Source: Deltaproteobacteria bacterium
GTDB taxonomy: Bacteria > Bdellovibrionota_B > Oligoflexia > Oligoflexales > CAIYRB01
Reading direction: 5' to 3'
Length of the DNA: 64,000 nt
Assembly: GCA_016874735.1 (NCBI GenBank)
Contig: VGTI01000008.1
Coordinates: forward strand, 18,636 to 82,635
Below are positions 1 to 64,000 of the stretch, piece after piece. Each line of letters starts with the position of its first letter. Within the stretch, counting starts at the first letter, position 1. Position numbers and translations under genes: made by a program. The notes below the pieces were generated by a model. That model saw nothing but the letters and a program-made list of their open reading frames with translations, did no database searches and was not told the origin of the DNA.

Positions 1-1182
1 GTGCGCTACCGGTGCGACTGCACAGCATTACTGCAAGTAGCTAGACAGGAACCATGGACGGCGCGCGTCAGCAAGGAAGTATGGGCGATGCGCCTCCTTA
101 GCTCACAAACTCTCGATCAGAGTGGTGTGTGGGGATTTCGCGAAGCCGTGGTGAGCCTCCCCGTTAACGACATCGTGACACACCCCGAGGGTCGTACGCG
201 GCTATACACACGGACCGCGCTTGCGGCATTTGCAGGTGTCGAGCGCTTGGCCTTTAAACATGAGGGAGAAAATCCTACCGGATCGTTCAAAGATCGCGGG
301 ATGACAGTAGCCGTATCACAGGCGAAACACCTAGGTGTCCAAGCCGTCGCCTGCGCGTCGACCGGCAACACCAGCGCCTCACTGGCCGCCTACGCAGCGC
401 ATGCTGGCCTCAAAGCCATCGTATTTTTGCCATCAGGCAAAATCTCGACTGGTAAATTGGCCCAAGCAATAGGCTACGGTGCTACCTGCCTTGCTATCGA
501 TGGTGACTTCGATGCAGCCATGAGTTTGGTGCAAGAGTCAGCAGCCAAACTAGGTCTATACCTAGTCAATTCGCTCAACCCCATGCGTCTCGAGGGTCAG
601 AAGACTATTATTTTCGAACTGCTGATGCAGCGTGACTGGCAAGCTCCAGATTGGCTAGTTGTTCCGGCAGGCAATCTCGGGAATACCAGCGCTTTTGGTA
701 AAGCTCTCATCGAAGCTCACGCAGCCGGATGGATCAGTAAATTGCCGCGTATCGTCTCGGTACAAGCTGCGGGAGCAAACCCCTTTTATCTGAGCTACCG
801 CGATCAGTTTCGTCAGCAGCACCAAGTCAAAGCCTTAACGGTGGCAACGGCAATTCAGATCGGCGCACCAGTCAATTACGCCAAGGCCGTGAACGTGATG
901 CGCGCCACAAACGGTATAGTTACCGAGGTTAGTGACGGCGAAATCATGTGTGCCAAGGCTGCGATCGATAGCGCTGGCATTGGGTGTGAACCAGCCAGTG
1001 CTGCTAGCCTGGCAGGAGTTACGAAACTTCGGGAGCAAGGCATCATCAAGCCTCACGATGATGTCGTATGTATCCTCACGGGGAATATGCTCAAGGACCC
1101 CGAGGCAACACTCAAAGCCGCGACAAATGAGGTGCGGACCATTGCACCTACCCTCAGCGCCGTCGCCGCAGCGATCCGCTGA
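1..1182 (+). CDS. thrC: threonine synthase (5' end probably outside the window)
   Basis: PLP-enzyme motifs ENPTGSFKDRGMT and ACASTGNTSAS. Colinear by eye with short bacterial ThrC through to the C-terminal LTGNMLKDP. The ORF is open to base 1, and the N-terminal RYRCDC looks like the tail of a Cys-rich N-terminal extension. Confidence 0.85.
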   Translation: MRYRCDCTALLQVARQEPWTARVSKEVWAMRLLSSQTLDQSGVWGFREAVVSLPVNDIVTHPEGRTRLYTRTALAAFAGVERLAFKHEGENPTGSFKDRGMTVAVSQAKHLGVQAVACASTGNTSASLAAYAAHAGLKAIVFLPSGKISTGKLAQAIGYGATCLAIDGDFDAAMSLVQESAAKLGLYLVNSLNPMRLEGQKTIIFELLMQRDWQAPDWLVVPAGNLGNTSAFGKALIEAHAAGWISKLPRIVSVQAAGANPFYLSYRDQFRQQHQVKALTVATAIQIGAPVNYAKAVNVMRATNGIVTEVSDGEIMCAKAAIDSAGIGCEPASAASLAGVTKLREQGIIKPHDDVVCILTGNMLKDPEATLKAATNEVRTIAPTLSAVAAAIR

Positions 1183-1317
1183 AGGACCGGGCGCAAATTT
1201 GTAAGTGGCGGAAAATTGGGTCTATTTGACCGCTACATGCCAGGTGACCATGGACCTAAATTTAGCTCTGGTTCAACCTAGGCCGATGGTCTAACGTACG
1301 CAAATTTATAACCTAAT

Positions 1318-2610
1318 TTGAAAATTTCGACCATGTCTTGCTGGCTCACCTGTCTCCTTCGGTCTCGTAGGATCCACCTGTGGATCTTGCCTACCCTAAG
1401 TTTTTGTCTGAGTTTCCTCATGACAGGGCTGGCTCATGCTAATCTCGACAAGAAGCTGATGTCCGTAACCATTCACGGACATACAAGAACGCATACCAGT
1501 TACCTTGAAAAACTTGTCCGTGATTGCCTAGACGGTGCCGCCTATCCGCAGCAGCCAGGGTATCTAGATAGCTACCTGACGCAGTGCATGATCAATACAA
1601 AGCTGTTTGAAAAGATCAAAATTGATTTCACCAATAACAGTATCGATGTTGAGGTGCAGGAACGTTGGACTCTGATTCCGATCCCCTATCTGCAAGTGAA
1701 TACCGGTAATTCACGTCAGGTTGGCCTGATCGTGCTCGAGTCAAATTTTGGTGGCGAGGGCAAGATTCTCGCTGGAGGAGCATCACTATCCAACGTCGGC
1801 GCAAGCTTTTTTGGCTACTACCAAGATCCCGCCATCTACTTCGGTAACTGGCGCGGTGATATCCTAGCCGACCATGTGAACCAGCAACTGCGTCTTTACC
1901 AAGGGCGTAAGATTGTCGACAGTTTCATTGAATCAACTAGCGGTGTCCTCGGCGGCTTTGGCTACAGATGGAGTAACCTAGTCACTAACGCCCACCTAGG
2001 TGCGCGGCAACGCGGGTTTGTCCAGGATAGCCAATTTACGCCTCCGACCAATCAAACATTCACTTATCTAAACGCATTGGCGGAATACTCAGACAAGGAT
2101 TTCCACTTCTACGGCAATCACGGCATGTCTTTAAAAGTGAATGCTACCCATCAACTCACACGCAGTGACGGAGTGGAACGCGCCGCTAATGCCGACTACC
2201 TATTTAGCTTTGAGCGCATTGTCATAAAACATGCCCTACAAGTCCAGGTTGCCGGCGGTACAGTGGTTGGCGGTGCTAAAGAGGACGCCTACAGGCTAGG
2301 CGGCAACAAAGGATTCCGCGGCGTCGAACGTTACGGCGTCTGGGCCGATCACTACCAAGTCGTAGCGATGGACTATCAAGTGCCCGTAGAGTCATTTGAC
2401 GATGGCACCGTGACCATCGGTCTATTTAATGATTTTGGCGTACTCCATCAGTCCGGTGCCAATGGGTACGCCACTCATTTTGATTCCTTTGGGGTCGCTA
2501 CTTACTTTTACCTGACGGCCATCGCTCTACCCGGGGTTGGGATAGAGTTTGGGTTGAACAGACAGTTCCAAGGACCTTTCGCCAATCTGACCATCGGGCT
2601 TTCCATCTAA
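1318..2610 (+). CDS. Omp85/BamA-family outer-membrane protein (short, single POTRA-like N-terminus)
   Basis: N-terminal hydrophobic signal ending HANL. POTRA-like segment (VTIHGHTRTHTSYLEKLV...IDVEVQERW). Gly/aromatic-rich alternating beta-strand C-terminal half typical of surface-antigen D15 barrels. Confidence 0.5.
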   Translation: MKISTMSCWLTCLLRSRRIHLWILPTLSFCLSFLMTGLAHANLDKKLMSVTIHGHTRTHTSYLEKLVRDCLDGAAYPQQPGYLDSYLTQCMINTKLFEKIKIDFTNNSIDVEVQERWTLIPIPYLQVNTGNSRQVGLIVLESNFGGEGKILAGGASLSNVGASFFGYYQDPAIYFGNWRGDILADHVNQQLRLYQGRKIVDSFIESTSGVLGGFGYRWSNLVTNAHLGARQRGFVQDSQFTPPTNQTFTYLNALAEYSDKDFHFYGNHGMSLKVNATHQLTRSDGVERAANADYLFSFERIVIKHALQVQVAGGTVVGGAKEDAYRLGGNKGFRGVERYGVWADHYQVVAMDYQVPVESFDDGTVTIGLFNDFGVLHQSGANGYATHFDSFGVATYFYLTAIALPGVGIEFGLNRQFQGPFANLTIGLSI

Positions 2611-2614
2611 CTAC

Positions 2615-4546
2615 CTAGCCGGTAACTTTGGTCGCTCCCTCAGGTGCTGCCGCCCTGTAAGCGTCGAGCCGTGCCTGCAAAACTGGGTCGTCGGCCTCAA
2701 TCTCGAGCTTCAATTGATTGAGGCGCGGCCAAGATTTGTTGAGAAAGCGCTCGGCGTAAGAGGCCCGCGACGGATCATCTTCCGCGTCCCAAACTAAACA
2801 CTGAGCTAAAGTGACCAAAGATTTGATCTCACAAATGCGCTCAGCATGAAGTAGTGCTGGGCCCACGTTCTCCATCTTGATCAAGTCGCGACTGAGCAAC
2901 TTAACCATGCGTAGTAAATCGGTAGGCTTAACCTCTGAGATGGTCTCGCGCACATTGGTCTTCAAAAGGCGCAGCAGTAGAGACATGATCGCTCCACTCT
3001 CGAGTTGTTTAGCCCGATAGAGCTTCTTGCGCAAGGGATCGCCTGGTTTAAAGGCCTGAACCCTAAGACCCAGCGAAGTTTCGATGAATTTTGTCGGATT
3101 ACGGATCACGTCCTTAAGCGTATCCTTGACACACATAAGTGCCTGGATGTGCGATGTACCCTCGTAAATGGCCAAAATTGGCGTCTCGCGTACCCACCAC
3201 TCGGCACGGTACTCACGGGTGTATCCATAGCCACCGTGCAGCGCTAAGCCTTCTTGCGCCATCTTGATCGCCCGCTCAGCGCCGTACCATTTTATCAGCG
3301 GAGTCATCTTACGTACACGCTTGCGCGCGACGCCGGCTTTACGCTCAATCTCATGACGCCGCTCGTCGCTGAGGCTTTTATCCTCGAGCAAACTCTCGCA
3401 TTGATACATCACGGACTGATTGTAGGCAGCCTGGTAACACACGCTGCGTAATGCCTGAATATCAACTTCCATGTCGAGCAGCTTCTCAGCTACCATCTCG
3501 TGGTGGGCGATGGGTACGCCCCAGGCCTTGCGTTGCTCACAGTATTCTTTGGCCAGTCGGTAGATGGATTCCATGTTACCTAACGCCTGAAAGCCCACCA
3601 CGATACGAGCATCGTTCATGAGGTGAAGCATGTGCTGGAAGCCCTTGCCGTTCTCACCCAAAAGGTAGGCCACCGAGCCATCGAAGTTGAGCTCGCAGGT
3701 TGCAGATCCATGGAGCCCTAGCTTGTCCTCAATCTTATTGACCGTGTAGTTGAACTTGACCTTGGGATCCTCCTGTCCGTCGAGGCGGAAAGGCGGCTTG
3801 CGCAAACACATGAACAAATTAAGGTTGTTAAGCCCCTTAGCACCCTTGGCATTCATGGCCAAAACGAGACAGACCTGGCTATTACCGTTGGAGATAAAGC
3901 GCTTAGAACCATAGAGGCGCCAAGTGCCATCGGGCTGTTGCTCCCCGTAGGTACGCACATTACCGAGATCACTACCAGCATCTGGCTCGGTCAAGGCCAT
4001 GCTGCCGGACCATTCGCCCGATACAATGCGATTCATGACGAAGTCTTTGATCTCTTCACTGGCAAACTTTTCTACAATCGCAGAAATACCACCGAACCAA
4101 ACGATATTGAGACCTGTCGAGGGACAGGCGCGCATGATCAACTCGTTGGCACAGGCCTCAACTAAGAATGGCAAATTCATCCCGCCAAACTTGGGTGCAG
4201 CGCTGAGGCTGGAGGCACCAAGCTGCAGCAGTTTCTGCACATTATCGACCACCGTTGGGGGCAGAACGACATCGCCGTCCTTGAGGTAAATGGGTTCCTT
4301 CTCCACCTGGGCTGCCCTGGGAGCAAGCTCCGTGCCGCACAACTCACCGAGCGAATCTAACGAGGTCAAAATAAGATCACGATACTCTTCAGCCGTGCTG
4401 CATCCAGATACCTCGCGCGCCTCTGCCGTCAGCCCCGCAAACAGTTCCTCGAAATTAATACGGCGCGTCAATTGATACTTGATATCGGGAGTGTCGGTGA
4501 AAAAATTGGCTTTCATTTGCATGGCCGGATTTCCCCATTTTTCCAT
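2615..4546 (-). CDS. long-form acyl-CoA dehydrogenase (FadE-like)
   Basis: ACAD signatures GSMALTEPDAGSDLG, FISNG and HGGYGYTREY, plus a C-terminal helical extension. Start uncertain; alternative ATGs at 4522 and 4516. Confidence 0.85.
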   Translation of the reverse strand: MEKWGNPAMQMKANFFTDTPDIKYQLTRRINFEELFAGLTAEAREVSGCSTAEEYRDLILTSLDSLGELCGTELAPRAAQVEKEPIYLKDGDVVLPPTVVDNVQKLLQLGASSLSAAPKFGGMNLPFLVEACANELIMRACPSTGLNIVWFGGISAIVEKFASEEIKDFVMNRIVSGEWSGSMALTEPDAGSDLGNVRTYGEQQPDGTWRLYGSKRFISNGNSQVCLVLAMNAKGAKGLNNLNLFMCLRKPPFRLDGQEDPKVKFNYTVNKIEDKLGLHGSATCELNFDGSVAYLLGENGKGFQHMLHLMNDARIVVGFQALGNMESIYRLAKEYCEQRKAWGVPIAHHEMVAEKLLDMEVDIQALRSVCYQAAYNQSVMYQCESLLEDKSLSDERRHEIERKAGVARKRVRKMTPLIKWYGAERAIKMAQEGLALHGGYGYTREYRAEWWVRETPILAIYEGTSHIQALMCVKDTLKDVIRNPTKFIETSLGLRVQAFKPGDPLRKKLYRAKQLESGAIMSLLLRLLKTNVRETISEVKPTDLLRMVKLLSRDLIKMENVGPALLHAERICEIKSLVTLAQCLVWDAEDDPSRASYAERFLNKSWPRLNQLKLEIEADDPVLQARLDAYRAAAPEGATKVTG

Positions 4547-4601
4547 GTGAAATGGCTAATCGCGTAAAAAAATTAGCCCTTAAGAGAAGCATACGCTCCT
4601 C

Positions 4602-5267
4602 ATGTCAAAATTATTACTTTTTTCTTTGCCGTCAGACCACAGATTGCGGTTTAATTCTTACATGATCATGCTAAACGCAATATGGTTATGGCTAGTAAGT
4701 ACAGCGTCCGGGGTGCCTGTCGAATATCAGGTCAACGCCCGCGAAGGCTGTCGGCAAATAGTCGCTGGAGCCTACGTCCAGGCCTATGACGAGCGCGAGC
4801 GGACACTGGCCTACGTCGCGACTCTAAAAGAGCAACTCAGTGCACTGAAAACGGCTAGCATCAAAGCTAAACAGGAACTCAGCACCATCGAGTCGGCTCT
4901 CGCTAAGCAAAACTACGATATCGATAAAGCCAGTAAACTCGACATGGCCGCTGCTAACGCCCGCGCCGTGTTAGATCAAACAGTGGAGTATCAGAAGATG
5001 CTCAACGAGGCCGAGAAGGCCGTCATTCCGGCACGGCAGCGCGAGCAAGACATCAAGCGTCAGTTCGGGAAGGTTTTTGAGATCGAGATGGTTAAGGATA
5101 ACGGCAAGGGTGGTTATCCTTTTCGCGTTGTCTACCGCACAGCTTGCCCTAAATACCGGGCGCTCTGTCCTTTACCCGCCGATCAGCAGGACGAGCTGCA
5201 GGCGCTCCGTATTGACGGAACACTTCCTGAGCCCTGCCGTAAATACGTAGGTCAGTCGAAGATTTGA
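4602..5267 (+). CDS. hypothetical secreted coiled-coil protein
   Basis: Long ORF with a signal-like MIMLNAIWLWLVSTASG (probable true start ATG 4662), a central heptad-like Ala/Lys/Glu-rich region and 4 Cys. No recognisable family. Confidence 0.4.
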   Translation: MSKLLLFSLPSDHRLRFNSYMIMLNAIWLWLVSTASGVPVEYQVNAREGCRQIVAGAYVQAYDERERTLAYVATLKEQLSALKTASIKAKQELSTIESALAKQNYDIDKASKLDMAAANARAVLDQTVEYQKMLNEAEKAVIPARQREQDIKRQFGKVFEIEMVKDNGKGGYPFRVVYRTACPKYRALCPLPADQQDELQALRIDGTLPEPCRKYVGQSKI

Positions 5268-5285
5268 TTTTCAGAAGTCCAAGGC

Positions 5286-5942
5286 TCAAAAGTCGATGGC
5301 AAAACTCATAGCCACTTCCCGCTCAAAGGGCTCGATCTTAGGGAATGCATAGTGGAACGTGTTGTACTCGGCCATGACGTAAAATTTTGGCGAAAAGCGT
5401 AAACCTAGGCCAGCACCGGCATGAGGCTTATAGGTCGGGCCAAAGATTTTATTAACCGGTTCCTTACCGGTCTCCTCGGTATCGATAATCCTTTGCGTCG
5501 CCGTCACTCCAGCCTTGGCACGCAAAATAAAAATCCAAAACCCGGGATCAATCGCCAATGAGAGACGCGCATTGCGCTGCGTTTCGGTGACCTTTAGGTC
5601 GTTATCAGGGTTATCACCGGACACACTCATGTCCTCGGCAAAATCAATTTCGCCGTATTCGTCTTTGGCATCCTGGACTTTTGACGTGGTCGTTAGTTTG
5701 CTCTGTCCTACACTTGCCTGCAGACTAAACAGGCGCCAAAAAGAAATCGCTCCGCGTAGACCGGCCTCTTGTCGCTGCTTGGACGTTGCTGTTTCTTTGC
5801 TCTTATCAGTGGTCTGCGGCTTAATTGAGGAGGTCGACCGGATACTGACATAGGGCGACAACTGCACTCTGGCCTGCGCCGATGACGCACTGAGAAATGC
5901 GACTGCGCCCAAAAACCAGGGTAAAAAACAAGTGGATTTCAT
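5286..5942 (-). CDS. small outer-membrane beta-barrel protein
   Basis: Signal peptide ...LSASSAQA. Alternating amphipathic strands. C-terminal aromatic residue (SFAIDF) typical of OMP barrels. Confidence 0.5.
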   Translation of the reverse strand: MKSTCFLPWFLGAVAFLSASSAQARVQLSPYVSIRSTSSIKPQTTDKSKETATSKQRQEAGLRGAISFWRLFSLQASVGQSKLTTTSKVQDAKDEYGEIDFAEDMSVSGDNPDNDLKVTETQRNARLSLAIDPGFWIFILRAKAGVTATQRIIDTEETGKEPVNKIFGPTYKPHAGAGLGLRFSPKFYVMAEYNTFHYAFPKIEPFEREVAMSFAIDF

Positions 5943-6095
5943 CGCTGGGTCCTCCCACCCGAACGATCGGCAGATTTGTCCCTCTCCTTAAACCAGAGTG
6001 CTCATCTATGGCATTTAAGTCATTGCTTATCTCAGTTTTTCACGGCGATCTGCCGATAGTATTGTGTGTGATTTGGTTTTGGGAGCAAAGTTAAG

Positions 6096-7499
6096 TTGAT
6101 CACAAAAACCACCAAATACATCAAAGAAATTAGATCCTGGATTGACAGGCTCTACGGCGAGGCGCCTGATGAGCTGCCGGATATCCGCAGCCGCATCTAT
6201 CAACATAGGCGGCAAACTGTCGACAGGATGGAGCCACACGTAAATCGGTTTGCTGTGTTTGGTTGTCCCGTCATCGGTACCCTGTGTTACCTTTTCGCAT
6301 CCCATCCAGCCAATCTGACTTTGGCTTTGACCTTTTTTAGCGCGGTTCCACTCGGTGTCTATATGCAGCGATTTCGTGGCATGGATCAGGTACAAAGTAG
6401 ATTTGTCACCTTCGTGATCGCGCCGCTCTTTATGATCGGTACGGCTATAGCCTTCTACCAAGTTTGGCAGGACTCGGTCGGGACCTGGTACAAAATGATG
6501 GGATCTTCTATCTATCTCCTCACTGGCGGTATCCTCATTCTGTTCAATTTTTCCTACCACGGTGAAGTTATCTTCAATCTCAGTATGCACCTCCTGCTGG
6601 GTGCCGTCGCGTGGCAGGGCGAGGGCTGGGCCCAATGGATGATCGTTCTGCTCATTGCTGACTTAGTGAATGCTGGCAGTAACTGTCTCTTCTTCCATAC
6701 CTTAGCCAAGCAATCTAAATATGAATTTTTCACTCAGAAGATGATGGCTGAGAATGATCGGCTGAAATTCGAAGCTTTCGAGCGCGAGGTCTCACTCGCC
6801 CAGCAAGTCCAGGAATCTTTAGGCTCCAAGATCGATAGTATCCGCTTTCGCGGCATGCAGGTGAATATGTATCAAGAGCGACACCAATCACTTAGTGGTG
6901 ACTGGATGGGTGCCCGCGTCCTGGCCAACGGTGACTTGGTTCTTGCCGTCGCTGATGTCACGGGCAAAGGGATCGCGGCGGCGATGGTAGCTCGCGCGAT
7001 CCATGCGCTCTGGGCGCGCGCCGAGTCTAGCACTCAATTCAAGCCTGAAATATGGCTGGAAGAAGTTAATAGCACCCTCAGATCGATGGTGGTCGATCAT
7101 CCTCAAACCGCTACGATTGGCGTTGCCGTAGTTAGCATTGGTAAGTTGAGTTACTACTCCTGCGGCCACATCCCTCTCTATTACAAATGCGCCAAGCTTA
7201 CCGATGGTCGGTTCCGCGGTGTCATGAAGCCGGGTGGCATCATTGGCATCGATCGCAACATGGTGATTCGGCCGGTCGAAGTGCAATTTACACCCAACGA
7301 TCTCTTATCAGTCATCATTGGCACGGACGGCGTGTTTCACCGAGGTACGCGCACCAGCCCGCGCGACCTTGAAGCATTCATCGCTGATCTCGGCGAAAAC
7401 GGTGTCAGAGCCATCCATAGAATCCCGTCCAATGACGACAAGATGCTCATTTGGGTGAATCGCGATAACAATGAAACTTCACTACCGGTCGCATCCTAA
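6096..7499 (+). CDS. membrane-anchored PP2C/SpoIIE-family serine phosphatase (RsbU-like)
   Basis: About 200 aa of multi-TM N-terminus, then the PP2C block LSGDWMGARV...LAVADVTGKGIAAAM...IGTDGV. TTG start at 6096; the true start may be internal. Confidence 0.8.
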   Translation: MITKTTKYIKEIRSWIDRLYGEAPDELPDIRSRIYQHRRQTVDRMEPHVNRFAVFGCPVIGTLCYLFASHPANLTLALTFFSAVPLGVYMQRFRGMDQVQSRFVTFVIAPLFMIGTAIAFYQVWQDSVGTWYKMMGSSIYLLTGGILILFNFSYHGEVIFNLSMHLLLGAVAWQGEGWAQWMIVLLIADLVNAGSNCLFFHTLAKQSKYEFFTQKMMAENDRLKFEAFEREVSLAQQVQESLGSKIDSIRFRGMQVNMYQERHQSLSGDWMGARVLANGDLVLAVADVTGKGIAAAMVARAIHALWARAESSTQFKPEIWLEEVNSTLRSMVVDHPQTATIGVAVVSIGKLSYYSCGHIPLYYKCAKLTDGRFRGVMKPGGIIGIDRNMVIRPVEVQFTPNDLLSVIIGTDGVFHRGTRTSPRDLEAFIADLGENGVRAIHRIPSNDDKMLIWVNRDNNETSLPVAS

Positions 7500-7500
7500 G

Positions 7501-7535
7501 TAAAAAGCCCACACAGCACCTATGTCTGCGTGGGC
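7501..7535 (-). terminator. rho-independent terminator downstream of the glutamate dehydrogenase gene
   Basis: Read on the minus strand: GCCCACGC ... GTGTGGGC stem with one mismatch, followed by TTTTTA. It sits between convergent genes. Confidence 0.5.
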
Positions 7536-7556
7536 CTCTGGTCCATTAGTTTGAGA

Positions 7557-10500
7557 TCAGTGTTGGCCGGACTTTGCTGCGCCTGACTTTTCCATCTCGA
7601 TAATGGTCAAATCCCTGGTGGCACTCATGCGCAGGATAGCGGCAATCTTATCTCTGTCTGGCAAGTGTGACTCTTCCACACTACTCAGCAATGTGCTGGT
7701 GACATGGTCCTGCATCATGTACGTCCGGGCAGCCTCAAATCTAGCCTCTGGCGGTACACCGTCCAACCAACCTAGCCCCTCGCGGTATACAATGTAGCTT
7801 GCGATATAAGCCGAAAGGATGGCGATTTGATGGGCTGCCGGTAGCCGTTTAAGCAGCCGATCCTTATATCGCTCAACCAGCACCTTGGGAACATGGCGGT
7901 ATATGAGCCCGTGATAAAAATGATCCGCCAGGACTTTATCTTGCTCCTTAGTCAGATTCTCAAGAATGATATCTGTGACGTCGTTAATTTGGCGGGAAAT
8001 CGCCATCGATAGCTCTACCAAAGTCTTACGACCGCCGTTCAGCGCATACTCCTTGAAGAGCAATTTGGCTTCCTGGTCTGCCTTCTGACGCAGAATTTCA
8101 ATCACCTGCTGGACGTAGATGTCTTTGATCGCCAAAAACTCTTCAGTCGATAGCGTCAAGCTAGCGATGATCTCGTAGGACGAGCAAATAACCCCAGTTT
8201 TGTTGGCGCTTGAATCTTTGATGTTCAAGATCCCCTTCTTTTGCAGCTCTTGTCGCGCATCGCTGCTAAAGAAGATGTTAGCGCCTTCGACCACAGCCCG
8301 GCAGGTAGGTTTACCTTCCTTATCGATAAAGTTGGTCCAGTTTTTCTCGTTCACCGTATAGGGACGTCCGCCTGCGGGGATGAAGACGTCGGCCTTGACG
8401 TTGAAGTGAAGATTGTTGCGCGTTCTGATGTTATCAGGAGTGTCGGCCTTGATGACAAAGGCTCCCTTGGCTGCGCTCAGCAGTGACGAACTGAAGTCAG
8501 CTGCTGATTTACCCTGCTTAAAGAGTCTTAGGAGCTCCGACCAGGCGAGTCCTTCCGGATCATGAGCGGCACCGAAACCATCGGCGATCGCAACGACTCT
8601 GGCATTCTCGCCGTATTCACGGTGGAGAATTTTGAGCTCGTTGCCAGCCACGTCACCGTCTGGACCACCAGTCATCTTAACTGTGAAACGCTGCTCACGA
8701 GGATTGATACCAAGGTACTTAAGCATGTTCTCCAGGAACACATTTAGCCCCTCAGAAGTTACACCATACTCTTTGTGGTTGATCCCTGCTCCCGGCTTGG
8801 ATGACATGAAGGCCGCAGCATACCTGTAGCCACGACGGGCCGCCTGCACCGGAATCCATTCGATCAAATCATTCGTGATATTCTCGTCCGGACCGAGGTA
8901 GATGATCTCCTCTTTGTCGTAGTAGCTAATACTGGCCGCTGTAGGCTCATCTGACTCGCCGCGAGCCACTAGCAGATCAAGTAGCGCATTCACTGCACCA
9001 CGTACCGCCTGCTGCCTATGACCACCTGGCTTGAGCACCAGCACCGCTTTTGATCCACCCTCGGGGATGTCTTTATTCTTGAGCTGCTGCGCATGACTGA
9101 GCCCATAAACCTCATCAAACATGCCGGCCAGAGCGAAGTCAAAATCAGAGCCGTTGCGTGGCATGACTACCCGGAGACCACCACGCGAAATATCCTTCCA
9201 CCTCACGTGGAACAAGCGGTAGTCCTTGCCGACGATGAAAAAGATACCAAAGGGCCGCATCGGATAAAACTTGCTACTCAACACCTCGGGTGCGATGCGG
9301 AAGGCTAGACCCGTTTTAGTGGGCAGAAAGTAATTGGTCTTGAGCGTGTGATCCAGGAGATTGATCGCCTCGAGCAAGATGGTCTTTTCAACCTCGTCAA
9401 TGACTTCCTTAGTCATCTCAAGTAGTAGCACCCGCTTGTCAGCATAGCCGCCAGCGTTACGTTCTTGCTCCTTAAGGGGATCAAACTTCAGCCGGAAGAG
9501 CTGGACTAATTCGCGCGTAAAATCACTATATTTAAAGAACGTCGTCCTGACCTTGTACTGCGAGTAGTAGTACGGATTCTCCTTACCAAGCATGACATGC
9601 GCCCAGGTGGCGATACTGCGTATCAGGTTGGTTGCGTTGATAGAAAATCCGTACGGCGCCTTAGTTAACTCGCCGTAATCATCGACATCCACCCAGCCCA
9701 ACGTCCGCAAGGCCTTATTCAGCCTCATCACCGGTACGGCGTTGAAATCTACGGGTTCCTCGTCCATCCTGCCGACGATGATGTGGAACACCGAAATCGG
9801 CTCGTCATAGCCCTGCGTAAACCGCACCATGAACGCCCGCACGACGTTAAATTCGTAGCGATTGATCAAATCGAGAATGGCCTCGAGCACCTGGGATGGA
9901 TTGACATTCTTCATGCCTAGCGTCAGCCGTGCGTTAGGGCTGTTGTCCACAGGCTCGAAGAAGGTGTGAGCACCCTCGTGGTCAATCATGTAGCGGACCA
10001 TACGGTAAAGGATCTGTATCCTTCCTGCCGTCGCGTACATGACAAAGTCGTTATCCAAGTTCTTGAGATAAGCATCGATCCGCGTCAGGTCATCGGGGAA
10101 TTCCTCAACCAGCATGCTACGCGCAATTTTCACCTTCTCCATGATGCGGCGATTTTCGCGATCGAGCGGCTTGTGGTCCTTGCAGTGGAAGGTCGAGAGG
10201 AATAGCAATTTATCGCGCGAAAAATACAGCGATCCCATCTTGAGCGGATTCGGCGCGAGGCGCCGCGCCATATCGATCAAAATCGCGCGGTCCCCACCGG
10301 GACCGATGTAAGTCACTTTGGCCCGATCTCGGTCCCAAAGCTCGACGGTTTGTTTGGTCTCGAAAACATGGCCCGTGATAACGGCCGAAAGATGGCGCAC
10401 CTTTTCCGGTCGCGGCGTAGTCTGATAATAGGCACGTGGCATATTGTTAAAAAACCACGGCGTTAAGATGGCAATACTCTGATCAAGCCCTATCCGGACT

Positions 10501-10661
10501 GTGTCCGCAATGTCCTCGATGTAATTCTCAAGCTCGTCGCCGGTTTTGATCTCCTCCCAGGAGGCGTGCTGACCCTCGCTAGCCGGCTCTTGGGGCTCCA
10601 TCTCTTCATCGACATCGAGGGGAATCACTTTTTTTTGCGCGTTTTTTGGTGCCATCGGCAA
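7557..10661 (-). CDS. large (~1030 aa) NAD-specific glutamate dehydrogenase
   Basis: Catalytic core GGLRVV...HAQQLKNKDIPEGGSKAV and dinucleotide fold KMTGGPDGDVAGN, embedded in long N- and C-terminal extensions as in the large GDH classes. Confidence 0.85.
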   Translation of the reverse strand: MPMAPKNAQKKVIPLDVDEEMEPQEPASEGQHASWEEIKTGDELENYIEDIADTVRIGLDQSIAILTPWFFNNMPRAYYQTTPRPEKVRHLSAVITGHVFETKQTVELWDRDRAKVTYIGPGGDRAILIDMARRLAPNPLKMGSLYFSRDKLLFLSTFHCKDHKPLDRENRRIMEKVKIARSMLVEEFPDDLTRIDAYLKNLDNDFVMYATAGRIQILYRMVRYMIDHEGAHTFFEPVDNSPNARLTLGMKNVNPSQVLEAILDLINRYEFNVVRAFMVRFTQGYDEPISVFHIIVGRMDEEPVDFNAVPVMRLNKALRTLGWVDVDDYGELTKAPYGFSINATNLIRSIATWAHVMLGKENPYYYSQYKVRTTFFKYSDFTRELVQLFRLKFDPLKEQERNAGGYADKRVLLLEMTKEVIDEVEKTILLEAINLLDHTLKTNYFLPTKTGLAFRIAPEVLSSKFYPMRPFGIFFIVGKDYRLFHVRWKDISRGGLRVVMPRNGSDFDFALAGMFDEVYGLSHAQQLKNKDIPEGGSKAVLVLKPGGHRQQAVRGAVNALLDLLVARGESDEPTAASISYYDKEEIIYLGPDENITNDLIEWIPVQAARRGYRYAAAFMSSKPGAGINHKEYGVTSEGLNVFLENMLKYLGINPREQRFTVKMTGGPDGDVAGNELKILHREYGENARVVAIADGFGAAHDPEGLAWSELLRLFKQGKSAADFSSSLLSAAKGAFVIKADTPDNIRTRNNLHFNVKADVFIPAGGRPYTVNEKNWTNFIDKEGKPTCRAVVEGANIFFSSDARQELQKKGILNIKDSSANKTGVICSSYEIIASLTLSTEEFLAIKDIYVQQVIEILRQKADQEAKLLFKEYALNGGRKTLVELSMAISRQINDVTDIILENLTKEQDKVLADHFYHGLIYRHVPKVLVERYKDRLLKRLPAAHQIAILSAYIASYIVYREGLGWLDGVPPEARFEAARTYMMQDHVTSTLLSSVEESHLPDRDKIAAILRMSATRDLTIIEMEKSGAAKSGQH

Positions 10662-10676
10662 TCCTTCAAGTCGTCT

Positions 10677-12206
10677 TTATGTAACTAGTTTAGCCCACTC
10701 CCCCGCCAAGGCTTGATAGCCGGCGAACGATGGGAACGCCGCATTCTCGCGCCGCAATAGGTCGAGCACATCATCGGCCGGCGTACGCCCCCGGGCCGTG
10801 AAATGTCCGACATAAGCTTGGAGTTCGCGCTCAACACCATCCGACTTGAAACAAGGAGGTAAAGCAGAAAAGCCGGACTGCGCTAGCTCGGCAACTGCCT
10901 GAGCAAGCGTTCTTAGCGCCGGATGCGCCAAGCCATCTTCGGCCTTAATGAGCAACTCGCTGAGACGCTGGCGCTCGGGCAAGAGCAGCGCCAACAGAGC
11001 ATCTAAGGTCTTATCGTCGTACAGCAGACCAGTCCAGTAGGCCGGCGGCACGCCTTGAAAAGCCCGCGGCTGGCAGTCTACCGATCTCAACTCCAAGAAT
11101 CCGCGCGGCCGCACTTCCGGAAACAACAGCGTCAGATGAGTGATGAAATCGTTAAGCGTAGGACTTACACCGTCAATCGGTTGGTCCAGCCACTGACCGA
11201 AGCTAAGATTTGGACATCGGTAGTCAAGATCCGCAATGAAGACGACCTGGGCTCGCAGCGCAAACTCAAGATATTCATCAATCAAGACATCCCGCTTAAA
11301 ATAACGATCAAGCTTGTCGTCGCTAACATCGGACAAAGTGGCGACCGTCGGTATCCCCGTATGCGTTGGGTCCGTGTGACGCCAAATCCGTGTCCGGTAA
11401 CCACGGATGCCAGCTGGCTGCCGATTAACGACCGGGGACAACGCAAAAGTCGCCGCGGCAATCGGGGCCAGAAGTTGACTGGCAATGTAACGCCTGACCA
11501 TGGTGGATTCATCGTGACCAAAGTCGAGATTCACCTGGAGGGTGCAGCTCTGGCGCATCATCTGCTGCCCGTAGGGACCGATCGCCGCATAGTAGCGATC
11601 CATCGCGCGGTAACGCGGCTTGGGCATCTGCAGACCTAAGTCAGCCAGAGTATGCCACGGATTAACGCCTACCTGCACGAGCCTAATCCCCGCGGCGCCA
11701 AATAGCGTATCGAGCTCATCCTGCACGGCCGTCATGCGGCGCATCGCATCGGCCAAACATGGATAGGGTCGCGACGAGAACTCGACCTGTCCGCCGGGTT
11801 CAAACGTGATCTGATCGCCATCGTCCAAAGCCACGCGCAGAAGTAGTGACTCACCCTTATCGCCGTCGGTATCTTCGAGGATCCACGGGCGCCTGCCAGC
11901 CGACCCACGGAAGACCGAAGCGATGGAAGTGCCCGGACCTTGCAGGGGTACCGGCGCCGGAACTGGCGCCCCCCCGCGATCAAGCACCGGTAGCATCTCA
12001 ATCTCTAGCCCGACTTGGCCAGGCCACTGCGGATACTTGTCTCCGTACTCTGTGCTACGTAGGCGGAAAGCATGATCGGCTAAATGACGCCGACAATCAT
12101 GGCGCGTCAATCGCGATCTACCGCCGGATCCTCCGGACGCCGACTGCTGCGACTGCGCTGCGACTAATTTCAAACGACGATGCTCCCATATGTGACATCC
12201 CCCCAT
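10677..12206 (-). CDS. glutamate--cysteine ligase family (GCS2-type carboxylate-amine ligase) protein
   Basis: GLEIEMLPV start of the catalytic barrel, CTLQVNLDF, and EVRPRGFLELRSVD, which resemble plant/proteobacterial-type GCS. N-terminal start uncertain. Confidence 0.6.
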   Translation of the reverse strand: MGGCHIWEHRRLKLVAAQSQQSASGGSGGRSRLTRHDCRRHLADHAFRLRSTEYGDKYPQWPGQVGLEIEMLPVLDRGGAPVPAPVPLQGPGTSIASVFRGSAGRRPWILEDTDGDKGESLLLRVALDDGDQITFEPGGQVEFSSRPYPCLADAMRRMTAVQDELDTLFGAAGIRLVQVGVNPWHTLADLGLQMPKPRYRAMDRYYAAIGPYGQQMMRQSCTLQVNLDFGHDESTMVRRYIASQLLAPIAAATFALSPVVNRQPAGIRGYRTRIWRHTDPTHTGIPTVATLSDVSDDKLDRYFKRDVLIDEYLEFALRAQVVFIADLDYRCPNLSFGQWLDQPIDGVSPTLNDFITHLTLLFPEVRPRGFLELRSVDCQPRAFQGVPPAYWTGLLYDDKTLDALLALLLPERQRLSELLIKAEDGLAHPALRTLAQAVAELAQSGFSALPPCFKSDGVERELQAYVGHFTARGRTPADDVLDLLRRENAAFPSFAGYQALAGEWAKLVT

Positions 12207-12277
12207 CGCCGCTAGTCAGCTCACTACAGTAGGGCCTGGGGGTACGCGATGCCGCGTCTACGTTGCCAGTGGCCTGA

Positions 12278-12703
12278 TCAGGACCCACCGGCGCTAGTTT
12301 CGACGTTAATTGCGAAGTCGGTTATACCGTGTTTTCTTACCGTATCAATCAATTTAATTACGACCCCGTGCGGCGTCTCCTTGTCGGCAGAAATCAGCGC
12401 ATTCAGCGGACCAGCCCCGGTTTTAGCCTGCTGCTCTTTGATGAGTCCGGGCACCTGCTCGAACGAGATTGATTTGCCGTCTAAATAGAGCTGGCTCTTG
12501 CCGTCGAGGACAAAGGCCAGATTCTTCGTTTTCTCGCTGTTTTCGCCCGTATCGGCCTTAGGTAAGTTGACGTTGATGGAGCGGTTGACAATGTAAGTCG
12601 CCGTCACCATGAAAATAATCAGTAGCACCAGCATCACGTCTACAAGAGGCGTCACGTTGATCCCTGTGATCTCGTCATCACTGTCGCTAACACTACCAGC
12701 CAT
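12278..12703 (-). CDS. exbD: ExbD/TolR-family biopolymer transport protein
   Basis: INVTPLVDVMLVLLIIFMV TM helix with the conserved Asp, then a periplasmic domain. 141 aa. Confidence 0.85.
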   Translation of the reverse strand: MAGSVSDSDDEITGINVTPLVDVMLVLLIIFMVTATYIVNRSINVNLPKADTGENSEKTKNLAFVLDGKSQLYLDGKSISFEQVPGLIKEQQAKTGAGPLNALISADKETPHGVVIKLIDTVRKHGITDFAINVETSAGGS

Positions 12704-12724
12704 GGTGGCTCCAACTCTGGCCTT

Positions 12725-13354
12725 TCAGCCGTGTTCGTAGGACGAAAGTACCATCTTCATGACAGCTTCAGCATTGGCTAGGCGCCTCTTGACGACGCGG
12801 TTGAAGGCGTTAAAGGCAATCACAGCGGGTATCGCCACCATGAGACCAATAGCAGTGGCAACCAAAGCCTCGGATATCCCCGCCATGACCACGGACGGCC
12901 CGCCGGCGGGGTTTTCCGACAACTCTTTAAATGACATGATAATTCCGATAACAGTCCCAAATAGACCGATAAATGGTGCGTTGTTACCAAGCGTACCAAG
13001 CACCACCAAGCCGCGATCCAATACCTGCCGATTGCCGACCAGGAATCCTTCCATGCTCTCACGCATCGCCGTGACCCCACGCGCACTGTAGTCGATGCCG
13101 CGGAGTACCACCTGGGCCTCGATAGCGCCGCGATTGGCGCACAGCCGCCTGATCCCCTCGCTGTCCCTTTCAATGAGCAGCTTAGACAGATCATTGGTGA
13201 ACGCGGGGAAGTCAATCCGCATGCGACTGAAGAACAAGAGACGCTCCAGCATCACCGTGACCGATATGACACTGAGCGCCACGAGCAGCCAAAGAATCCA
13301 TTCCGTTCCCAGGAGGGTGATACCAAGGAGCTTGTCGACGATATTGAATTCCAT
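12725..13354 (-). CDS. exbB: MotA/TolQ/ExbB-family proton channel
   Basis: Three TM helices and the signature GNNAPFIGLFGTVIGIIMSF...EALVATAIGLMVAIPA. Confidence 0.85.
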   Translation of the reverse strand: MEFNIVDKLLGITLLGTEWILWLLVALSVISVTVMLERLLFFSRMRIDFPAFTNDLSKLLIERDSEGIRRLCANRGAIEAQVVLRGIDYSARGVTAMRESMEGFLVGNRQVLDRGLVVLGTLGNNAPFIGLFGTVIGIIMSFKELSENPAGGPSVVMAGISEALVATAIGLMVAIPAVIAFNAFNRVVKRRLANAEAVMKMVLSSYEHG

Positions 13355-13442
13355 GATCTAGTCACCCCATGTCGGCGCGGGCCAAACCTGCGCCCTTATC
13401 CTGCTAATTGCCTGTTAACGGTAGGATACTCGACTTTGCCGG

Positions 13443-14006
13443 TCAAAAAAAGGCTAGCTGCTTTCTTAACTTCTGCTCGTAAACGGCCATGGCCAGGAGA
13501 TCTTGTCCCAGGGACTGGCTGCGGACCCGCGGCATGGCGACTCGATCCTTGGCTACGAAGAGCTCCACCGCATCGACAGGCTCTTCGTCACGGAGAAAGA
13601 GATTGCGGCCTATGATCTTCTCGGCCCTGGTGATCACCCAGCCGGCCCCCTGGCGTTCCCAGAGCCACCCCTTCTCACCGGCAGGCTTCAGGTAAAAGTA
13701 AGGACGCCCGGGCGCCACACGCCCACTCTCACGAAAGACGGTGCGGCCACCCTCCTGCGCATCGAGAGCGGCATAGAGATTCTGCTTCAGACGCAAAAAG
13801 ATCTCGTCGGCCTGCAAACTACTTTCGAGTGTCGTGTAGCGTTGCTCAAGGGATACCGGCCGATCTTTCACGACCGCCTGACGCCGCTCCCGCTGGGTCT
13901 CGGACCTAGTGGACGCCACGCTCCTCGGCACGCCAGGAACTGCCGTGATTACGGCATTTTTGGTCTCGCGGTAACGTCGCCACCAATTTATCCAACTTCC
14001 TTGCAT
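13443..14006 (-). CDS. hypothetical protein (first gene of the exbB-exbD string)
   Basis: Balanced charged/hydrophobic composition and co-directional with exbB. The opposite-strand ORF 13503..14018 is Pro/Gly/Arg-rich, like an antisense artefact. No family recognised. Confidence 0.35.
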   Translation of the reverse strand: MQGSWINWWRRYRETKNAVITAVPGVPRSVASTRSETQRERRQAVVKDRPVSLEQRYTTLESSLQADEIFLRLKQNLYAALDAQEGGRTVFRESGRVAPGRPYFYLKPAGEKGWLWERQGAGWVITRAEKIIGRNLFLRDEEPVDAVELFVAKDRVAMPRVRSQSLGQDLLAMAVYEQKLRKQLAFF

Positions 14007-14058
14007 TTAATACCTTGACATATCGGGGCAAGATCTCTAATTAAACACCTACCTTGTT

Positions 14059-14135
14059 GCGGGAATAGCTCAGCTGGCTAGAGCGTCGCGTTGCCATCGC
14101 GAAGGTCGGGGGTTCGAATCCCCTTTCCCGCTCCA
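14059..14135 (+). tRNA. tRNA-Gly (anticodon GCC)
   Basis: Cloverleaf read directly. Acceptor GCGGGAA/TTCCCGC. D-arm GCTC-AGCTGGCTA-GAGC. Anticodon stem TCGCG/CGCGA with loop TTGCCAT. T-arm GGGGG-TTCGAAT-CCCCT. Encoded CCA. Near-identical 5' half to E. coli tRNA-Gly(GCC). Confidence 0.95.
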
Positions 14136-14304
14136 ACAACTCTCCTGAAGATTCACATCTCCCTCTATAGAATATCTATGTTATCTAAGTTGGTCAGTAG
14201 GCAATTATTGCTCAGGATTTAATCTCACGGCAATATCTCACCCTAATATCTCAAGTCAGTTTTGATCATTGGGCTTCATCGACCACAATCGCTAGGGCAT
14301 CATC

Positions 14305-14946
14305 ATGCTGCATCTGCTGCCACATCTCGAAGGTAAACAGCACATCATCTGGGACTGGAATGGGACGCTCCTTGATGACGTCGACTTTTGCATCGAAATC
14401 ATTGCAGCCATGCTTAGTCACCATGGGTTACCGGAGCTAGATAAGAACGCGTATCTAAAGCGTTTTCGGTTTCCTATCGTCGACTACTACGCCGAGCTTG
14501 GCTTTCGCTATGATGTGGTGCCGTTTGCGGAATTAAGCAAGCACTTCATTTCGCGCTACAAAGAGGGCATGGCCACCCGCACGCAACTATACGACGGGGT
14601 GCGCGATATTCTCGGCGCTTTAGCAGATCGCGGAGTGAGTTGCTCCATGCTCTCGGCTAATCACGAGGGCGATTTGCTTAAGCTACTCGACAACCACGGC
14701 ATCCGGAATCACTTCGTCCACGTTTATGGCCTAGGCGATCATCATGCCGTGTCAAAACTGCAACGGGGGAAAGAGCTCATGCAGGTGATCTCTCATCCTC
14801 CAGAATCTGTACTGCTGATTGGTGACACCGATCACGACCTCGAGGTGGGCGCAGCGATGGGCATAGACGTCATGCTACTTAGCGGAGGTCACCAGTGCCA
14901 CGATCGCCTGAGCGCGCTGCATCCTAGAGTAGCGCGACGTTCTTAA
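14305..14946 (+). CDS. HAD-superfamily hydrolase (phosphoglycolate-phosphatase-like fold)
   Basis: Motif I IIWDWNGTLLDD, motif II SMLSAN, motif IV IGDTDHD. Motif I reads D-x-N rather than D-x-D. Confidence 0.75.
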   Translation: MLHLLPHLEGKQHIIWDWNGTLLDDVDFCIEIIAAMLSHHGLPELDKNAYLKRFRFPIVDYYAELGFRYDVVPFAELSKHFISRYKEGMATRTQLYDGVRDILGALADRGVSCSMLSANHEGDLLKLLDNHGIRNHFVHVYGLGDHHAVSKLQRGKELMQVISHPPESVLLIGDTDHDLEVGAAMGIDVMLLSGGHQCHDRLSALHPRVARRS

Positions 14947-14956
14947 GACTCGAAGC

Positions 14957-15304
14957 TCAGCCTGGAGGCCAGGTGAGACCACGCCCACCGAGGATATGGG
15001 CGTGAAGATAATCGACCGTCTGCTGACCATCGCGACCGTTGTTTATAACGATCCGGTAGCCGTTCTTATCGAGGCCGAGGTGCGCAGCCACCTTGGCCAC
15101 ACCAGTGAAAAAAGCCCCGACATCTTGCACCGGGAGTGCGCCCAACTCGCTAAACCTGGCCACCTTCTTTTTAGGGATGACAAGCACATGGGTTGGCGCC
15201 TGGGGCTGAATGTCACGAAAAGCCAACACGGATTCGTCCTCGTAAACGATAGTGGCTGGAATTTCTCGACTTAGAATTTTATCGAAGATAGTGATGTCTG
15301 CCAT
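14957..15304 (-). CDS. HIT-family (Hint-like) nucleotide hydrolase
   Basis: CIF-like [12 protein letters not shown] and the histidine triad [14 protein letters not shown] 15304 is preferred because GGAGG lies 5 nt upstream; the ORF opens at 15316. Confidence 0.85.
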
Positions 15305-15411
15305 ATTTGCCTCCACGCTATGCTAAACTTTTAGCATATAGGCCAACGAACCAAAATCGAAACCCACACGACTCACTATCCAAACGGCCCGCCCATCATA
15401 GGAGCTCGGCT

Positions 15412-16374
15412 ATGTTGATCAAGATCCGTGACAAGTCGCATGCCAGCGAGCAAGATGTCACACCTAAAGGACTTTATCTCAATCGCCGCAGGATCATGGC
15501 AGGGCTGGCTCAAGGCACGGTCGCAGCTGGAGCAGCTGGCTTAACACTCCCGTTTTGGAGTGACCAGGCTCAAGCGGCGAAGACTTTTGAGGGTGTGACG
15601 CGTAACAACGCTTTCGCCATTAATGAAAAACTAACCCCGCTCAAGGATGTCACGAGCTACAACAATTTTTACGAATTTGGTACCGATAAAGAAGACCCCA
15701 AGAGATTCAGCGCTGGCTTTCGCACTAAACCATGGAAACTAGTGCTCGACGGCGAGTGCGAAAAACCCGGCACCTATGAACTCGAAGATTTCCTCAAACC
15801 GCAAAAACTTGAGGAGCGCATCTATCGGCTGCGCTGCGTCGAAGCCTGGTCGATGGTGATTCCGTGGATCGGTTTTCCTTTGGCGGATGTCATAAAGGCC
15901 GCTAAACCGCGCAGCAAAGCCAAATTTGTCGCCTTCACGACGCTACAGAATCCCGAGCAAATGCCGGGCCAAAAGCGCCCAATTTTGGATTGGCCTTACC
16001 GCGAGGGTCTCCGCCTCGATGAAGCCATGCACCCATTAACCATTCTGGCCGTCGGCCTGTACGGCGAAGTACTCCCCAACCAAAACGGTGCGCCGTTGCG
16101 TCTTGTCGTTCCGTGGAAGTATGGATTCAAAAGTATAAAATCCATCGTCAGAATCACTTTCACGACTGCGCAGCCCGTAACCTCCTGGAACATGATGGCG
16201 CCCGAAGAGTATGGCTTTTACTCCAACGTAAATCCTAAAGTTGACCACCCACGATGGTCACAGGCCAAAGAGCGCCGTATCGGTGAGCTATTTAAACGCG
16301 AGACACTCATGTTTAATGGCTACGACCAAGTCTCCGGCCTTTACCAAGGTATGGATCTCAAAAAAGATTATTGA
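15412..16374 (+). CDS. msrP: protein-methionine-sulfoxide reductase catalytic subunit MsrP (YedY)
   Basis: Tat-like [25 protein letters not shown] and CVEAWSM motifs. ATG 15412 is preceded by GGAG; the longer ORF from 15307 overlaps the HIT gene. Confidence 0.85.
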
Positions 16375-17003
16375 TGCGTCCCAACATAAAACAAAAATTA
16401 CTGTTGATGAAAACAGTGCTGCTATCAGTACTTTTGTTGCCACTAGTTCATTTGGCACTAGCTTTTATGAACGATGATCTCGGCGCCAACCCCGTTGAGA
16501 GAATGACTCACGTCACTGGTGATTGGGCCTTACGGATCCTGCTCCTGTCACTATGCATGACACCCGTGCAACTCCTCCTCAAATGGCGCAAAGCTATACT
16601 GATGCGACGCCTCATTGGACTTACAGCCTTTGGTTATGCGGCCCTGCACTTCGGTGTTTATCTAGTTTTTGACCAAGAACTAAGCCTTGTCGGTACCATG
16701 ATCGATGTCAAAAAAAGACCGTACATCACGGCGGGATTTGCCGCACTCTGCCTGATGGTGCCGCTTGCCATTACCTCAACTGATCGCCAGATCAAGAAAA
16801 TGGGGAGCAAGAGGTGGCAGATGTTACACAAATCCGTGTACTTGGTTACCACGTTGGCGATTGTTCATTATTGGTGGCTAGTCAAGGCAGACATCACCAA
16901 ACCGCTCATATATGGGTTTATCTTTGCCGCATTGATGTTCCTGCGTCTTGGCAAACATAGCCTTAAGATGCGTATGCCTCTTCTTAAGAGGCCACCTCAG
17001 TAA
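16374..17003 (+). CDS. msrQ: MsrQ (YedZ) heme-binding membrane subunit
   Basis: Ferric-reductase-like 6-TM protein with conserved His residues (HFGVY, VHYWW). TGATG overlap with the msrP stop; the ORF opens at TTG 16371. Confidence 0.8.
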   Translation: MRPNIKQKLLLMKTVLLSVLLLPLVHLALAFMNDDLGANPVERMTHVTGDWALRILLLSLCMTPVQLLLKWRKAILMRRLIGLTAFGYAALHFGVYLVFDQELSLVGTMIDVKKRPYITAGFAALCLMVPLAITSTDRQIKKMGSKRWQMLHKSVYLVTTLAIVHYWWLVKADITKPLIYGFIFAALMFLRLGKHSLKMRMPLLKRPPQ

Positions 17004-19278
17004 CTACCTCATCAACCGCCTGATGTATCTCATGTCCGGCTAGTGCTGCGCTAAGAGATCTAAATATAAAATCGCACTGCCTGGATCCACCACCGTGGAT
17101 CTTGAAGCCGTGCTCGTTGCCGCTGTCAGACCGTTTACTCCACCGCACTTCCAAAGCGAATTCCGCCAGTAAAGCTTCTGCTAACAATGCATTTACCGCC
17201 GGATCTGAGGTCTCAATACGCGTTGAAATAATGGTTTGACGACCCAGGAGCCGGTCACCGATCGCGCGGAATCCATAACGCGAAAAATCCTGGACAACAA
17301 ATTCACCCACGTCGCTCTTGAGCCTGATTGCGCCACCGGATCTGAGCCTAAACCTCTGGTCTAGCGAGCGCATACCAATACGGTCCAAAAACACAGTCTC
17401 GGCGCGCTGCAGTAAATCCCTCGCCTCGCTAAAGGGATTAAATTCAAATGCCTGTAGTAACTTGGTCTGATGCTTGACGGCAATGGAGATGGGTGTAAAC
17501 ATGGACACATCTACCTCGGCGAGTTGGAGCTGCTCAGCTACGGCTGCGCTTACCATGATTTTGTAGGGACTGCAGGCCTCTTTTAAGCGGCTAGCGAAAT
17601 TAACACCAGCGCCGATCACTGTGAAATCAAGACGGTCTTGGTCACCGAGATTACCTACCGTCACCCTTGCCGTGTGTATGCCAATGCGCAGCGGCATGAT
17701 CATCTTACTGTCGCCGCAATCGAGAGCTCGTTTCACATTCATTTCCTGAATCCGCGATGCCGCCTTAAAAGCATCCAAAGACGGATCGAATGACTTACCT
17801 ACCCTCTTGTACCCGAATAAAGCCAAAACCCCAGCACCCATCGAACGATCAATCGAACCATTGTGCTCCTCAATGATTTTGAAAACATCATCCATGACAA
17901 GGGCTAGCTCTTGATAAATTCTCTCTTGTGACTGACCAACAGCAATTTCAGAAAAAGAGGCAATATCGATGAATATCATCGAAATATCCAATTGACTTGT
18001 ATTAAAATGCCCCGAAAACGACTCGTTGAGCAGTGCATTGAGTCGCACAAGATCACCATCTTTGCGGAACGCATTGATGATCTGCTTGTGGCGATTCTCC
18101 ATGTATCTAAGACGCAAACTCATTGACAACGAAAATGTGGCAGCACTTAATATAGCCCCAAAATGCAGCGCGCACTCCCGCACCTGAGTCGACTCCAAGA
18201 TTCCAACTTCAGCGAGAAGAAAGACCACGCCACCAACTAAGTAAAACGATATCGCTGTAGCAAAAAGAAAGACGAAACTCTTATTCATGTACCCCTGGTA
18301 TATGATTAAGTTGCGCGCAATTGCACCACCGGTGGCAAGCAGACCGATTTTAAAAATGATATCTGGACTGGCAAAGGCAAAACTCGCTGCCACAGCAATA
18401 GAAACATAAAGATGGATTTTTAAGTAACGATGGAGGCGGGGGAAGTTACGTCTATAGTCAAAAAATCTCCCCGCAAAAAGATAGATGAATACAAAGAAAA
18501 GACCAAACGCGACCGCAGCCATACGAAATTCGAACCCGCGCCCGATCGCTAGCTGCGGCAGTACTACTTTTGTAAAATGGGTAAAATATAGTGTGATAAT
18601 TACATTAGACGATAACCACATTGCCAAATAGGCAAAAGATAAATCTCTCAAAATAAAGAACAGGACTAATACATAAATGGTAAATCCAATGAGACAGCCA
18701 TTAAGAATTGCCCACTGAATTGTTAATTTCCGGACATAGACTCGATAATCACTCTCACGATAGACTTTGGGGACCACCGCCACATCGCCCTGAGACTCCG
18801 TTTTCACATAAAGCGTCGACGCAGCGGTCTTAGAACCAAACTGAAAATGATACCCATGGTCCGACTGACTCGCGAATGTTTCCGGGTAATCATCTCCCAC
18901 AGTGATATGGCGTTCGATATCCGCATTGGATACGAGATAAAAATCGATACGTGAAAAATCGAGGATTTTCGCCCCATGTAAACTCGCGATCCAATCCCCC
19001 TCTTGCTCAGGGAGTTCATCCAAGTCCAGTCGATACCAGTGGATCACCTTACCACCGTCAGGCTTCATTTTGCTTTTGCCATCAGTCGATTCCCAGGCCG
19101 AGGCGGGAAGTCTGATGACCTGCGCGATGTCTGTCGTTGTACCATCTAAGACCAAGTGATTAACAGGAACTGATTGATGTATGTCACTCCGAAAATCGGG
19201 TACCAGCAGTAACAACCCCAAAAAAAATACTGCTGGCAGACGCGACCATATTCCCAACATTGATGACTTAAGTCCCAT
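16984..19278 (-). CDS. 7TMR-DISM sensor / class III nucleotidyl cyclase / PilZ fusion protein (paralog retaining Asn-Arg but lacking the second metal Asp)
   Basis: Periplasmic N-domain with HWYRLDL, then 7 TM helices. Cyclase block IFIDIASFS...SMGAGVLALFG...RIGIHTARV...DFTVIGAGVNFASRLK. C-terminal PilZ motifs RFRLR and DFSRYG. Confidence 0.8.
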   Translation of the reverse strand: MGLKSSMLGIWSRLPAVFFLGLLLLVPDFRSDIHQSVPVNHLVLDGTTTDIAQVIRLPASAWESTDGKSKMKPDGGKVIHWYRLDLDELPEQEGDWIASLHGAKILDFSRIDFYLVSNADIERHITVGDDYPETFASQSDHGYHFQFGSKTAASTLYVKTESQGDVAVVPKVYRESDYRVYVRKLTIQWAILNGCLIGFTIYVLVLFFILRDLSFAYLAMWLSSNVIITLYFTHFTKVVLPQLAIGRGFEFRMAAVAFGLFFVFIYLFAGRFFDYRRNFPRLHRYLKIHLYVSIAVAASFAFASPDIIFKIGLLATGGAIARNLIIYQGYMNKSFVFLFATAISFYLVGGVVFLLAEVGILESTQVRECALHFGAILSAATFSLSMSLRLRYMENRHKQIINAFRKDGDLVRLNALLNESFSGHFNTSQLDISMIFIDIASFSEIAVGQSQERIYQELALVMDDVFKIIEEHNGSIDRSMGAGVLALFGYKRVGKSFDPSLDAFKAASRIQEMNVKRALDCGDSKMIMPLRIGIHTARVTVGNLGDQDRLDFTVIGAGVNFASRLKEACSPYKIMVSAAVAEQLQLAEVDVSMFTPISIAVKHQTKLLQAFEFNPFSEARDLLQRAETVFLDRIGMRSLDQRFRLRSGGAIRLKSDVGEFVVQDFSRYGFRAIGDRLLGRQTIISTRIETSDPAVNALLAEALLAEFALEVRWSKRSDSGNEHGFKIHGGGSRQCDFIFRSLSAALAGHEIHQAVDEVVTEVAS

Positions 19279-21568
19279 AATTCCCCCTTAACGGGGCGTC
19301 ACGGACGACTTTCATGTGCGTGGAAAAAACATGAATGAGAAGATCTACTTGCTTACTATTGCCGCCAAGTAATTTTATGCCATGCTCATATCCAGCCTCG
19401 GTCTTACGACTCCATCGGACCTCGACCACTAACTGATCCATGTATTTTTGTCGGAGTTTTTGATTAAGAATCTCTACACCCGTATCAATCTCGAGTTCCA
19501 TAATCACTTTTTGGGCAAAATAATGCTCGGAAATGACTCGCATGCCACTTGCGGAAAAATCTAACACCTGAAACTTCGCATGCGGCGCCTTGAGTGTGAT
19601 GACCTGTGTGCTAACAAGCGCATGGCGCGCCTCACGAGGAAAAACCCCAACCTGCGAAAAATACACTGATATGGCAGTCCTTAGATCCTCAGGCCGTGTC
19701 TTTTCCAAGCTAAACTCATAAGCTAGTGCCAGATTTTTTTGGTGTTTCAGGGAAACATTGACCGGAGAAAAAACGTCAGATTCAAGTCCACTTGCAACCA
19801 GTTTTTCGAAGCACATTGCGCTTATCATTACATTAAAAGGACTGCAGGCTTGCTCAAGATTACTGACAAAATTGACGCCATGGCCGACCATGGTAAAGTC
19901 AACGCGAAGGCCTCCACCTAGGTTAGCAAGTAACACTGTATCCGAATGGATGCCTATGCGCACTGGCAGCAACCAATCCTTTTCGTACTGTCCTTGTTTT
20001 TTTATCCGCAGTGCCTCATCTATCAGCATATTTTGAATGGCTACAGCGGCATGAAAGGCATCGCGGGCATGACCGGCACTGCTTTCATTTTTGCCCGTAA
20101 AAAAACAAAGTAATCCGTCACCCAACGAGCGATCGATAACCCCATGGTTGGCGACAATCAGACGCGTCAGTGAATTAAGTCGTCGGGACAGGTCGGCAAA
20201 TATATCAGAAGAAGCATCACGGTCTGCAACTAGCGAGAACGCCATGATATCGATATACATGATCGTGACATCAATTTCGCGACTGCTAATCGGTGCCAGA
20301 TTAAGCTCTGATTCGGTCAACGACTCCGTTAATTTGTTGCTTTCGCCGCGCAGTGACCGAACGATGCCACGATGCTTAAGCTCGAGCTGTCGAATGCGAT
20401 GCGTGGCTGCGGCTGACAGGAAGATGAAACCAAAGATGACGCCAGCATCGGCAAAATAATGGGCAAAATAACTAGCTGGGATGAAGCCTAACCAGGAACC
20501 CATCGAGATCACTACCGCCGGTAGAAATCCGCTCAGAAACATTCTGTAGTAAACCAGACTTCTGATCGGCCAGCGCATGATATCAACTATGGCTGTTGTA
20601 CAAACAGCGACATTAGTTACCGTGACCATCACGATCAGAATCGGCGACGCTCTAAAAATGGGGGCAAGCACAACCTCCAAAGCCGTGAAGGCTATGACAA
20701 ACTTTGCCCACGAGCTGAGATGATGACGGCCGAGGTCTCTAACGACATAACTGTGGTTCAGGAACATCAGTAGAAGTTGAGGGATCAGAATGATCTCCGC
20801 GATGATCAGGACGTGCACCGAAATATCGCGACTGAAATCGGGCCAAATGTAAAAAATCTGGCCACTAAAAAACAGTGGGAAGAATGCGTTGCCAATCTGT
20901 GAGGCTACCAACAACGCGTAGATCAGTTTACGTACGGTGAAGAGTAGGAGTAGGTTGTACATACAAAAGCTTAGATAAATCCCCGCCATAGCAGCGTGGA
21001 CCCAACTCCGAAGGGTCATCAGGGCGCGATGGTTCGCTTCCACGCCTATGAAAAGAGGCGCCACTATTGCCACGTCTGTCTCGAGACGCAGGTACAAAGT
21101 ACGATCTTGAGTGGTACTAGGGAGGAATTTGATGGTAGCAAATGGCGACTCGGTTTGACCCGGACGCTCTAAGCCACCGAAAGCCGACGCAACCACGGCT
21201 TGGGCCTCAACCAAATAAAAATCAACTTTACGGATCAGATGGTAACCAATTTCCGCGATGATTGGCTTTGGATCCGCCTGGGAGCGGACTTGGATCCGGT
21301 ACCAAACAGGCCGCACACTGCCCATAACTCCGAAGTGATGCTTGGCTTCTTTAGCCTCCCACGCCGACTCCGGTTGGTTTTTTATGTCGTCAATCGAGCT
21401 GATGTCCGTGTCTAACGGCCCAACGAAGCGCGCTGCACGGTAGTAAGTACCATCAAAACCGGCCGGATCAGGAGCAACCAGTGCAATGGTCAGAAAAACC
21501 AACGCGGGCGAGATCGCCATCAGTCGGTATGCCCAATCGGGAGGATTTCTGAACCAAGTCCGTATCAC
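19268..21568 (-). CDS. 7TMR-DISM sensor / class III nucleotidyl cyclase / PilZ-like fusion protein (paralog retaining both metal Asp but lacking the transition-state Arg)
   Basis: Same architecture as the downstream paralog. VWYRIQV, 7 TM, MYIDIMAFS...SLGDGLLCFF...RIGIHSDTV...DFTMVGHGVNFVSNLE. C-terminal REARH...DFSASG. The stop overlaps the downstream gene's start by 11 nt. Confidence 0.8.
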   Translation of the reverse strand: MIRTWFRNPPDWAYRLMAISPALVFLTIALVAPDPAGFDGTYYRAARFVGPLDTDISSIDDIKNQPESAWEAKEAKHHFGVMGSVRPVWYRIQVRSQADPKPIIAEIGYHLIRKVDFYLVEAQAVVASAFGGLERPGQTESPFATIKFLPSTTQDRTLYLRLETDVAIVAPLFIGVEANHRALMTLRSWVHAAMAGIYLSFCMYNLLLLFTVRKLIYALLVASQIGNAFFPLFFSGQIFYIWPDFSRDISVHVLIIAEIILIPQLLLMFLNHSYVVRDLGRHHLSSWAKFVIAFTALEVVLAPIFRASPILIVMVTVTNVAVCTTAIVDIMRWPIRSLVYYRMFLSGFLPAVVISMGSWLGFIPASYFAHYFADAGVIFGFIFLSAAATHRIRQLELKHRGIVRSLRGESNKLTESLTESELNLAPISSREIDVTIMYIDIMAFSLVADRDASSDIFADLSRRLNSLTRLIVANHGVIDRSLGDGLLCFFTGKNESSAGHARDAFHAAVAIQNMLIDEALRIKKQGQYEKDWLLPVRIGIHSDTVLLANLGGGLRVDFTMVGHGVNFVSNLEQACSPFNVMISAMCFEKLVASGLESDVFSPVNVSLKHQKNLALAYEFSLEKTRPEDLRTAISVYFSQVGVFPREARHALVSTQVITLKAPHAKFQVLDFSASGMRVISEHYFAQKVIMELEIDTGVEILNQKLRQKYMDQLVVEVRWSRKTEAGYEHGIKLLGGNSKQVDLLIHVFSTHMKVVRDAPLRGNYGT

Positions 21569-21624
21569 GCTGCACTCCTCCTACTCCGTATCGGAGGGGT
21601 GGTCGGCGGAACTTAGGTGGAGAC

Positions 21625-22128
21625 CTAGCCTTGGGAGTTGGCTAATTCATATTTAGCTGCGCTATCTCCGCGAATCTTGTAGGAAATCTTGCCATATTGG
21701 CTGTCCGTCGTACTGATATAGAGCCGCCCCCTGATCCACACTGGACCCCAAGAACGCTTGGGTGCCTGACCACTGCTCATCCGCACCATGACCATTTGAT
21801 TGGGCGGAGGAGGAGGCACATGGATGCAGGCCTGAGGACTAGGTACCAATAGAAATTCTGAAAGCCCCTGATCATCGTCTTCAAGCGGCACGACGAATCC
21901 CGGTACCTTGACCGGTTGACCATCAAGTTTAGCTAAGGCTGCTGGGATCTTTCCCGTCACTAAATCAAGCTCACGCAGCTGCAGCCAGTCGACTTCTTGG
22001 TAGGCATCATCGGCCAGTACTGGCTCTGACTCCGCGCTCAGTATATGCCAAGTCCAGTAGCCAGCTAGCACCAACACCGGAATCACGGCTAGTAAACAAA
22101 GAACCATTTTTTTGCGCAAAGGAATCAT
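21625..22128 (-). CDS. DUF3299-like periplasmic protein (ABC-exporter accessory)
   Basis: N-terminal TM anchor and the characteristic FLLVPSPQACIHVPPPPPNQMVMV block. 4-nt overlap with the upstream permease gene. Confidence 0.7.
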   Translation of the reverse strand: MIPLRKKMVLCLLAVIPVLVLAGYWTWHILSAESEPVLADDAYQEVDWLQLRELDLVTGKIPAALAKLDGQPVKVPGFVVPLEDDDQGLSEFLLVPSPQACIHVPPPPPNQMVMVRMSSGQAPKRSWGPVWIRGRLYISTTDSQYGKISYKIRGDSAAKYELANSQG

Positions 22129-23402
22129 AAGCGAATCACCAGTCCGTCACTTAAACTGTGGCGATAGGCACGCCAGGCGGGAATCGCACCAAGAATGAGT
22201 CCGCACATCATTATGGCGCCAAAATAAAAAATCTCGACGGACGAGAACGATTCAACCGCAAGATGAAACCCGAAATGATTAGCCACAACGGGCTGCATCA
22301 CCCATAGTAAAACCCGCGTGAGTATGATCCCTAGCACTGCGCCAGAACCGACCAGTATCCCAGCTTCAGTGACAAGGAGGCCGAAAATGAGTCCGGGCGT
22401 GGCGCCTAAACTTCGGAGAATAGCCATCTCCCGACGCCTTTCGCTTAAGGAATTGTAAACGGATACCAGCATCCCGGTGAGACCGACTAAGACCACAAAT
22501 ACAGCAACTAGCCTTAGAGCATCCTCGCCGTAAGCTAACCCCTGCCAAAGCTCGTCCAACGCCACACCAGGCATCACTGCCGTGAGTGGCTCAGTTTTGA
22601 AGTCATTCCAAAAACGCTGCATCGTCAAAATATCCATTTTTGATTTAGCACCAACAAAGACGGCCGAAATCTCTTCGATAGCAAAATTCTTTGCCGCCAA
22701 CTCAGACGTCCTTAGTGCTTGATCACGTCGCGGAGGCGCTCCGTCTTCCCAACCATGATGAATGGCCTCGAGTCCCGCTAAAGGTATGAAGATTGTTCGG
22801 TCAACCGGACTACCCGTCGGCTGCAAAATACCGGTCACATGGAACGGATGATCCTCGTGTTTGTGGAAAGAAACCTCACCCACGCCGTGACTGAGCGCTA
22901 GCTTTTCACCAAGTCCGTAATCTAGGCGGCGCGCAACAGCACTGCCAATGACCGCGGCGAAGAGATCGCCACTCCCGGCATCGGCACTAAATCCCCCCGC
23001 GGCAAACTCAAGTTTTTGCTGACGTCGCGTCTGAAAATGTTTGAAAAAATCAGACGTCGTTGCCACAACACGGTAGCTTCGGTGACTGTCCCCCATCGTG
23101 ATCGGCACCGCCCAGGCCGTTTTCGGATCGGCTTGAATCGCTTTAAAAGTAGCAAATTTCATGTTAGCCGTCGGACTGCCGATATGAAAAACAGCATTGA
23201 GCAGCAGCGGCAAAGTGCCCCCGCGCGAGCCCACGATCAAATCAGTCTGACTGATAGCGCCGGTGAAACTTGCATGGGCACCGACGCGAATCCGTTCTAC
23301 AAGCATCAAAAGCGCCGTCGAGAGCCCAATCGACAGGATCGTCAAGCTGGTGACTAGGCGCCGCATGGCCAAGGATTTCCATGCAAGTTTGCACAATATC
23401 AC
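22125..23402 (-). CDS. FtsX/MacB-type ABC transporter permease
   Basis: N-terminal TM, a large periplasmic domain, and a C-terminal FtsX-like 3-TM bundle (RRREMAILRSLGA...). Confidence 0.8.
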   Translation of the reverse strand: MILCKLAWKSLAMRRLVTSLTILSIGLSTALLMLVERIRVGAHASFTGAISQTDLIVGSRGGTLPLLLNAVFHIGSPTANMKFATFKAIQADPKTAWAVPITMGDSHRSYRVVATTSDFFKHFQTRRQQKLEFAAGGFSADAGSGDLFAAVIGSAVARRLDYGLGEKLALSHGVGEVSFHKHEDHPFHVTGILQPTGSPVDRTIFIPLAGLEAIHHGWEDGAPPRRDQALRTSELAAKNFAIEEISAVFVGAKSKMDILTMQRFWNDFKTEPLTAVMPGVALDELWQGLAYGEDALRLVAVFVVLVGLTGMLVSVYNSLSERRREMAILRSLGATPGLIFGLLVTEAGILVGSGAVLGIILTRVLLWVMQPVVANHFGFHLAVESFSSVEIFYFGAIMMCGLILGAIPAWRAYRHSLSDGLVIRL

Positions 23403-24142
23403 GGACGTTGCTCCCTAAAACGCTGCGCTATCCGGTTCAGGGCAGGAAGCGAGCACTTGCGATGAAAATGGCGCCCTAGACTTTGGTCATGGCTGACAAA
23501 AATCACCGTCGCCTGGGAGTCATCGGCAATCGAACTGAGGAGCGCGATAAACTCATCACGGTGATCGACATCTAATGCTGAAGTAGGTTCATCCGCAATG
23601 AGTAGTCGCGGAGCTCCGATAAGAGCGCGGGCAGCTGCTACGCGCTGTTGCTCACCGACACTAAGCTCAGTTACCGACTTATGCAGGAGATGTTTGATAT
23701 CGAGTCGTACTGCTAGTGCCGTGGCAGCTGCAGTGGGCGAGGCTCCTGCAAGATTAGCCTGGCGTGCTCTGCTGATCGTACACGGCAGGATGATATTATC
23801 CATGACATCAAGATAAGGAATCAGATTGAACATCTGAAATATGTAACCGATATGATCGCCGCGAAATAGATCTCTCGATCGCGCACTCATGCCGCCCAGT
23901 GCGACACCATCGACGGCGACTTGGCCACTGTCTGGGCTAATGATGCCAGACAGAAGCCCAAGCAAGGTGGTCTTGCCACTGCCGCTTGGGCCGTGAATAA
24001 AGACTCGCTCGCCCCGACTCACCTTGAAGGCGGGAATATCAAGAATCTCCCGCCCTGCTTTGTAGGAGTACTTAAGCGAGCTGATTTCGATTGCCGGAAT
24101 CGCTTGGTTCAAATGCGCCTCGAAGCTGAGGATTTTGGTCAC
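23399..24142 (-). CDS. ABC transporter ATP-binding protein (LolD/MacB-type)
   Basis: Walker A GPSGSGKTTLL, signature LSVGEQQRV, Walker B LLIADEPTSALD. 4-nt overlap with the permease gene. Confidence 0.9.
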   Translation of the reverse strand: MTKILSFEAHLNQAIPAIEISSLKYSYKAGREILDIPAFKVSRGERVFIHGPSGSGKTTLLGLLSGIISPDSGQVAVDGVALGGMSARSRDLFRGDHIGYIFQMFNLIPYLDVMDNIILPCTISRARQANLAGASPTAAATALAVRLDIKHLLHKSVTELSVGEQQRVAAARALIGAPRLLIADEPTSALDVDHRDEFIALLSSIADDSQATVIFVSHDQSLGRHFHRKCSLPALNRIAQRFREQRP

Positions 24143-24175
24143 CCTAATGGCTAGCCCCGTAGGCCTGTCACTAAT

Positions 24176-24226
24176 GCACAGTCCGAAAAAAATCTACGAA
24201 ATTAGTTTGCTTCGGTACAACTGTGC
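24176..24226. repeat. extended inverted repeat in the fliG-ABC spacer
   Basis: GCACAGT-CCGAA ... TTCGG-(TACA)-ACTGTGC. 12 bp of pairing with a 4-nt bulge and a 23-nt A/T-rich loop. Confidence 0.3.
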
Positions 24227-24237
24227 TCCGCCACAGA

Positions 24238-25233
24238 CTAAACGTAGACTTCGTCCTTACTCATAATGGTAATCTTGCCGTCAGCCGCTAGAGCCTGAGC
24301 TAAATCGGCGAGTTGTTGCTGGGCGGCTTGAACCTCTTGCAGGCGCACTTTAGGTAGAGCTGCGACATCGTCGCGTAGTAATTTTGCGGCACGCTCGGAG
24401 AGGTTCTTATAGATGTGCCGACTGGTAGCGTCGTCTGCCTGTTTCAGGGCCAGGCGCAAAGTCGCCGCGGGCACCTGGGCCAGCAGAGCCTGCATGTCGC
24501 GATCACTGAGGCGGGTTAGATCGGCGAAAGTGAAGAGTTGCCTGCGGAGTTGCGCCGCCATTGTGGGGTCACGCCCCTCTATATCTACGATAAGTTTTTC
24601 AGCCTGAGCCTGTGGCATGACATGCAGCAGCCCAACCAGCTTGGCTGGACCCCCGACCGCGTGTGCGGCGATCTGAGAACGGCTGCGACTCTCCTTCAGA
24701 GCCTCAGCGACAGCTCTTAAACTTGCCAAATCGACATCACCAAGCTTGGCCAACCGATGGACTGCCTCCGTTTGCAGGGCTGGCGGCAGTAAACCGATCG
24801 CTTTGGCTGCCTGCTGGGGTAGACAGTGCGCGAGCACCACAGCCATGGTTTGAGGAGCCTCAGCCTGTAACCATTTGGCCATCGCCTCTGGTGCCATTTC
24901 ACCAACTAGTTCAGCTAACTCCTGAGATGCGACCGCTGCCTCACTCACTAAGGTAGCAGCCTCACGCGACCGCCCGGCTAGCTGCAGAATACGCTGCGCG
25001 GCTTCCGGCGTGCCGGTCAGCTGCGGCCGGTAATTGACTAATGTCTGGTAAAACTCCCCCGACACCATTTGGACGACCGAGCCGTCAACCTGTCCCAGCC
25101 GACTCATGGCTGCCGCGATGCGGCTTACCTCGGCCGGCTGCAGGTGCCCGATAATCTGACTGGCTACGTCCTCCCCTAAACTCAGGAGCAGGATAGCCGC
25201 CTTCTCAGCACTAGACAGTTTGACTTCGGTCAT
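24238..25233 (-). CDS. fliG: flagellar motor switch protein FliG (orphan copy in this window)
   Basis: 331 aa, colinear by eye with E. coli FliG. Matching blocks: AAILLLSLGED, EAPQTMAVVLAH (EHPQ block), LFTFADL, NLSERAAKLLRDD (torque-helix R/DD), KVRLQEV, and C-terminal DEVYV. Confidence 0.85.
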   Translation of the reverse strand: MTEVKLSSAEKAAILLLSLGEDVASQIIGHLQPAEVSRIAAAMSRLGQVDGSVVQMVSGEFYQTLVNYRPQLTGTPEAAQRILQLAGRSREAATLVSEAAVASQELAELVGEMAPEAMAKWLQAEAPQTMAVVLAHCLPQQAAKAIGLLPPALQTEAVHRLAKLGDVDLASLRAVAEALKESRSRSQIAAHAVGGPAKLVGLLHVMPQAQAEKLIVDIEGRDPTMAAQLRRQLFTFADLTRLSDRDMQALLAQVPAATLRLALKQADDATSRHIYKNLSERAAKLLRDDVAALPKVRLQEVQAAQQQLADLAQALAADGKITIMSKDEVYV

Positions 25234-25328
25234 GACCTGCCGCCCCCCCTAAAGGAGGCATCGGCTAAACTCAGATTTCACTTGAGTCAACCAATTGAAT
25301 CAGCGACTTACGCCAAAAGCAGCGAAGT

Positions 25329-25529
25329 TCAGTGACAGCATTTTTTGGATTTTTTACCCGATCCACAGGGACAAGGATCGTTGCGGCCGACCTTGGGTTC
25401 GGCACGCACGTAGGTCTCGACCTGGTGATGGTTGTGATGGTGGTGGCGGCAGCCGGGACCGTGCACATGGTCATCGGGGGAGGCTTCCACAAATTTCACC
25501 GGCTCTGTCGCTTGGTTTTCTGCCGTCAT
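25329..25529 (-). CDS. small His-rich SEC-C-motif metal-binding protein
   Basis: C-terminal [19 protein letters not shown] (SEC-C zinc motif) preceded by [15 protein letters not shown]. Overlapping ORFs in other frames have skewed composition. Confidence 0.6.
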
Positions 25530-25643
25530 AACCGTCTAACTCCTGTTGACCTAACATCTATAAAAAACTAGACCTTTTTTGTACCGTACTAGGCCGCAAA
25601 CCTCGAGACGCCGCACGCGCCGTCTCTTGCAAAGGAGTGTGCC

Positions 25644-27212
25644 ATGAATCGAAGTCGACTAGTGACCACAACGACCAAGTGGTTCGTCGCGTTAATCGCC
25701 GCTCATATAGCACTGGTGTCGGGGGCCCATGCAAGTTCAGAAAATGCCGCGTCCCCAACGCATCAAATACCCGGGTCACCCTGGTATGGCGGAAGTCTGA
25801 CCGCGGCACTAGCCGAGGCCAAGGCTAAACATAAACACGTATTACTCTACTGGGGAGCTGTCTGGTGTCCTCCGTGCAATGAACTAAAAAGCCAAGTATT
25901 CAGCCAAGAAAAATTTGCGACGCTCATGCGTCCCATGATTGCCGTTGCCCTCGACGGGGATAGCGAAGAGGCTCAGGCGTGGGGCGAGAAACTTCGTGTG
26001 CAAGGTTATCCCACGGTGTTGCTCTTGGCACCCGATGGTCAGGAGCTGATGCGACTACCCACGGCCGTCAACATGGACGAATTTGAGGCTGCTCTCGTCA
26101 ACGCTCTCAAGCACCCAGGCGGCTTGCAAGCCGCACTCGAACGAGGCCTTGCCGGCACGGCGACGCCAGATGATTGGAAACTGCTCGCCAATGTCCCATG
26201 GCACGAGGAAAGCGACGCTTCGCGTAGCGGTGACCTCATCTCTAAACTCAGGATTCTGGTCATCAACATCCCGCGCGCCCTAACTGAGGAACGAGCAAAG
26301 CTAGTTGCTTTACTACTGACGACTTTGACTGGCACGCATCCGCAAGATGCGGGCGCATCTGAGGCGCCTAAGCTTGCAGCGCAAGAACTGAAGTGGCTAC
26401 TTAGCGATCCGGTTGCAACGATCGCGGCTCGTAGTCTATTCGCCTACTCAACTGATGTTCTGGTTTGGACCTACCCAACTAATGACAGCCACGAGATAGA
26501 TGCCGATCAGCTTTGGCTTAAGGCGGCCACTTTGGTAGCAGGTGCCAAAGAAAGCTCCCTGGACACGCGCCTTTGGGCCAGCGTCGCACCCATGCAAGTA
26601 TACCGCGCGCGGCATCCAGGCGAGAAGATGCCAAGTGAGCTGCGCGCCCTCGTCATGCGTGAAGTGGCACGGAGTGACGAGGCCGCTAAAACGTCCTACG
26701 AAAGAAAAGCCGTGATCACCGGAGCCGCCACCTTGCTGCGGGATATTGGCGATTTAGATGGTGCAAGAGCGCTACTAGCCAATGAACTCAAACACACGGA
26801 TACACCTTGGTACCTCCTAGCATCCGCGGCGCACCTTGAAAAAGCAGCCGGAAATGACACGGCAGCCCTCGCACTGATTGCGAAAGCTCGTAAGGCGGCA
26901 AAAGGCCGCGCGAGCAAACTTCAGTGGACTCAGGCCGACATCACCATGACGGCCAGTATTCAAAATCCCAAGCAACTGGCCCGACTCACGCAACTTGTCA
27001 AAGATTTTTATCGGAACGCAACCACCTTGGAGGATGGATTCCAAGGCCGCAATGCACGCACTGCCGCTAAAGTTGCCAGTGCGATCCAGCCCTTTCTTGG
27101 TCAGCGACCCATCAAAAAGGCCATAGAAAATGCGTCGAAACGGTGCGCCAGACAGAAGCAGCCTGGACCTTGTCGTGACCATTTCTCGGGACTTGGACAG
27201 TTTTTGCAATAG
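25644..27212 (+). CDS. secreted thioredoxin-fold protein with a helical C-terminal domain
   Basis: Signal peptide ...SGAHA. Thioredoxin motif LLYWGAVWCPPCNELK. About 350 aa of Ala/Leu-rich helical repeats. Confidence 0.7.
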   Translation: MNRSRLVTTTTKWFVALIAAHIALVSGAHASSENAASPTHQIPGSPWYGGSLTAALAEAKAKHKHVLLYWGAVWCPPCNELKSQVFSQEKFATLMRPMIAVALDGDSEEAQAWGEKLRVQGYPTVLLLAPDGQELMRLPTAVNMDEFEAALVNALKHPGGLQAALERGLAGTATPDDWKLLANVPWHEESDASRSGDLISKLRILVINIPRALTEERAKLVALLLTTLTGTHPQDAGASEAPKLAAQELKWLLSDPVATIAARSLFAYSTDVLVWTYPTNDSHEIDADQLWLKAATLVAGAKESSLDTRLWASVAPMQVYRARHPGEKMPSELRALVMREVARSDEAAKTSYERKAVITGAATLLRDIGDLDGARALLANELKHTDTPWYLLASAAHLEKAAGNDTAALALIAKARKAAKGRASKLQWTQADITMTASIQNPKQLARLTQLVKDFYRNATTLEDGFQGRNARTAAKVASAIQPFLGQRPIKKAIENASKRCARQKQPGPCRDHFSGLGQFLQ

Positions 27213-27268
27213 GTCTTACCATAGCATTTACCATAGGCATTGAGAGAACTATCAAAGGGGAGACGCTC

Positions 27269-27940
27269 GTGGACTTGATACATACTCTGATCGACTTTGT
27301 CTTACACTTGGACGCCCATCTGACGACTCTCCTCGCTAGTGTTGGTATCTGGTTTTATGTGGTGCTCTTTGCCATCATTTTTGCAGAAACAGGGCTGGTG
27401 GTGATGCCATTTTTACCAGGTGACTCGCTGCTGTTTGCAGTCGGCGCCCTTGCCTCGCTACAGGATTCACCGCTGCAGCTGCCGCTTTTAGCTCTTACCT
27501 GTTTTGTCGCTGCACTTCTTGGCGACCTGACAAACTACACGGTTGGCAAAAATTTTGGTGCCAAGCTCTTCAATAACAATACGGCCAAGATACTCAACCG
27601 CCGCTACCTCGATCAAACAGAGGCTTTTTACCGCAAGCATGGCGGCAAAACGATTATCATTGCGAGATTCGTGCCCATCATAAGAACCTTTGCCCCATTT
27701 GTCGCCGGCGTGGGTCAGATGCGATTTGCCAGGTTCTTATCTTTTAGCCTGATCGGCGCCGGTCTTTGGATCGTGCCATTTCTAAGCTTAGGCTTTATTT
27801 TTGGTAACAACCCCGTGATTAAATCGAATTTTCATTACGTGGTCGTCGCCATTATTTTGCTTTCGGTGACCCCGGCCATGATACAGATTTTAAAGGCTAG
27901 GCGTGCAACACGGCTGGTCACCGAAACAGCTCAGCGATGA
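27269..27940 (+). CDS. DedA/VTT-family membrane protein
   Basis: Motifs ETGLVVMPFLPGDSLLF, IIARFVPIIRTFAPFVAG. GTG start. Confidence 0.8.
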   Translation: MDLIHTLIDFVLHLDAHLTTLLASVGIWFYVVLFAIIFAETGLVVMPFLPGDSLLFAVGALASLQDSPLQLPLLALTCFVAALLGDLTNYTVGKNFGAKLFNNNTAKILNRRYLDQTEAFYRKHGGKTIIIARFVPIIRTFAPFVAGVGQMRFARFLSFSLIGAGLWIVPFLSLGFIFGNNPVIKSNFHYVVVAIILLSVTPAMIQILKARRATRLVTETAQR

Positions 27941-29238
27941 TGCCTCTGGTGTGATGAGTTAGAAACACCAGCTGAAGTCACAAAGGCGATGCATGAGGCG
28001 ATGAGTCCAGGGACGACCATGGCAGGACTCCCCGTCGCCTCTGCGACAAAAACAGCCGCAAAAAGTAGGCTGTTATAACTAGCTCCCGTGAAGGCAGCTA
28101 CGCCTACCATCGTGTACAACCCAGGTTGACTCGTCGGGAACAACACATCAAACATGGCGCCAAGAGCTGCTCCAATAGTGGCTGAGGGTACAAACAGTCC
28201 ACCGACCCCACCGCAGCCAAAGGTCACTGCCGTCGCAATAAGTTTGGTGACGAAGATGACGAGACAAACGAGAAGTGGATAGTTGCCGTAAAGTAAGCGT
28301 CTCGCCACCGGCAATCCTGCCTGCAGCGTTAGCGGTTCGCCCGTAGTGACATAGGTCAGTCCCGCTAGGAAGCTCAGGACGATCCCGCCCACCAGATAAT
28401 GGAGCCACTTGGGCCGCGACGAATCTTTAGTTGCCGCTTTGATGCGACTCAAAAGACCTAAAAATAAATGTGAAGCGAGCCCAGCCGTAAGGCCAAGCGG
28501 GATACAGACAAGTAGATCGCGCCAGTTCAGCACGTAGCTGACCTTAATCGGGAAGTACGGCGTCGCCGTGCCGAGTGCCGTAAACGTTACATAACTTGTC
28601 GCTGCGGCAACTAAACCGTGCAGCAGTGCTTCGTGCGCTAAGTCATGTTTGTACGGTGATTCAATCCCCATGATAGCGCCTGTGAGCGGCGCCCTAAAGA
28701 TGGCGCTAATACCTGCGGCTGCACCCGCTAACATCGTCACTTCCTCGCGCGCATGGAGTAACTTGAGGCGACCGACGCGATTGATCAGACTCTGGACGGC
28801 GCCGCCAATCACAGCTCCCAGCCATTTACTAGCGCCCTCCATCCCGGCACTGCCCCCAAAACCCATAGTCGCAACGGAAGCCGCCAGCTTTGCCCCCGCG
28901 CGCCGGTAGTCTAATCCGTGCTTGGGACTATGATAGGCTCTTACGACTTCATCAGCCATACTGGTGTAGACCACGCGCCCCAGGGCGACGATGGCGTAGG
29001 TAAGCATCATAGCTACGACAGGCATCAAGCATAGGACGCCAGGCGAGAGATGCTCACTCAGCCGCTCCCAAATTAAGGTATTAACGATCCAGTCGTAGCC
29101 TGCTATGGCGGCACCCACTACCATACCCATCGGGGCTGAGACCATGAGCAATTGCAGTCCTAGGCCCCAATGATCCGCGATATTAAAATTTGGCAGACGA
29201 CGACCAAAAATCGCCTTACTAGCGCTATCTAGACTCAC
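27931..29238 (-). CDS. ClC-family anion channel/antiporter (short, no CBS domains)
   Basis: GFGGSAGMEGA (GxEG gating-Glu block), GGVGGLFVPSATIGAALG (GxFxP block), and a multi-TM profile. Confidence 0.8.
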   Translation of the reverse strand: MSLDSASKAIFGRRLPNFNIADHWGLGLQLLMVSAPMGMVVGAAIAGYDWIVNTLIWERLSEHLSPGVLCLMPVVAMMLTYAIVALGRVVYTSMADEVVRAYHSPKHGLDYRRAGAKLAASVATMGFGGSAGMEGASKWLGAVIGGAVQSLINRVGRLKLLHAREEVTMLAGAAAGISAIFRAPLTGAIMGIESPYKHDLAHEALLHGLVAAATSYVTFTALGTATPYFPIKVSYVLNWRDLLVCIPLGLTAGLASHLFLGLLSRIKAATKDSSRPKWLHYLVGGIVLSFLAGLTYVTTGEPLTLQAGLPVARRLLYGNYPLLVCLVIFVTKLIATAVTFGCGGVGGLFVPSATIGAALGAMFDVLFPTSQPGLYTMVGVAAFTGASYNSLLFAAVFVAEATGSPAMVVPGLIASCIAFVTSAGVSNSSHQRHHR

Positions 29239-29251
29239 TGAATATCTCCAC

Positions 29252-29875
29252 TTAATGACGGCTTGAAAGTAACTGCCTTCCGTCCATCACAGCAAGTGGA
29301 TCTATGGAATCACCGTTTGAGTCGCGCACTTCGAAATGCAGGTGTGGGCCGGTGACGCGACCACTGCGTCCGGAGGCGCCAATCTCTTCGAGTCGTTGCA
29401 CCTGGTCACCACTTGCAACGAAGATACGGCGTAGATGAGCATAGAGCGTCTTAAGCCTAGCATGCTTGATAATCACTACGTTGCCGTAACCGTGCTGCCA
29501 ACCAGCAAACTCAACAACTCCTGGGGCAGCGGACCTTACCGCGCTACCAGTCGTCGCACGAATATCGATGCCGTGATGAAATTTAAAACCACGTCGGCCG
29601 TAGCCGGAGCTAATGGCTCCACCGAGGGGCCAAGCCAGACTTTCCTGGGCATCGTATCCGTCACCAAAGAGTAGTCCTCGACGTGGCCGACTTTCGCTAG
29701 ACCTTTCGTCGATGCCTTCCTCCGCCTCGTCGAAACCGTCAGTGAATATCCCAGGCGTATGCTGCACCCGGTGGTGACGGCGGGCTGCAGCCGTTTGGCA
29801 TCCGCCTAGTAGATGCAGCAGTCCAGCACAAGTCATAAACAATACGACATTGTTAAGTAAACTTCGCAGAGGCAA
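29252..29875 (-). CDS. M23 (LytM-type) metallopeptidase lipoprotein
   Basis: Lipobox LLGGC. HHGIDI ... GPHLHFEV zinc-ligand motifs. Confidence 0.85.
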   Translation of the reverse strand: MPLRSLLNNVVLFMTCAGLLHLLGGCQTAAARRHHRVQHTPGIFTDGFDEAEEGIDERSSESRPRRGLLFGDGYDAQESLAWPLGGAISSGYGRRGFKFHHGIDIRATTGSAVRSAAPGVVEFAGWQHGYGNVVIIKHARLKTLYAHLRRIFVASGDQVQRLEEIGASGRSGRVTGPHLHFEVRDSNGDSIDPLAVMDGRQLLSSRH

Positions 29876-29937
29876 CTCTCAAGTGGGATTCACAATGGTA
29901 AAGCGGGGGCTGAAGCCCCCGCTCATCGCATTGCAAA

Positions 29938-32079
29938 TTAGAGTGGATTGAAGACGAAAGGATAGTTGACTGATACTGACTGGCCACCACGAGGCTTGGG
30001 GAACGCCCATCGCCTCATCTTATCGGTGACACATCCTCTCATGACCGCGTCATTGATGGTGTCCTGCGACACTGTGACGGAAGATACGCGGCCAGAGGTA
30101 TCGATCACGAATGAGGTTCCCATCTTACCTGAAGCGCTGGGCGATCTCTGCAGAAGCTGCTCATAGCAGTGGCGGATCTGGTTTAAGTTGGCCCGGATCA
30201 CCGCCATAATTTCCTGCGAGGTCAATCCACCCGATACCACCGGGTCACCTGCTGGTACCGATACGTTCGCTCTGCCGTGACCACCAGCACCACCAGCACC
30301 ACCGGCACCGCCACCGTTACCAAACCCGGGTCCAAGTCCCGAGCCTCCGCGACCACCGGTGCCGCCCTGACCGCTCAGTAAACCTCCCGAGCCGGAGCCG
30401 AAGTTGTTAACTGCGCCACCGGCACCAGCTAAACCCAGGGACTTGCCAGAACCCAAGCCGCCCAGACCGTAAGTCTTGGCTCCGGATCCCATACCACCAC
30501 CGGCACCACCGGCCGAGTCCTTGAAGTTCGAGGAAATCGCACCTGCTCCCGTCTTGCTCATGATCTTACCGACGCCTAAACCGAGTTTAGACAGGTTCAC
30601 GCCCGACGGCTTGTCGTTGTTCGCTCCCTCGACACCCATGACACTGGCTTTGTTGTTGCCTTTGATGGCGCCACCAGCCTGGTTCATGCCTGACCCCACC
30701 GCACCACCAGACTTGCCGATAGCAGTGTTCGGCAACGTTGGACCTGCGGCTTTGAAGTTTGGATCCTTCGCACCAGTTGAGGGCATACCAGCCGACAGCT
30801 TATTGAGGTTCGGTTTAGTCGACGGTGGTCCCGCCGGCTTCGCCTCCGCTGGTTTGGGCTCCGGAGTAGGTTTGTTCTCTGTTAAGACCTCTGTTGGCTT
30901 TTTCTGCTCAACGGGCTTCTCAACAGGTTTGGTTTGAACTGGCTTCTCCGTCTCCGTCGGCTTGGCCGGTTTCACCTCCGGTTTTGGCTTCGGTGGTGGT
31001 GGCTTCTTCGGAGGCGTTTTGACTTCAGCTATCTTGACCTCGGGTTTTGGCTTCTCTGGTGGCTTGGGTTTTTCTTTTTCAGGCTCTTTTTCAGGGACTG
31101 AAACCACCTGCCAGATGTCTTCTTTCTCGTCTTTCTTCTCTGCAGGGACGTGAATCCATGCGATAGGGATCAAGATCATGTAGAAAAGCATCGCAACAGA
31201 CATCAGCCCGAAGAAGAATGGGTCTCGAAGTCCGCGTTTCGGGAAATCTAGTGGCGGTGGCTTCACAAACATCAGGAAGTAGCTCACCGCGCCGTACTTG
31301 ATATGCGCGATGTCACGGCTGCCTAGGGAAATATCGCCAGGCTTTGTCACTTTGTCGACTTTGCCGCCTTTACGTAACCTGGCCGTCATACCGTCGACGA
31401 GCGAGATTTTATAGCCGCTGCTACTAAATCTGGCTAAGGGATGTACTTCTATGTCGGAACTGCCTGCAGCGATCAAGTGAGACTTTGTAGGATTACCGAT
31501 CGTGACACGGTCGTAACCCTTGGTCGATGGATGGAATAGTTCCACATCGAGTACGGTGTCGCCCCAGTAGGCCACGACTTCGAGCACGTCTCCACTGGGC
31601 TTAGCTTTACGTGGAGAGAATAGCAAGTCCAGTTGGCGTTCGGATGCTTCGACGCGCGCTTCACTTGGTTCGGGACTACGACTAGGGACCGAGTCCTCGC
31701 GTCGTTCGCGGTCCTCAGGAGCCTTCACGGTGGCACCGTGGCGCTGCCCGTCAGTGGTGTCTACGTGGGGCACGGCCGCAGCCGCATGGCCCACCACTTG
31801 AATCTGAATGGTTCCGACGGTGAGAACATCACCGGCCCTTAGCGGTGATTCAACCTCGACAAGCTGATCGTTGACCTTGATGCCTGATACCGAACCCAAG
31901 TCGGTGACTACATATTCACCTGGATTGGGCTCTTCTATCAAAGCGTGAATGGGGTCGACACCAGGTGCCCGAAGTACAACTTGGTTCGACAGCAATGCTC
32001 CAATTTTCATTGGAGGCTGATCGACAGGTACCTGCCGCTCAACTTGACCTGGAATCGTGAATCGCAACTCAAGAGACAT
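29938..32079 (-). CDS. FHA-domain / single-TM / Pro-Lys-rich / Gly-rich TonB-like protein with an AgmX/PglI-type C-terminal domain (GltG/PglI-like)
   Basis: N-terminal FHA (IGALLSNQVVL...HALIE...YVVTDLGSVSGIKVND). TM FFFGLMSVAMLFYMILIPIAWI. PEKEKPKPPEKPKPEVK spacer. GGxGG tract. C-terminal IRHCYEQLL...GCV...WAFPKP...VNYPFVFNPL. Confidence 0.75.
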   Translation of the reverse strand: MSLELRFTIPGQVERQVPVDQPPMKIGALLSNQVVLRAPGVDPIHALIEEPNPGEYVVTDLGSVSGIKVNDQLVEVESPLRAGDVLTVGTIQIQVVGHAAAAVPHVDTTDGQRHGATVKAPEDRERREDSVPSRSPEPSEARVEASERQLDLLFSPRKAKPSGDVLEVVAYWGDTVLDVELFHPSTKGYDRVTIGNPTKSHLIAAGSSDIEVHPLARFSSSGYKISLVDGMTARLRKGGKVDKVTKPGDISLGSRDIAHIKYGAVSYFLMFVKPPPLDFPKRGLRDPFFFGLMSVAMLFYMILIPIAWIHVPAEKKDEKEDIWQVVSVPEKEPEKEKPKPPEKPKPEVKIAEVKTPPKKPPPPKPKPEVKPAKPTETEKPVQTKPVEKPVEQKKPTEVLTENKPTPEPKPAEAKPAGPPSTKPNLNKLSAGMPSTGAKDPNFKAAGPTLPNTAIGKSGGAVGSGMNQAGGAIKGNNKASVMGVEGANNDKPSGVNLSKLGLGVGKIMSKTGAGAISSNFKDSAGGAGGGMGSGAKTYGLGGLGSGKSLGLAGAGGAVNNFGSGSGGLLSGQGGTGGRGGSGLGPGFGNGGGAGGAGGAGGHGRANVSVPAGDPVVSGGLTSQEIMAVIRANLNQIRHCYEQLLQRSPSASGKMGTSFVIDTSGRVSSVTVSQDTINDAVMRGCVTDKMRRWAFPKPRGGQSVSVNYPFVFNPL

Positions 32080-32218
32080 GGGAATCCTTCCCGCGCTATG
32101 AACCGGAACTTAGACGGTCAGATCGGTCAACTTCAATGGGTAGTTGGAGGTAATCACTTTCATTATCCCGCTTGCCGCAACAAATGAAAAGACTCAAAAC
32201 TAAACTGATGCATTCTTA

Positions 32219-33403
32219 TTATTTTTCGTCACCACCGGACTCTTCGTCGGCACCGTCACCACCACCGTCTTCAGCCTTCGAAGCCGGAGCTTTGGGCTTG
32301 TCGCCAGGAGGTGCCGCCCCAGCTCCCTTAGCCTTTTCATTCGCGGCCTTTTCGGCCGCGGCTTTATCTGCGGCTGCCTTATGTGCAGCAGCTTTGGCTG
32401 CCTTCGCTTGCATTTCTTCGCGCTTGGCCAGGGCTTCCTCAGCGTCAATCTGAGCGATCATGAGAAAGGCCTTTTCGTTCCAACCCTCAGCCGTCAACTT
32501 CGCTTTACCGGCTTTGGTAAAGTACTCTTTCGCTTTGGCTAAATTCCGTTTGTTTTGATATTCGACCAAACCACAGTTGAACAATGCAGCGCTGTGCTCA
32601 GGCTGCTTTTTCAAGACTCGGTCGCAGTTCTCAATCGCTCCCCCAACGTCGCCATCGAGGCGCTGCAGGGTAATGAGGCCGTACGAGACGAACCAATCGT
32701 TTTCAATTTTACCAAGTAGTTGCTTGGCCATGCCAAGCTCGCCACCTTTGAGAGCTATAAAACCAAGATTTAGATGAGCCGGCTTGTAACTTGGGACTGC
32801 CTTTAATGCCTCTTTAAAATACAGCACAGCCTCTGGCACCCGATCATCTTTAAGGGCCACCACACCCATCGCATTGTAGGCGCCAGCCTTTACATGCACA
32901 TTTTTGGACTCGGTCAGATCTTGTAGTAGATACTCGGCAAAAGAAAAATTACGTGCCTGCAGCGCAGCTAACGCGATCTCAAGCTTTACTTCACCGCTTA
33001 GCTGACGCGACGCGCCTTTTTCCATTTGGGTCTCGGCAAGCTTCTTGGCTGTAGCAAGCACTTCACCAAGATTTTTGCGTGCTAAGCGTTGCGTCGATAT
33101 GACACCTTGCAGAGCGAGCTCTCCCTTGCCAGCCTTGAATCGCGCAATTTCAGCATCTGCCTTGGCGACCGCGATGGTTTGTGACGTTAGTGGATTGTTT
33201 CCAAGGCTATTGGTGAGAGTGACCCGGTTGGCTGAAGCTTTTTCCGGCCCTTCATCTTCTTTGTCCTTATCAGCACTCACCGGTTCTTGCTCGCCCTTAG
33301 TGGGAGCATCTTTTTTTTCAGCACTGGTACAAGCCGACAGCCAACTCATGACTGCTGCTGATATAGCCACATAGACAGATTGTGCTCTGATCACTGGCAT
33401 CAA
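32219..33403 (-). CDS. TPR-repeat lipoprotein (GltE/AglT-like)
   Basis: Lipobox WLSAC. Several TPR-like A-x-x-x-Y/F...P helices. Low-complexity Ala/Lys/Glu tail. 4-nt overlap with the upstream TPR gene. Confidence 0.6.
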   Translation of the reverse strand: MMPVIRAQSVYVAISAAVMSWLSACTSAEKKDAPTKGEQEPVSADKDKEDEGPEKASANRVTLTNSLGNNPLTSQTIAVAKADAEIARFKAGKGELALQGVISTQRLARKNLGEVLATAKKLAETQMEKGASRQLSGEVKLEIALAALQARNFSFAEYLLQDLTESKNVHVKAGAYNAMGVVALKDDRVPEAVLYFKEALKAVPSYKPAHLNLGFIALKGGELGMAKQLLGKIENDWFVSYGLITLQRLDGDVGGAIENCDRVLKKQPEHSAALFNCGLVEYQNKRNLAKAKEYFTKAGKAKLTAEGWNEKAFLMIAQIDAEEALAKREEMQAKAAKAAAHKAAADKAAAEKAANEKAKGAGAAPPGDKPKAPASKAEDGGGDGADEESGGDEK

Positions 33404-36400
33404 TCCCCCTTACCTTTGACTTCTTGGGCGACATTTTCGGGGACCTCAGCACCAACAAAGTCAGGGCGGACTATCAGGTCGTCAAAGCTGATCTTCTTAC
33501 CTTGAATTCGTGCCACACCGCTCAGCGCCTTGGCAGCCCATTCATTGTACACCAGATACTTACCCACCGCCTCTAGCGCTTTGTTATAGAAGGCCAAGGC
33601 CTCCTTACGCGCGGCCTGTGCATCGCCCGAGAGTTGCTTCACCACATCAGCATGGGGCGCACCCTTGATTTCAGGAGGATTCTCGAGGTCACGCGCAATC
33701 AACTCGCGTGCATAACCGAGTTGGTAAAAGGCGGCCACGCCCCAGTAAGCATCTTTCGTAGCTAGCACCTGGTCGTAGGCGGCTTGAATTTTTGCTAGAG
33801 CACCCACCTTTTGTTGAATCGAGCCCGCCAGGGCATCGACGGTACCGCCCTTAAGACGCAGGCTTTGGAAAGGTCCGATCACATTGTTGACGCGTCGGAA
33901 TACTAGACCGCCTACAGCACGCAGGGCCTCTCCCGAAACGTTACCGCCCGACTTCTGGAAGGTCGTGATGATTTCCTTGGCGGCAGCTTCAGACGCACTA
34001 CCGCGTGTATTCATGACAACGGCGTAGGCTTGAATGCGCTCCTCAGGCGTCAACTTAAACTTACCGTCCAGGATCTTAGCCATCTGAGCCACGCGGCCTT
34101 CTTCGCCCGCCGAGAACGCGGTCCTGAGCATACGGAAGAAGATGATCTTAGCACTTGCCTGATCGGCCTGAGCAAACTCAAGACAGCTGGGCACTGCAGC
34201 TTCAGCCCCCAGCGCCGCTTCAACCTCGCAGGTATAAGCCAATGCCGTCGTCGTCTCTTTTTCCTTCGGATAACGACGAGCAAAGTCGTGGAAAAGTTTT
34301 GCAGCAGATCCGAGCTCAAAGCGGTTCTGATGAAGTACAGCGAGTCTTAGGAGCGCTGGCTTAGCTCCCTCAGATTTCGGGAATTTTTCGAGCACTATCG
34401 AGTAGTCACGAATCGCGTCGGTAGCTTTGTTACACTTTTCCCAATCGAGTGCAGCATTGTAAATCAGCGCATCGCTATCCTTCGCGGTTGGACGCTTTTT
34501 AAAGAGATCCTCGGCTTTCTTCGCACGCGAGCAGGCGTTTTTATCCGACTTGATTGCGTCAACTGCTAGGCCACGATCGAGATTGTCGAGTTTTTCGCCA
34601 ATTTTACCCTTTTGGTATGCCGGGATTTTGCGCAACTCCGTGATCACAGCAGCTAGGGCCTTCTCGTCCTTGGCGTAAAGAGGGATGAGGTTTTCTACCG
34701 CTTCCTGACCCTCACGCTCATTCGGATACTTTTTGGCCAACATGACGAGATATTTCTCGGCCATCTTGCGATCGTTACTGCGATAAAAAATCTCTGTCAG
34801 ATAAGTATCGCAAGACTTTACGTTCTTTTTGTCGTTCGGATAGGCTTTGGTGTAGTACTCACATGCTTTAACAAAATTACGCCCGTTTTCCGTAATTGGT
34901 CGCGCTGGTTTCGAGAAGTCGGCCTTTTGCTTGACCAGAACTTTGAGCTCCGGTTCGAAGTTTCGATAATAAGACTCAAGCATGTATTCAGCAGCTTGCT
35001 TGTGGATGTTGGTCGATTTATTGGTCTTGGGATCCACGATCAGGGCGCGGTCATTGCCCATGAGACATATGTCTAGATAAAGCTTCCCAGCCTCACGGTA
35101 CTGCTTGGTGAAGTAGTAAATGTCGGCCATGTTGTACTTGATTTCGGCAACTTCACGGGCTTTGGGATAATTCTTGAGGAATAAAGCATAACCACGCAGC
35201 GCCTCGGCATAACCGCGCTTGTTGTCGTCTTTCTGCGCATTCTTGTGCGTCAGTTTAGAGTAGTAGACGATCTGATCTTTGATCGTTTGTTGTGTTTCAT
35301 CAAATAGTTTTTTGTCGTCTTTATGCTTGTCTCCCCAGGGACTATTGGGACCGAAGAGTCTGGGGTAACGATCCAGCTCCACCCAAACTTCATTGAATCG
35401 CCCAAGCTCGTAAAAGAGAGCGATGATGCTCTTCTGGGTGTCCGGCACATCTTCAGCCAGGGGTGCTACCTGCTGATAGCGTCTCAATACCTTGATCGCT
35501 TCGGCAAACTGGCCTTGATCGGAGAACGTGTCAGACAATAGCAAAAGGAATTTGCCAATGAATTTATCGCCACCATTGGCCTTGTAGTAGGCGATGGCAG
35601 GTTCGATTTCGCGCAATTCGGCAAAGGCATAAACCATGTCGCGTAGCGCTTCGTCGTGTAGAGCGATTCCGGCTTTGCCGTTGCGATTAGCCTCAGTCAC
35701 GGTCTGCTTCCAGTAGGCTAATGCTTGTTTGTGCTGGCCAAGGTTGTAGCTACACCAACCTAATTTGAACAGTGACCAGGCGTACGACTTTGCCTGTTTA
35801 AAACGCAGAGCATTCTTATAGTTGCTCATGGCATTACTGTACTGAATATCCTCGAAGTAATAGTCACCCAGGGCGTAGTAGGCATCGCCAGCCTTTTGCG
35901 AATTTGGGAACTTTGTAATGAGCTGGCTGAAGATCTTGGCCGCCTCCGTACCTTTATTGAGTACGTTATAGGCAAGACCCATGTTGAACATGGTTACGTC
36001 CGCATTTTTAGCCGTCGGAAACTCTGCCAATAGGTTCTTGGCATCTTTGGCCAGCGTCTGCCACTGAGTTTTAGATTCAGACTCGTCAAGCTTGGGTTCG
36101 CGCCCTTTGCGCCCCCCGCGATCCCAAGCGTCCCAGGCCTTTTCGTATTTGCGCATCTCTTGGTTGGTGTAATAAACCGCAGCCTCGAGCCGCAGGTTGA
36201 CCAAGCGTTCCTTCATGTCGAGACGGGTCTGACTCTTCTTAGGCATCCGCTCGGACTGACTGGCAAGATAATTGGTCGCTTTATTGATCTCGCCGATGAG
36301 TTTTGATTCGGTGGCCACCATGAAGGCTTCGTTGGCGGACAGCTTACTTGATGCCGCCTTTTCTGGGCCCTTCTTCTTGATTTTCTCTTGTTTGACGTCA

Positions 36401-36549
36401 TTGAGATTAACTTGAGCTGTCTTTTGACTAATGGCCAAGACCGTACCCGACAGCGCCAAGAATAGCGGCGCAACTGCCGTAATGCGGATCAATTTCGTTA
36501 GCCATAATCTTTTCAAGATCACTTCCTCACAATTTAATCGTCGCAACAT
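33400..36549 (-). CDS. large TPR-repeat protein (GltD/AgmU-like)
   Basis: 1049 aa with an N-terminal hydrophobic anchor and many TPR-like repeats (e.g. AMSNYKNALRF, ALAYWKQTV, GDAYYALGDYYF). Confidence 0.6.
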   Translation of the reverse strand: MLRRLNCEEVILKRLWLTKLIRITAVAPLFLALSGTVLAISQKTAQVNLNDVKQEKIKKKGPEKAASSKLSANEAFMVATESKLIGEINKATNYLASQSERMPKKSQTRLDMKERLVNLRLEAAVYYTNQEMRKYEKAWDAWDRGGRKGREPKLDESESKTQWQTLAKDAKNLLAEFPTAKNADVTMFNMGLAYNVLNKGTEAAKIFSQLITKFPNSQKAGDAYYALGDYYFEDIQYSNAMSNYKNALRFKQAKSYAWSLFKLGWCSYNLGQHKQALAYWKQTVTEANRNGKAGIALHDEALRDMVYAFAELREIEPAIAYYKANGGDKFIGKFLLLLSDTFSDQGQFAEAIKVLRRYQQVAPLAEDVPDTQKSIIALFYELGRFNEVWVELDRYPRLFGPNSPWGDKHKDDKKLFDETQQTIKDQIVYYSKLTHKNAQKDDNKRGYAEALRGYALFLKNYPKAREVAEIKYNMADIYYFTKQYREAGKLYLDICLMGNDRALIVDPKTNKSTNIHKQAAEYMLESYYRNFEPELKVLVKQKADFSKPARPITENGRNFVKACEYYTKAYPNDKKNVKSCDTYLTEIFYRSNDRKMAEKYLVMLAKKYPNEREGQEAVENLIPLYAKDEKALAAVITELRKIPAYQKGKIGEKLDNLDRGLAVDAIKSDKNACSRAKKAEDLFKKRPTAKDSDALIYNAALDWEKCNKATDAIRDYSIVLEKFPKSEGAKPALLRLAVLHQNRFELGSAAKLFHDFARRYPKEKETTTALAYTCEVEAALGAEAAVPSCLEFAQADQASAKIIFFRMLRTAFSAGEEGRVAQMAKILDGKFKLTPEERIQAYAVVMNTRGSASEAAAKEIITTFQKSGGNVSGEALRAVGGLVFRRVNNVIGPFQSLRLKGGTVDALAGSIQQKVGALAKIQAAYDQVLATKDAYWGVAAFYQLGYARELIARDLENPPEIKGAPHADVVKQLSGDAQAARKEALAFYNKALEAVGKYLVYNEWAAKALSGVARIQGKKISFDDLIVRPDFVGAEVPENVAQEVKGKGD

Positions 36550-36565
36550 CTAAACAAATCTATTG

Positions 36566-38122
36566 CTACTTTGTAGGCGCTGCGCCTTCCTCTCCCTTGC
36601 CACACTTACTGTCGAGGTTGTAAACGTAGCCGCCCAATTCATCTTCCCAGTACTCACCTTCAAAGGGCCAATACTCCAGGTCCTGTGACACATTGAGCTC
36701 TTGCAGGCCGCCGATGAAGTTAGCTTTTTTATCAGCCGTACCGACCTTTAGTTGCGCCCTCAGAGTGTCGACACGTCCTAAGACCATTTCGGTGTTGATA
36801 CCGATGGTCTGGTCCGAGAGTTCTTTCAGGTAAGCGTAGTAGCCGGTTGCCTTGTCAAAGAGACGCCGTCCTGCGTCTTTCACGGCAGCCTGTTTCTTAT
36901 TGCGCAGGAAGCCGCTGATATCATCCTGAAGGCCCGTGCGCCCCCATACCGAGCTGTAGCGCGACAACCGTGCAAGTTCATTATCAGCAAAGCGAATCGT
37001 TTGTCCGGCTTCTTTGTAAACATCTGTGCGCGATAAGGCGTCAAGGATAGCCCACGCCCGTCTGTACTCGTTTAAAGAACCCGTACGGTAGTCGTAAACA
37101 AGTTTAAAGAATCCCTTGGAGTCGGCTTTGTTTTTTTCAATCATCCGCGCCAGGTCATCGAAGACGCCTTTGTAGCGCGTTTTGAATTTGGCGAGCGAAT
37201 CCTTTACCGCTGGGTAGCGGCACAGCCGTAAAAAGGTAATCGCCTGGAGGATGTAGCTTTCCGGAAAGAAGCGATTTTCGAAAAACGGAGAATGCAGCGT
37301 GTGAATCGTACCTAGGGTATTGTTGTGCTTCTGCATCATAAAAAATGCCCAGGCCGCCTCGAACAGCGCCTCTAGCCAATTATCTGAGTTACGTGGAATT
37401 TGAGCATAATACTCAATAGAATCACGGTATCGCTTCACCTCGTAGTGGACGCGAGCAAGGTTGAGGTTAGCCTGCTCTCTGATCCATGCACCGTCCTCGT
37501 CCCGATCTGCACTTGCTCTGACGCGCTCGAAATACGAAATAGCCTTACTGTGTGCGCCTCTTAAGTTAGAGACCACTCCCATGTGGAACTGCGCTTTAAT
37601 TAGATAAGGCCCACTCGGCACCTTTTGAAAGTAAGCAAACGCTTGCTCGTATTTGCGCTGATTAAACGCCTCGATTCCGAGATAGTAGAAGTAAAATCCT
37701 GCGGCCTGCTGCGGCACAAGGGCCGGATCAATCCGGGTTTTAAACAGCTGAACGATGTGTGACTGCCCAAGGTTGATCGTTGAGTTAATACGCCCTAACT
37801 CTTCCAATGCCTTGACGAAATAGACATTATTCTGGGTAGGTCCGCGTCTAACGATGACCGAGTAGTATTTTGAAGCAGAGTAGTAAAACCCAAGGCGCGT
37901 CAGACTTTGGGCTAAGCCCCACTCTGAGCGTTCCTTCTCACCTGGGGCTTTGGGGTAACCGGATGCCTGAAAGTAAGCATTGGCGGCTGAAATGTAATCG
38001 CGTCGCGCATAATAAGCAGTAGCTGCGCGATAATCGGCAAAAACTGGGCCAGCGCCAAGCGACACAGCTAGGAGGGAACAAGTGATGTATTTAAACACAT
38101 GTCGCACTGTGGCGCTCTCCAC
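36566..38122 (-). CDS. secreted TPR-repeat protein (GltC-like candidate)
   Basis: Signal peptide ...GAGPVFA. TPR-like repeats throughout. Confidence 0.5.
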   Translation of the reverse strand: MESATVRHVFKYITCSLLAVSLGAGPVFADYRAATAYYARRDYISAANAYFQASGYPKAPGEKERSEWGLAQSLTRLGFYYSASKYYSVIVRRGPTQNNVYFVKALEELGRINSTINLGQSHIVQLFKTRIDPALVPQQAAGFYFYYLGIEAFNQRKYEQAFAYFQKVPSGPYLIKAQFHMGVVSNLRGAHSKAISYFERVRASADRDEDGAWIREQANLNLARVHYEVKRYRDSIEYYAQIPRNSDNWLEALFEAAWAFFMMQKHNNTLGTIHTLHSPFFENRFFPESYILQAITFLRLCRYPAVKDSLAKFKTRYKGVFDDLARMIEKNKADSKGFFKLVYDYRTGSLNEYRRAWAILDALSRTDVYKEAGQTIRFADNELARLSRYSSVWGRTGLQDDISGFLRNKKQAAVKDAGRRLFDKATGYYAYLKELSDQTIGINTEMVLGRVDTLRAQLKVGTADKKANFIGGLQELNVSQDLEYWPFEGEYWEDELGGYVYNLDSKCGKGEEGAAPTK

Positions 38123-38146
38123 TATCCGTTCTGATGACCATACACT

Positions 38147-38896
38147 TTAGAAAAAAGTCGACATCCCGAACTGCAACGTCACGTTTTGTTGAAAATCTGT
38201 TCCAGTCGATACACCCGGATTACAGGATCCATCGGCAACCTGATAAACAAAGAAATTGTCGCGAACGTCCCATCGAATCGCAGTATCTTCGCTAAGGAAA
38301 TATTTCTGGCCAAACCCGATAATCGCACCTGGGTAACTCTTAGTGGTGGGAGCCGGCTTCTCCACATCTGGCGCCACACACTGAGCGTAATCATAGGCGA
38401 TACCTGTCATGCCGGCTTCGAATGTCAGGAAAGAATCGAAATAAACCACATCCCCGGTCGGTAGCTGAGTCTTGCCGTAAATCGGTGTCCATAAGAATCC
38501 TCCCGCTGCCATGTAGGAGGTGCGTAGAATCTGGGTTGTGATCTGAAAGTCGCGCTTCAGGAGGGTCTTGTCTTGCTTATCGAAGGACAGTCCGAAGGCG
38601 CCGTTGATCTCAAAGGCCAAAGATTCGCTGAAATGATAATCAAGCAGGCCCGAGGCCATGAGCGAATAGATGAACGATTGGTTCAAAATGAAGACACCTT
38701 GACCGCCAAGCTCGAGGCGATTGGATTTGGTCATGAAGCGTGGGCGAATGACCCTAATTTCGTACCCTGAGAAGCGATCATCGTTTGCCATAGCATCGGG
38801 TGTAAAAGCACCAAAAGCCATAACAGAGGCTAAGAGCAGACCGCGCGCCAGGACGCCAGCATTAGATTTTTTTTGTGTCAGTTGGGTCAAAGCCAA
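38147..38896 (-). CDS. small outer-membrane beta-barrel protein (GltA/GltB/GltK-type)
   Basis: Signal peptide ...PDAMA. Alternating beta-strand pattern. C-terminal FGMSTFF. Size and RxELGGQG...YHFSESLAFE pattern resemble the myxobacterial OM barrel family. Confidence 0.6.
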   Translation of the reverse strand: MALTQLTQKKSNAGVLARGLLLASVMAFGAFTPDAMANDDRFSGYEIRVIRPRFMTKSNRLELGGQGVFILNQSFIYSLMASGLLDYHFSESLAFEINGAFGLSFDKQDKTLLKRDFQITTQILRTSYMAAGGFLWTPIYGKTQLPTGDVVYFDSFLTFEAGMTGIAYDYAQCVAPDVEKPAPTTKSYPGAIIGFGQKYFLSEDTAIRWDVRDNFFVYQVADGSCNPGVSTGTDFQQNVTLQFGMSTFF

Positions 38897-38918
38897 TCCA
38901 CTCCGCTGCTCGCAGCCT

Positions 38919-39419
38919 TTAGTCGCCCTGTCTTGCTACCATTAACTTAAATGTGATGTATTCTGCCTGCTGCGCTGCAAGCATGATGCGCTTCATGAGT
39001 TTAAAGTTATGCCCTTGGTCCATCTCCATCGTCAGAGTGGAAAGCCTAGCCTTATCAGCCTCCGATAGGCGGCCACCGATGACCTTTTTAGTGGCCTCGG
39101 CTAATTTCTGTAGCTCCTGAAAGACCGGGAAAACAGCACCCTGACTTCGGGCCGCTTCCTCAACATCGCCAGCCACAATCGACGCCACTTTTTTGTCATT
39201 AATGATGACGTCGGTTTTAGTAACTTTGATGGTTGGCATCTCATCGAGCGTGGAAACAGTCATCGACTCAGGCAATTCAACGCCGTTATTAACGTCGTAA
39301 CTCACAGGATCAGTCGAATAACTCATCAGCAGGAAGGTGATGAGAATACTGAAAATATCCAACATCGGCATCAGGTTTAAACTGAGCGACTCGCCAGAAT
39401 CTGTGGAAACTCCTGCCAT
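38919..39419 (-). CDS. ExbD/TolR-like motor subunit (AglQ/AglS-like)
   Basis: LNLMPMLDIFSILITFLLMS TM helix with the conserved Asp. Confidence 0.75.
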   Translation of the reverse strand: MAGVSTDSGESLSLNLMPMLDIFSILITFLLMSYSTDPVSYDVNNGVELPESMTVSTLDEMPTIKVTKTDVIINDKKVASIVAGDVEEAARSQGAVFPVFQELQKLAEATKKVIGGRLSEADKARLSTLTMEMDQGHNFKLMKRIMLAAQQAEYITFKLMVARQGD

Positions 39420-39457
39420 GCCTTCACCCCGTAGCGATCTGATGCTTTAGATAAAAA

Positions 39458-40003
39458 CTATCTGAGCATGACGCTTGCCATGACCACCTTTGGATAGAGA
39501 AATTCTGCTGCTAATCTTTTATCGAGCTCTGAAGCCCCTGCAGGAACGATGACCGGATCGTTCGGTGCCCGCACTTTGACGGCATCAAGAACCATCGCGA
39601 TATCTTTCCAGACTACGTCATCCTCAGTAAAAAACTGAACCTTATCGGTTTCAGGATTGCTGCGACGCAATTCCAGAAGAAACTTGTGGAGATTCGCCAT
39701 ATCGGCCTTATCCACTTTAAATTCACGTTTTTGCTCATTGATCGGCGGCTTGTTATAAGCAGCTGTCACTTCGATTTTGGCCTTTTCCATATCGACCTTA
39801 ATCTCAAGTGATCGGCTTTCCTCTTTCTTTTCCGGGGGGGCTGACGTGAGAAAAGGTATCTGAACCTCGAGGATACCAATCGACAGGAAGACTGCTGACA
39901 TCAGCAGGAAGGTGTTGAGCAGCGAGAATACATCGATGAACGGCATGATGTTCAATTCGATGTCGCGATACTTAACCTTCCGTACTTTTTTCTTTCTAGA
40001 CAT
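39458..40003 (-). CDS. ExbD/TolR-like motor subunit (AglQ/AglS-like)
   Basis: LNIMPFIDVFSLLNTFLLMS TM helix with the conserved Asp. Basic N-terminus. Confidence 0.75.
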   Translation of the reverse strand: MSRKKKVRKVKYRDIELNIMPFIDVFSLLNTFLLMSAVFLSIGILEVQIPFLTSAPPEKKEESRSLEIKVDMEKAKIEVTAAYNKPPINEQKREFKVDKADMANLHKFLLELRRSNPETDKVQFFTEDDVVWKDIAMVLDAVKVRAPNDPVIVPAGASELDKRLAAEFLYPKVVMASVMLR

Positions 40004-40056
40004 AGACGTCCTTTAGCAACTTCCTTTGAGCGAATGACACCATCCGGAGCAATCCG

Positions 40057-40734
40057 TTATTCAGCGCTAACAGACGATGAACTACCGCCACGCTTAATCT
40101 TCATTTTGCGCGTGTAGAGCAGGTCCACGAGGCGAGCTGAATTACGGTTAATGTCATCAACGATGCCTGACTGCTTCAGCATAAGTACACCGTAGGCCAG
40201 AAGACACATAAGAGCGGTACCTAGACCAAACGACGTTGCGGTCAAGGCTTCGGAGATACCTGCTGCTAGAGCCGTTTGTTTCGCTGATCCAGTTAATTTT
40301 GCAGCGGCACCGAACGACTTCATCAGACCGAAGAGCGTTCCAAGCAGTCCTAGCAGCGTCGCAACGTTGGCCGTCGTACCAAGGAACGGCAATCTTTCGG
40401 TTAATTTCGGCATCGCTGTGAGCGTTGCCGTGTTCAGCGCGTTTTCGATTTCTTCAGTTGAGTCATTGGCGCGCTTCAAGCCCTCAGCCATGACAAAGGG
40501 AAGGAGTTTAGGACGAGCTTTTTTGCAGAGTCGGATGGCGTTTTCGATTGAGTTATTCATCACCATCTTCTGCACGGCAGCCATAAAGCCGGAACTGTTA
40601 GCCAAGTCGTACTCTAGCCAGTAGCGGTAGGCACGCTCAATGATGAGGCCGATTGAGATGAAGGCCACGAGAGTAATGGAGGACATGATTTCCATGCCGC
40701 CCTGCTCGAACTTTTCAGCTATAAAATCCAACAT
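40057..40734 (-). CDS. MotA/TolQ/ExbB-like proton channel (AglR-like)
   Basis: Three TM helices and the LLGLLGTLFGLMKSF...SEALTATSFGLGTALMCL signature. AGGGAGG RBS upstream of ATG 40734. Confidence 0.8.
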   Translation of the reverse strand: MLDFIAEKFEQGGMEIMSSITLVAFISIGLIIERAYRYWLEYDLANSSGFMAAVQKMVMNNSIENAIRLCKKARPKLLPFVMAEGLKRANDSTEEIENALNTATLTAMPKLTERLPFLGTTANVATLLGLLGTLFGLMKSFGAAAKLTGSAKQTALAAGISEALTATSFGLGTALMCLLAYGVLMLKQSGIVDDINRNSARLVDLLYTRKMKIKRGGSSSSVSAE

Positions 40735-40881
40735 CGCTTCGCCTCCCTATAGCCCGGGGACATTCCCGGTCCTTGCCCCAAACACCCCACCTCTCTTCAG
40801 TTCTGTGCCCGCTCGACTATCGTTCGCCGATCGCTCATAGTTGCTGCTGATAGGCTGGGGTTATTATTTTGGTTTTATTAA

Positions 40882-40911
40882 ATTTTAGGGAGCGACGGCG
40901 TTGGCTGTCAA
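40882..40911 (-). promoter_or_regulatory. near-consensus sigma70-type promoter for the ExbB-like...M23 operon
   Basis: Minus strand reads TTGACA-N18-TAAAAT, about 150 nt upstream of ATG 40734, inside a 270-nt A/T-rich divergent intergenic region. Confidence 0.4.
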
Positions 40912-41049
40912 CCCACCGGCCATTTTTTCAGCTAAGTAGCTTTCCTTTTCCAACTAGTTTAAAATCTATGTTTATAAACAGAGAGATTAAGACTTTGGGG
41001 CGATTTGGGACTGCCTAGGACCGTCGGAATAGGTGGGGGGCAAGACTTA

Positions 41050-42099
41050 ATGAGTGCGCATGTGGTCTATATAGACGTGGCTGGCCGCAAGCCCCTACCC
41101 GACGTCGCCGTGCTGCGTGTCGCGGCAAATAATGCCCTGGTGACCTGCGTCAGCGATGCCCATGCTGCCCATGCGGTGATCAATGCCGAGCTGCCCATCT
41201 CCGTGCTGGTCATCAACTATCCCGATCCAACCATTCTACGACTTGCTCGGAAACGTTATCCAACAGTCCACACTATCCTCGTTACCGAGGAAACCATGGA
41301 ACAGTACAGCGTTGCTCTGGAGGGCGCTGAGGGTGAATTGGTCGATCATTTGGTAGCCAATCGGTCGCCGGCAGAATGGACGATCAATGAACTGAGGATC
41401 ACGGTCCAAAAATTATTGCGGAACGACCTCTTTGGCATCGCCAAATACCTATCTCCAGCCACCACCGTCCATGAATTGACGGTACACGGTTCCGCTGATC
41501 GCGAGCCCTACAACTGCCAAGTGATGGCCTATGCCGAGGACTACCGCCTTGGGCAGTACATGTCTAAGCTGGTCTTTGGTATCACCGAAGAGTTGATGAT
41601 GAACGCCATCTACGATGCGCCCATCGCCGGCGGCAAACTCCATTATGCAGAGCGTCCGCGGACGGCGCCGGTAGAACTCGAGCCATCTGAATACGCGACA
41701 TTATCGTACGGCTGCGATGGTATGCTCTTTGCGATTGGTATGGCGGACCCCTTTGGCGCCCTTACGCGGGAGAAACTTTTCCAGTACCTAAAAAAAGTGT
41801 TGCGCCGCACCGACAGTAGCAATCTCATTGACACCAAGAAGAGCGGTGCTGGACTCGGTCTCTTCAAAATTCTCTACAGCAGCCATGCCCTCGTCTGTAA
41901 CATCGACCCTAAGGTTTGTACCGAAGTGATTGCACTGATCGATTTGCAGCACCAGGTGCGCGACTTCTCTAAAATGCCCAGGTCGGTGCATTATTTTGAG
42001 GTAGCGGCGGCTGGCCTTTGTGCTACCCTGCCAGAGCCAAATGCTTTGCAAGGGAGTAGACGGAATGAAAAAGATCAAAGTGGTCAGGCCGGTAGTTGA
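41050..42099 (+). CDS. hypothetical regulator: receiver-like N-terminus + GHKL (RsbW/SpoIIAB-like) ATPase-like C-terminus
   Basis: ATG 41050 follows AGGTGGGGGG. C-terminal half has an N-box-like [12 protein letters not shown] and a G2-like [12 protein letters not shown]. The N-terminal ~100 aa has an alternating beta/alpha receiver-like pattern without a clear phospho-Asp pocket. The 3' end overlaps icd by 35 nt. Confidence 0.4.
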
Positions 42100-43294
42100 A
42101 CTAGACGGTGACGAGATGACCCGGATCATCTGGCAGATGATCAAAGACAAGCTCATCCTACCTCATTTAGATATCGATCTAAAGTACTTCGACCTCAGCA
42201 TTGAGAGTCGTGACAAGACTAACGACCAGATCACTATCGATGCCGCTAAGGCCATCCAGCAGTACGATGTCGGCATCAAGTGCGCGACGATCACGCCCGA
42301 TGAGGCCCGCGTCAAGGAATTCGGTCTCAAAAAGATGTGGAAGAGCCCCAACGGCACGATCCGCAACATCTTGGGCGGCACCGTCTTCCGGGCGCCAATT
42401 ATCTGCAAAAACGTGCCACGTCTGGTCAAAAACTGGAGCCGCCCCATCGTCATTGGTCGCCATGCCTACGGTGATCAGTACCGCGCTACCGACGTCAAGA
42501 TACCAGGCGCCGGCAAGCTGAAGATGGTCTTCGAGCCCCAAGGGGGCGGCGCTGCCACCACTTGGGAAATAAACGACTTCAGTGGCTCGGGTATTGCTAT
42601 GGGGATGTTCAACACTGACGAGTCCATTGAGGGCTTTGCTCGCGCCTGCTTCGAGTACGGCCTGATGGTGAAGTATCCCGTTTACTTGTCGACCAAGAAC
42701 ACCATCCTCAAGACTTACGACGGCCGTTTTAAGGATGTCTTCCAGGACCTCTTTGACCGCGAATATGCAGCACGCTACAAGCAACTCGGCTTGACCTACG
42801 AGCACCGCCTGATCGACGACATGGTGGCACAAGTCCTGAAATGGGACGGCGGTATCGTCTGGGCGTGTAAAAACTACGACGGCGACGTGCAATCAGACAC
42901 GGTGGCTCAAGGCTTCGGTTCCCTCGGCATGATGACTTCGGTGCTCATGTGCCCGAACGGCCGCACCATTGAGACTGAAGCTGCGCACGGGACTGTGACG
43001 CGCCACTACCGGGACCACCAGGCCGGCAAGGCGACCAGCACTAACCCGATCGCAAGCATTTTCGCCTGGACGCAAGGCTTGGCTCACCGCGGCAAGCTTG
43101 ACGAGACCCCAGCCCTCACCAAGTTTGCACAAACATTGGAAAAGGTCTGTGTCCAAACAGTCGAAAGCGGCAAGATGACGAAGGACTTGGCCGTGTCGAT
43201 TTACGGCAACAACCTACCTGCCGGCTCGTACCAAAATACGGCCGACTTTTTGGATTCGCTGGCTGCGAATCTTGAGAAGGCGCTCAGCAACTAA
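42065..43294 (+). CDS. icd: NADP-dependent isocitrate dehydrogenase, homodimeric eukaryote-like (type II) form
   Basis: Very high similarity by eye to IDH1/IDH2. Matching blocks: [57 protein letters not shown]. Confidence 0.92.
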
Positions 43295-43300
43295 AACGAA

Positions 43301-43325
43301 GGGGGCCAAACGGCCCCCTTTTTTT
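43301..43325 (+). terminator. rho-independent terminator after icd
   Basis: GGGGGCC-AAAC-GGCCCCC perfect 7-bp GC stem followed by seven T. Confidence 0.8.
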
Positions 43326-43343
43326 CACTCAAAGTTGTCCTAC

Positions 43344-44021
43344 TCACCCACCCGGGGCTTTTTTAGTCAGATACTTAGCCTTGACCCACTGGCCTTTGCC
43401 TATACGTGCCCACTGGCCCTTAATGTGCGCTTGCACTTCGTCGCCAGCCTTTAATTTCTTGACGACGCGCGCGTTGGCGCTCGGTTTGCTGCGGACATTA
43501 AGCGTGCCAACAGCAACGTAGCGTACGGCTTTACCCTTGTTTTTACCGTGCATTTTGTGTTTGCCGCGCTTACCGGAAGCGCTGCGGCCGTGGTGGGCCC
43601 GCGCGCCTTTTGCCTTACCTTCCGCCGGCAAGTAGCTTGCCGCATCATCCCCAGCGGCGCCAAGGGCCCCTTCTTCAAAAGTAGGCGGTGTTTCTGACGG
43701 AGCCTGGGCCGCGTGGTCACCGTCCATGGTCTTCACGTCGGCGCTGTCCAGGGCCACAGGCTCCCCAGTATCGCTCTCAATTGGTGCCGGTGGGGGCTCG
43801 ACGGCATCTGGGACGGCCTCAGGGTTAGTGGGCGCTGCAGATTCTTGTGCATGGGTGCTTGTGGCAAAATCGCTAGTCGGCACTTTGGCCTCACCCACTT
43901 CGGGCTCCACCAGCACAGGATCCGAAGGCGCCGCTTGATCACTACCGCTACACGCGGCCATCACATGCAGCGCGGCCCCCAACCAAAGCACATTGCTCCA
44001 TCGACGCCATCTCGTCGTCAT
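43344..44021 (-). CDS. lipoprotein with a C-terminal bacterial SH3 domain
   Basis: Lipobox VMAAC. Acidic/Pro-rich linker. C-terminal YVAVGTLNVRSKPSANARVVKKLKAGDEV...GQWVKAKYL (SH3b). Confidence 0.65.
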   Translation of the reverse strand: MTTRWRRWSNVLWLGAALHVMAACSGSDQAAPSDPVLVEPEVGEAKVPTSDFATSTHAQESAAPTNPEAVPDAVEPPPAPIESDTGEPVALDSADVKTMDGDHAAQAPSETPPTFEEGALGAAGDDAASYLPAEGKAKGARAHHGRSASGKRGKHKMHGKNKGKAVRYVAVGTLNVRSKPSANARVVKKLKAGDEVQAHIKGQWARIGKGQWVKAKYLTKKAPGG

Positions 44022-44067
44022 AACCGTAGTCCTCCTGCAGTGTTAATGCATGGACTCATACTAACGG

Positions 44068-44382
44068 CTAGTGGGTGGCCTTGTCGATCAGCTCTTGCAA
44101 TGATTTTATCCCTTTAAAGCCGACCTGTTGGGCAGCAAGCCCTCGGTCCTTAAAGACAAAAAAAGCCGGCAGCACATCAGTCTCAGCGATCTCAAGGATG
44201 TCCGGGTGCTCGTCGGTGGAAATCTGGCCGAAGCGCATACCGAGGGTGTCAGCCGCGACGATGCGTTCCAGCGCTGGTTCGGACAGTTTGCATGCCCCAC
44301 AGCCGCGCTTCCACAACTTGAGGAAGACGAGAGCCCCACTTTCGATCGCCTGCTGCAGCTGGTCAGGAGTCCAATTTTCCAA
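44068..44382 (-). CDS. thioredoxin-like protein
   Basis: 104 aa with a WKRGCGACK CxxC motif in a thioredoxin-fold context. Confidence 0.7.
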   Translation of the reverse strand: MENWTPDQLQQAIESGALVFLKLWKRGCGACKLSEPALERIVAADTLGMRFGQISTDEHPDILEIAETDVLPAFFVFKDRGLAAQQVGFKGIKSLQELIDKATH

Positions 44383-44506
44383 TTTTGTCCGCTCCTTATA
44401 AAAGCTACTTGCACCTCAAGCCGAGGGAAGTAAAATGCGCGCGCGTGCCACACAACCATACCGCTCAAGGGCTGAGACGCAAAGCCCATAACTGCAGGGT
44501 TCCATC

Positions 44507-45796
44507 ATGAAACATCTGATCACCGCCTGGTTAGCCTTTTGTACCACGACCGCGGCTCTCGCCAATGACCAGCTTGTGATTCTGTCGCCCCATCGCAAAT
44601 CGATGCAGGACGAGTTCATCCCCAAGTTTAAAGAGCACTATCAAAAAACCTACGGCACGGCCGTTGATGTCGCGTGGCTGGACAACGGCGGGACGGCCGA
44701 CGCCGTAAGACTCCTGCGGACTCGTTTTGGCAAAAATGCGCAATCCGCGAGTGTGGACATCTTCTGGGGCGGCGGCACCAGTGCCTTTCTCGACCTCAGT
44801 AAAGACGGACACCTAGCCAAGTCGCCCGTCCCTAAGGGCCTCACCGCGACGATTGCCGGTGTGCCCATGTACGATAAATCGGAGACCTGGTACGCCACCG
44901 CACTGTCCTCCTTTGGTATCTTCGCCAACAAGAAAGTACTGAAGCTCGAGGGGCTAGGTACACCAAGCCGCTGGAGTGACTTGGCCGACCCTAAGTTTCG
45001 CGGCCAGATCACGCTTGCCGATCCGCGCCACTCTGGCACGGCACTAACGATGGCCATGATTGTGCTGCAGGCCCAAGGTTGGGACAAAGGGTGGGCGACC
45101 TTAACACGTATCGCCGCCAACACGCGCTCGTTCACCCAGTCGAGCTCTGACCCCATCAAAGCCGTGGTTGCCGGCGACGCCGCGGCCTCGATGGCCATCG
45201 ACTTTTATGCCCAGCCCAAAGTCGATGAACTCGGCGCGGACAAGCTGATGTTTACCTTACCCGCCGATGAAACCGTGCTGGACCCGGATCCCATCGGTGT
45301 CGTCAAAGGCGCCCCACACGCCAAGGTGGCCGAGCGCTTCATCACCTTCCTCCTGAGCGATGATGCCCAAAAACTCCTAGTTTTGCCGAAGGGTGCGGCC
45401 GACGGCCCCCGCTTGAGTACGTTAGGCCGTATGGCGGTGACGCAGGCGGCCTACGCGGCGACGGAGGGCCGCCGTGTTAACGCATTCAATCCTTTCAAAG
45501 TGAAGAAGTTTGTCTCTCTCGACCCGGCCAAGACGGTCAAACTTGAGCACATTCTCGGTGACCTTTTAGGCGCGACCCAGGTTGATCTGCAAAGGGATCT
45601 CGCGGCGGCTTGGGCCGCAGCTACCCGGGGCGCAAAAAAGGTTGAAGACGTGGATGCGCTCACGAAAGCACCGGTGACCGAGGCTGAGCTCCTAAGTCTT
45701 TCCAGCAAATGGGATGACAATGTGGTGCGCAACCAGACCATCAACACGTGGACTAGCAACGCGCGAGCCACCTATAAAAAGATTGCTGGCAAATAA
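44507..45796 (+). CDS. ABC transporter periplasmic substrate-binding protein (Fe3+/family-1 type)
   Basis: Signal peptide ...TTAALA. Family-1 SBP-like blocks (VDIFWGGG, ADPRHSGT). Confidence 0.7.
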   Translation: MKHLITAWLAFCTTTAALANDQLVILSPHRKSMQDEFIPKFKEHYQKTYGTAVDVAWLDNGGTADAVRLLRTRFGKNAQSASVDIFWGGGTSAFLDLSKDGHLAKSPVPKGLTATIAGVPMYDKSETWYATALSSFGIFANKKVLKLEGLGTPSRWSDLADPKFRGQITLADPRHSGTALTMAMIVLQAQGWDKGWATLTRIAANTRSFTQSSSDPIKAVVAGDAAASMAIDFYAQPKVDELGADKLMFTLPADETVLDPDPIGVVKGAPHAKVAERFITFLLSDDAQKLLVLPKGAADGPRLSTLGRMAVTQAAYAATEGRRVNAFNPFKVKKFVSLDPAKTVKLEHILGDLLGATQVDLQRDLAAAWAAATRGAKKVEDVDALTKAPVTEAELLSLSSKWDDNVVRNQTINTWTSNARATYKKIAGK

Positions 45797-46893
45797 TGGA
45801 AGTCGTTTTTGAACGCATCGTGAAGAAGTACGGCGACGTCACCGCGGTCGGTGGCGTTGATTTAACTATTAAGAGCGGTGCTCTGCATTTTTTGCTCGGG
45901 CCTTCGGGTTGCGGCAAGACCACCATGCTCCGCATGCTCGCCGGACTGGAGGCTCCTAGTTCCGGACGGCTCCTTTTCAACGGCAAGGACGTCACCAATC
46001 TGCCGGCGGCAGCACGCGGTATTGGCATGGTTTTTCAGAACTACGCCCTATGGCCGCACATGACTGTCCGCAAAAACATTGAATACGGTCTCACCGTACA
46101 GAAGATGTCCTCCGACCAGATCCGGCAGAGGACTGACGAGGCGCTCGCAATCACGCAGCTATCGCGTTACGGAGATCGTCTCCCTGGTCAACTATCTGGT
46201 GGGCAGCAGCAACGCGTGGCCCTAGCGCGCGCCATTGCGGTACGTCCTACGGTCCTGCTTCTCGACGAACCGCTCAGTAACCTCGATGCGCAGCTGCGCC
46301 TCGAAATGCGCGACAATCTGAGTCGGATTCACAAGCAACTCGGTATCACCACGGTATACGTGACCCACGATCAAAAAGAGGCCCTATCGATGGGCACCGA
46401 TGTGAGCGTGTTCCGCGCGGGACAACTCATTCAAACTGATCCTCCACGGCAACTTTACCATGCCCCTAAATCAGCATTTGTGGCACGTTTTGTCGGTGAA
46501 ACTAATTTACTGACTGCCACCTATCTTGGACACAAAGACGGCTTACATAGCGTCAAGACGACTATCGGTGCAATCGATGCGTCGCGGAGCATGACCAGTG
46601 CCAAGGTAGGCGATCCGGTGACGGTCTCCTTCCGCCCTGAGGCGGTCAAATTAAACCTTGGTGGTGGTGACATTGCCTCGGATAATCGTCTGACGCTGAA
46701 GTTGGATCACCTGACGTACCTTGGTGAATCAGAGCAGTTCCAACTGATGGGCCAAGATGGGACCCTGGTAAGAGCTAGCGTCTTTAATCCCCCGGATCAC
46801 ACCCTAGCCGTCGGAGATACCGTTGCGGCCTGGGTCGCTGCTGAAGACGTCCTAGTGTTGCCTACCGAAACCGATCAACCCGCGAGCACTTAA
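45796..46893 (+). CDS. ABC transporter ATP-binding protein (FbpC/PotA-type with a TOBE-like C-terminus)
   Basis: Walker A GPSGCGKTT, LSGGQQQRVALAR, Walker B LLLDEPLSNLD. TAATG overlap with the SBP gene. Confidence 0.9.
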   Translation: MEVVFERIVKKYGDVTAVGGVDLTIKSGALHFLLGPSGCGKTTMLRMLAGLEAPSSGRLLFNGKDVTNLPAAARGIGMVFQNYALWPHMTVRKNIEYGLTVQKMSSDQIRQRTDEALAITQLSRYGDRLPGQLSGGQQQRVALARAIAVRPTVLLLDEPLSNLDAQLRLEMRDNLSRIHKQLGITTVYVTHDQKEALSMGTDVSVFRAGQLIQTDPPRQLYHAPKSAFVARFVGETNLLTATYLGHKDGLHSVKTTIGAIDASRSMTSAKVGDPVTVSFRPEAVKLNLGGGDIASDNRLTLKLDHLTYLGESEQFQLMGQDGTLVRASVFNPPDHTLAVGDTVAAWVAAEDVLVLPTETDQPAST

Positions 46894-46895
46894 AC

Positions 46896-48611
46896 ATGAC
46901 GGCAGCTACTGGTGCGCGACGGCATTTTGCCCTGACAGAAAATCTGATCGGCTACGGTACGATACTTTTGATCTTGGGCGTCCTTGTGGCGTTCTTGATC
47001 GCACCAGTGGCGGTGATTCTGGTCAAAGCGTTCCGTGGTCCGGACGGTTTCACGCTCGAGTACTTCCAACTCCTCTTTCAAAATGAACTGCACATGGAGG
47101 CAACGGTTAATAGCCTCGCCTTGGGTCTGGTGACAGTTCTGGCAACAACGGTGATTGCGCTACCCCTCGCCTTGGTAAACGCCAAACTGGAGTTTCCAGG
47201 TAAAACGCTATTAACTGGTCTCCTCCTGATGCCGATGGTCATGCCGCCTTTTGTTGGCGCTATTGGCATTCAACGTTTTTTTGCCCGCCGCGGAGTCGTC
47301 AACCTGTTCCTGATGGAGTTTGGACTCACCGATGCGCCTATTGAGTGGCTTGAGGGCTCGAGAATCTTTTGGGCGGTAGCACTTTTAGAGGCTCTTCACC
47401 TCTATCCCATTCTGTATCTCAACTTAACAAGCGCTCTCGCCAACATCGATCCCAGTCTGGATGATGTCGCCGATACTCTCGGTGTCAGTAAATGGAAGCG
47501 GCTCAAGGACATCACCTGGCCACTTGCGCGACCTGGTTATTTTGCTGGTGCGATCATCGTCTTCATCTGGGCCTTCACCGATCTAGGGACGCCGCTCTTG
47601 GTCGGATACCAGCAAGCTTTGCCTGTGCGCATCTTCAACATGATCAGTGACGTCAACGAGAACCCCATGGGCTTTGCCTTGGTGGTCCTAGTCATTGTGA
47701 TGACTTTGGTGATCTTCTTTGTCTCGAAGCTGGCGCTGTCTGGCCGCAAGTACGAAATGATGGCGCGCGGTCACGTGACCAATCGGGTGCAGAAACTTAA
47801 TTTCGTTGGCGCCCTACCATGCTACTTACTACTTGGTTTTGTGATCCTACTAGCTGTGACACCGCACCTCAGCGTGGCGCTTACAAGCTTTAGCGACAAC
47901 TGGTTTATGACTATCCTGCCCGAACACTATACCCTTGAGCACTACCATCAAGTTCTAGCCACTGAACTACCCATGATTGGGATCAAAAACAGCCTCCTGT
48001 TCTCTGGCCTATCGACACTCGTGGATTTGTTCTTGGGCGTTCTGGTTGCCTATGTGATCGCCCGCAAGATTGTGCCGTTCACAGGATTGCTTGAGGGCGT
48101 GACCATGATGCCTCTAGCTCTGCCTGGCATTGTCCTCGCCTTTGGTTATGTAGTCACGTTCACGGGCACACCGCTTGATCCCTTTATAAACCCGATGACC
48201 CTACTCATCATTGCCTACGCTATCCGGCGCCTGCCCTACATGGTGCGCGCGGCGACAGCTGGACTCATGCAAACCAGTCGCAGCCTGGAAGAGGCCTCGA
48301 TGGTGTTCGGCGCCAGCCGCTTCATGACGCTACGCCGCATCACGGTGCCGCTGATTGCTGCTAACTTGGTGGCAGGGTGCCTCCTATGTTTTGCCTATGC
48401 CATGCTCGATGTGAGCGATAGCTTGATCTTGGCCATGAAGGATCAGTACTATCCCTTAACCAAGGCAATTTACGCCCTATTTCTAGAGCAGGGCAGCGGC
48501 GAACTCACGGCTTCGGCGCTGGGTGTCCTGGGTATGATCCTACTGGCAATTTGCCTTTTAGGGGCTTCACGGGTCCTCGGCAAGAAGATGGGTGAGCTCT
48601 TTCGCAGTTAA
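46896..48611 (+). CDS. ABC transporter permease, duplicated (two MetI-like domains, FbpB-type)
   Basis: 571 aa, about 12 TM, with two EAA-like loops (LDDVADTLGVSKW..., LEEASMVFGASRF...). Confidence 0.85.
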   Translation: MTAATGARRHFALTENLIGYGTILLILGVLVAFLIAPVAVILVKAFRGPDGFTLEYFQLLFQNELHMEATVNSLALGLVTVLATTVIALPLALVNAKLEFPGKTLLTGLLLMPMVMPPFVGAIGIQRFFARRGVVNLFLMEFGLTDAPIEWLEGSRIFWAVALLEALHLYPILYLNLTSALANIDPSLDDVADTLGVSKWKRLKDITWPLARPGYFAGAIIVFIWAFTDLGTPLLVGYQQALPVRIFNMISDVNENPMGFALVVLVIVMTLVIFFVSKLALSGRKYEMMARGHVTNRVQKLNFVGALPCYLLLGFVILLAVTPHLSVALTSFSDNWFMTILPEHYTLEHYHQVLATELPMIGIKNSLLFSGLSTLVDLFLGVLVAYVIARKIVPFTGLLEGVTMMPLALPGIVLAFGYVVTFTGTPLDPFINPMTLLIIAYAIRRLPYMVRAATAGLMQTSRSLEEASMVFGASRFMTLRRITVPLIAANLVAGCLLCFAYAMLDVSDSLILAMKDQYYPLTKAIYALFLEQGSGELTASALGVLGMILLAICLLGASRVLGKKMGELFRS

Positions 48612-49580
48612 GTGACCAGAGAGGGGCCGAACTTGAGTCAGGTTCGCTATCAGCGCTACACGTGGGCGGTACTGGGTTACACGATCCTAGTGATCATGTG
48701 GGGCGCTTTTGTCCGTGCCACCGGATCCGGTGCTGGCTGCGGCGAGCATTGGCCGCTATGTAACGGCGTCGTTGTTCCCCGCACGCCAGCGCTTGAAACG
48801 ATCATTGAACTGAGCCACCGCCTCACCAGTGGCCTCACGCTGCTTGCGGTTGGCTTTTTGGTCGTTTGGAGCTTTCGGCGCTTTCCACGCGGCCACGCGC
48901 TGCGTCAGGGTAGCGTCTTAAGCGCGGTTTTTTTGGTACTAGAAGCGGCAGTTGGTGCTGGCTTAGTGCTTGCCGCATTGGTTAAGGACAATGCATCGCT
49001 CCTACGGGCTGTTGTGATCAGCTTGCACTTGCTAAACACGTTTCTCCTCGTTGGCTGTCTGACTTATGTCAGTTGGTATGCAACCAGCGGGCGCCGCGAG
49101 CGGTTCAGGATCACGGTGCGTGACTGGCGACGCCCCGCGGTTCTCGGCGGTCTCGTACTTTTTGTCGTCGTGGGATCGTCCGGCGCGGTTGTCGCCCTCG
49201 GTGACACCCTGTTTCCTGCCACATCCTTGAGCGCCGGGTTGCAACAGGACTTCGACCCCACCGCGCATTTCCTGCTGCGGCTTCGCGTCGTCCACCCACT
49301 GCTCGCCATGGCCACCAGTGTGTACTGGATCGTGACCTGTCAGGTGCTGCGCGCTCAGGGCCTTGCCGGCCGCGTGGAAACGCTCACGAGACTTGCTAGT
49401 TTGGCTGTGACCGTTCAGATCATCATTGGCGGTCTTAACTTAGTTCTCCTGGCGCCGACAGCCATGCAGCTAATCCACCTGATTTTGGCCGACATCACCT
49501 GGGTCGTTCTGGTGATCCTCGCCATCGAAGTACTCGCTCCCCGCAGCGCGGACAGTGATCACGCATTTGTGGTAAATTGA
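48612..49580 (+). CDS. ctaA: COX15/CtaA-family protein (heme A synthase-like)
   Basis: GAFVRATGSGAGCGEHWPLCNG, ELSHRL, and four TM-embedded His (HRL, LHLLN, VHPLL, IHLIL). GTG start immediately after the permease stop. Confidence 0.7.
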   Translation: MTREGPNLSQVRYQRYTWAVLGYTILVIMWGAFVRATGSGAGCGEHWPLCNGVVVPRTPALETIIELSHRLTSGLTLLAVGFLVVWSFRRFPRGHALRQGSVLSAVFLVLEAAVGAGLVLAALVKDNASLLRAVVISLHLLNTFLLVGCLTYVSWYATSGRRERFRITVRDWRRPAVLGGLVLFVVVGSSGAVVALGDTLFPATSLSAGLQQDFDPTAHFLLRLRVVHPLLAMATSVYWIVTCQVLRAQGLAGRVETLTRLASLAVTVQIIIGGLNLVLLAPTAMQLIHLILADITWVVLVILAIEVLAPRSADSDHAFVVN

Positions 49581-49658
49581 TCCAAACACGCAAAGTGGAT
49601 GCCTAGAATTTCCCCCAGCTCTGAGGCTAGGCTCTTTTGCTTACTTGAGGGGATCATC

Positions 49659-51281
49659 ATGAACCGTTGGACTTTGCTATCGGCGGCGACCATCACGCTG
49701 GCACTTTCGGCCTGCAAGACGACGAGGCCCGCCGGCGCCTCTAGTACCGCTAGCGTCAGTGGACCTGAAAATCCCTACTGCAAATCTCTAGGGCTACCGA
49801 CAAAACCTCTGGTGACGGTCTCAGAAAATGCTGCCCTTGGTGCTATTGCGGCCGACTTTCAGCTGCCAACGACCACGGGGGATTTTGTGTTCTCTAAGGC
49901 CTATACGGGCTGCGACAACTATCTGATCGTCCAGGACTTGCCGCGGCAGACGCGCGAATTCAAAACGCCGCTTTGGTTACGCGATGGACCGGCACTGTTA
50001 AAATCTTTGCCGAAAAACACGCATGTATTTTTTATTTCGATGGCGCGAGAGGACGAGCTGCGCCAACTATCCCTGCAATCGATCATGGATAATGTCAACG
50101 GCGCATTAAATGGCATGACAGCTGCCGATGCCGATCACTGGCGCTCCCATCTACACTATGTCACGGTGCCCATAGCCTCAGTGAAAGGCTGGCTAGGCGA
50201 GGCGCTTGCAAATCCAGGTTGGGGCATAGGAATTGATAGGTTCCAAAAAATTCGTTATGTCGGCAACTACAGCGACCCGCATCGGTTTGAACCAAGCCTG
50301 GATGATTTCGGTCCCAATCTCGCTATGCTGGCGAACGAATCGATCTACTACAACTTTGAAGCCAAACGAGAGGCCGCCCTCGCGGCTGAGGATGCTCTCG
50401 TGGTCCCTGTATTCAAGGGTGAATCCGTCGTGGAAAAACAAGACCGCATCTACGCTGACATCGAACTCCCCGATGCCAGCAAGATGGCAAGTTTCGACGG
50501 CCTAGAGCTAGACTTAACGGCTGAATGTAAGGGTAGCGCCGAGGTCGGAGAATGCCCGGCTTGGGACGAGGCTCTCGTCTTTTACGTTTGCGACAAAGAC
50601 AAGCCGGACAATTGCAACACAGAAATCGGGCGCTGGATTTCGACTTATCACCGGATCGGGCGTTGGGTGCATGATGTCACACCATTTTTACCGCTGCTCA
50701 AAGACGGGGGTAAAAGACGCTTCTCCTTTAAGTTTGGCCAGCCGTACGAAATGCACCTGAACCTGCGTTTGGTCAAAAAAGCAGAGGCGATTAAGCCGGT
50801 TGCGACGACCATCCTCTTTCAAGAGACCTTCGGCGCCAACTTTGATCAAAACTACAACAAGAAACGCCCAGCCGTGAAGGCACTCATACCAGCCAGCGCC
50901 AAACGCGTCGAACTTGTCACCGTGATCACCGGACACGGCATGCAGGAGCCCGGCAACTGTGCTGAGTTTTGTGACACAACCCACCGGTTTTACGTCAATG
51001 GCTCAAAGATCGAGCGTAGTTTTCCCGAAACCGCCGACGAATACAACTGCATGAAAGAAGTGAAAAACGGCACCGTACCCAATCAATTCGGTACCTGGTG
51101 GTACGGGCGTAGCGGCTGGTGTCCGGGACGCGAAGTCCAAGCAGTGCGCCACGACGTGACTAGTTTGGCTCAACTAGGGCGCGAAAACGAATTTCGCTAT
51201 GAGGGACTCTTTCACGGGGAGCCTTACCCCGCAGCCGGGGCGGGATTTCTGCTAACGGCAGCCGTGGTCGTATACGAGTGA
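49659..51281 (+). CDS. lipoprotein with a PNGase F-like (peptide-N-glycanase) C-terminal double beta-sandwich
   Basis: Lipobox ALSAC after ATG 49659 (GAGGGG RBS). CPAWDE...EIGRWISTY and ITGHG...CAEFC..TH...RSGWCPGREV parallel CDEWD...EIGRFITPY and SGWGH...CAEWC..TH...RAGWCPGMAV of Elizabethkingia PNGase F, as I recall it. Confidence 0.55.
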   Translation: MNRWTLLSAATITLALSACKTTRPAGASSTASVSGPENPYCKSLGLPTKPLVTVSENAALGAIAADFQLPTTTGDFVFSKAYTGCDNYLIVQDLPRQTREFKTPLWLRDGPALLKSLPKNTHVFFISMAREDELRQLSLQSIMDNVNGALNGMTAADADHWRSHLHYVTVPIASVKGWLGEALANPGWGIGIDRFQKIRYVGNYSDPHRFEPSLDDFGPNLAMLANESIYYNFEAKREAALAAEDALVVPVFKGESVVEKQDRIYADIELPDASKMASFDGLELDLTAECKGSAEVGECPAWDEALVFYVCDKDKPDNCNTEIGRWISTYHRIGRWVHDVTPFLPLLKDGGKRRFSFKFGQPYEMHLNLRLVKKAEAIKPVATTILFQETFGANFDQNYNKKRPAVKALIPASAKRVELVTVITGHGMQEPGNCAEFCDTTHRFYVNGSKIERSFPETADEYNCMKEVKNGTVPNQFGTWWYGRSGWCPGREVQAVRHDVTSLAQLGRENEFRYEGLFHGEPYPAAGAGFLLTAAVVVYE

Positions 51282-51338
51282 ATGTGGCAAGAAAAATAAC
51301 CCACCGACATAATTGAATAAAACCCATCATGACAGCGT

Positions 51339-51370
51339 CCTCTTGACCGGCCACGGGGTCAGAGGTTATT
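51339..51370 (+). terminator. candidate terminator after the PNGase F-like gene
   Basis: CCTCT(T)GACC ... GGTCAGAGG 9-bp stem with a 1-nt bulge, followed by TTATT. Confidence 0.3.
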
Positions 51371-51515
51371 AACTAAGTGATACACTAGTTTCGGTTTAGA
51401 GGATGCTGTAGTCGTCCCCCCAAGTTGTAAATTCCGCTCGGTTGCTAACAACTAAACAGGTACTAATGCGTATCGTTCGTTTGAGTCAACAGCACAACAC
51501 CGATGAGATTACTCT

Positions 51516-53273
51516 ATGCTATCTAAGCTCATGCTTAAGACATTGCTCCTTTCTCAGCAGCTTTTTGCAGGTGAGCCTGCACTATCTCCTGAGAGACTAA
51601 AGCTGGAGCTGCAAGAGGCCAATTACTTCTCGAACGATCCTGCGACGTTTGTTACCGTTTGTGACGGAGCGGAATGCCAATCTGCTGCCGAGGGTTACAC
51701 GCGTATCGATCGTCAAGAGCAAGTGACCTTAGACAACCTAGTCACGGTCGGCAGCAATTCGAAATACATCACTGCAGTCATGATTTTGAAGTTAGTGGAT
51801 CAAGGCTTAGTCAAGCTCAGCGACAAGCTGACCGATTTCTTCCCCGAATATTCCCAATGGGGCGCGGTTACGGTTCGTGATTTGCTGAATCAGTCGTCTG
51901 GGATTCCCGAGTATGTCTTCAGCAAAGAGGGCGTAAACCGCATCCTCCGCAGTGCTTTCAACTGGCACTCACGCAAGTGGAAGCCACGGGACATTGTGCA
52001 CGCCGTCGCTAAGATGCCCTCGCTATTCCCAGTGGGCACCAAGGTCGAGTACAACAATACCAACTACGTGCTTCTCGGCATGATCGCTGAAAAAGTCAGC
52101 GGTATGCCACTGGACGAACTACTAAGGACGCAGCTGTTTGAACCACTGGGCATGCAGTCTACTTATCTTTCCCTGCCCCAAGACCTGAAGAAACTGCGCG
52201 TGTCAGGATACATGGTGGCGAACCTTCCGTTTCCCGGTTGGTTCATCAATGCATTTTCGCGCAAGATTAAAAAAATCGGTCCCTATCTCGATACCACCAA
52301 TTTATTCGACAGCTCTTTTGTTTGGGCAGCCGGTGGCATCGTCTCTAATACCAGCGATCTGGCACGTTTGACTTACGCCCTGTTTCACGGAGATATCTTA
52401 AGTCCAGAAACACTCGCTGCTATGAAGACGACCCGCCTAGGCACAGTGCTTGGTATGCCACTACAGTATGGCCTTGGGTTGATGAAAACTCCGTCCAGCA
52501 TCGGCGATGGGTACGGTCACGGCGGCCTGACACCCGGCTACCAAACAATCACCAATTTTTATCCTGAAAAAAATCTGACCATCAGCATGTCCCGCAATAT
52601 GGGACCCTCACAACTTTACTCTGTGTACTATGACTTCCTGTCACGCCTGTATACACCTGACGATAACAAGCCGTTCGTAGAACTCGACGCGGTCAATAAG
52701 AACAATCTGGGAGACAACGGCGTCCACGTGCGTCTCAAGGGACATATCGCCGAGGACGGCGCCGCCAACATCATGATCCGTGATGCTTACGGTTATGCGG
52801 AATTGAAAGAGCACGGCAAATCATCACTGCCGTACTCTAGTTTCGATGCTGTAGCGACTAGGTCCACTGGTGGTCGTGAACTGGAGCTGAGGTTGAAGGG
52901 CAGTCTCTCCTTTCTCGATAGACAGGCTGAGGAGGCAGTTAAGCTACCGTTCCTTACGGTCGTGATCAATCAAGACGATCTACCCAGCGGTACCGCTCCC
53001 CTCATGGAGACAACGACCACGACGAGTGTTTTCGCCTTTAAGGGCACGGCGACGGTAATGCCTAACGGGGCTGAAGAGGTGTGTGTGACCGATGTCATCG
53101 ACGAAACAGTGACGACGGCTCTGCAAATCGAAGGTGCTGGAGACCAGGGATTTGTAACGCGCGATAGCATCAAACTGGTCGGTAACATCCCCCTGCGCAA
53201 GGTGGGTAAAGACGAGATCGTATCAGAATTGGAGAGGCGCCACTTGCGGCTCTGCTCTAACGCATCACGCTAG
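51516..53273 (+). CDS. beta-lactamase-fold serine hydrolase (class C/DD-peptidase family) with a ~200-aa C-terminal extension
   Basis: SxxK (GSNSKYIT), YxN (EYNNTNY), HGG (GYGHGG) motifs in the canonical order. Confidence 0.75.
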   Translation: MLSKLMLKTLLLSQQLFAGEPALSPERLKLELQEANYFSNDPATFVTVCDGAECQSAAEGYTRIDRQEQVTLDNLVTVGSNSKYITAVMILKLVDQGLVKLSDKLTDFFPEYSQWGAVTVRDLLNQSSGIPEYVFSKEGVNRILRSAFNWHSRKWKPRDIVHAVAKMPSLFPVGTKVEYNNTNYVLLGMIAEKVSGMPLDELLRTQLFEPLGMQSTYLSLPQDLKKLRVSGYMVANLPFPGWFINAFSRKIKKIGPYLDTTNLFDSSFVWAAGGIVSNTSDLARLTYALFHGDILSPETLAAMKTTRLGTVLGMPLQYGLGLMKTPSSIGDGYGHGGLTPGYQTITNFYPEKNLTISMSRNMGPSQLYSVYYDFLSRLYTPDDNKPFVELDAVNKNNLGDNGVHVRLKGHIAEDGAANIMIRDAYGYAELKEHGKSSLPYSSFDAVATRSTGGRELELRLKGSLSFLDRQAEEAVKLPFLTVVINQDDLPSGTAPLMETTTTTSVFAFKGTATVMPNGAEEVCVTDVIDETVTTALQIEGAGDQGFVTRDSIKLVGNIPLRKVGKDEIVSELERRHLRLCSNASR

Positions 53274-54030
53274 CAAGAGACTTCATCATCAAACGACTGG
53301 GCACCATCTTGCCGGCGATCGTGCCCAGTTTATTGACACCTCCGGTGATGCACACTTCGCGACGGTCAAACATCGCTGCAATTCCAAGTCGGGCAACGGC
53401 ATCAGCAGACATGAAGAGCTTCTTTAAATCTTCTGTCGTCACCGACGCTTTGTTATCGAAAAAGTTTGTTGCCGTTGGTCCGGGACACACCGCCGTCGAG
53501 CTTACACCGTGGGTACTGTACTCAAAGTTCAACGTTTTAGAAAAACTGACGACTAGACTCTTGGTCCCGGCATAAAGCCCATAGAAAGGCAGAGGCTGAA
53601 AGGCCGCTGTCGATGCCACTTGCATGATATAACCGTGCTTACGTTCAACCATGCGCTGACCGTAGAGGTAGGACAGCTGCACCAGAGCCTCGACATTCAG
53701 CCGCAGCATTTTAATTTGCGCGGCTAAATCAGTTTCGAGAAAGCGACCATGGCAGCCAATGCCCGCATTATTGACCAGAACCTCAGGAACAATGCCTTGC
53801 TCATCGGTGAATCTCGCTAGCTGCTCAGGTGCAGCCTCGAGGCTCAAATCAAGCGGCATCACCTGGACCTCAATGCCGGACTTTTCCCAGGCGTTCTTTA
53901 AGGAACTCAGCGCCGTTTCCGAACGCGCCACCAAGACCAAATTGTAGCTATGTTGTTCAGCAAGCTGCTGCGCAATGGCGCGTCCGATTCCTGCGGTTGC
54001 CCCGGTGACGATAGCCCACTTCTTGGTCAT
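53257..54030 (-). CDS. short-chain dehydrogenase/reductase (SDR)
   Basis: TGATAGIGRA cofactor motif, NNAG, YAGTK catalytic motif. ATG 54030 is preceded by GGAG; the ORF opens at 54063. Confidence 0.85.
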   Translation of the reverse strand: MTKKWAIVTGATAGIGRAIAQQLAEQHSYNLVLVARSETALSSLKNAWEKSGIEVQVMPLDLSLEAAPEQLARFTDEQGIVPEVLVNNAGIGCHGRFLETDLAAQIKMLRLNVEALVQLSYLYGQRMVERKHGYIMQVASTAAFQPLPFYGLYAGTKSLVVSFSKTLNFEYSTHGVSSTAVCPGPTATNFFDNKASVTTEDLKKLFMSADAVARLGIAAMFDRREVCITGGVNKLGTIAGKMVPSRLMMKSLASVMR

Positions 54031-54218
54031 GGATGGCTCCATTAGCTGCATGTTATAACCCACCTAAAGAATACAAACCACTGTAATCCATGTAACTTTA
54101 ACATAAGATGGGACCTTTTTTAAGGCGCGTTCTCAAGTTAACCAAAGTTAAGCCGATGACAAGGTCGAGCAAAGGCAACCCCCAACCTGGACCCCCTTCG
54201 CTCAAAGCGAGTTAGTGG

Positions 54219-55373
54219 ATGGGCAGCAAAAAGAAAAATACTGGTCTGATCCTCACCGGTGGCGGCGCTCGCGGCGCCTACCAGGCCGGTGTGCTCCAAG
54301 GCATAGCCGAAATAGCCAAGGCGCGGACGCAGACACTCCCTTGCGACATTATTTCCGGTGCCAGTGCTGGAGCCCTGAATGTGGGATTTATCTCTGCTAC
54401 TGCTGATAATTTTAGTCGGGCAGCACGGCAACTTTCCGCTTTTTGGAGTACTCTTAAGGCCGAAAGCGTCTTTCGTACGGACGTCCGCTCCCTAGGCCGC
54501 ATCGGTGTCAACTGGGCAACCGACCTCACACTCGGCAATGTGCGAAAGCGCAAACAAGCGGTATCGCTTGTGGATACGACACCGCTCAAGGCCCTTATCG
54601 CCAGTCGCGTTCCGTTTAACGGTATCACCAAACATCTGAGTAGTGGGATCTTAAACGCCGTCGAAGTGTCCGCCCTCGATTACACAACCTCCGAGAATGT
54701 CTCTTTTATCATGTCGCGCCAGCCGCGCGCTGCCTGGGTGCACCCAAGGCGAAGGTCTGCATTCACGAAAATCAAAGCCGACCACCTTATAGCTTCGGCA
54801 TCCATTCCCCTACTATTTCCACCCATCGAGGTAGAATCCCGCTTTTATGGTGACGGCTGCGTGCGTAACCCCGCACCTTTAAGCCCGGCCATTCGGCTTG
54901 GAGCCCGGCGCCTGCTGATTGTTGGGGTACGTCACGGGCGCAATCACCACATCGACCGTACCGATCTCGGCGCAACCGACCGGCCAACCATCGCGCGTAT
55001 CCTAGGGGTCGTACTGAATGCCCTCGTGATGGACACGGTCGAATACGACATCGACCGCCTGACCCGCATGAATAAAATGGTGGAGAGTGTACCGCCGGAA
55101 CTACGTGAGCAGTTGCCACTGAAACAAATCGATTGCCTCGCTATACAGCCGTCGGCCGACGTGGGCGAAATTGCTGGTCAGCATTTCAAGCGGCTTCCGA
55201 CCATACTGCAGTATCTGATTGGCGGTATGGGTAACGCCGTCGAGGCTGCCGAGCTCGCTAGCTATCTCCTGTTTGAGCCAGCATTCTGCTCCTATCTTAC
55301 AGAGTTAGGACGCCAGGATGCACATAACCGTAAAGACGAGATTGAGGACTATCTGTTTGGTGGCGCGCGCTGA
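54219..55373 (+). CDS. patatin-like phospholipase
   Basis: GGGARGAYQAGV oxyanion motif, GASAGA nucleophile elbow, DGC-type Asp (YGDGCV). Confidence 0.85.
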   Translation: MGSKKKNTGLILTGGGARGAYQAGVLQGIAEIAKARTQTLPCDIISGASAGALNVGFISATADNFSRAARQLSAFWSTLKAESVFRTDVRSLGRIGVNWATDLTLGNVRKRKQAVSLVDTTPLKALIASRVPFNGITKHLSSGILNAVEVSALDYTTSENVSFIMSRQPRAAWVHPRRRSAFTKIKADHLIASASIPLLFPPIEVESRFYGDGCVRNPAPLSPAIRLGARRLLIVGVRHGRNHHIDRTDLGATDRPTIARILGVVLNALVMDTVEYDIDRLTRMNKMVESVPPELREQLPLKQIDCLAIQPSADVGEIAGQHFKRLPTILQYLIGGMGNAVEAAELASYLLFEPAFCSYLTELGRQDAHNRKDEIEDYLFGGAR

Positions 55374-55446
55374 TTTTTGGTTGCACAGGTAGCCCAGCTA
55401 GCGTAGGTACCGCAGAGCCATCATTACGGCCAATGAGGATACCACT

Positions 55447-57327
55447 ATGCACCACGACGAGGCGCGAGCCTGGCTTCGCGATGTTTATCAGGGCGACCAG
55501 GTACGCCAATTATCAGTCAGATCCGTAGTTAGCGGCATGCTTATCGGCGCCATTATGTCGATTTCCAACTTATACGTCGGGCTTAAGACAGGCTGGGGAC
55601 TAGGCGTCACCATCACGGCTTGCATCATTGCTTACGGTGTCTTCCGCGCATTGGAAGCCGTGGTGCCCCATTATCGGCGCAATCCTTTTTCCATTCTAGA
55701 AAACAACACCATGTCCAGCGCTGCCAGCGCAGCAGGTTATATCGCCTCGGCTGGCCTAACCTCCGCCTTCCCGGCGCTCTATTTGACAACTGGGCGCCTG
55801 CTGACCTGGTGGGAGATGATTGGCTGGCTACTCTCCATCTCGATTCTTGGCGTATTCATGGCGGTGCCACTTAAGCGGCAGTTGATCAACATCGACAAGC
55901 TACCCTTTCCGTCGGGGATTGCCACGGCGGAGACGCTGCGGTCTATGCACTCAGCGGGCGCAGAATCTCTGGGCAAGGCACGCTCACTCGTTTGGGGTGC
56001 CGGCATCGGTGCCATCGTCGCGTTCTGGCGCGACGGCCTCGGACAATTTGGCGCTTGGCTCGCCACCAAACTTGATCGTCCCTCACTCAAGGAGACGCTC
56101 GAAAACGCTGCGTTCCCCGAGCATGTGCCGCTCTTTCCTGGCGGCGGTACTCTCCTCGAACGCTACTCGATCGGCCTTGAGGGCTCGTTGATTATGATTG
56201 CGGCAGGAGCCATCATGGGAATCCGCGTCGGCGTCTCCCTGCTGCTTGGATCGGCACTGTGCTACTGCGTCATTGCTCCCATGCTACTCGCCGACAACAT
56301 CGTCGAGCCTGGCTACAAGGGCATAGTCTCGTGGACTCTGTGGCCATCGACAGCGTTGATGGTGACCTCCAGTATGGTATCTTTGGGCCTTAAATGGCGC
56401 ACAATCCTGCGCGCACTCTCGGGACTGAAGGCAGCTTTTAACAAAGACTCGGGTCCGGTCGATCCCTTGGCACACATCGAAGTGCCGACGTCCTGGTTTG
56501 TGTGGGGCACCCTGATTGCAGGAGGTGCCTCCGTCTATCTGGGCCATGCGTGGTTTGGTATCGCGTGGTGGATGGGTATTCTAGCCGTTGTGATGACCTT
56601 TTTTCTAGCTATCGTGGCGGCGCGTGCAACTGGTGAGACGGATGTTACGCCGATTGGCGCGATGGGTAAAATCACCCAGTTATCCTACGGCATCATCGCT
56701 CCCTCGAACATGAGCACCAACCTCATGACGGCATCGATCACTGCGGGAGCGTCATCACACGCTGCCGACCTGCTGACCGATCTCAAATCAGGCTATTTGC
56801 TGGGTGCGAACCCGCGGCAGCAAACGATCGCTCAGCTCTTTGGTGTCGTTGCTGGTAGCTTACTGGCAGTGCCGGTCTATACCATCGTCGTTAAGCCCGA
56901 GCTGCTGGGTACCGCGGCTATGCCGGCCCCATCCGCAAAAGTTTGGGCTGGTGTTGCCGAAATGCTGGCTAAGGGCGTTAGCTCTCTGCCGGCTGGGGCG
57001 CTGGCCGCCATGATCGTTGGCGCTTTGCTTGGCGTGTTCCTGGCTCTTGGCGAAGCCTACCTGCCAGAGCGTTACCGCAAGTGGCTACCTTCGGCAACTG
57101 GACTAGGTATCGCTGGCGTCATCCCTGCCTTTAACTGCCTTTCGATGTTTATCGGCAGCTTCCTAGCCTGGCGTCTGATGAAGAAGAAACCAGAGACAGC
57201 GGATCGTTACTTAGTCACCGTATCGTCTGGTCTCATCGCAGGCGAATCGCTTATGGGTGTCGCCATCATTCTGGCAGCTCAGGGTGGCGGCATGATCCAA
57301 GAGATCATGAAGGCAATCAACGGCTGA
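55447..57327 (+). CDS. OPT-family oligopeptide transporter
   Basis: 626 aa with about 16 TM. Blocks LPFPSGIATAETL and RATGETDVTPIGAMGK are typical of bacterial OPT proteins. Confidence 0.8.
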   Translation: MHHDEARAWLRDVYQGDQVRQLSVRSVVSGMLIGAIMSISNLYVGLKTGWGLGVTITACIIAYGVFRALEAVVPHYRRNPFSILENNTMSSAASAAGYIASAGLTSAFPALYLTTGRLLTWWEMIGWLLSISILGVFMAVPLKRQLINIDKLPFPSGIATAETLRSMHSAGAESLGKARSLVWGAGIGAIVAFWRDGLGQFGAWLATKLDRPSLKETLENAAFPEHVPLFPGGGTLLERYSIGLEGSLIMIAAGAIMGIRVGVSLLLGSALCYCVIAPMLLADNIVEPGYKGIVSWTLWPSTALMVTSSMVSLGLKWRTILRALSGLKAAFNKDSGPVDPLAHIEVPTSWFVWGTLIAGGASVYLGHAWFGIAWWMGILAVVMTFFLAIVAARATGETDVTPIGAMGKITQLSYGIIAPSNMSTNLMTASITAGASSHAADLLTDLKSGYLLGANPRQQTIAQLFGVVAGSLLAVPVYTIVVKPELLGTAAMPAPSAKVWAGVAEMLAKGVSSLPAGALAAMIVGALLGVFLALGEAYLPERYRKWLPSATGLGIAGVIPAFNCLSMFIGSFLAWRLMKKKPETADRYLVTVSSGLIAGESLMGVAIILAAQGGGMIQEIMKAING

Positions 57328-57352
57328 GTCACTGCACCAGTGCTGGCTAACT

Positions 57353-58372
57353 TCAGCCGGCACGACGTGTGCAGGTGAGATTTTTACTGTTCCACTGCCC
57401 ACCGCGCGGACAGGCACAGCTCTGGCGTTTTTGATTCCAGGTGCCGCGGTTCCACTCACTCTCGCATACATTGCGACTGGGTAGCGCGTGGGGATCGAGA
57501 CAGCTCTGATTGAGCCACATCCTGCCCTTGGGACACTGACATCTTTTCTGCACACCGTCCCAACTGCCACCGTGAAATTCACTTTCGCAAATTTTTGACG
57601 AACTCAAACGCGACATTAAAGCACAAGACTCGTGCCACCAAATGCGACCCGATGGGCAGTTGCACCGATTTTTACTATCGTCCCATTTGCCACTGTTGAG
57701 ACCGTTCTCGCAGGTGAATTTGAGCGTGTTCCCTGCAACACTCTTGGCTGCCACACATCCGCCGCGCTCGGGTATAAAAGTTTCGCCGCCACTGCAGCGA
57801 CAGTCACCTTTGCTCCAGCGTCCGGGACGCACCGCGCTCGTGCACGCCGCATCAGAGACCTGATTGCGTATGGCCTGGCATTTAGCGCCTACCAAGACTT
57901 TATGTTCGGGGCACAAGCAGTAGGATTCACCACCCATCCACTTTGCGTGAGCTTTCTCACAGTTAGTTTTAAGCGCGGCCAATTGATGCGGCGTGAGTGA
58001 CTGGACTTGCGCATCAGCTTTGTCCGTTTTTGCTATGCCACTCCTGCGCCCATCTTTGGCCTTATTTTCAGGCAACAGTGTAGCTGGCGTGACTTCACGC
58101 AGTGTTGATACCTGCGGCGCGAGTGTCGCTGGTTGGGCCTCGGTGAGTTGCGCTTTGTCCTTGCTACCAGCCTCACTGTCGCAGCGACTACCCGTCCACT
58201 TGGAGCCGCCGGCACATTCGCACTCATTGGTGGTCGCACTAAGAGTTGCACCTGCGGCGACGCAAACTTTACTCTTCTCATTCACATCCGCATCTTTACC
58301 ACTCGGATCGTTATGACAAGCAAAGGCAACAAACAGCGCAAACATGGGGGCAAAACGGCGCATGTAGCCCAT
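57353..58372 (-). CDS. Cys-rich repeat lipoprotein (six C-x8-9-W-x5-6-C-x-C-x10-11-C modules)
   Basis: Lipobox VAFAC. Modules include TCENGLNSGKWDDSKNRCNCPSGRIWWHESC, ICESEFHGGSWDGVQKRCQCPKGRMWLNQSC and VCESEWNRGTWNQKRQSCACPRGGQWNSKNLTC. Confidence 0.6.
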   Translation of the reverse strand: MGYMRRFAPMFALFVAFACHNDPSGKDADVNEKSKVCVAAGATLSATTNECECAGGSKWTGSRCDSEAGSKDKAQLTEAQPATLAPQVSTLREVTPATLLPENKAKDGRRSGIAKTDKADAQVQSLTPHQLAALKTNCEKAHAKWMGGESYCLCPEHKVLVGAKCQAIRNQVSDAACTSAVRPGRWSKGDCRCSGGETFIPERGGCVAAKSVAGNTLKFTCENGLNSGKWDDSKNRCNCPSGRIWWHESCALMSRLSSSKICESEFHGGSWDGVQKRCQCPKGRMWLNQSCLDPHALPSRNVCESEWNRGTWNQKRQSCACPRGGQWNSKNLTCTRRAG

Positions 58373-58405
58373 CGGAAAGAATCCTCCACTAAACCAATTT
58401 ATAAT

Positions 58406-58846
58406 CTAATTATACAGCAGTTTAGATACGGCGTCCCATGGCAGGAGCACGCAAGTCATGCGCGTTGGATATCTTTGCAAATCAAAAATAGCCCGCAAAT
58501 CGCCTTGAAATTTCGTCGCTTGCTCAGGATCCATGCTCTGATAGGACGTCTGAAAGAGCGCAACCAGCTTCTGCGCATCGACTTTGGTCTTACCCGCGAG
58601 GCTACTGACCATGATGGAGGCACTGGACTTACAGAGGAGACAGGAGCGGCAGTGAAAACCGAGCTGCAGCTTGCCCCCTGCGTCCCAGCGCCCCATGACA
58701 GTGACCTCGTCGCCACAGAGAGGATTGGTGACTGTGCGTGATGCTGCGCCATCCAGAGACTCGGTATACCCAACCGGTTGGCGCGCATGGGCAAGAACAC
58801 GGTCCTGATAAACTGCGGACGCATTTTTCGAGTTAGGAGGGTTCAC
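58406..58846 (-). CDS. sufU: SufU/NifU-N-terminal-type Fe-S scaffold-like protein
   Basis: Colinear by eye with B. subtilis SufU. Matching blocks: YQDRVLAHARQP, NPLCGD, CLLCKSSAS, YPTRMTCVLLPW. The GTG start overlaps the upstream gene's stop (GTGA). Confidence 0.7.
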   Translation of the reverse strand: MNPPNSKNASAVYQDRVLAHARQPVGYTESLDGAASRTVTNPLCGDEVTVMGRWDAGGKLQLGFHCRSCLLCKSSASIMVSSLAGKTKVDAQKLVALFQTSYQSMDPEQATKFQGDLRAIFDLQRYPTRMTCVLLPWDAVSKLLYN

Positions 58847-59835
58847 GCCTCAACTCTTGCCGTCAGTCTATTATAGGCATTGACTAACAGCTTGAAGCCT
58901 TGGTCATCACCACCCTGGAGATCGGGATGCAGCTTTTTAGCCATGGCGATATAGCGCTGCCGCAGATCACCTGGAGCAGGTAATGCAGCGAACCCCATGA
59001 AGCGCAATGCTTCAAGATCAGCCGGTGCGAGCAAAGGCGCGGCGGTAGACGCCTGTGAACGTCGCCGCCTAAACTCGTCACGAATATCCTGCGCCCCGCG
59101 CTGCGAGCGCTGGCGGCGCACGTCTTGCTCCATGGCCTCGCGCCTCTGGACTAACCAAAGACGTAGACTGCACTCGCGCAGCTGCTGATAGCAATTGCTG
59201 AGTCGCTCACGTGCCGCTATCAGCTCACCGCGGACGTTGGTGAGAAAGGAACATACCGAGCGACATTGTAGTTCCGTCGGTAAGCCGTCGGGTAACTCAT
59301 CAAGCCGCAAACCGACGAACGGCACCGGTAACTTACAAATCTGCTCTAAACGCGCGTTGTGTCTAAGTAAGGTTGTCCATAGGCAAGGTTGATCCTCAGC
59401 GAATGGTAAGCTGCTCGCGTCCCGCATCTGCCAGGATTTGACTAAAGCTTGTTCAACCTGCGAGACAAGTGCTCCGTCGTAGGGAGCAAACACCGGTTCA
59501 CTAAGCAAGGCCGCCTGAAAGGGACCCGTGGTCGTCGCAGCTGGCGCCCTGAACCACGCACTAGGACGCTCCACCGTCAGCATTGGGAGTCTAAATCTCA
59601 GTGTATTTTCGAGTGCACGGATCCTTTGACTGAGATCAGTCACTGCATCAACTTGCAGAGTCTCGCCGCTAAGTGACTTGCGTATCGTATCGACAAACAT
59701 ACGGCGACTATCGAGCTCGGCAATGACAGCATCCAAGCATGAAGCGACTGGGCCGTCATGGACGATAGCCGTCAGAAACCAGTCGTTGACTAGCCGATCG
59801 GCGGATTCACTTTTGGACTCAGAGGTCTTGGCCAT
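58843..59835 (-). CDS. protein with a C-terminal J domain (DnaJ-like co-chaperone), N-terminal ~260 aa unknown
   Basis: C-terminal LRQRYIAMAKKLHPDLQGGDDQGFKLLVNAYNRL with an HPD tripeptide. Confidence 0.6.
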   Translation of the reverse strand: MAKTSESKSESADRLVNDWFLTAIVHDGPVASCLDAVIAELDSRRMFVDTIRKSLSGETLQVDAVTDLSQRIRALENTLRFRLPMLTVERPSAWFRAPAATTTGPFQAALLSEPVFAPYDGALVSQVEQALVKSWQMRDASSLPFAEDQPCLWTTLLRHNARLEQICKLPVPFVGLRLDELPDGLPTELQCRSVCSFLTNVRGELIAARERLSNCYQQLRECSLRLWLVQRREAMEQDVRRQRSQRGAQDIRDEFRRRRSQASTAAPLLAPADLEALRFMGFAALPAPGDLRQRYIAMAKKLHPDLQGGDDQGFKLLVNAYNRLTARVEA

Positions 59836-59854
59836 AGGCGGGCTTTAACTAAAC

Positions 59855-60406
59855 TTAATCTTTTTTTGGTTCTTTGTTGTAGCTGCGCTCTAGTTGCTCG
59901 GATAAACGATTGAGCTCATGAGCAACCTCGGAAAAAGCGTCACCTTTACGCAAATAAGTCCGCGAGTTGAATCGCCCCTCGCGCAGAGCTCTGAGATGAC
60001 GTTTAAACGCAATCGTCGGCCCCACCAACTTGTGCGTATACAGAATCGACAGCGTCACAGTCGATACGATATACAAAAAGAACGACCCGTACACCCAAAT
60101 CTGTGTCCCTCGCCAATAGTCCATGAATAGCTCTCTGACTTCGTCCTCTGCGTCCGTCAGGAGTACCACTGAGTTCACCAGGCCGGCAAAGTTGTAGTAC
60201 ACAATCCACGCTAGTGCCGCGGCAAAAAGCAGCGACAAGATGATGGAATAAAGGCCAATCTTAATTTGCTGCAAGGGCTGCAGGACAAAGTTACGAACCC
60301 TGCGCTTAGCCTTGCCCCCAGGTGTCATCTCTGACAGCGGCTGGCTGAGAGGCTGGGATAACGGCTGCGGCTCTCTTTGCCCCAGATTAGGTTGTTGATT
60401 GGTCAC
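59855..60406 (-). CDS. two-TM protein with a HAMP domain and no output domain
   Basis: Two hydrophobic helices, then GPTIAFKRHLRALREGRF...GDAFSEVAHELNRLSEQLE (HAMP-like). N-terminal PLSQPLSQPLS micro-repeat. Confidence 0.5.
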   Translation of the reverse strand: MTNQQPNLGQREPQPLSQPLSQPLSEMTPGGKAKRRVRNFVLQPLQQIKIGLYSIILSLLFAAALAWIVYYNFAGLVNSVVLLTDAEDEVRELFMDYWRGTQIWVYGSFFLYIVSTVTLSILYTHKLVGPTIAFKRHLRALREGRFNSRTYLRKGDAFSEVAHELNRLSEQLERSYNKEPKKD

Positions 60407-60459
60407 CGCCTTGCCCCCCTTATGAAGTGCCTGCCTCTGCAGTAGCTCAGTAATTATAA

Positions 60460-62211
60460 CTATTTTACGTCGTAAGTATAAACCAACTCGCCCACCATAT
60501 TATCCGGAACAGGAAACTGCATACTGGAGAGCGCTAGATAGACACATTCCGCTAACTTCGGATCGTTTGCCGAGCCGCCCGTGTGCTTAAGCTTGGCCAT
60601 AGTCCCTGATTGTTTAGACAGAAGAAAGGTAAAGCTCAAAGTACCTCGCAAATTATCATTGAAATCGAGTCGATCCGTGTAGCACCGACGCACCGACGCA
60701 TCGTTGGCGTTAAGGATCGCGGCAATAGATTTGGCATGGTAGTTGTGACGCATGAGGTCTAGCTTATAAAACATGGAAATCTGACGCGTAAACGTGATGC
60801 TGCGGCGCAATTCGTTCGTCGTGGAGTTGTCAGATTCGGCGTTATTGATCGCCTTTTTGCCGGCAAAAACCTCTTGCACGAGTCCAGTCTTACCATCGAT
60901 CACGGCTGCCACCGAGCTATCCTTGCGATCTTTGCCCTGCTCTTTGAAGGGATTGGCAATGGGCTCAAAGGTAAGTGCTAGTCCGTCCGCACCTTGGGGC
61001 CTAACAATCCATCTTCCTAGGTTTGAGAGGCACTGCTTTTTCACGGAGTAGCGCTGTTGATCGGCGTCGCCCATCCAGGTTCTCTTAGCCCCAGTGCCAT
61101 CGACGAGCTCAATCTTATCGAGGCGGTATTTGCCCGTCGCCGCGATCCAAATCTGGCCAGCAACGGATGTTGGCTGACGACTCGGATCTAAGCTAACCAT
61201 GACCGGATTGTTGTGCAAAAGGTCGGTCATATAGACCTGGACTTCGCTGGTAAAACCACCGCGAAAGTTTTGGAGGCTCAGGCTGATAAAAAACGCCCCC
61301 CGACTCTTTTCGAAGTACTCACCGTGCCATTCATTAAGACGTAAACCTGCCAGCTGGCCAGATGCAGATACGTCCTGCCGCGCGCCGGCGCCACTCGGGG
61401 CTCCCTTACCATCGGTGGCAGAGGTCGCGCCAAAGAGTGCTTTTTTGCCAGCAAAGATCGCCTGCACCGCTCCGGAGGTACCATCAATGACGGCGGCTAC
61501 ACTGTTGTCCTCGCGACTCCGCCCCAGTTCCTTGAAGGTGTTGGGAGTGGACTCAAAAGTCACCGCAAGGCCATTGGCACCCTGGGGCGTAAAGGTCCAC
61601 CGTCCTAGGTTAGAAAGGCAGTAGCTCTTGACGGCAAACTTGAAGCTATCGTCACCACCGCTCCAGCTACGTTTAATACCGCTACCGTCGATCACTTCAA
61701 TGCGCTTAATCGCGTACTTACCTGTTGCGGCAATGAACATCTGTCCCGGTGCGGCTGCACTCAGGCGACTCGGATCCAGACGCAGAAGATGCGTCTCTCT
61801 CTGCTGGATGTCGGTGACGATGACGCGGACCTCCGGGATCCGGCCTTTGCCACCGGCTAGTTGCTGCAGGGACAGACCAACAAAAAGGCCGCCGTGTTTT
61901 TTAGCAAAGCGCTCGCCACGCCACTCACGTGCCTCGGTTTCATCCTGACCAGGCGCCGTCCATGATGCCGGAGCTACAGGCGCCGGAGCATTTACCGGCT
62001 TGGGTGCGACTGCTGGGGCCTGTGCCTGAGGCACTGCCGTTGCACCTTTGCCCCTTGGACGCCCCGCCCATGTCTTAGTGCTCACACCCGTCTTGGTCGC
62101 CTTGGCCTGGGACTGGGCCTTGGCAGCGGCAACCGCAACAAAATCACCAGAGGCTAAGCCACCTGCGCTCAGCAGTATTGATAGCGATAGCAGCCGTGAC
62201 AACGTGAGCAA
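60460..62211 (-). CDS. secreted protein: Ala/Pro linker, two tandem ~160-aa modules, AgmX/PglI-type C-terminal domain
   Basis: Signal peptide. Duplicated modules aa 96-258 and 294-454. C-terminal VRRCYTDRL...GTLSFTFLL...AECVYLALSSMQFPVP...LVYTYDVK parallels the tail of the FHA-TonB-like protein. Confidence 0.65.
   Translation of the reverse strand: MLTLSRLLSLSILLSAGGLASGDFVAVAAAKAQSQAKATKTGVSTKTWAGRPRGKGATAVPQAQAPAVAPKPVNAPAPVAPASWTAPGQDETEAREWRGERFAKKHGGLFVGLSLQQLAGGKGRIPEVRVIVTDIQQRETHLLRLDPSRLSAAAPGQMFIAATGKYAIKRIEVIDGSGIKRSWSGGDDSFKFAVKSYCLSNLGRWTFTPQGANGLAVTFESTPNTFKELGRSREDNSVAAVIDGTSGAVQAIFAGKKALFGATSATDGKGAPSGAGARQDVSASGQLAGLRLNEWHGEYFEKSRGAFFISLSLQNFRGGFTSEVQVYMTDLLHNNPVMVSLDPSRQPTSVAGQIWIAATGKYRLDKIELVDGTGAKRTWMGDADQQRYSVKKQCLSNLGRWIVRPQGADGLALTFEPIANPFKEQGKDRKDSSVAAVIDGKTGLVQEVFAGKKAINNAESDNSTTNELRRSITFTRQISMFYKLDLMRHNYHAKSIAAILNANDASVRRCYTDRLDFNDNLRGTLSFTFLLSKQSGTMAKLKHTGGSANDPKLAECVYLALSSMQFPVPDNMVGELVYTYDVK
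60850..61926 (-). repeat. intragenic tandem duplication (units 61438..61926 and 60850..61332)
   Basis: The protein-level repeat EW(R/H)GE.F.K..G.F...SLQ...EV.V..TD...LDPSR...GQ..IAATGKY....IE..DG.G.KR.W.G......VK..CLSNLGRW...PQGA.GLA.TFE...N.FKE.G....D.SVAAVIDG..G.VQ..FAGKKA occurs twice. Confidence 0.85.
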
Positions 62212-62325
62212 GGTCGGGTGGTTCCATGGTTGAATGGGACTGGATGTGAGGATGGATCATTTCATTCTACCCCATCTCCCCCAACTTACCGCACTGTCTG
62301 GCCTCCGGTCTCAAGCACAGGGGCG

Positions 62326-62353
62326 TTGCCTTTTGGCCAAGTCACGCTAGAAT
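62326..62353 (+). promoter_or_regulatory. candidate sigma70-type promoter for the P5C dehydrogenase gene
   Basis: TTGCCT-N16-TAGAAT, 34 nt upstream of ATG 62387. Confidence 0.35.
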
Positions 62354-62386
62354 GCGCCCAGGTCTTAACTGCTTGCGAGGATGAAC

Positions 62387-64000
62387 ATGGCCAACGGGCT
62401 TTTCACAGTTCCCCCCCCAGTCAACGAACCGGTTCTCAATTATGCCCCTGGTAGTCCAGAGCGTGCCGCGCTCAAGACCGAACTCAAGAGGCAATCGTCG
62501 GATCAGGTCGATATCCCGCTGGTCATCAAAGGCAAAGAGGTCCGCTCACAGGCCGCAGGCCAGGTCACGATGCCGCACAAGCATCAGCATGTGATCGCTA
62601 AGTTCCACAATGCGACGTCCTCGGATGTGGACGCGGCCATCAACGCAGCCGTTACCGTACAAAAAGAGTGGTCACGCTTAGCTTGGCAAGACCGAGCGGC
62701 CGTATTTCTTAAAGCTGCCGATCTCTTGAGTGGTAAATACCGGCAGGTCATGAATGCCGCAACCATGCTCGGCCAGAGCAAGACTTGTTATCAGGCTGAA
62801 ATTGACGCTGCCTGTGAGCTCGCAGATTTCTGGCGCTTCAACGTGCATTTCATGACGGAACTCTACCGTGATCAGCCAATTTCGCCAGCCGGTGTGTGGA
62901 ACCGCACAGTGGGGCGTGGGCTTGAGGGCTTTGTCTTTGCTGTTAGCCCCTTCAACTTCACGTCGATTGCGCTCAACTTGCCAACGGCCCCAGCCCTCAT
63001 GGGCTGCGGCGTGGTGTGGAAGCCAGCGGCCACCGGACTTGCTGGCGCCTGGGTTGGGATGCAGATACTGCGTGAGGCCGGGCTACCAGACGGCGTCGTC
63101 AACATGATTAGCGGAGATCCCGTCGCTATTAGTGCACAGGCGCTTGCCAATCAGCACTTAGCTGGCGTTCATTTCACGGGATCCACAGCGGTGTTCAATA
63201 GCATGTGGCAGACCGTCGGCCAGAACATCAACAACTACCGCACCTATCCGCGCCTGGTAGGCGAGACTGGCGGCAAGGACTTTGTCTTTGCCCATCCGTC
63301 GGCCGACGCTCAGGCCTTGGTCACCGCGCTCGTGCGCGGCGCCTTTGAGTATCAGGGGCAAAAATGCAGTGCGGCGTCGCGCGCTTACGTGCCACGCAGT
63401 CTCTGGGCCAAAGTTAAGGACGACTTGGTGAGCCAGGTCAGCAGTCTCAAGATGGGAGATCCTGCCGACTTCACGAATTTCCTAGCCGCAGTGATCGATA
63501 GCCGTGCCTTTGCGCGGCTCAAAGGCGCCGTCGATTACGCTAAGCAGTCGACTGCAGCGAAGATCCTCGTTGGTGGAGAGACAGACGACTCTGTTGGCTA
63601 CTTCATCAAGCCGACCGTCGTTGTGACGGAAGATCCCAAATTCCGTACCATGAGCGAGGAGCTCTTTGGTCCGGTGCTGACGATTTACGTCTACGACGAC
63701 CAGCAATTGGACGAGACGCTGAAACTCGCCGACGAGACCTCTCCCTATGCTCTAACGGGTGCCATCTTTGCCCAAGATCGCCAGGCGATTGTCAAACTGA
63801 CGACGGCACTAGAGCAGACTGCAGGTAACTTCTACATCAATGATAAACCTACGGGTGCCGTCGTTGGGCAGCAGCCATTTGGTGGGGCCCGCGCCTCCGG
63901 CACTAATGATAAAGCTGGCAGCAAACTTAACCTGGTGCGCTGGATGAGTCAGCGTACGATCAAGGAAACGTTCGTTCCACCCACGCAATATGCATATCCC
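62387..64000 (+). CDS. pruA: L-glutamate gamma-semialdehyde (1-pyrroline-5-carboxylate) dehydrogenase, 3' end just beyond the window
   Basis: I translated this frame by hand: it is open for 538 codons with no stop to base 64000. ALDH motifs FNFTSIA, VGETGGKDF, EYQGQKCSAASR (catalytic Cys), EELFGPV. ALDH4-type ends NEPVLNYAPGSPER...RWMSQRTIKETFVPP. GAGG lies 6 nt upstream. Absent from the supplied ORF track. Confidence 0.9.
   Translation, partial: MANGLFTVPPPVNEPVLNYAPGSPERAALKTELKRQSSDQVDIPLVIKGKEVRSQAAGQVTMPHKHQHVIAKFHNATSSDVDAAINAAVTVQKEWSRLAWQDRAAVFLKAADLLSGKYRQVMNAATMLGQSKTCYQAEIDAACELADFWRFNVHFMTELYRDQPISPAGVWNRTVGRGLEGFVFAVSPFNFTSIALNLPTAPALMGCGVVWKPAATGLAGAWVGMQILREAGLPDGVVNMISGDPVAISAQALANQHLAGVHFTGSTAVFNSMWQTVGQNINNYRTYPRLVGETGGKDFVFAHPSADAQALVTALVRGAFEYQGQKCSAASRAYVPRSLWAKVKDDLVSQVSSLKMGDPADFTNFLAAVIDSRAFARLKGAVDYAKQSTAAKILVGGETDDSVGYFIKPTVVVTEDPKFRTMSEELFGPVLTIYVYDDQQLDETLKLADETSPYALTGAIFAQDRQAIVKLTTALEQTAGNFYINDKPTGAVVGQQPFGGARASGTNDKAGSKLNLVRWMSQRTIKETFVPPTQYAYP

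Follow-up and report, generated by a model that had tools for sequence, protein, structure and literature searches.

A five-gene cluster of uncultured Oligoflexia as a probable membrane-linked J-protein module with optional add-ons

Five adjacent genes for envelope and chaperone-like proteins, all transcribed in the same direction, raise the question of whether their products form one undescribed multi-component system, as the original prediction proposed, or whether only some of them belong together. The genes occupy positions 57353-62211 of the window, which is the whole 64-kb stretch of DNA that was analyzed and to which all positions refer, and they are designated A to E in order of transcription along the minus strand. 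The ORF list of the window confirms the co-directional minus-strand arrangement and the spacings first reported, namely 53 nt between A and B, 19 nt between B and C, a 4-nt overlap of the 3' end of C with the start of D, and 33 nt between D and E. The genes and their immediate surroundings are as follows.

60460-62211, minus strand: gene A, 583 aa, secreted beta-sandwich protein with an AgmX/PglI tail
59855-60406, minus strand: gene B, 183 aa, predicted inner-membrane protein (basic N-terminus, TM1, acidic loop, TM2, HAMP-like segment, no output domain)
58843-59835, minus strand: gene C, 330 aa, J-domain protein
58406-58846, minus strand: gene D, 146 aa, SufU-like protein that retains the ligand set Cys44/Asp46/Cys69/Cys132
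57353-58372, minus strand: gene E, 339 aa, secreted Cys-rich repeat protein (signal sequence, VAFAC, Cys repeats)
62381-64000, plus strand: pruA (L-glutamate gamma-semialdehyde dehydrogenase), divergent upstream neighbor, truncated by the end of the window
62212-62380: divergent intergenic region between A and pruA, read directly from the sequence
55447-57327, convergent: OPT transporter gene, downstream neighbor

Homologues of all five ORFs occur in other genomes at 35-90% protein identity, and A to E are therefore real genes. The edges of the cluster are clear, with the divergent pruA on one side (identified by TIGR01236 at 786 bits, against a cut-off of 613.6 bits) and the convergent OPT transporter gene on the other. 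The promoter of the cluster presumably lies in the intergenic region at 62212-62380, where promoter-like matches are found at chance level only and no Rfam match is present. No terminator-like site was detected in any gap between the five genes, and models of defense systems and other known systems matched none of the five proteins. Two hydrophobic segments are found in B and none in C or D, and signal sequences are present in A and E.

Gene order was compared across 24 loci that encode C, all of which belong to uncultured Oligoflexia (Bdellovibrionota). B is located directly upstream of C in 23 of them, with B-C spacings that range from -20 to 53 nt and include several 4-nt overlaps, and this adjacency spans C identities from 100% down to 26% while the flanking genes vary. 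C occurs without B in locus L025, and B occurs without C in L017 and L018. A precedes B in 15 of the 24 loci, forming an A-B-C trio that persists without pruA in L026 and in the P0128 contig, and A is missing from the other 9; an msrAB fusion gene occupies its place in L010, L011, L013 and L014. D follows C in 6 of the 24 and E follows D in 5. The complete A-B-C-D-E order is found, besides the window, in L001, L004, L005 and L021, and L003 carries A to D before its contig ends. Across these five loci C is 45-79% identical to that of the window, and the downstream flank consists of flagellar genes in L001 and of OPT in the remainder. In a tree of C, the loci with D-E comprise the window's clade and one deeper branch. 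Upstream and divergent, pruA is present in 20 of the 24 loci, usually with adjacent ahpC (beside pruA in 13), making it a conserved syntenic partner whose functional link is only putative. Co-occurrence of all five families, as expected of an undescribed multi-component system, is thus seen in the four complete loci and fails wherever A, D or E is missing; what stands of that proposal is the B-C pair and the A-B-C trio, and the five genes are not one conserved unit. Given that only B and C travel together across related bacteria, the cluster probably amounts to a small chaperone module linked to the membrane, to which other genes are optionally added, and not to a five-part machine.

B is the best conserved of the five proteins (57-71% identity where C shows 45-63%). 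TM1 covers approximately residues 47-74 and TM2 approximately residues 103-123, separated by a conserved acidic loop of ∼28 aa, and a HAMP-like helical segment extends over residues 124-176. Like HAMP domains, this segment sits directly after TM2, the standard HAMP position, and consists of a first helix with Pro, a connector and another helix that is amphipathic. Similarity to the HAMP domains of sensor kinases and chemoreceptors is seen in weak matches to Pfam HAMP (14.8 bits against a cut-off of 25), to CovS-like_HAMP (9 of 25 B family members) and to the WalK TM2-HAMP region, with every HAMP-type match falling short of curated cut-offs. Unlike those proteins, none of the 86 clusters of the B family (90% identity) carries a kinase, MCP or any other output domain after the segment; all members are 109-229 aa in length, and no fusions were found among them. 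Two motifs, THxLVGPxxAF and DAFxExAxELNxL, show little or no variation, and invariant residues cluster at the TM2-HAMP junction and in the second HAMP helix. The earlier description of B as a TM-HAMP stub is therefore upheld for its two hydrophobic segments and lack of an output domain, but not above threshold for HAMP itself. The periplasmic loop is conserved to the same degree in lineages without A, and so A is unnecessary to explain that loop.

C is divided into two parts.

59041-59835, minus strand: N-terminal domain of C (residues 1-265), all-helical, with a final helix of ∼70 residues
58843-59040, minus strand: linker, C-terminal J-domain (residues ∼268-330, HPD at 303-305) and stop codon

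The HPD motif of J-domains is the trigger of ATP hydrolysis by DnaK/Hsp70. It is invariant across 21 C sequences and is retained in family members of as low as 22% identity. Pfam DnaJ matches the single C sequence weakly (18.1 bits) and is found in 21 of 21 family members, a profile of the C family matched DnaJ J-domains in the PDB with E down to 2.5e-7, and Foldseek placed the domain with the J-domains of Sis1, Tim14 and DnaJ (5nro_B, a DnaK-bound DnaJ J-domain) at a probability of 0.98-1.0, in agreement with the C-terminal J-domain originally called. The N-terminal domain region is modeled by AF2 with a pLDDT of 86.4; it has no fold or sequence match in the PDB, and no Pfam match across 21 family members. 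Among 1.84 billion representatives, exhaustive phmmer searching recovered about 108 clusters (50% identity), nearly all of 300-385 aa, indicating that the J-domain always follows the N-domain.

In A, a signal peptide, evident as a signal-type hydrophobic segment at the N-terminus, is followed by a low-complexity Ala/Pro linker and then by three domains.

61426-61929, minus strand: module 1 of A, beta-sandwich (residues ∼95-262)
60832-61338, minus strand: module 2 of A, beta-sandwich (residues ∼292-460)
60463-60735, minus strand: C-terminal AgmX/PglI (TonB-CTD-like) domain of A (residues 493-583)

The two modules share 52.7% identity across 169 aa, and their duplication is restricted to the window's lineage (L003, P0137, P0138); single-module orthologues of 317-347 aa are located before B in 14 other loci. 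An AF2 model of module 2 plus the tail has a pLDDT of 64.5 overall and of 70-87 inside the sandwich, and module 2 gave no specific match in the PDB and zero Pfam matches among 15 family members. The tail matches NF033768 over residues 493-579 (E 1.3e-12, 47.6 bits against a cut-off of 40), and Foldseek relates it to the C-terminal domains of TonB, FusB and TolA, including the H. pylori TonB-CTD 6sly and the FusB CTD 7zc8, at a probability of 0.93-1.0 but with E of 0.007-0.09. A is, as first described, a secreted protein with duplicated modules and an AgmX/PglI tail.

D matches TIGR01994 with an E of 2.5e-19, but its 69.6 bits lie below the curated cut-off of 92.5. It aligns over its full length with the S. 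pyogenes SufU-type IscU (1su0) and B. subtilis SufU (1xjs, 5xt5), and the Cys, Asp, Cys and Cys ligand positions of the SufU/IscU structures are all present, which bears out the designation SufU-like. Retention of all four zinc/sulfur-transfer positions is also a caveat to the earlier view that none of the five has an enzymatic output. No SufS gene was found in the 64-kb window. Besides the window, D is found after C in L001, L003, L004, L005 and L021 only, and wherever D is present and the spacing can be computed, C and D either overlap or are separated by a gap on the 1-nt scale. The signal sequence of E terminates in a lipobox-like VAFAC, and 24 further Cys are arranged as six C...CxC...C repeats of ∼40 aa each; no family or profile match was found for E, which is probably a lipoprotein, as its sequence had suggested from the outset. 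Its homologues are confined to the position directly after D (L001, L004, L005), with only two matches in JGI metagenomes, L021 in the same context and L020, where the contig ends at E. D and E are lineage-specific members of the cluster.

It is possible, though on balance unlikely, that what we see is mostly inherited gene order in a stress/redox neighborhood, in which B and C may function as a pair, whereas A, D and E would be unrelated genes that share the orientation by chance, D being the ordinary SufU of the genome, displaced from sufS. The block in which ahpC-pruA diverges from A, msrAB or nothing followed by B-C is conserved across the order, msrAB replaces A in 4 loci, and 4 loci, described below, have a Glt-like motor cluster in the region. 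This deep regional synteny (ahpC and pruA, sometimes msrAB or the Glt-like motor cluster) means that some adjacency may be inherited order and not functional coupling. Redox and Fe-S genes also recur nearby in varying arrangements: C is followed by a SufS-like gene in L025 and by thioredoxin in L026, B is followed by glutaredoxin and SufS in L018, and in L015 a SufU-like fragment is located 3.8 kb downstream. However, the A-B-C run is unbroken in L026 and the P0128 contig, neither of which has pruA or ahpC, and L001 keeps D-E on C although its downstream genes are wholly unlike those of the window's clade. In addition, the overlapping or near-touching C-D junction suggests translational coupling, and the score of D below the SufU equivalog cut-off marks it as divergent and paralogue-like, unlike a standard SufU.

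That tight junction might instead point to C and D as a chaperone pair for Fe-S or sulfur trafficking resembling HscB and IscU, with the N-domain of C binding D and handing it to DnaK, B providing localization at the membrane and E being a Cys-rich periplasmic beneficiary, an analogy that we consider improbable. The stop codon of C overlaps the start codon of D, with junctions just as tight in L003, L004, L005 and L021, D has all four SufU ligand positions, and lineages without D have sulfur-trafficking genes beside B or C (SufS in L018 and L025, glutaredoxin in L018 and L022). HscB/IscU/HscA offers a precedent for a class-C J-protein dedicated to a U-type scaffold (PMC6506825), and, as in HscB/Jac1-IscU-HscA, a specialized class-C J-protein gene here adjoins a U-type scaffold-like gene and Hsp70 would be used. 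Nevertheless, 18 of the 24 loci have no D next to C, yet the N-domain of C is conserved. D is of SufU type, is present in only a quarter of loci and, as read from its sequence, lacks LPPVK, the Hsp70-recognition motif of IscU (PMC6506825). The J-domain of HscB is N-terminal and its C-terminal part is a three-helix bundle, whereas C has its J-domain at the opposite end, lacks the HscB C-domain and carries an unrelated one in its place. Finally, we know of no J-protein partner for SufU-type proteins, and a literature search for one found none.

We regard as similarly improbable that A to E are all subunits of a single trans-envelope system, undescribed so far, in which each is needed for a shared function. 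Such a system would account for co-directional genes that are at most 53 nt apart, overlap once by 4 nt and have no terminator-like site between them, for the full order in L001, L004, L005 and L021 despite 45-63% C identity and differing downstream flanks, and for E homologues only directly after D. On the other hand, D is missing from 18, E from 19 and A from 9 of the 24 loci, the placement of the D-E loci on the C tree fits lineage-specific addition or a single loss, and no defense or other known-system model matches any of the five.

The motor operon of the window is a Glt-like gliding cluster with a connector of its own.

29938-32079: GltG-like protein, FHA domain and AgmX tail (103 bits)

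In the Myxococcus Agl-Glt gliding system, GltG and GltJ (AgmX, AgmV) each combine within one polypeptide a cytoplasmic domain (FHA or GYF), one TM helix and a periplasmic linker that is long and disordered, and in M. xanthus their TonB-CTD-like domains are predicted to dock onto periplasmic GltD and GltF (PMC11761067). A has the same AgmX/PglI TonB-CTD-like C-terminal domain, its tail and the GltG-like protein in the same window both belong to the NF033768 domain family, and TolQ/ExbD/ExbD/OMP/GltC-like genes lie ∼17 kb downstream of B-C in the window and 2.6-7.5 kb downstream, in the same orientation, in L011, L013, L014 and L016. Even so, it is very unlikely that A-B-C are an accessory of Glt-like gliding machinery that jointly mimics the GltG/GltJ layout of cytoplasmic domain, membrane span and periplasmic TonB-CTD, since the window's Glt-like cluster already has its full-length GltG-like connector, the four loci with the nearest motor are exactly those without A, no Glt-like gene was found in the flanks of the remaining loci, and A, secreted and built with beta-sandwich modules, lacks an FHA domain and a TM helix and falls far below the GltG and GltJ equivalog thresholds (34 bits against 650 for GltG). 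As the motor-adjacent loci lack A, regional gene order explains motor proximity as well as function does, and the thematic tie to the motor operon drawn from the AgmX tail is not established.

The reading that we prefer, with a probability of roughly 0.4, is that B and C would form a core at the inner membrane that recruits DnaK, with A as a periplasmic accessory and D-E as a clade extension. The cluster would then be an operon-like unit built in layers around an ancient B-C pair. B would be a small inner-membrane protein with a short periplasmic loop and a cytoplasmic HAMP-like four-helix segment, and this segment would dock the N-domain of C, a soluble cytoplasmic class-C J-domain protein, at the membrane, perhaps with allosteric gating. 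The predicted topology of A to E (hydrophobic segments, signal sequences and the basic N-terminus of B) fits this B-C membrane model; we infer every protein-protein contact and the role of DnaK from domain logic, starting from observations on the order of the genes and how far it is conserved, on the identity of the domains and on the invariance of HPD. Counting against the model, no B-C fusion was found among the 86 B clusters or 108 C clusters. The pair is also not obligate, and the HAMP assignment of B is below every curated threshold.

A parallel is offered by DjlA, a class-C J-domain co-chaperone of E. coli and Caulobacter that is anchored in the membrane. Its action on Rcs signaling requires membrane localization and an active J-domain (PMC11709261), and in Caulobacter it regulates an efflux pump at the post-translational level (PMC10754441). 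C likewise has a C-terminal J-domain with HPD and a non-canonical middle/N-terminal region with no DnaJ-type client-binding domain; DjlA works at the inner membrane, and gene order suggests a comparable membrane association of C via B. In contrast to DjlA, C has no transmembrane helix, so that anchoring would come from the separate B, and no TerB-like domain, and its N-domain is another fold with no known match, which rules out C as a DjlA family member. In the B-C model, DnaK would be recruited and activated at the inner membrane to remodel a specific client, much as DjlA, from its membrane anchor, employs DnaK to loosen the contacts between IgaA and RcsD in envelope-stress signaling. A, a putative periplasmic accessory in most lineages, could signal the state of the envelope or outer membrane to the periplasmic loop of B, and the cytoplasmic D and secreted E, which would have been acquired in one clade, may be a client/cargo pair or mere co-transcribed passengers. 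C itself is probably a new kind of DnaK co-chaperone, of fixed architecture and belonging to a small family.

The original prediction placed five co-directional genes on the minus strand at positions 57353-62211 of the window, here called A to E, and the window's ORF list confirms both the genes and their spacing: 53 nt between A and B, 19 nt between B and C, a 4-nt overlap of C with D, and 33 nt between D and E. The genes and their flanks are as follows.

Starts at 62381, plus strand, pruA, encoding L-glutamate gamma-semialdehyde dehydrogenase (TIGR01236, 786 bits), divergent from A
60460-62211, minus strand, gene A, 583 aa, predicted secreted beta-sandwich protein
59855-60406, minus strand, gene B, 183 aa, two-TM HAMP-like protein
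58843-59835, minus strand, gene C, 330 aa, predicted J-domain protein
58406-58846, minus strand, gene D, 146 aa, SufU-like protein
57353-58372, minus strand, gene E, 339 aa, Cys-rich repeat protein, probably a lipoprotein
55447-57327, convergent with E, OPT transporter gene, downstream flank

With pruA diverging upstream and the OPT gene converging downstream, the co-directional block of A to E is bounded on both sides. Scans for promoters and terminators as operon boundaries gave counts at the level of shuffled sequence and were uninformative, and no RNA element in the leader or gaps (57000-62600) gave an Rfam match at E ≤0.1. An anti-phage defence system was rejected, as PADLOC models match none of the five proteins. 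Beyond the OPT gene lie a patatin-like phospholipase gene on the plus strand (54219-55373) and, judged by sequence, an apparent short-chain dehydrogenase gene on the minus strand (53257-54063), both of which look ordinary; ORFs of similar size occupy the same relative positions downstream of the OPT gene in the related locus L005.

Loci encoding relatives of C were drawn from a protein collection, from GTDB representative genomes (14 loci), from remote members found by phmmer with the N-terminal domain of C, and from homologues of B, and gene presence was scored by tblastn and jackhmmer with the window proteins in 24 loci that encode C and have DNA sequence, counting the window itself. B lies immediately upstream of C in 23 of the 24 loci (the exception being L025), at B-C gaps of -20 to 53 nt, and A lies immediately upstream of B in 15. 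D directly follows C in 6/24 loci (the window, L001, L003, L004, L005 and L021), through junctions that overlap or leave a near-zero gap, and E follows D in five, the L003 contig ending before the position of E. A divergent pruA is found upstream in 20/24 loci, usually adjoined by ahpC. The gene sizes on two further JGI contigs, for which DNA was lacking, agree with the overall arrangement of the loci. B occurs without C in L017 and L018. A, B and C are contiguous in L026 though pruA and ahpC are absent, and in L001 D and E are still joined to C, with flagellar genes downstream in place of the OPT gene. On a neighbor-joining tree of C, the loci with D and E comprise the window clade and a deeper L001 branch, a distribution that either one gain and one loss or two gains could produce. 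Among GTDB species representatives, the related genomes are MAGs that carry the labels Oligoflexales, Pseudobacteriovorax (Bdellovibrionota, class Oligoflexia) or generic 'Pseudomonadota', and the relatives of the window locus are all uncultured.

The five genes had been proposed as a candidate for an undescribed multi-component system, a proposal that hung on the five families co-occurring in other genomes. The proposal is supported in part: all five do occur together in one clade, but what is conserved as a unit is just the pair B-C, to which A may or may not be added. Three layers can be told apart, namely B-C as the old core, A as a periplasmic partner that is often present, and D-E as an extension restricted to one clade.

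Stress and redox genes recur in the surroundings of these loci. An AhpC-type peroxiredoxin gene adjoins pruA in 13 loci (L001, L004, L005, L011, L013, L014, L016, L018, L019, L021, L023, L024 and L025), and this ahpC-pruA block, divergent from B-C, is kept across the order; the window stops inside pruA, and any ahpC next to it would fall beyond the end. A gene for a bifunctional MsrB/MsrA fusion occupies the place of A, between pruA and B, in L010 (6485-7429), L011 (6456-7412), L013 (3149-4057) and L014 (3651-4565). A SufS-family desulfurase directly follows C in L025 (8017-9237), glutaredoxin and SufS follow B in L018 (7612-9965), thioredoxin follows C in L026 (7641-7955), a glutaredoxin lies nearby in L022 (9561-9785), and L015 carries a SufU-like fragment 3.8 kb downstream of C (12864-13001). 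Genes for thiol redox or sulfur trafficking beside B or C are recurrent in lineages without D.

For A, D and E, a serious alternative is that their order has simply been inherited within a stress and redox neighbourhood that contains ahpC, pruA and msrAB and has genes for glutaredoxin, thioredoxin, SufS or SufU close by. Inherited order explains less well why A-B-C and C-D-E remain contiguous where the flanks have changed.

The J-domain of C is clear only at the level of the family: Pfam DnaJ matches 21/21 members (best E 1.5e-7), whereas window C alone scores 18.1 bits, under the 27.8-bit cut-off. The family profile matches solved J-domains in the PDB down to E 2.5e-7, and the HPD motif (H303, P304, D305) is invariant in 21 sequences and kept in remote members at 22-31% identity. 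The AlphaFold2 (AF2) model has a pLDDT of 86.4 overall and about 90 or higher at residues 271-329, and Foldseek aligned the modelled J-domain with those of Sis1, DnaJ (5nro_B, DnaK-bound) and Tim14 at probabilities of 0.98-1.0, with an rmsd of 1.2-2.7 Å for several. Profile, HPD motif and predicted fold all place C among the J-domain proteins of the Hsp40/DnaJ superfamily.

The remaining 265 residues of C form a helical N-terminal domain. Foldseek against the PDB returned J-domain matches and low-TM coiled-coil noise and nothing else, a profile search of PDB sequences found no match outside the J-domain, and Pfam across 21 members gave DnaJ alone besides three single-member matches at chance level. 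Searching 1.84 billion representatives by phmmer with this domain found 108 proteins at E ≤0.001, with no alternative architecture among them; nearly all family members are 300-385 aa, the length of the N-terminal domain plus about 65 residues. No Rosetta-stone fusion of B and C was seen; protein lengths do not exceed 229 aa in the B family or 385 aa in the C family. As modelled, the cluster defines a new J-protein family whose N-terminal domain is confidently predicted and of unmatched fold. This is a real and coherent family of novel structure that occurs only in an uncultured lineage, and its proposed function is read from gene order.

Specialised class-C J-proteins determine the site and client of Hsp70 action, and to our knowledge few bacterial examples are understood (DjlA, HscB and CbpA). 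The nearest functional analogue of C is DjlA, which is membrane-anchored with a C-terminal J-domain. Action of DjlA on the Rcs envelope-stress pathway needs both membrane localisation and an intact HPD (PMC11709261), and in Caulobacter DjlA exerts post-translational control over an efflux pump (PMC10754441). C itself is not a DjlA, as the N-terminal TM helix and the central TerB-like domain are both absent: a Kyte-Doolittle scan (19-residue window, threshold 1.6) found no hydrophobic segment in C, and a TerB-like domain was found neither by Pfam, which gave DnaJ only across 21 members, nor by fold matching of the N-terminal domain. Nor is C an HscB, since the domain order is reversed, with the J-domain C-terminal (comparison based on PMC6506825); HSCB_C, the three-helix bundle at the C-terminus of HscB, was unmatched and the fold search did not return HscB.

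Protein B has a basic N-terminus and two hydrophobic segments separated by a conserved acidic loop of about 28 residues, followed by the HAMP-like segment. TM2 ends at about residue 123 and leads into an invariant THxLVGPxxAF and a nearly invariant DAFxExAxELNxL. As in HAMP domains, the segment comes straight after the final TM helix, its first helix contains a conserved Pro, and its second helix is amphipathic. The Pfam HAMP score is 14.8 bits (curated cut-off 25), CovS-like_HAMP matches 9/25 family members below its curated cut-off (best E 8.8e-4), and the family profile reaches the TM2-HAMP region of a histidine kinase among PDB sequences at E 0.48. The position and motifs of the segment are compatible with a HAMP domain, though every HAMP score is sub-cut-off. 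No output domain follows it in any of 86 family clusters. A lone B-family protein, 42% identical to window B, is encoded in L017 (7001-7489), a 273-kb contig of a MAG labelled Planctomycetes in which C, A and pruA are all absent; either misbinning or a family member from beyond Bdellovibrionota could account for it.

In what we consider the most likely mechanism, B would anchor C at the membrane, possibly gating it allosterically, and C so held would bring DnaK to the inner membrane and activate it there. The protein-protein contacts of this B-C/DnaK model are all ones that we infer, and L017, L018 and L025 stand against it as exceptions to the pairing. We rate the cluster as encoding a putative specialised class-C J-domain co-chaperone, here paired with a separate HAMP-like membrane protein. 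To a bolder version we give roughly one chance in five: B-C, together with A where present, would be an undescribed trans-envelope signalling output, in which the HAMP-only B would respond to a cue from the periplasm or membrane by docking or releasing C. The output would then be DnaK acting locally on a particular client, D being one example, in place of phosphorylation or methylation. Nothing comparable emerged from the literature searched for a J-domain with HAMP or for SufU with a J-protein.

D scores 69.6 bits against SufU TIGR01994, short of the equivalog cut-off of 92.5. It aligns full-length to 1su0, with C44 and D46 at TCGD, C69 at GC and C132 at KC..L.W, and likewise to B. subtilis SufU (1xjs, 5xt5), so that the Cys/Asp/Cys/Cys zinc ligands are present, and the spacing of the second and third Cys is of the SufU type. 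A tblastn search for a SufS partner with two SufS-like proteins found no match in the 64-kb window. That C and D form a pair resembling HscB and IscU is attractive, given their overlapping junction and the sulfur-trafficking genes that recur beside B or C, but three quarters of the loci have no D, and D has no LPPVK motif.

E has a lipobox-like signal sequence followed by 24 further Cys in six C...CxC...C repeats, and gave no family match. Its lipobox region reads ...F[AV]FAC in the window, L004 and L005, compatible with the pattern, and LARC in L001, which is incompatible; the Cys is invariant. Scanning JGI metagenomes with the E alignment recovered two close relatives only, in L021, which has the same A-B-C-D-E-OPT arrangement as the window, and in L020, whose contig breaks off at E, OPT lying downstream just as it does in the window. 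The E orthologues of L005 (9472-10227) and L021 (6001-6753) are 251 aa long, against about 338 aa elsewhere, through an internal deletion of about two Cys repeats.

Protein A has a hydrophobic segment of signal type at its start and no internal TM segment, and contains a duplicated module whose two copies are 52.7% identical. Residues 493-579 match NF033768, the AgmX/PglI C-terminal domain, at E 1.3e-12 and 47.6 bits, above the cut-off of 40. The AF2 model of module 2 and the tail (pLDDT 64.5 overall, 70-87 in the module) suggests a beta-sandwich followed by an alpha/beta tail. The module, a beta-sandwich of moderate confidence, has generic matches only (Ig, CBM, transthyretin-like), and a Pfam scan gave none. 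Foldseek matched the tail (pLDDT 55-83) to the TonB-CTD 6sly, the FusB CTD 7zc8, the TolA CTD 2x9a and the P. aeruginosa TonB CTD 6fip at probabilities of 0.93-1.0, with weak E-values (0.007-0.09). For Myxococcus, the AgmX/PglI C-terminal domain has been described as TonB-CTD-like, with periplasmic Glt proteins as its predicted docking partners (PMC11761067). A was rejected as GltG (equivalog NF033760), scoring 34 bits against a cut-off of 650 in the tail region alone, with the required FHA domain and internal TM segment missing. A word-indexed homology search with A returned just 7 proteins because low-complexity words saturated the candidates, and its distribution was hence taken from the loci. 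The tandem duplication (window 60832-61929; L003 1642-3363) is limited to the window's immediate lineage, represented by L003 and the related records P0137 and P0138; the remaining A orthologues have a single module and are 317-347 aa long.

The window also contains a Glt/Agl-like gliding-motility cluster at 29938-40734 on the minus strand, with the following genes.

40057-40734, minus strand, TolQ-like
39458-40003 and 38919-39419, minus strand, two copies of ExbD/TolR
38147-38896, minus strand, OMP_myx_plus beta-barrel
36566-38122, minus strand, GltC-like
33400-36549, minus strand, TPR protein of 1049 aa
32219-33403, minus strand, GltE/Tgl-like TPR protein
29938-32079, minus strand, GltG-like, with an FHA N-terminus and an AgmX/PglI tail

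The idea that A supplies a missing TonB-CTD connector for this motor operon was discarded, as the tail profile found the GltG-like protein inside the operon. In four Oligoflexales MAGs, all without gene A, TolQ/ExbD/ExbD genes, in some cases with OMP and GltC-like genes, are found 2.6-7.5 kb downstream of B-C and share its orientation: L011 (15399-16933), L013 (12004-13580), L014 (13335-14195) and L016 (11635-15703). The association of B-C with gliding genes in these four looks like conserved regional gene order. A rival reading takes A-B-C as an accessory of the Glt-like gliding machinery, citing the cluster in the window and the motor genes near B-C in the four other loci; against it, a connector is already part of the cluster, and A is missing from those four loci. 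A single obligate five-part system of A to E is disfavoured, since A, D and E are present only patchily.

Even on an ordinary reading the survey is useful, since it exchanges a speculative five-part system for a core of two or three genes that can be tested, and it identifies the lineage-specific passengers. It would be notable, if true, for a HAMP domain to feed into a chaperone. If B and C cooperate, HAMP signal conversion could be wired to a chaperone and not to a kinase or chemoreceptor, and the pair would provide a way into studying how DnaK works at the membrane of predatory or gliding Bdellovibrionota.
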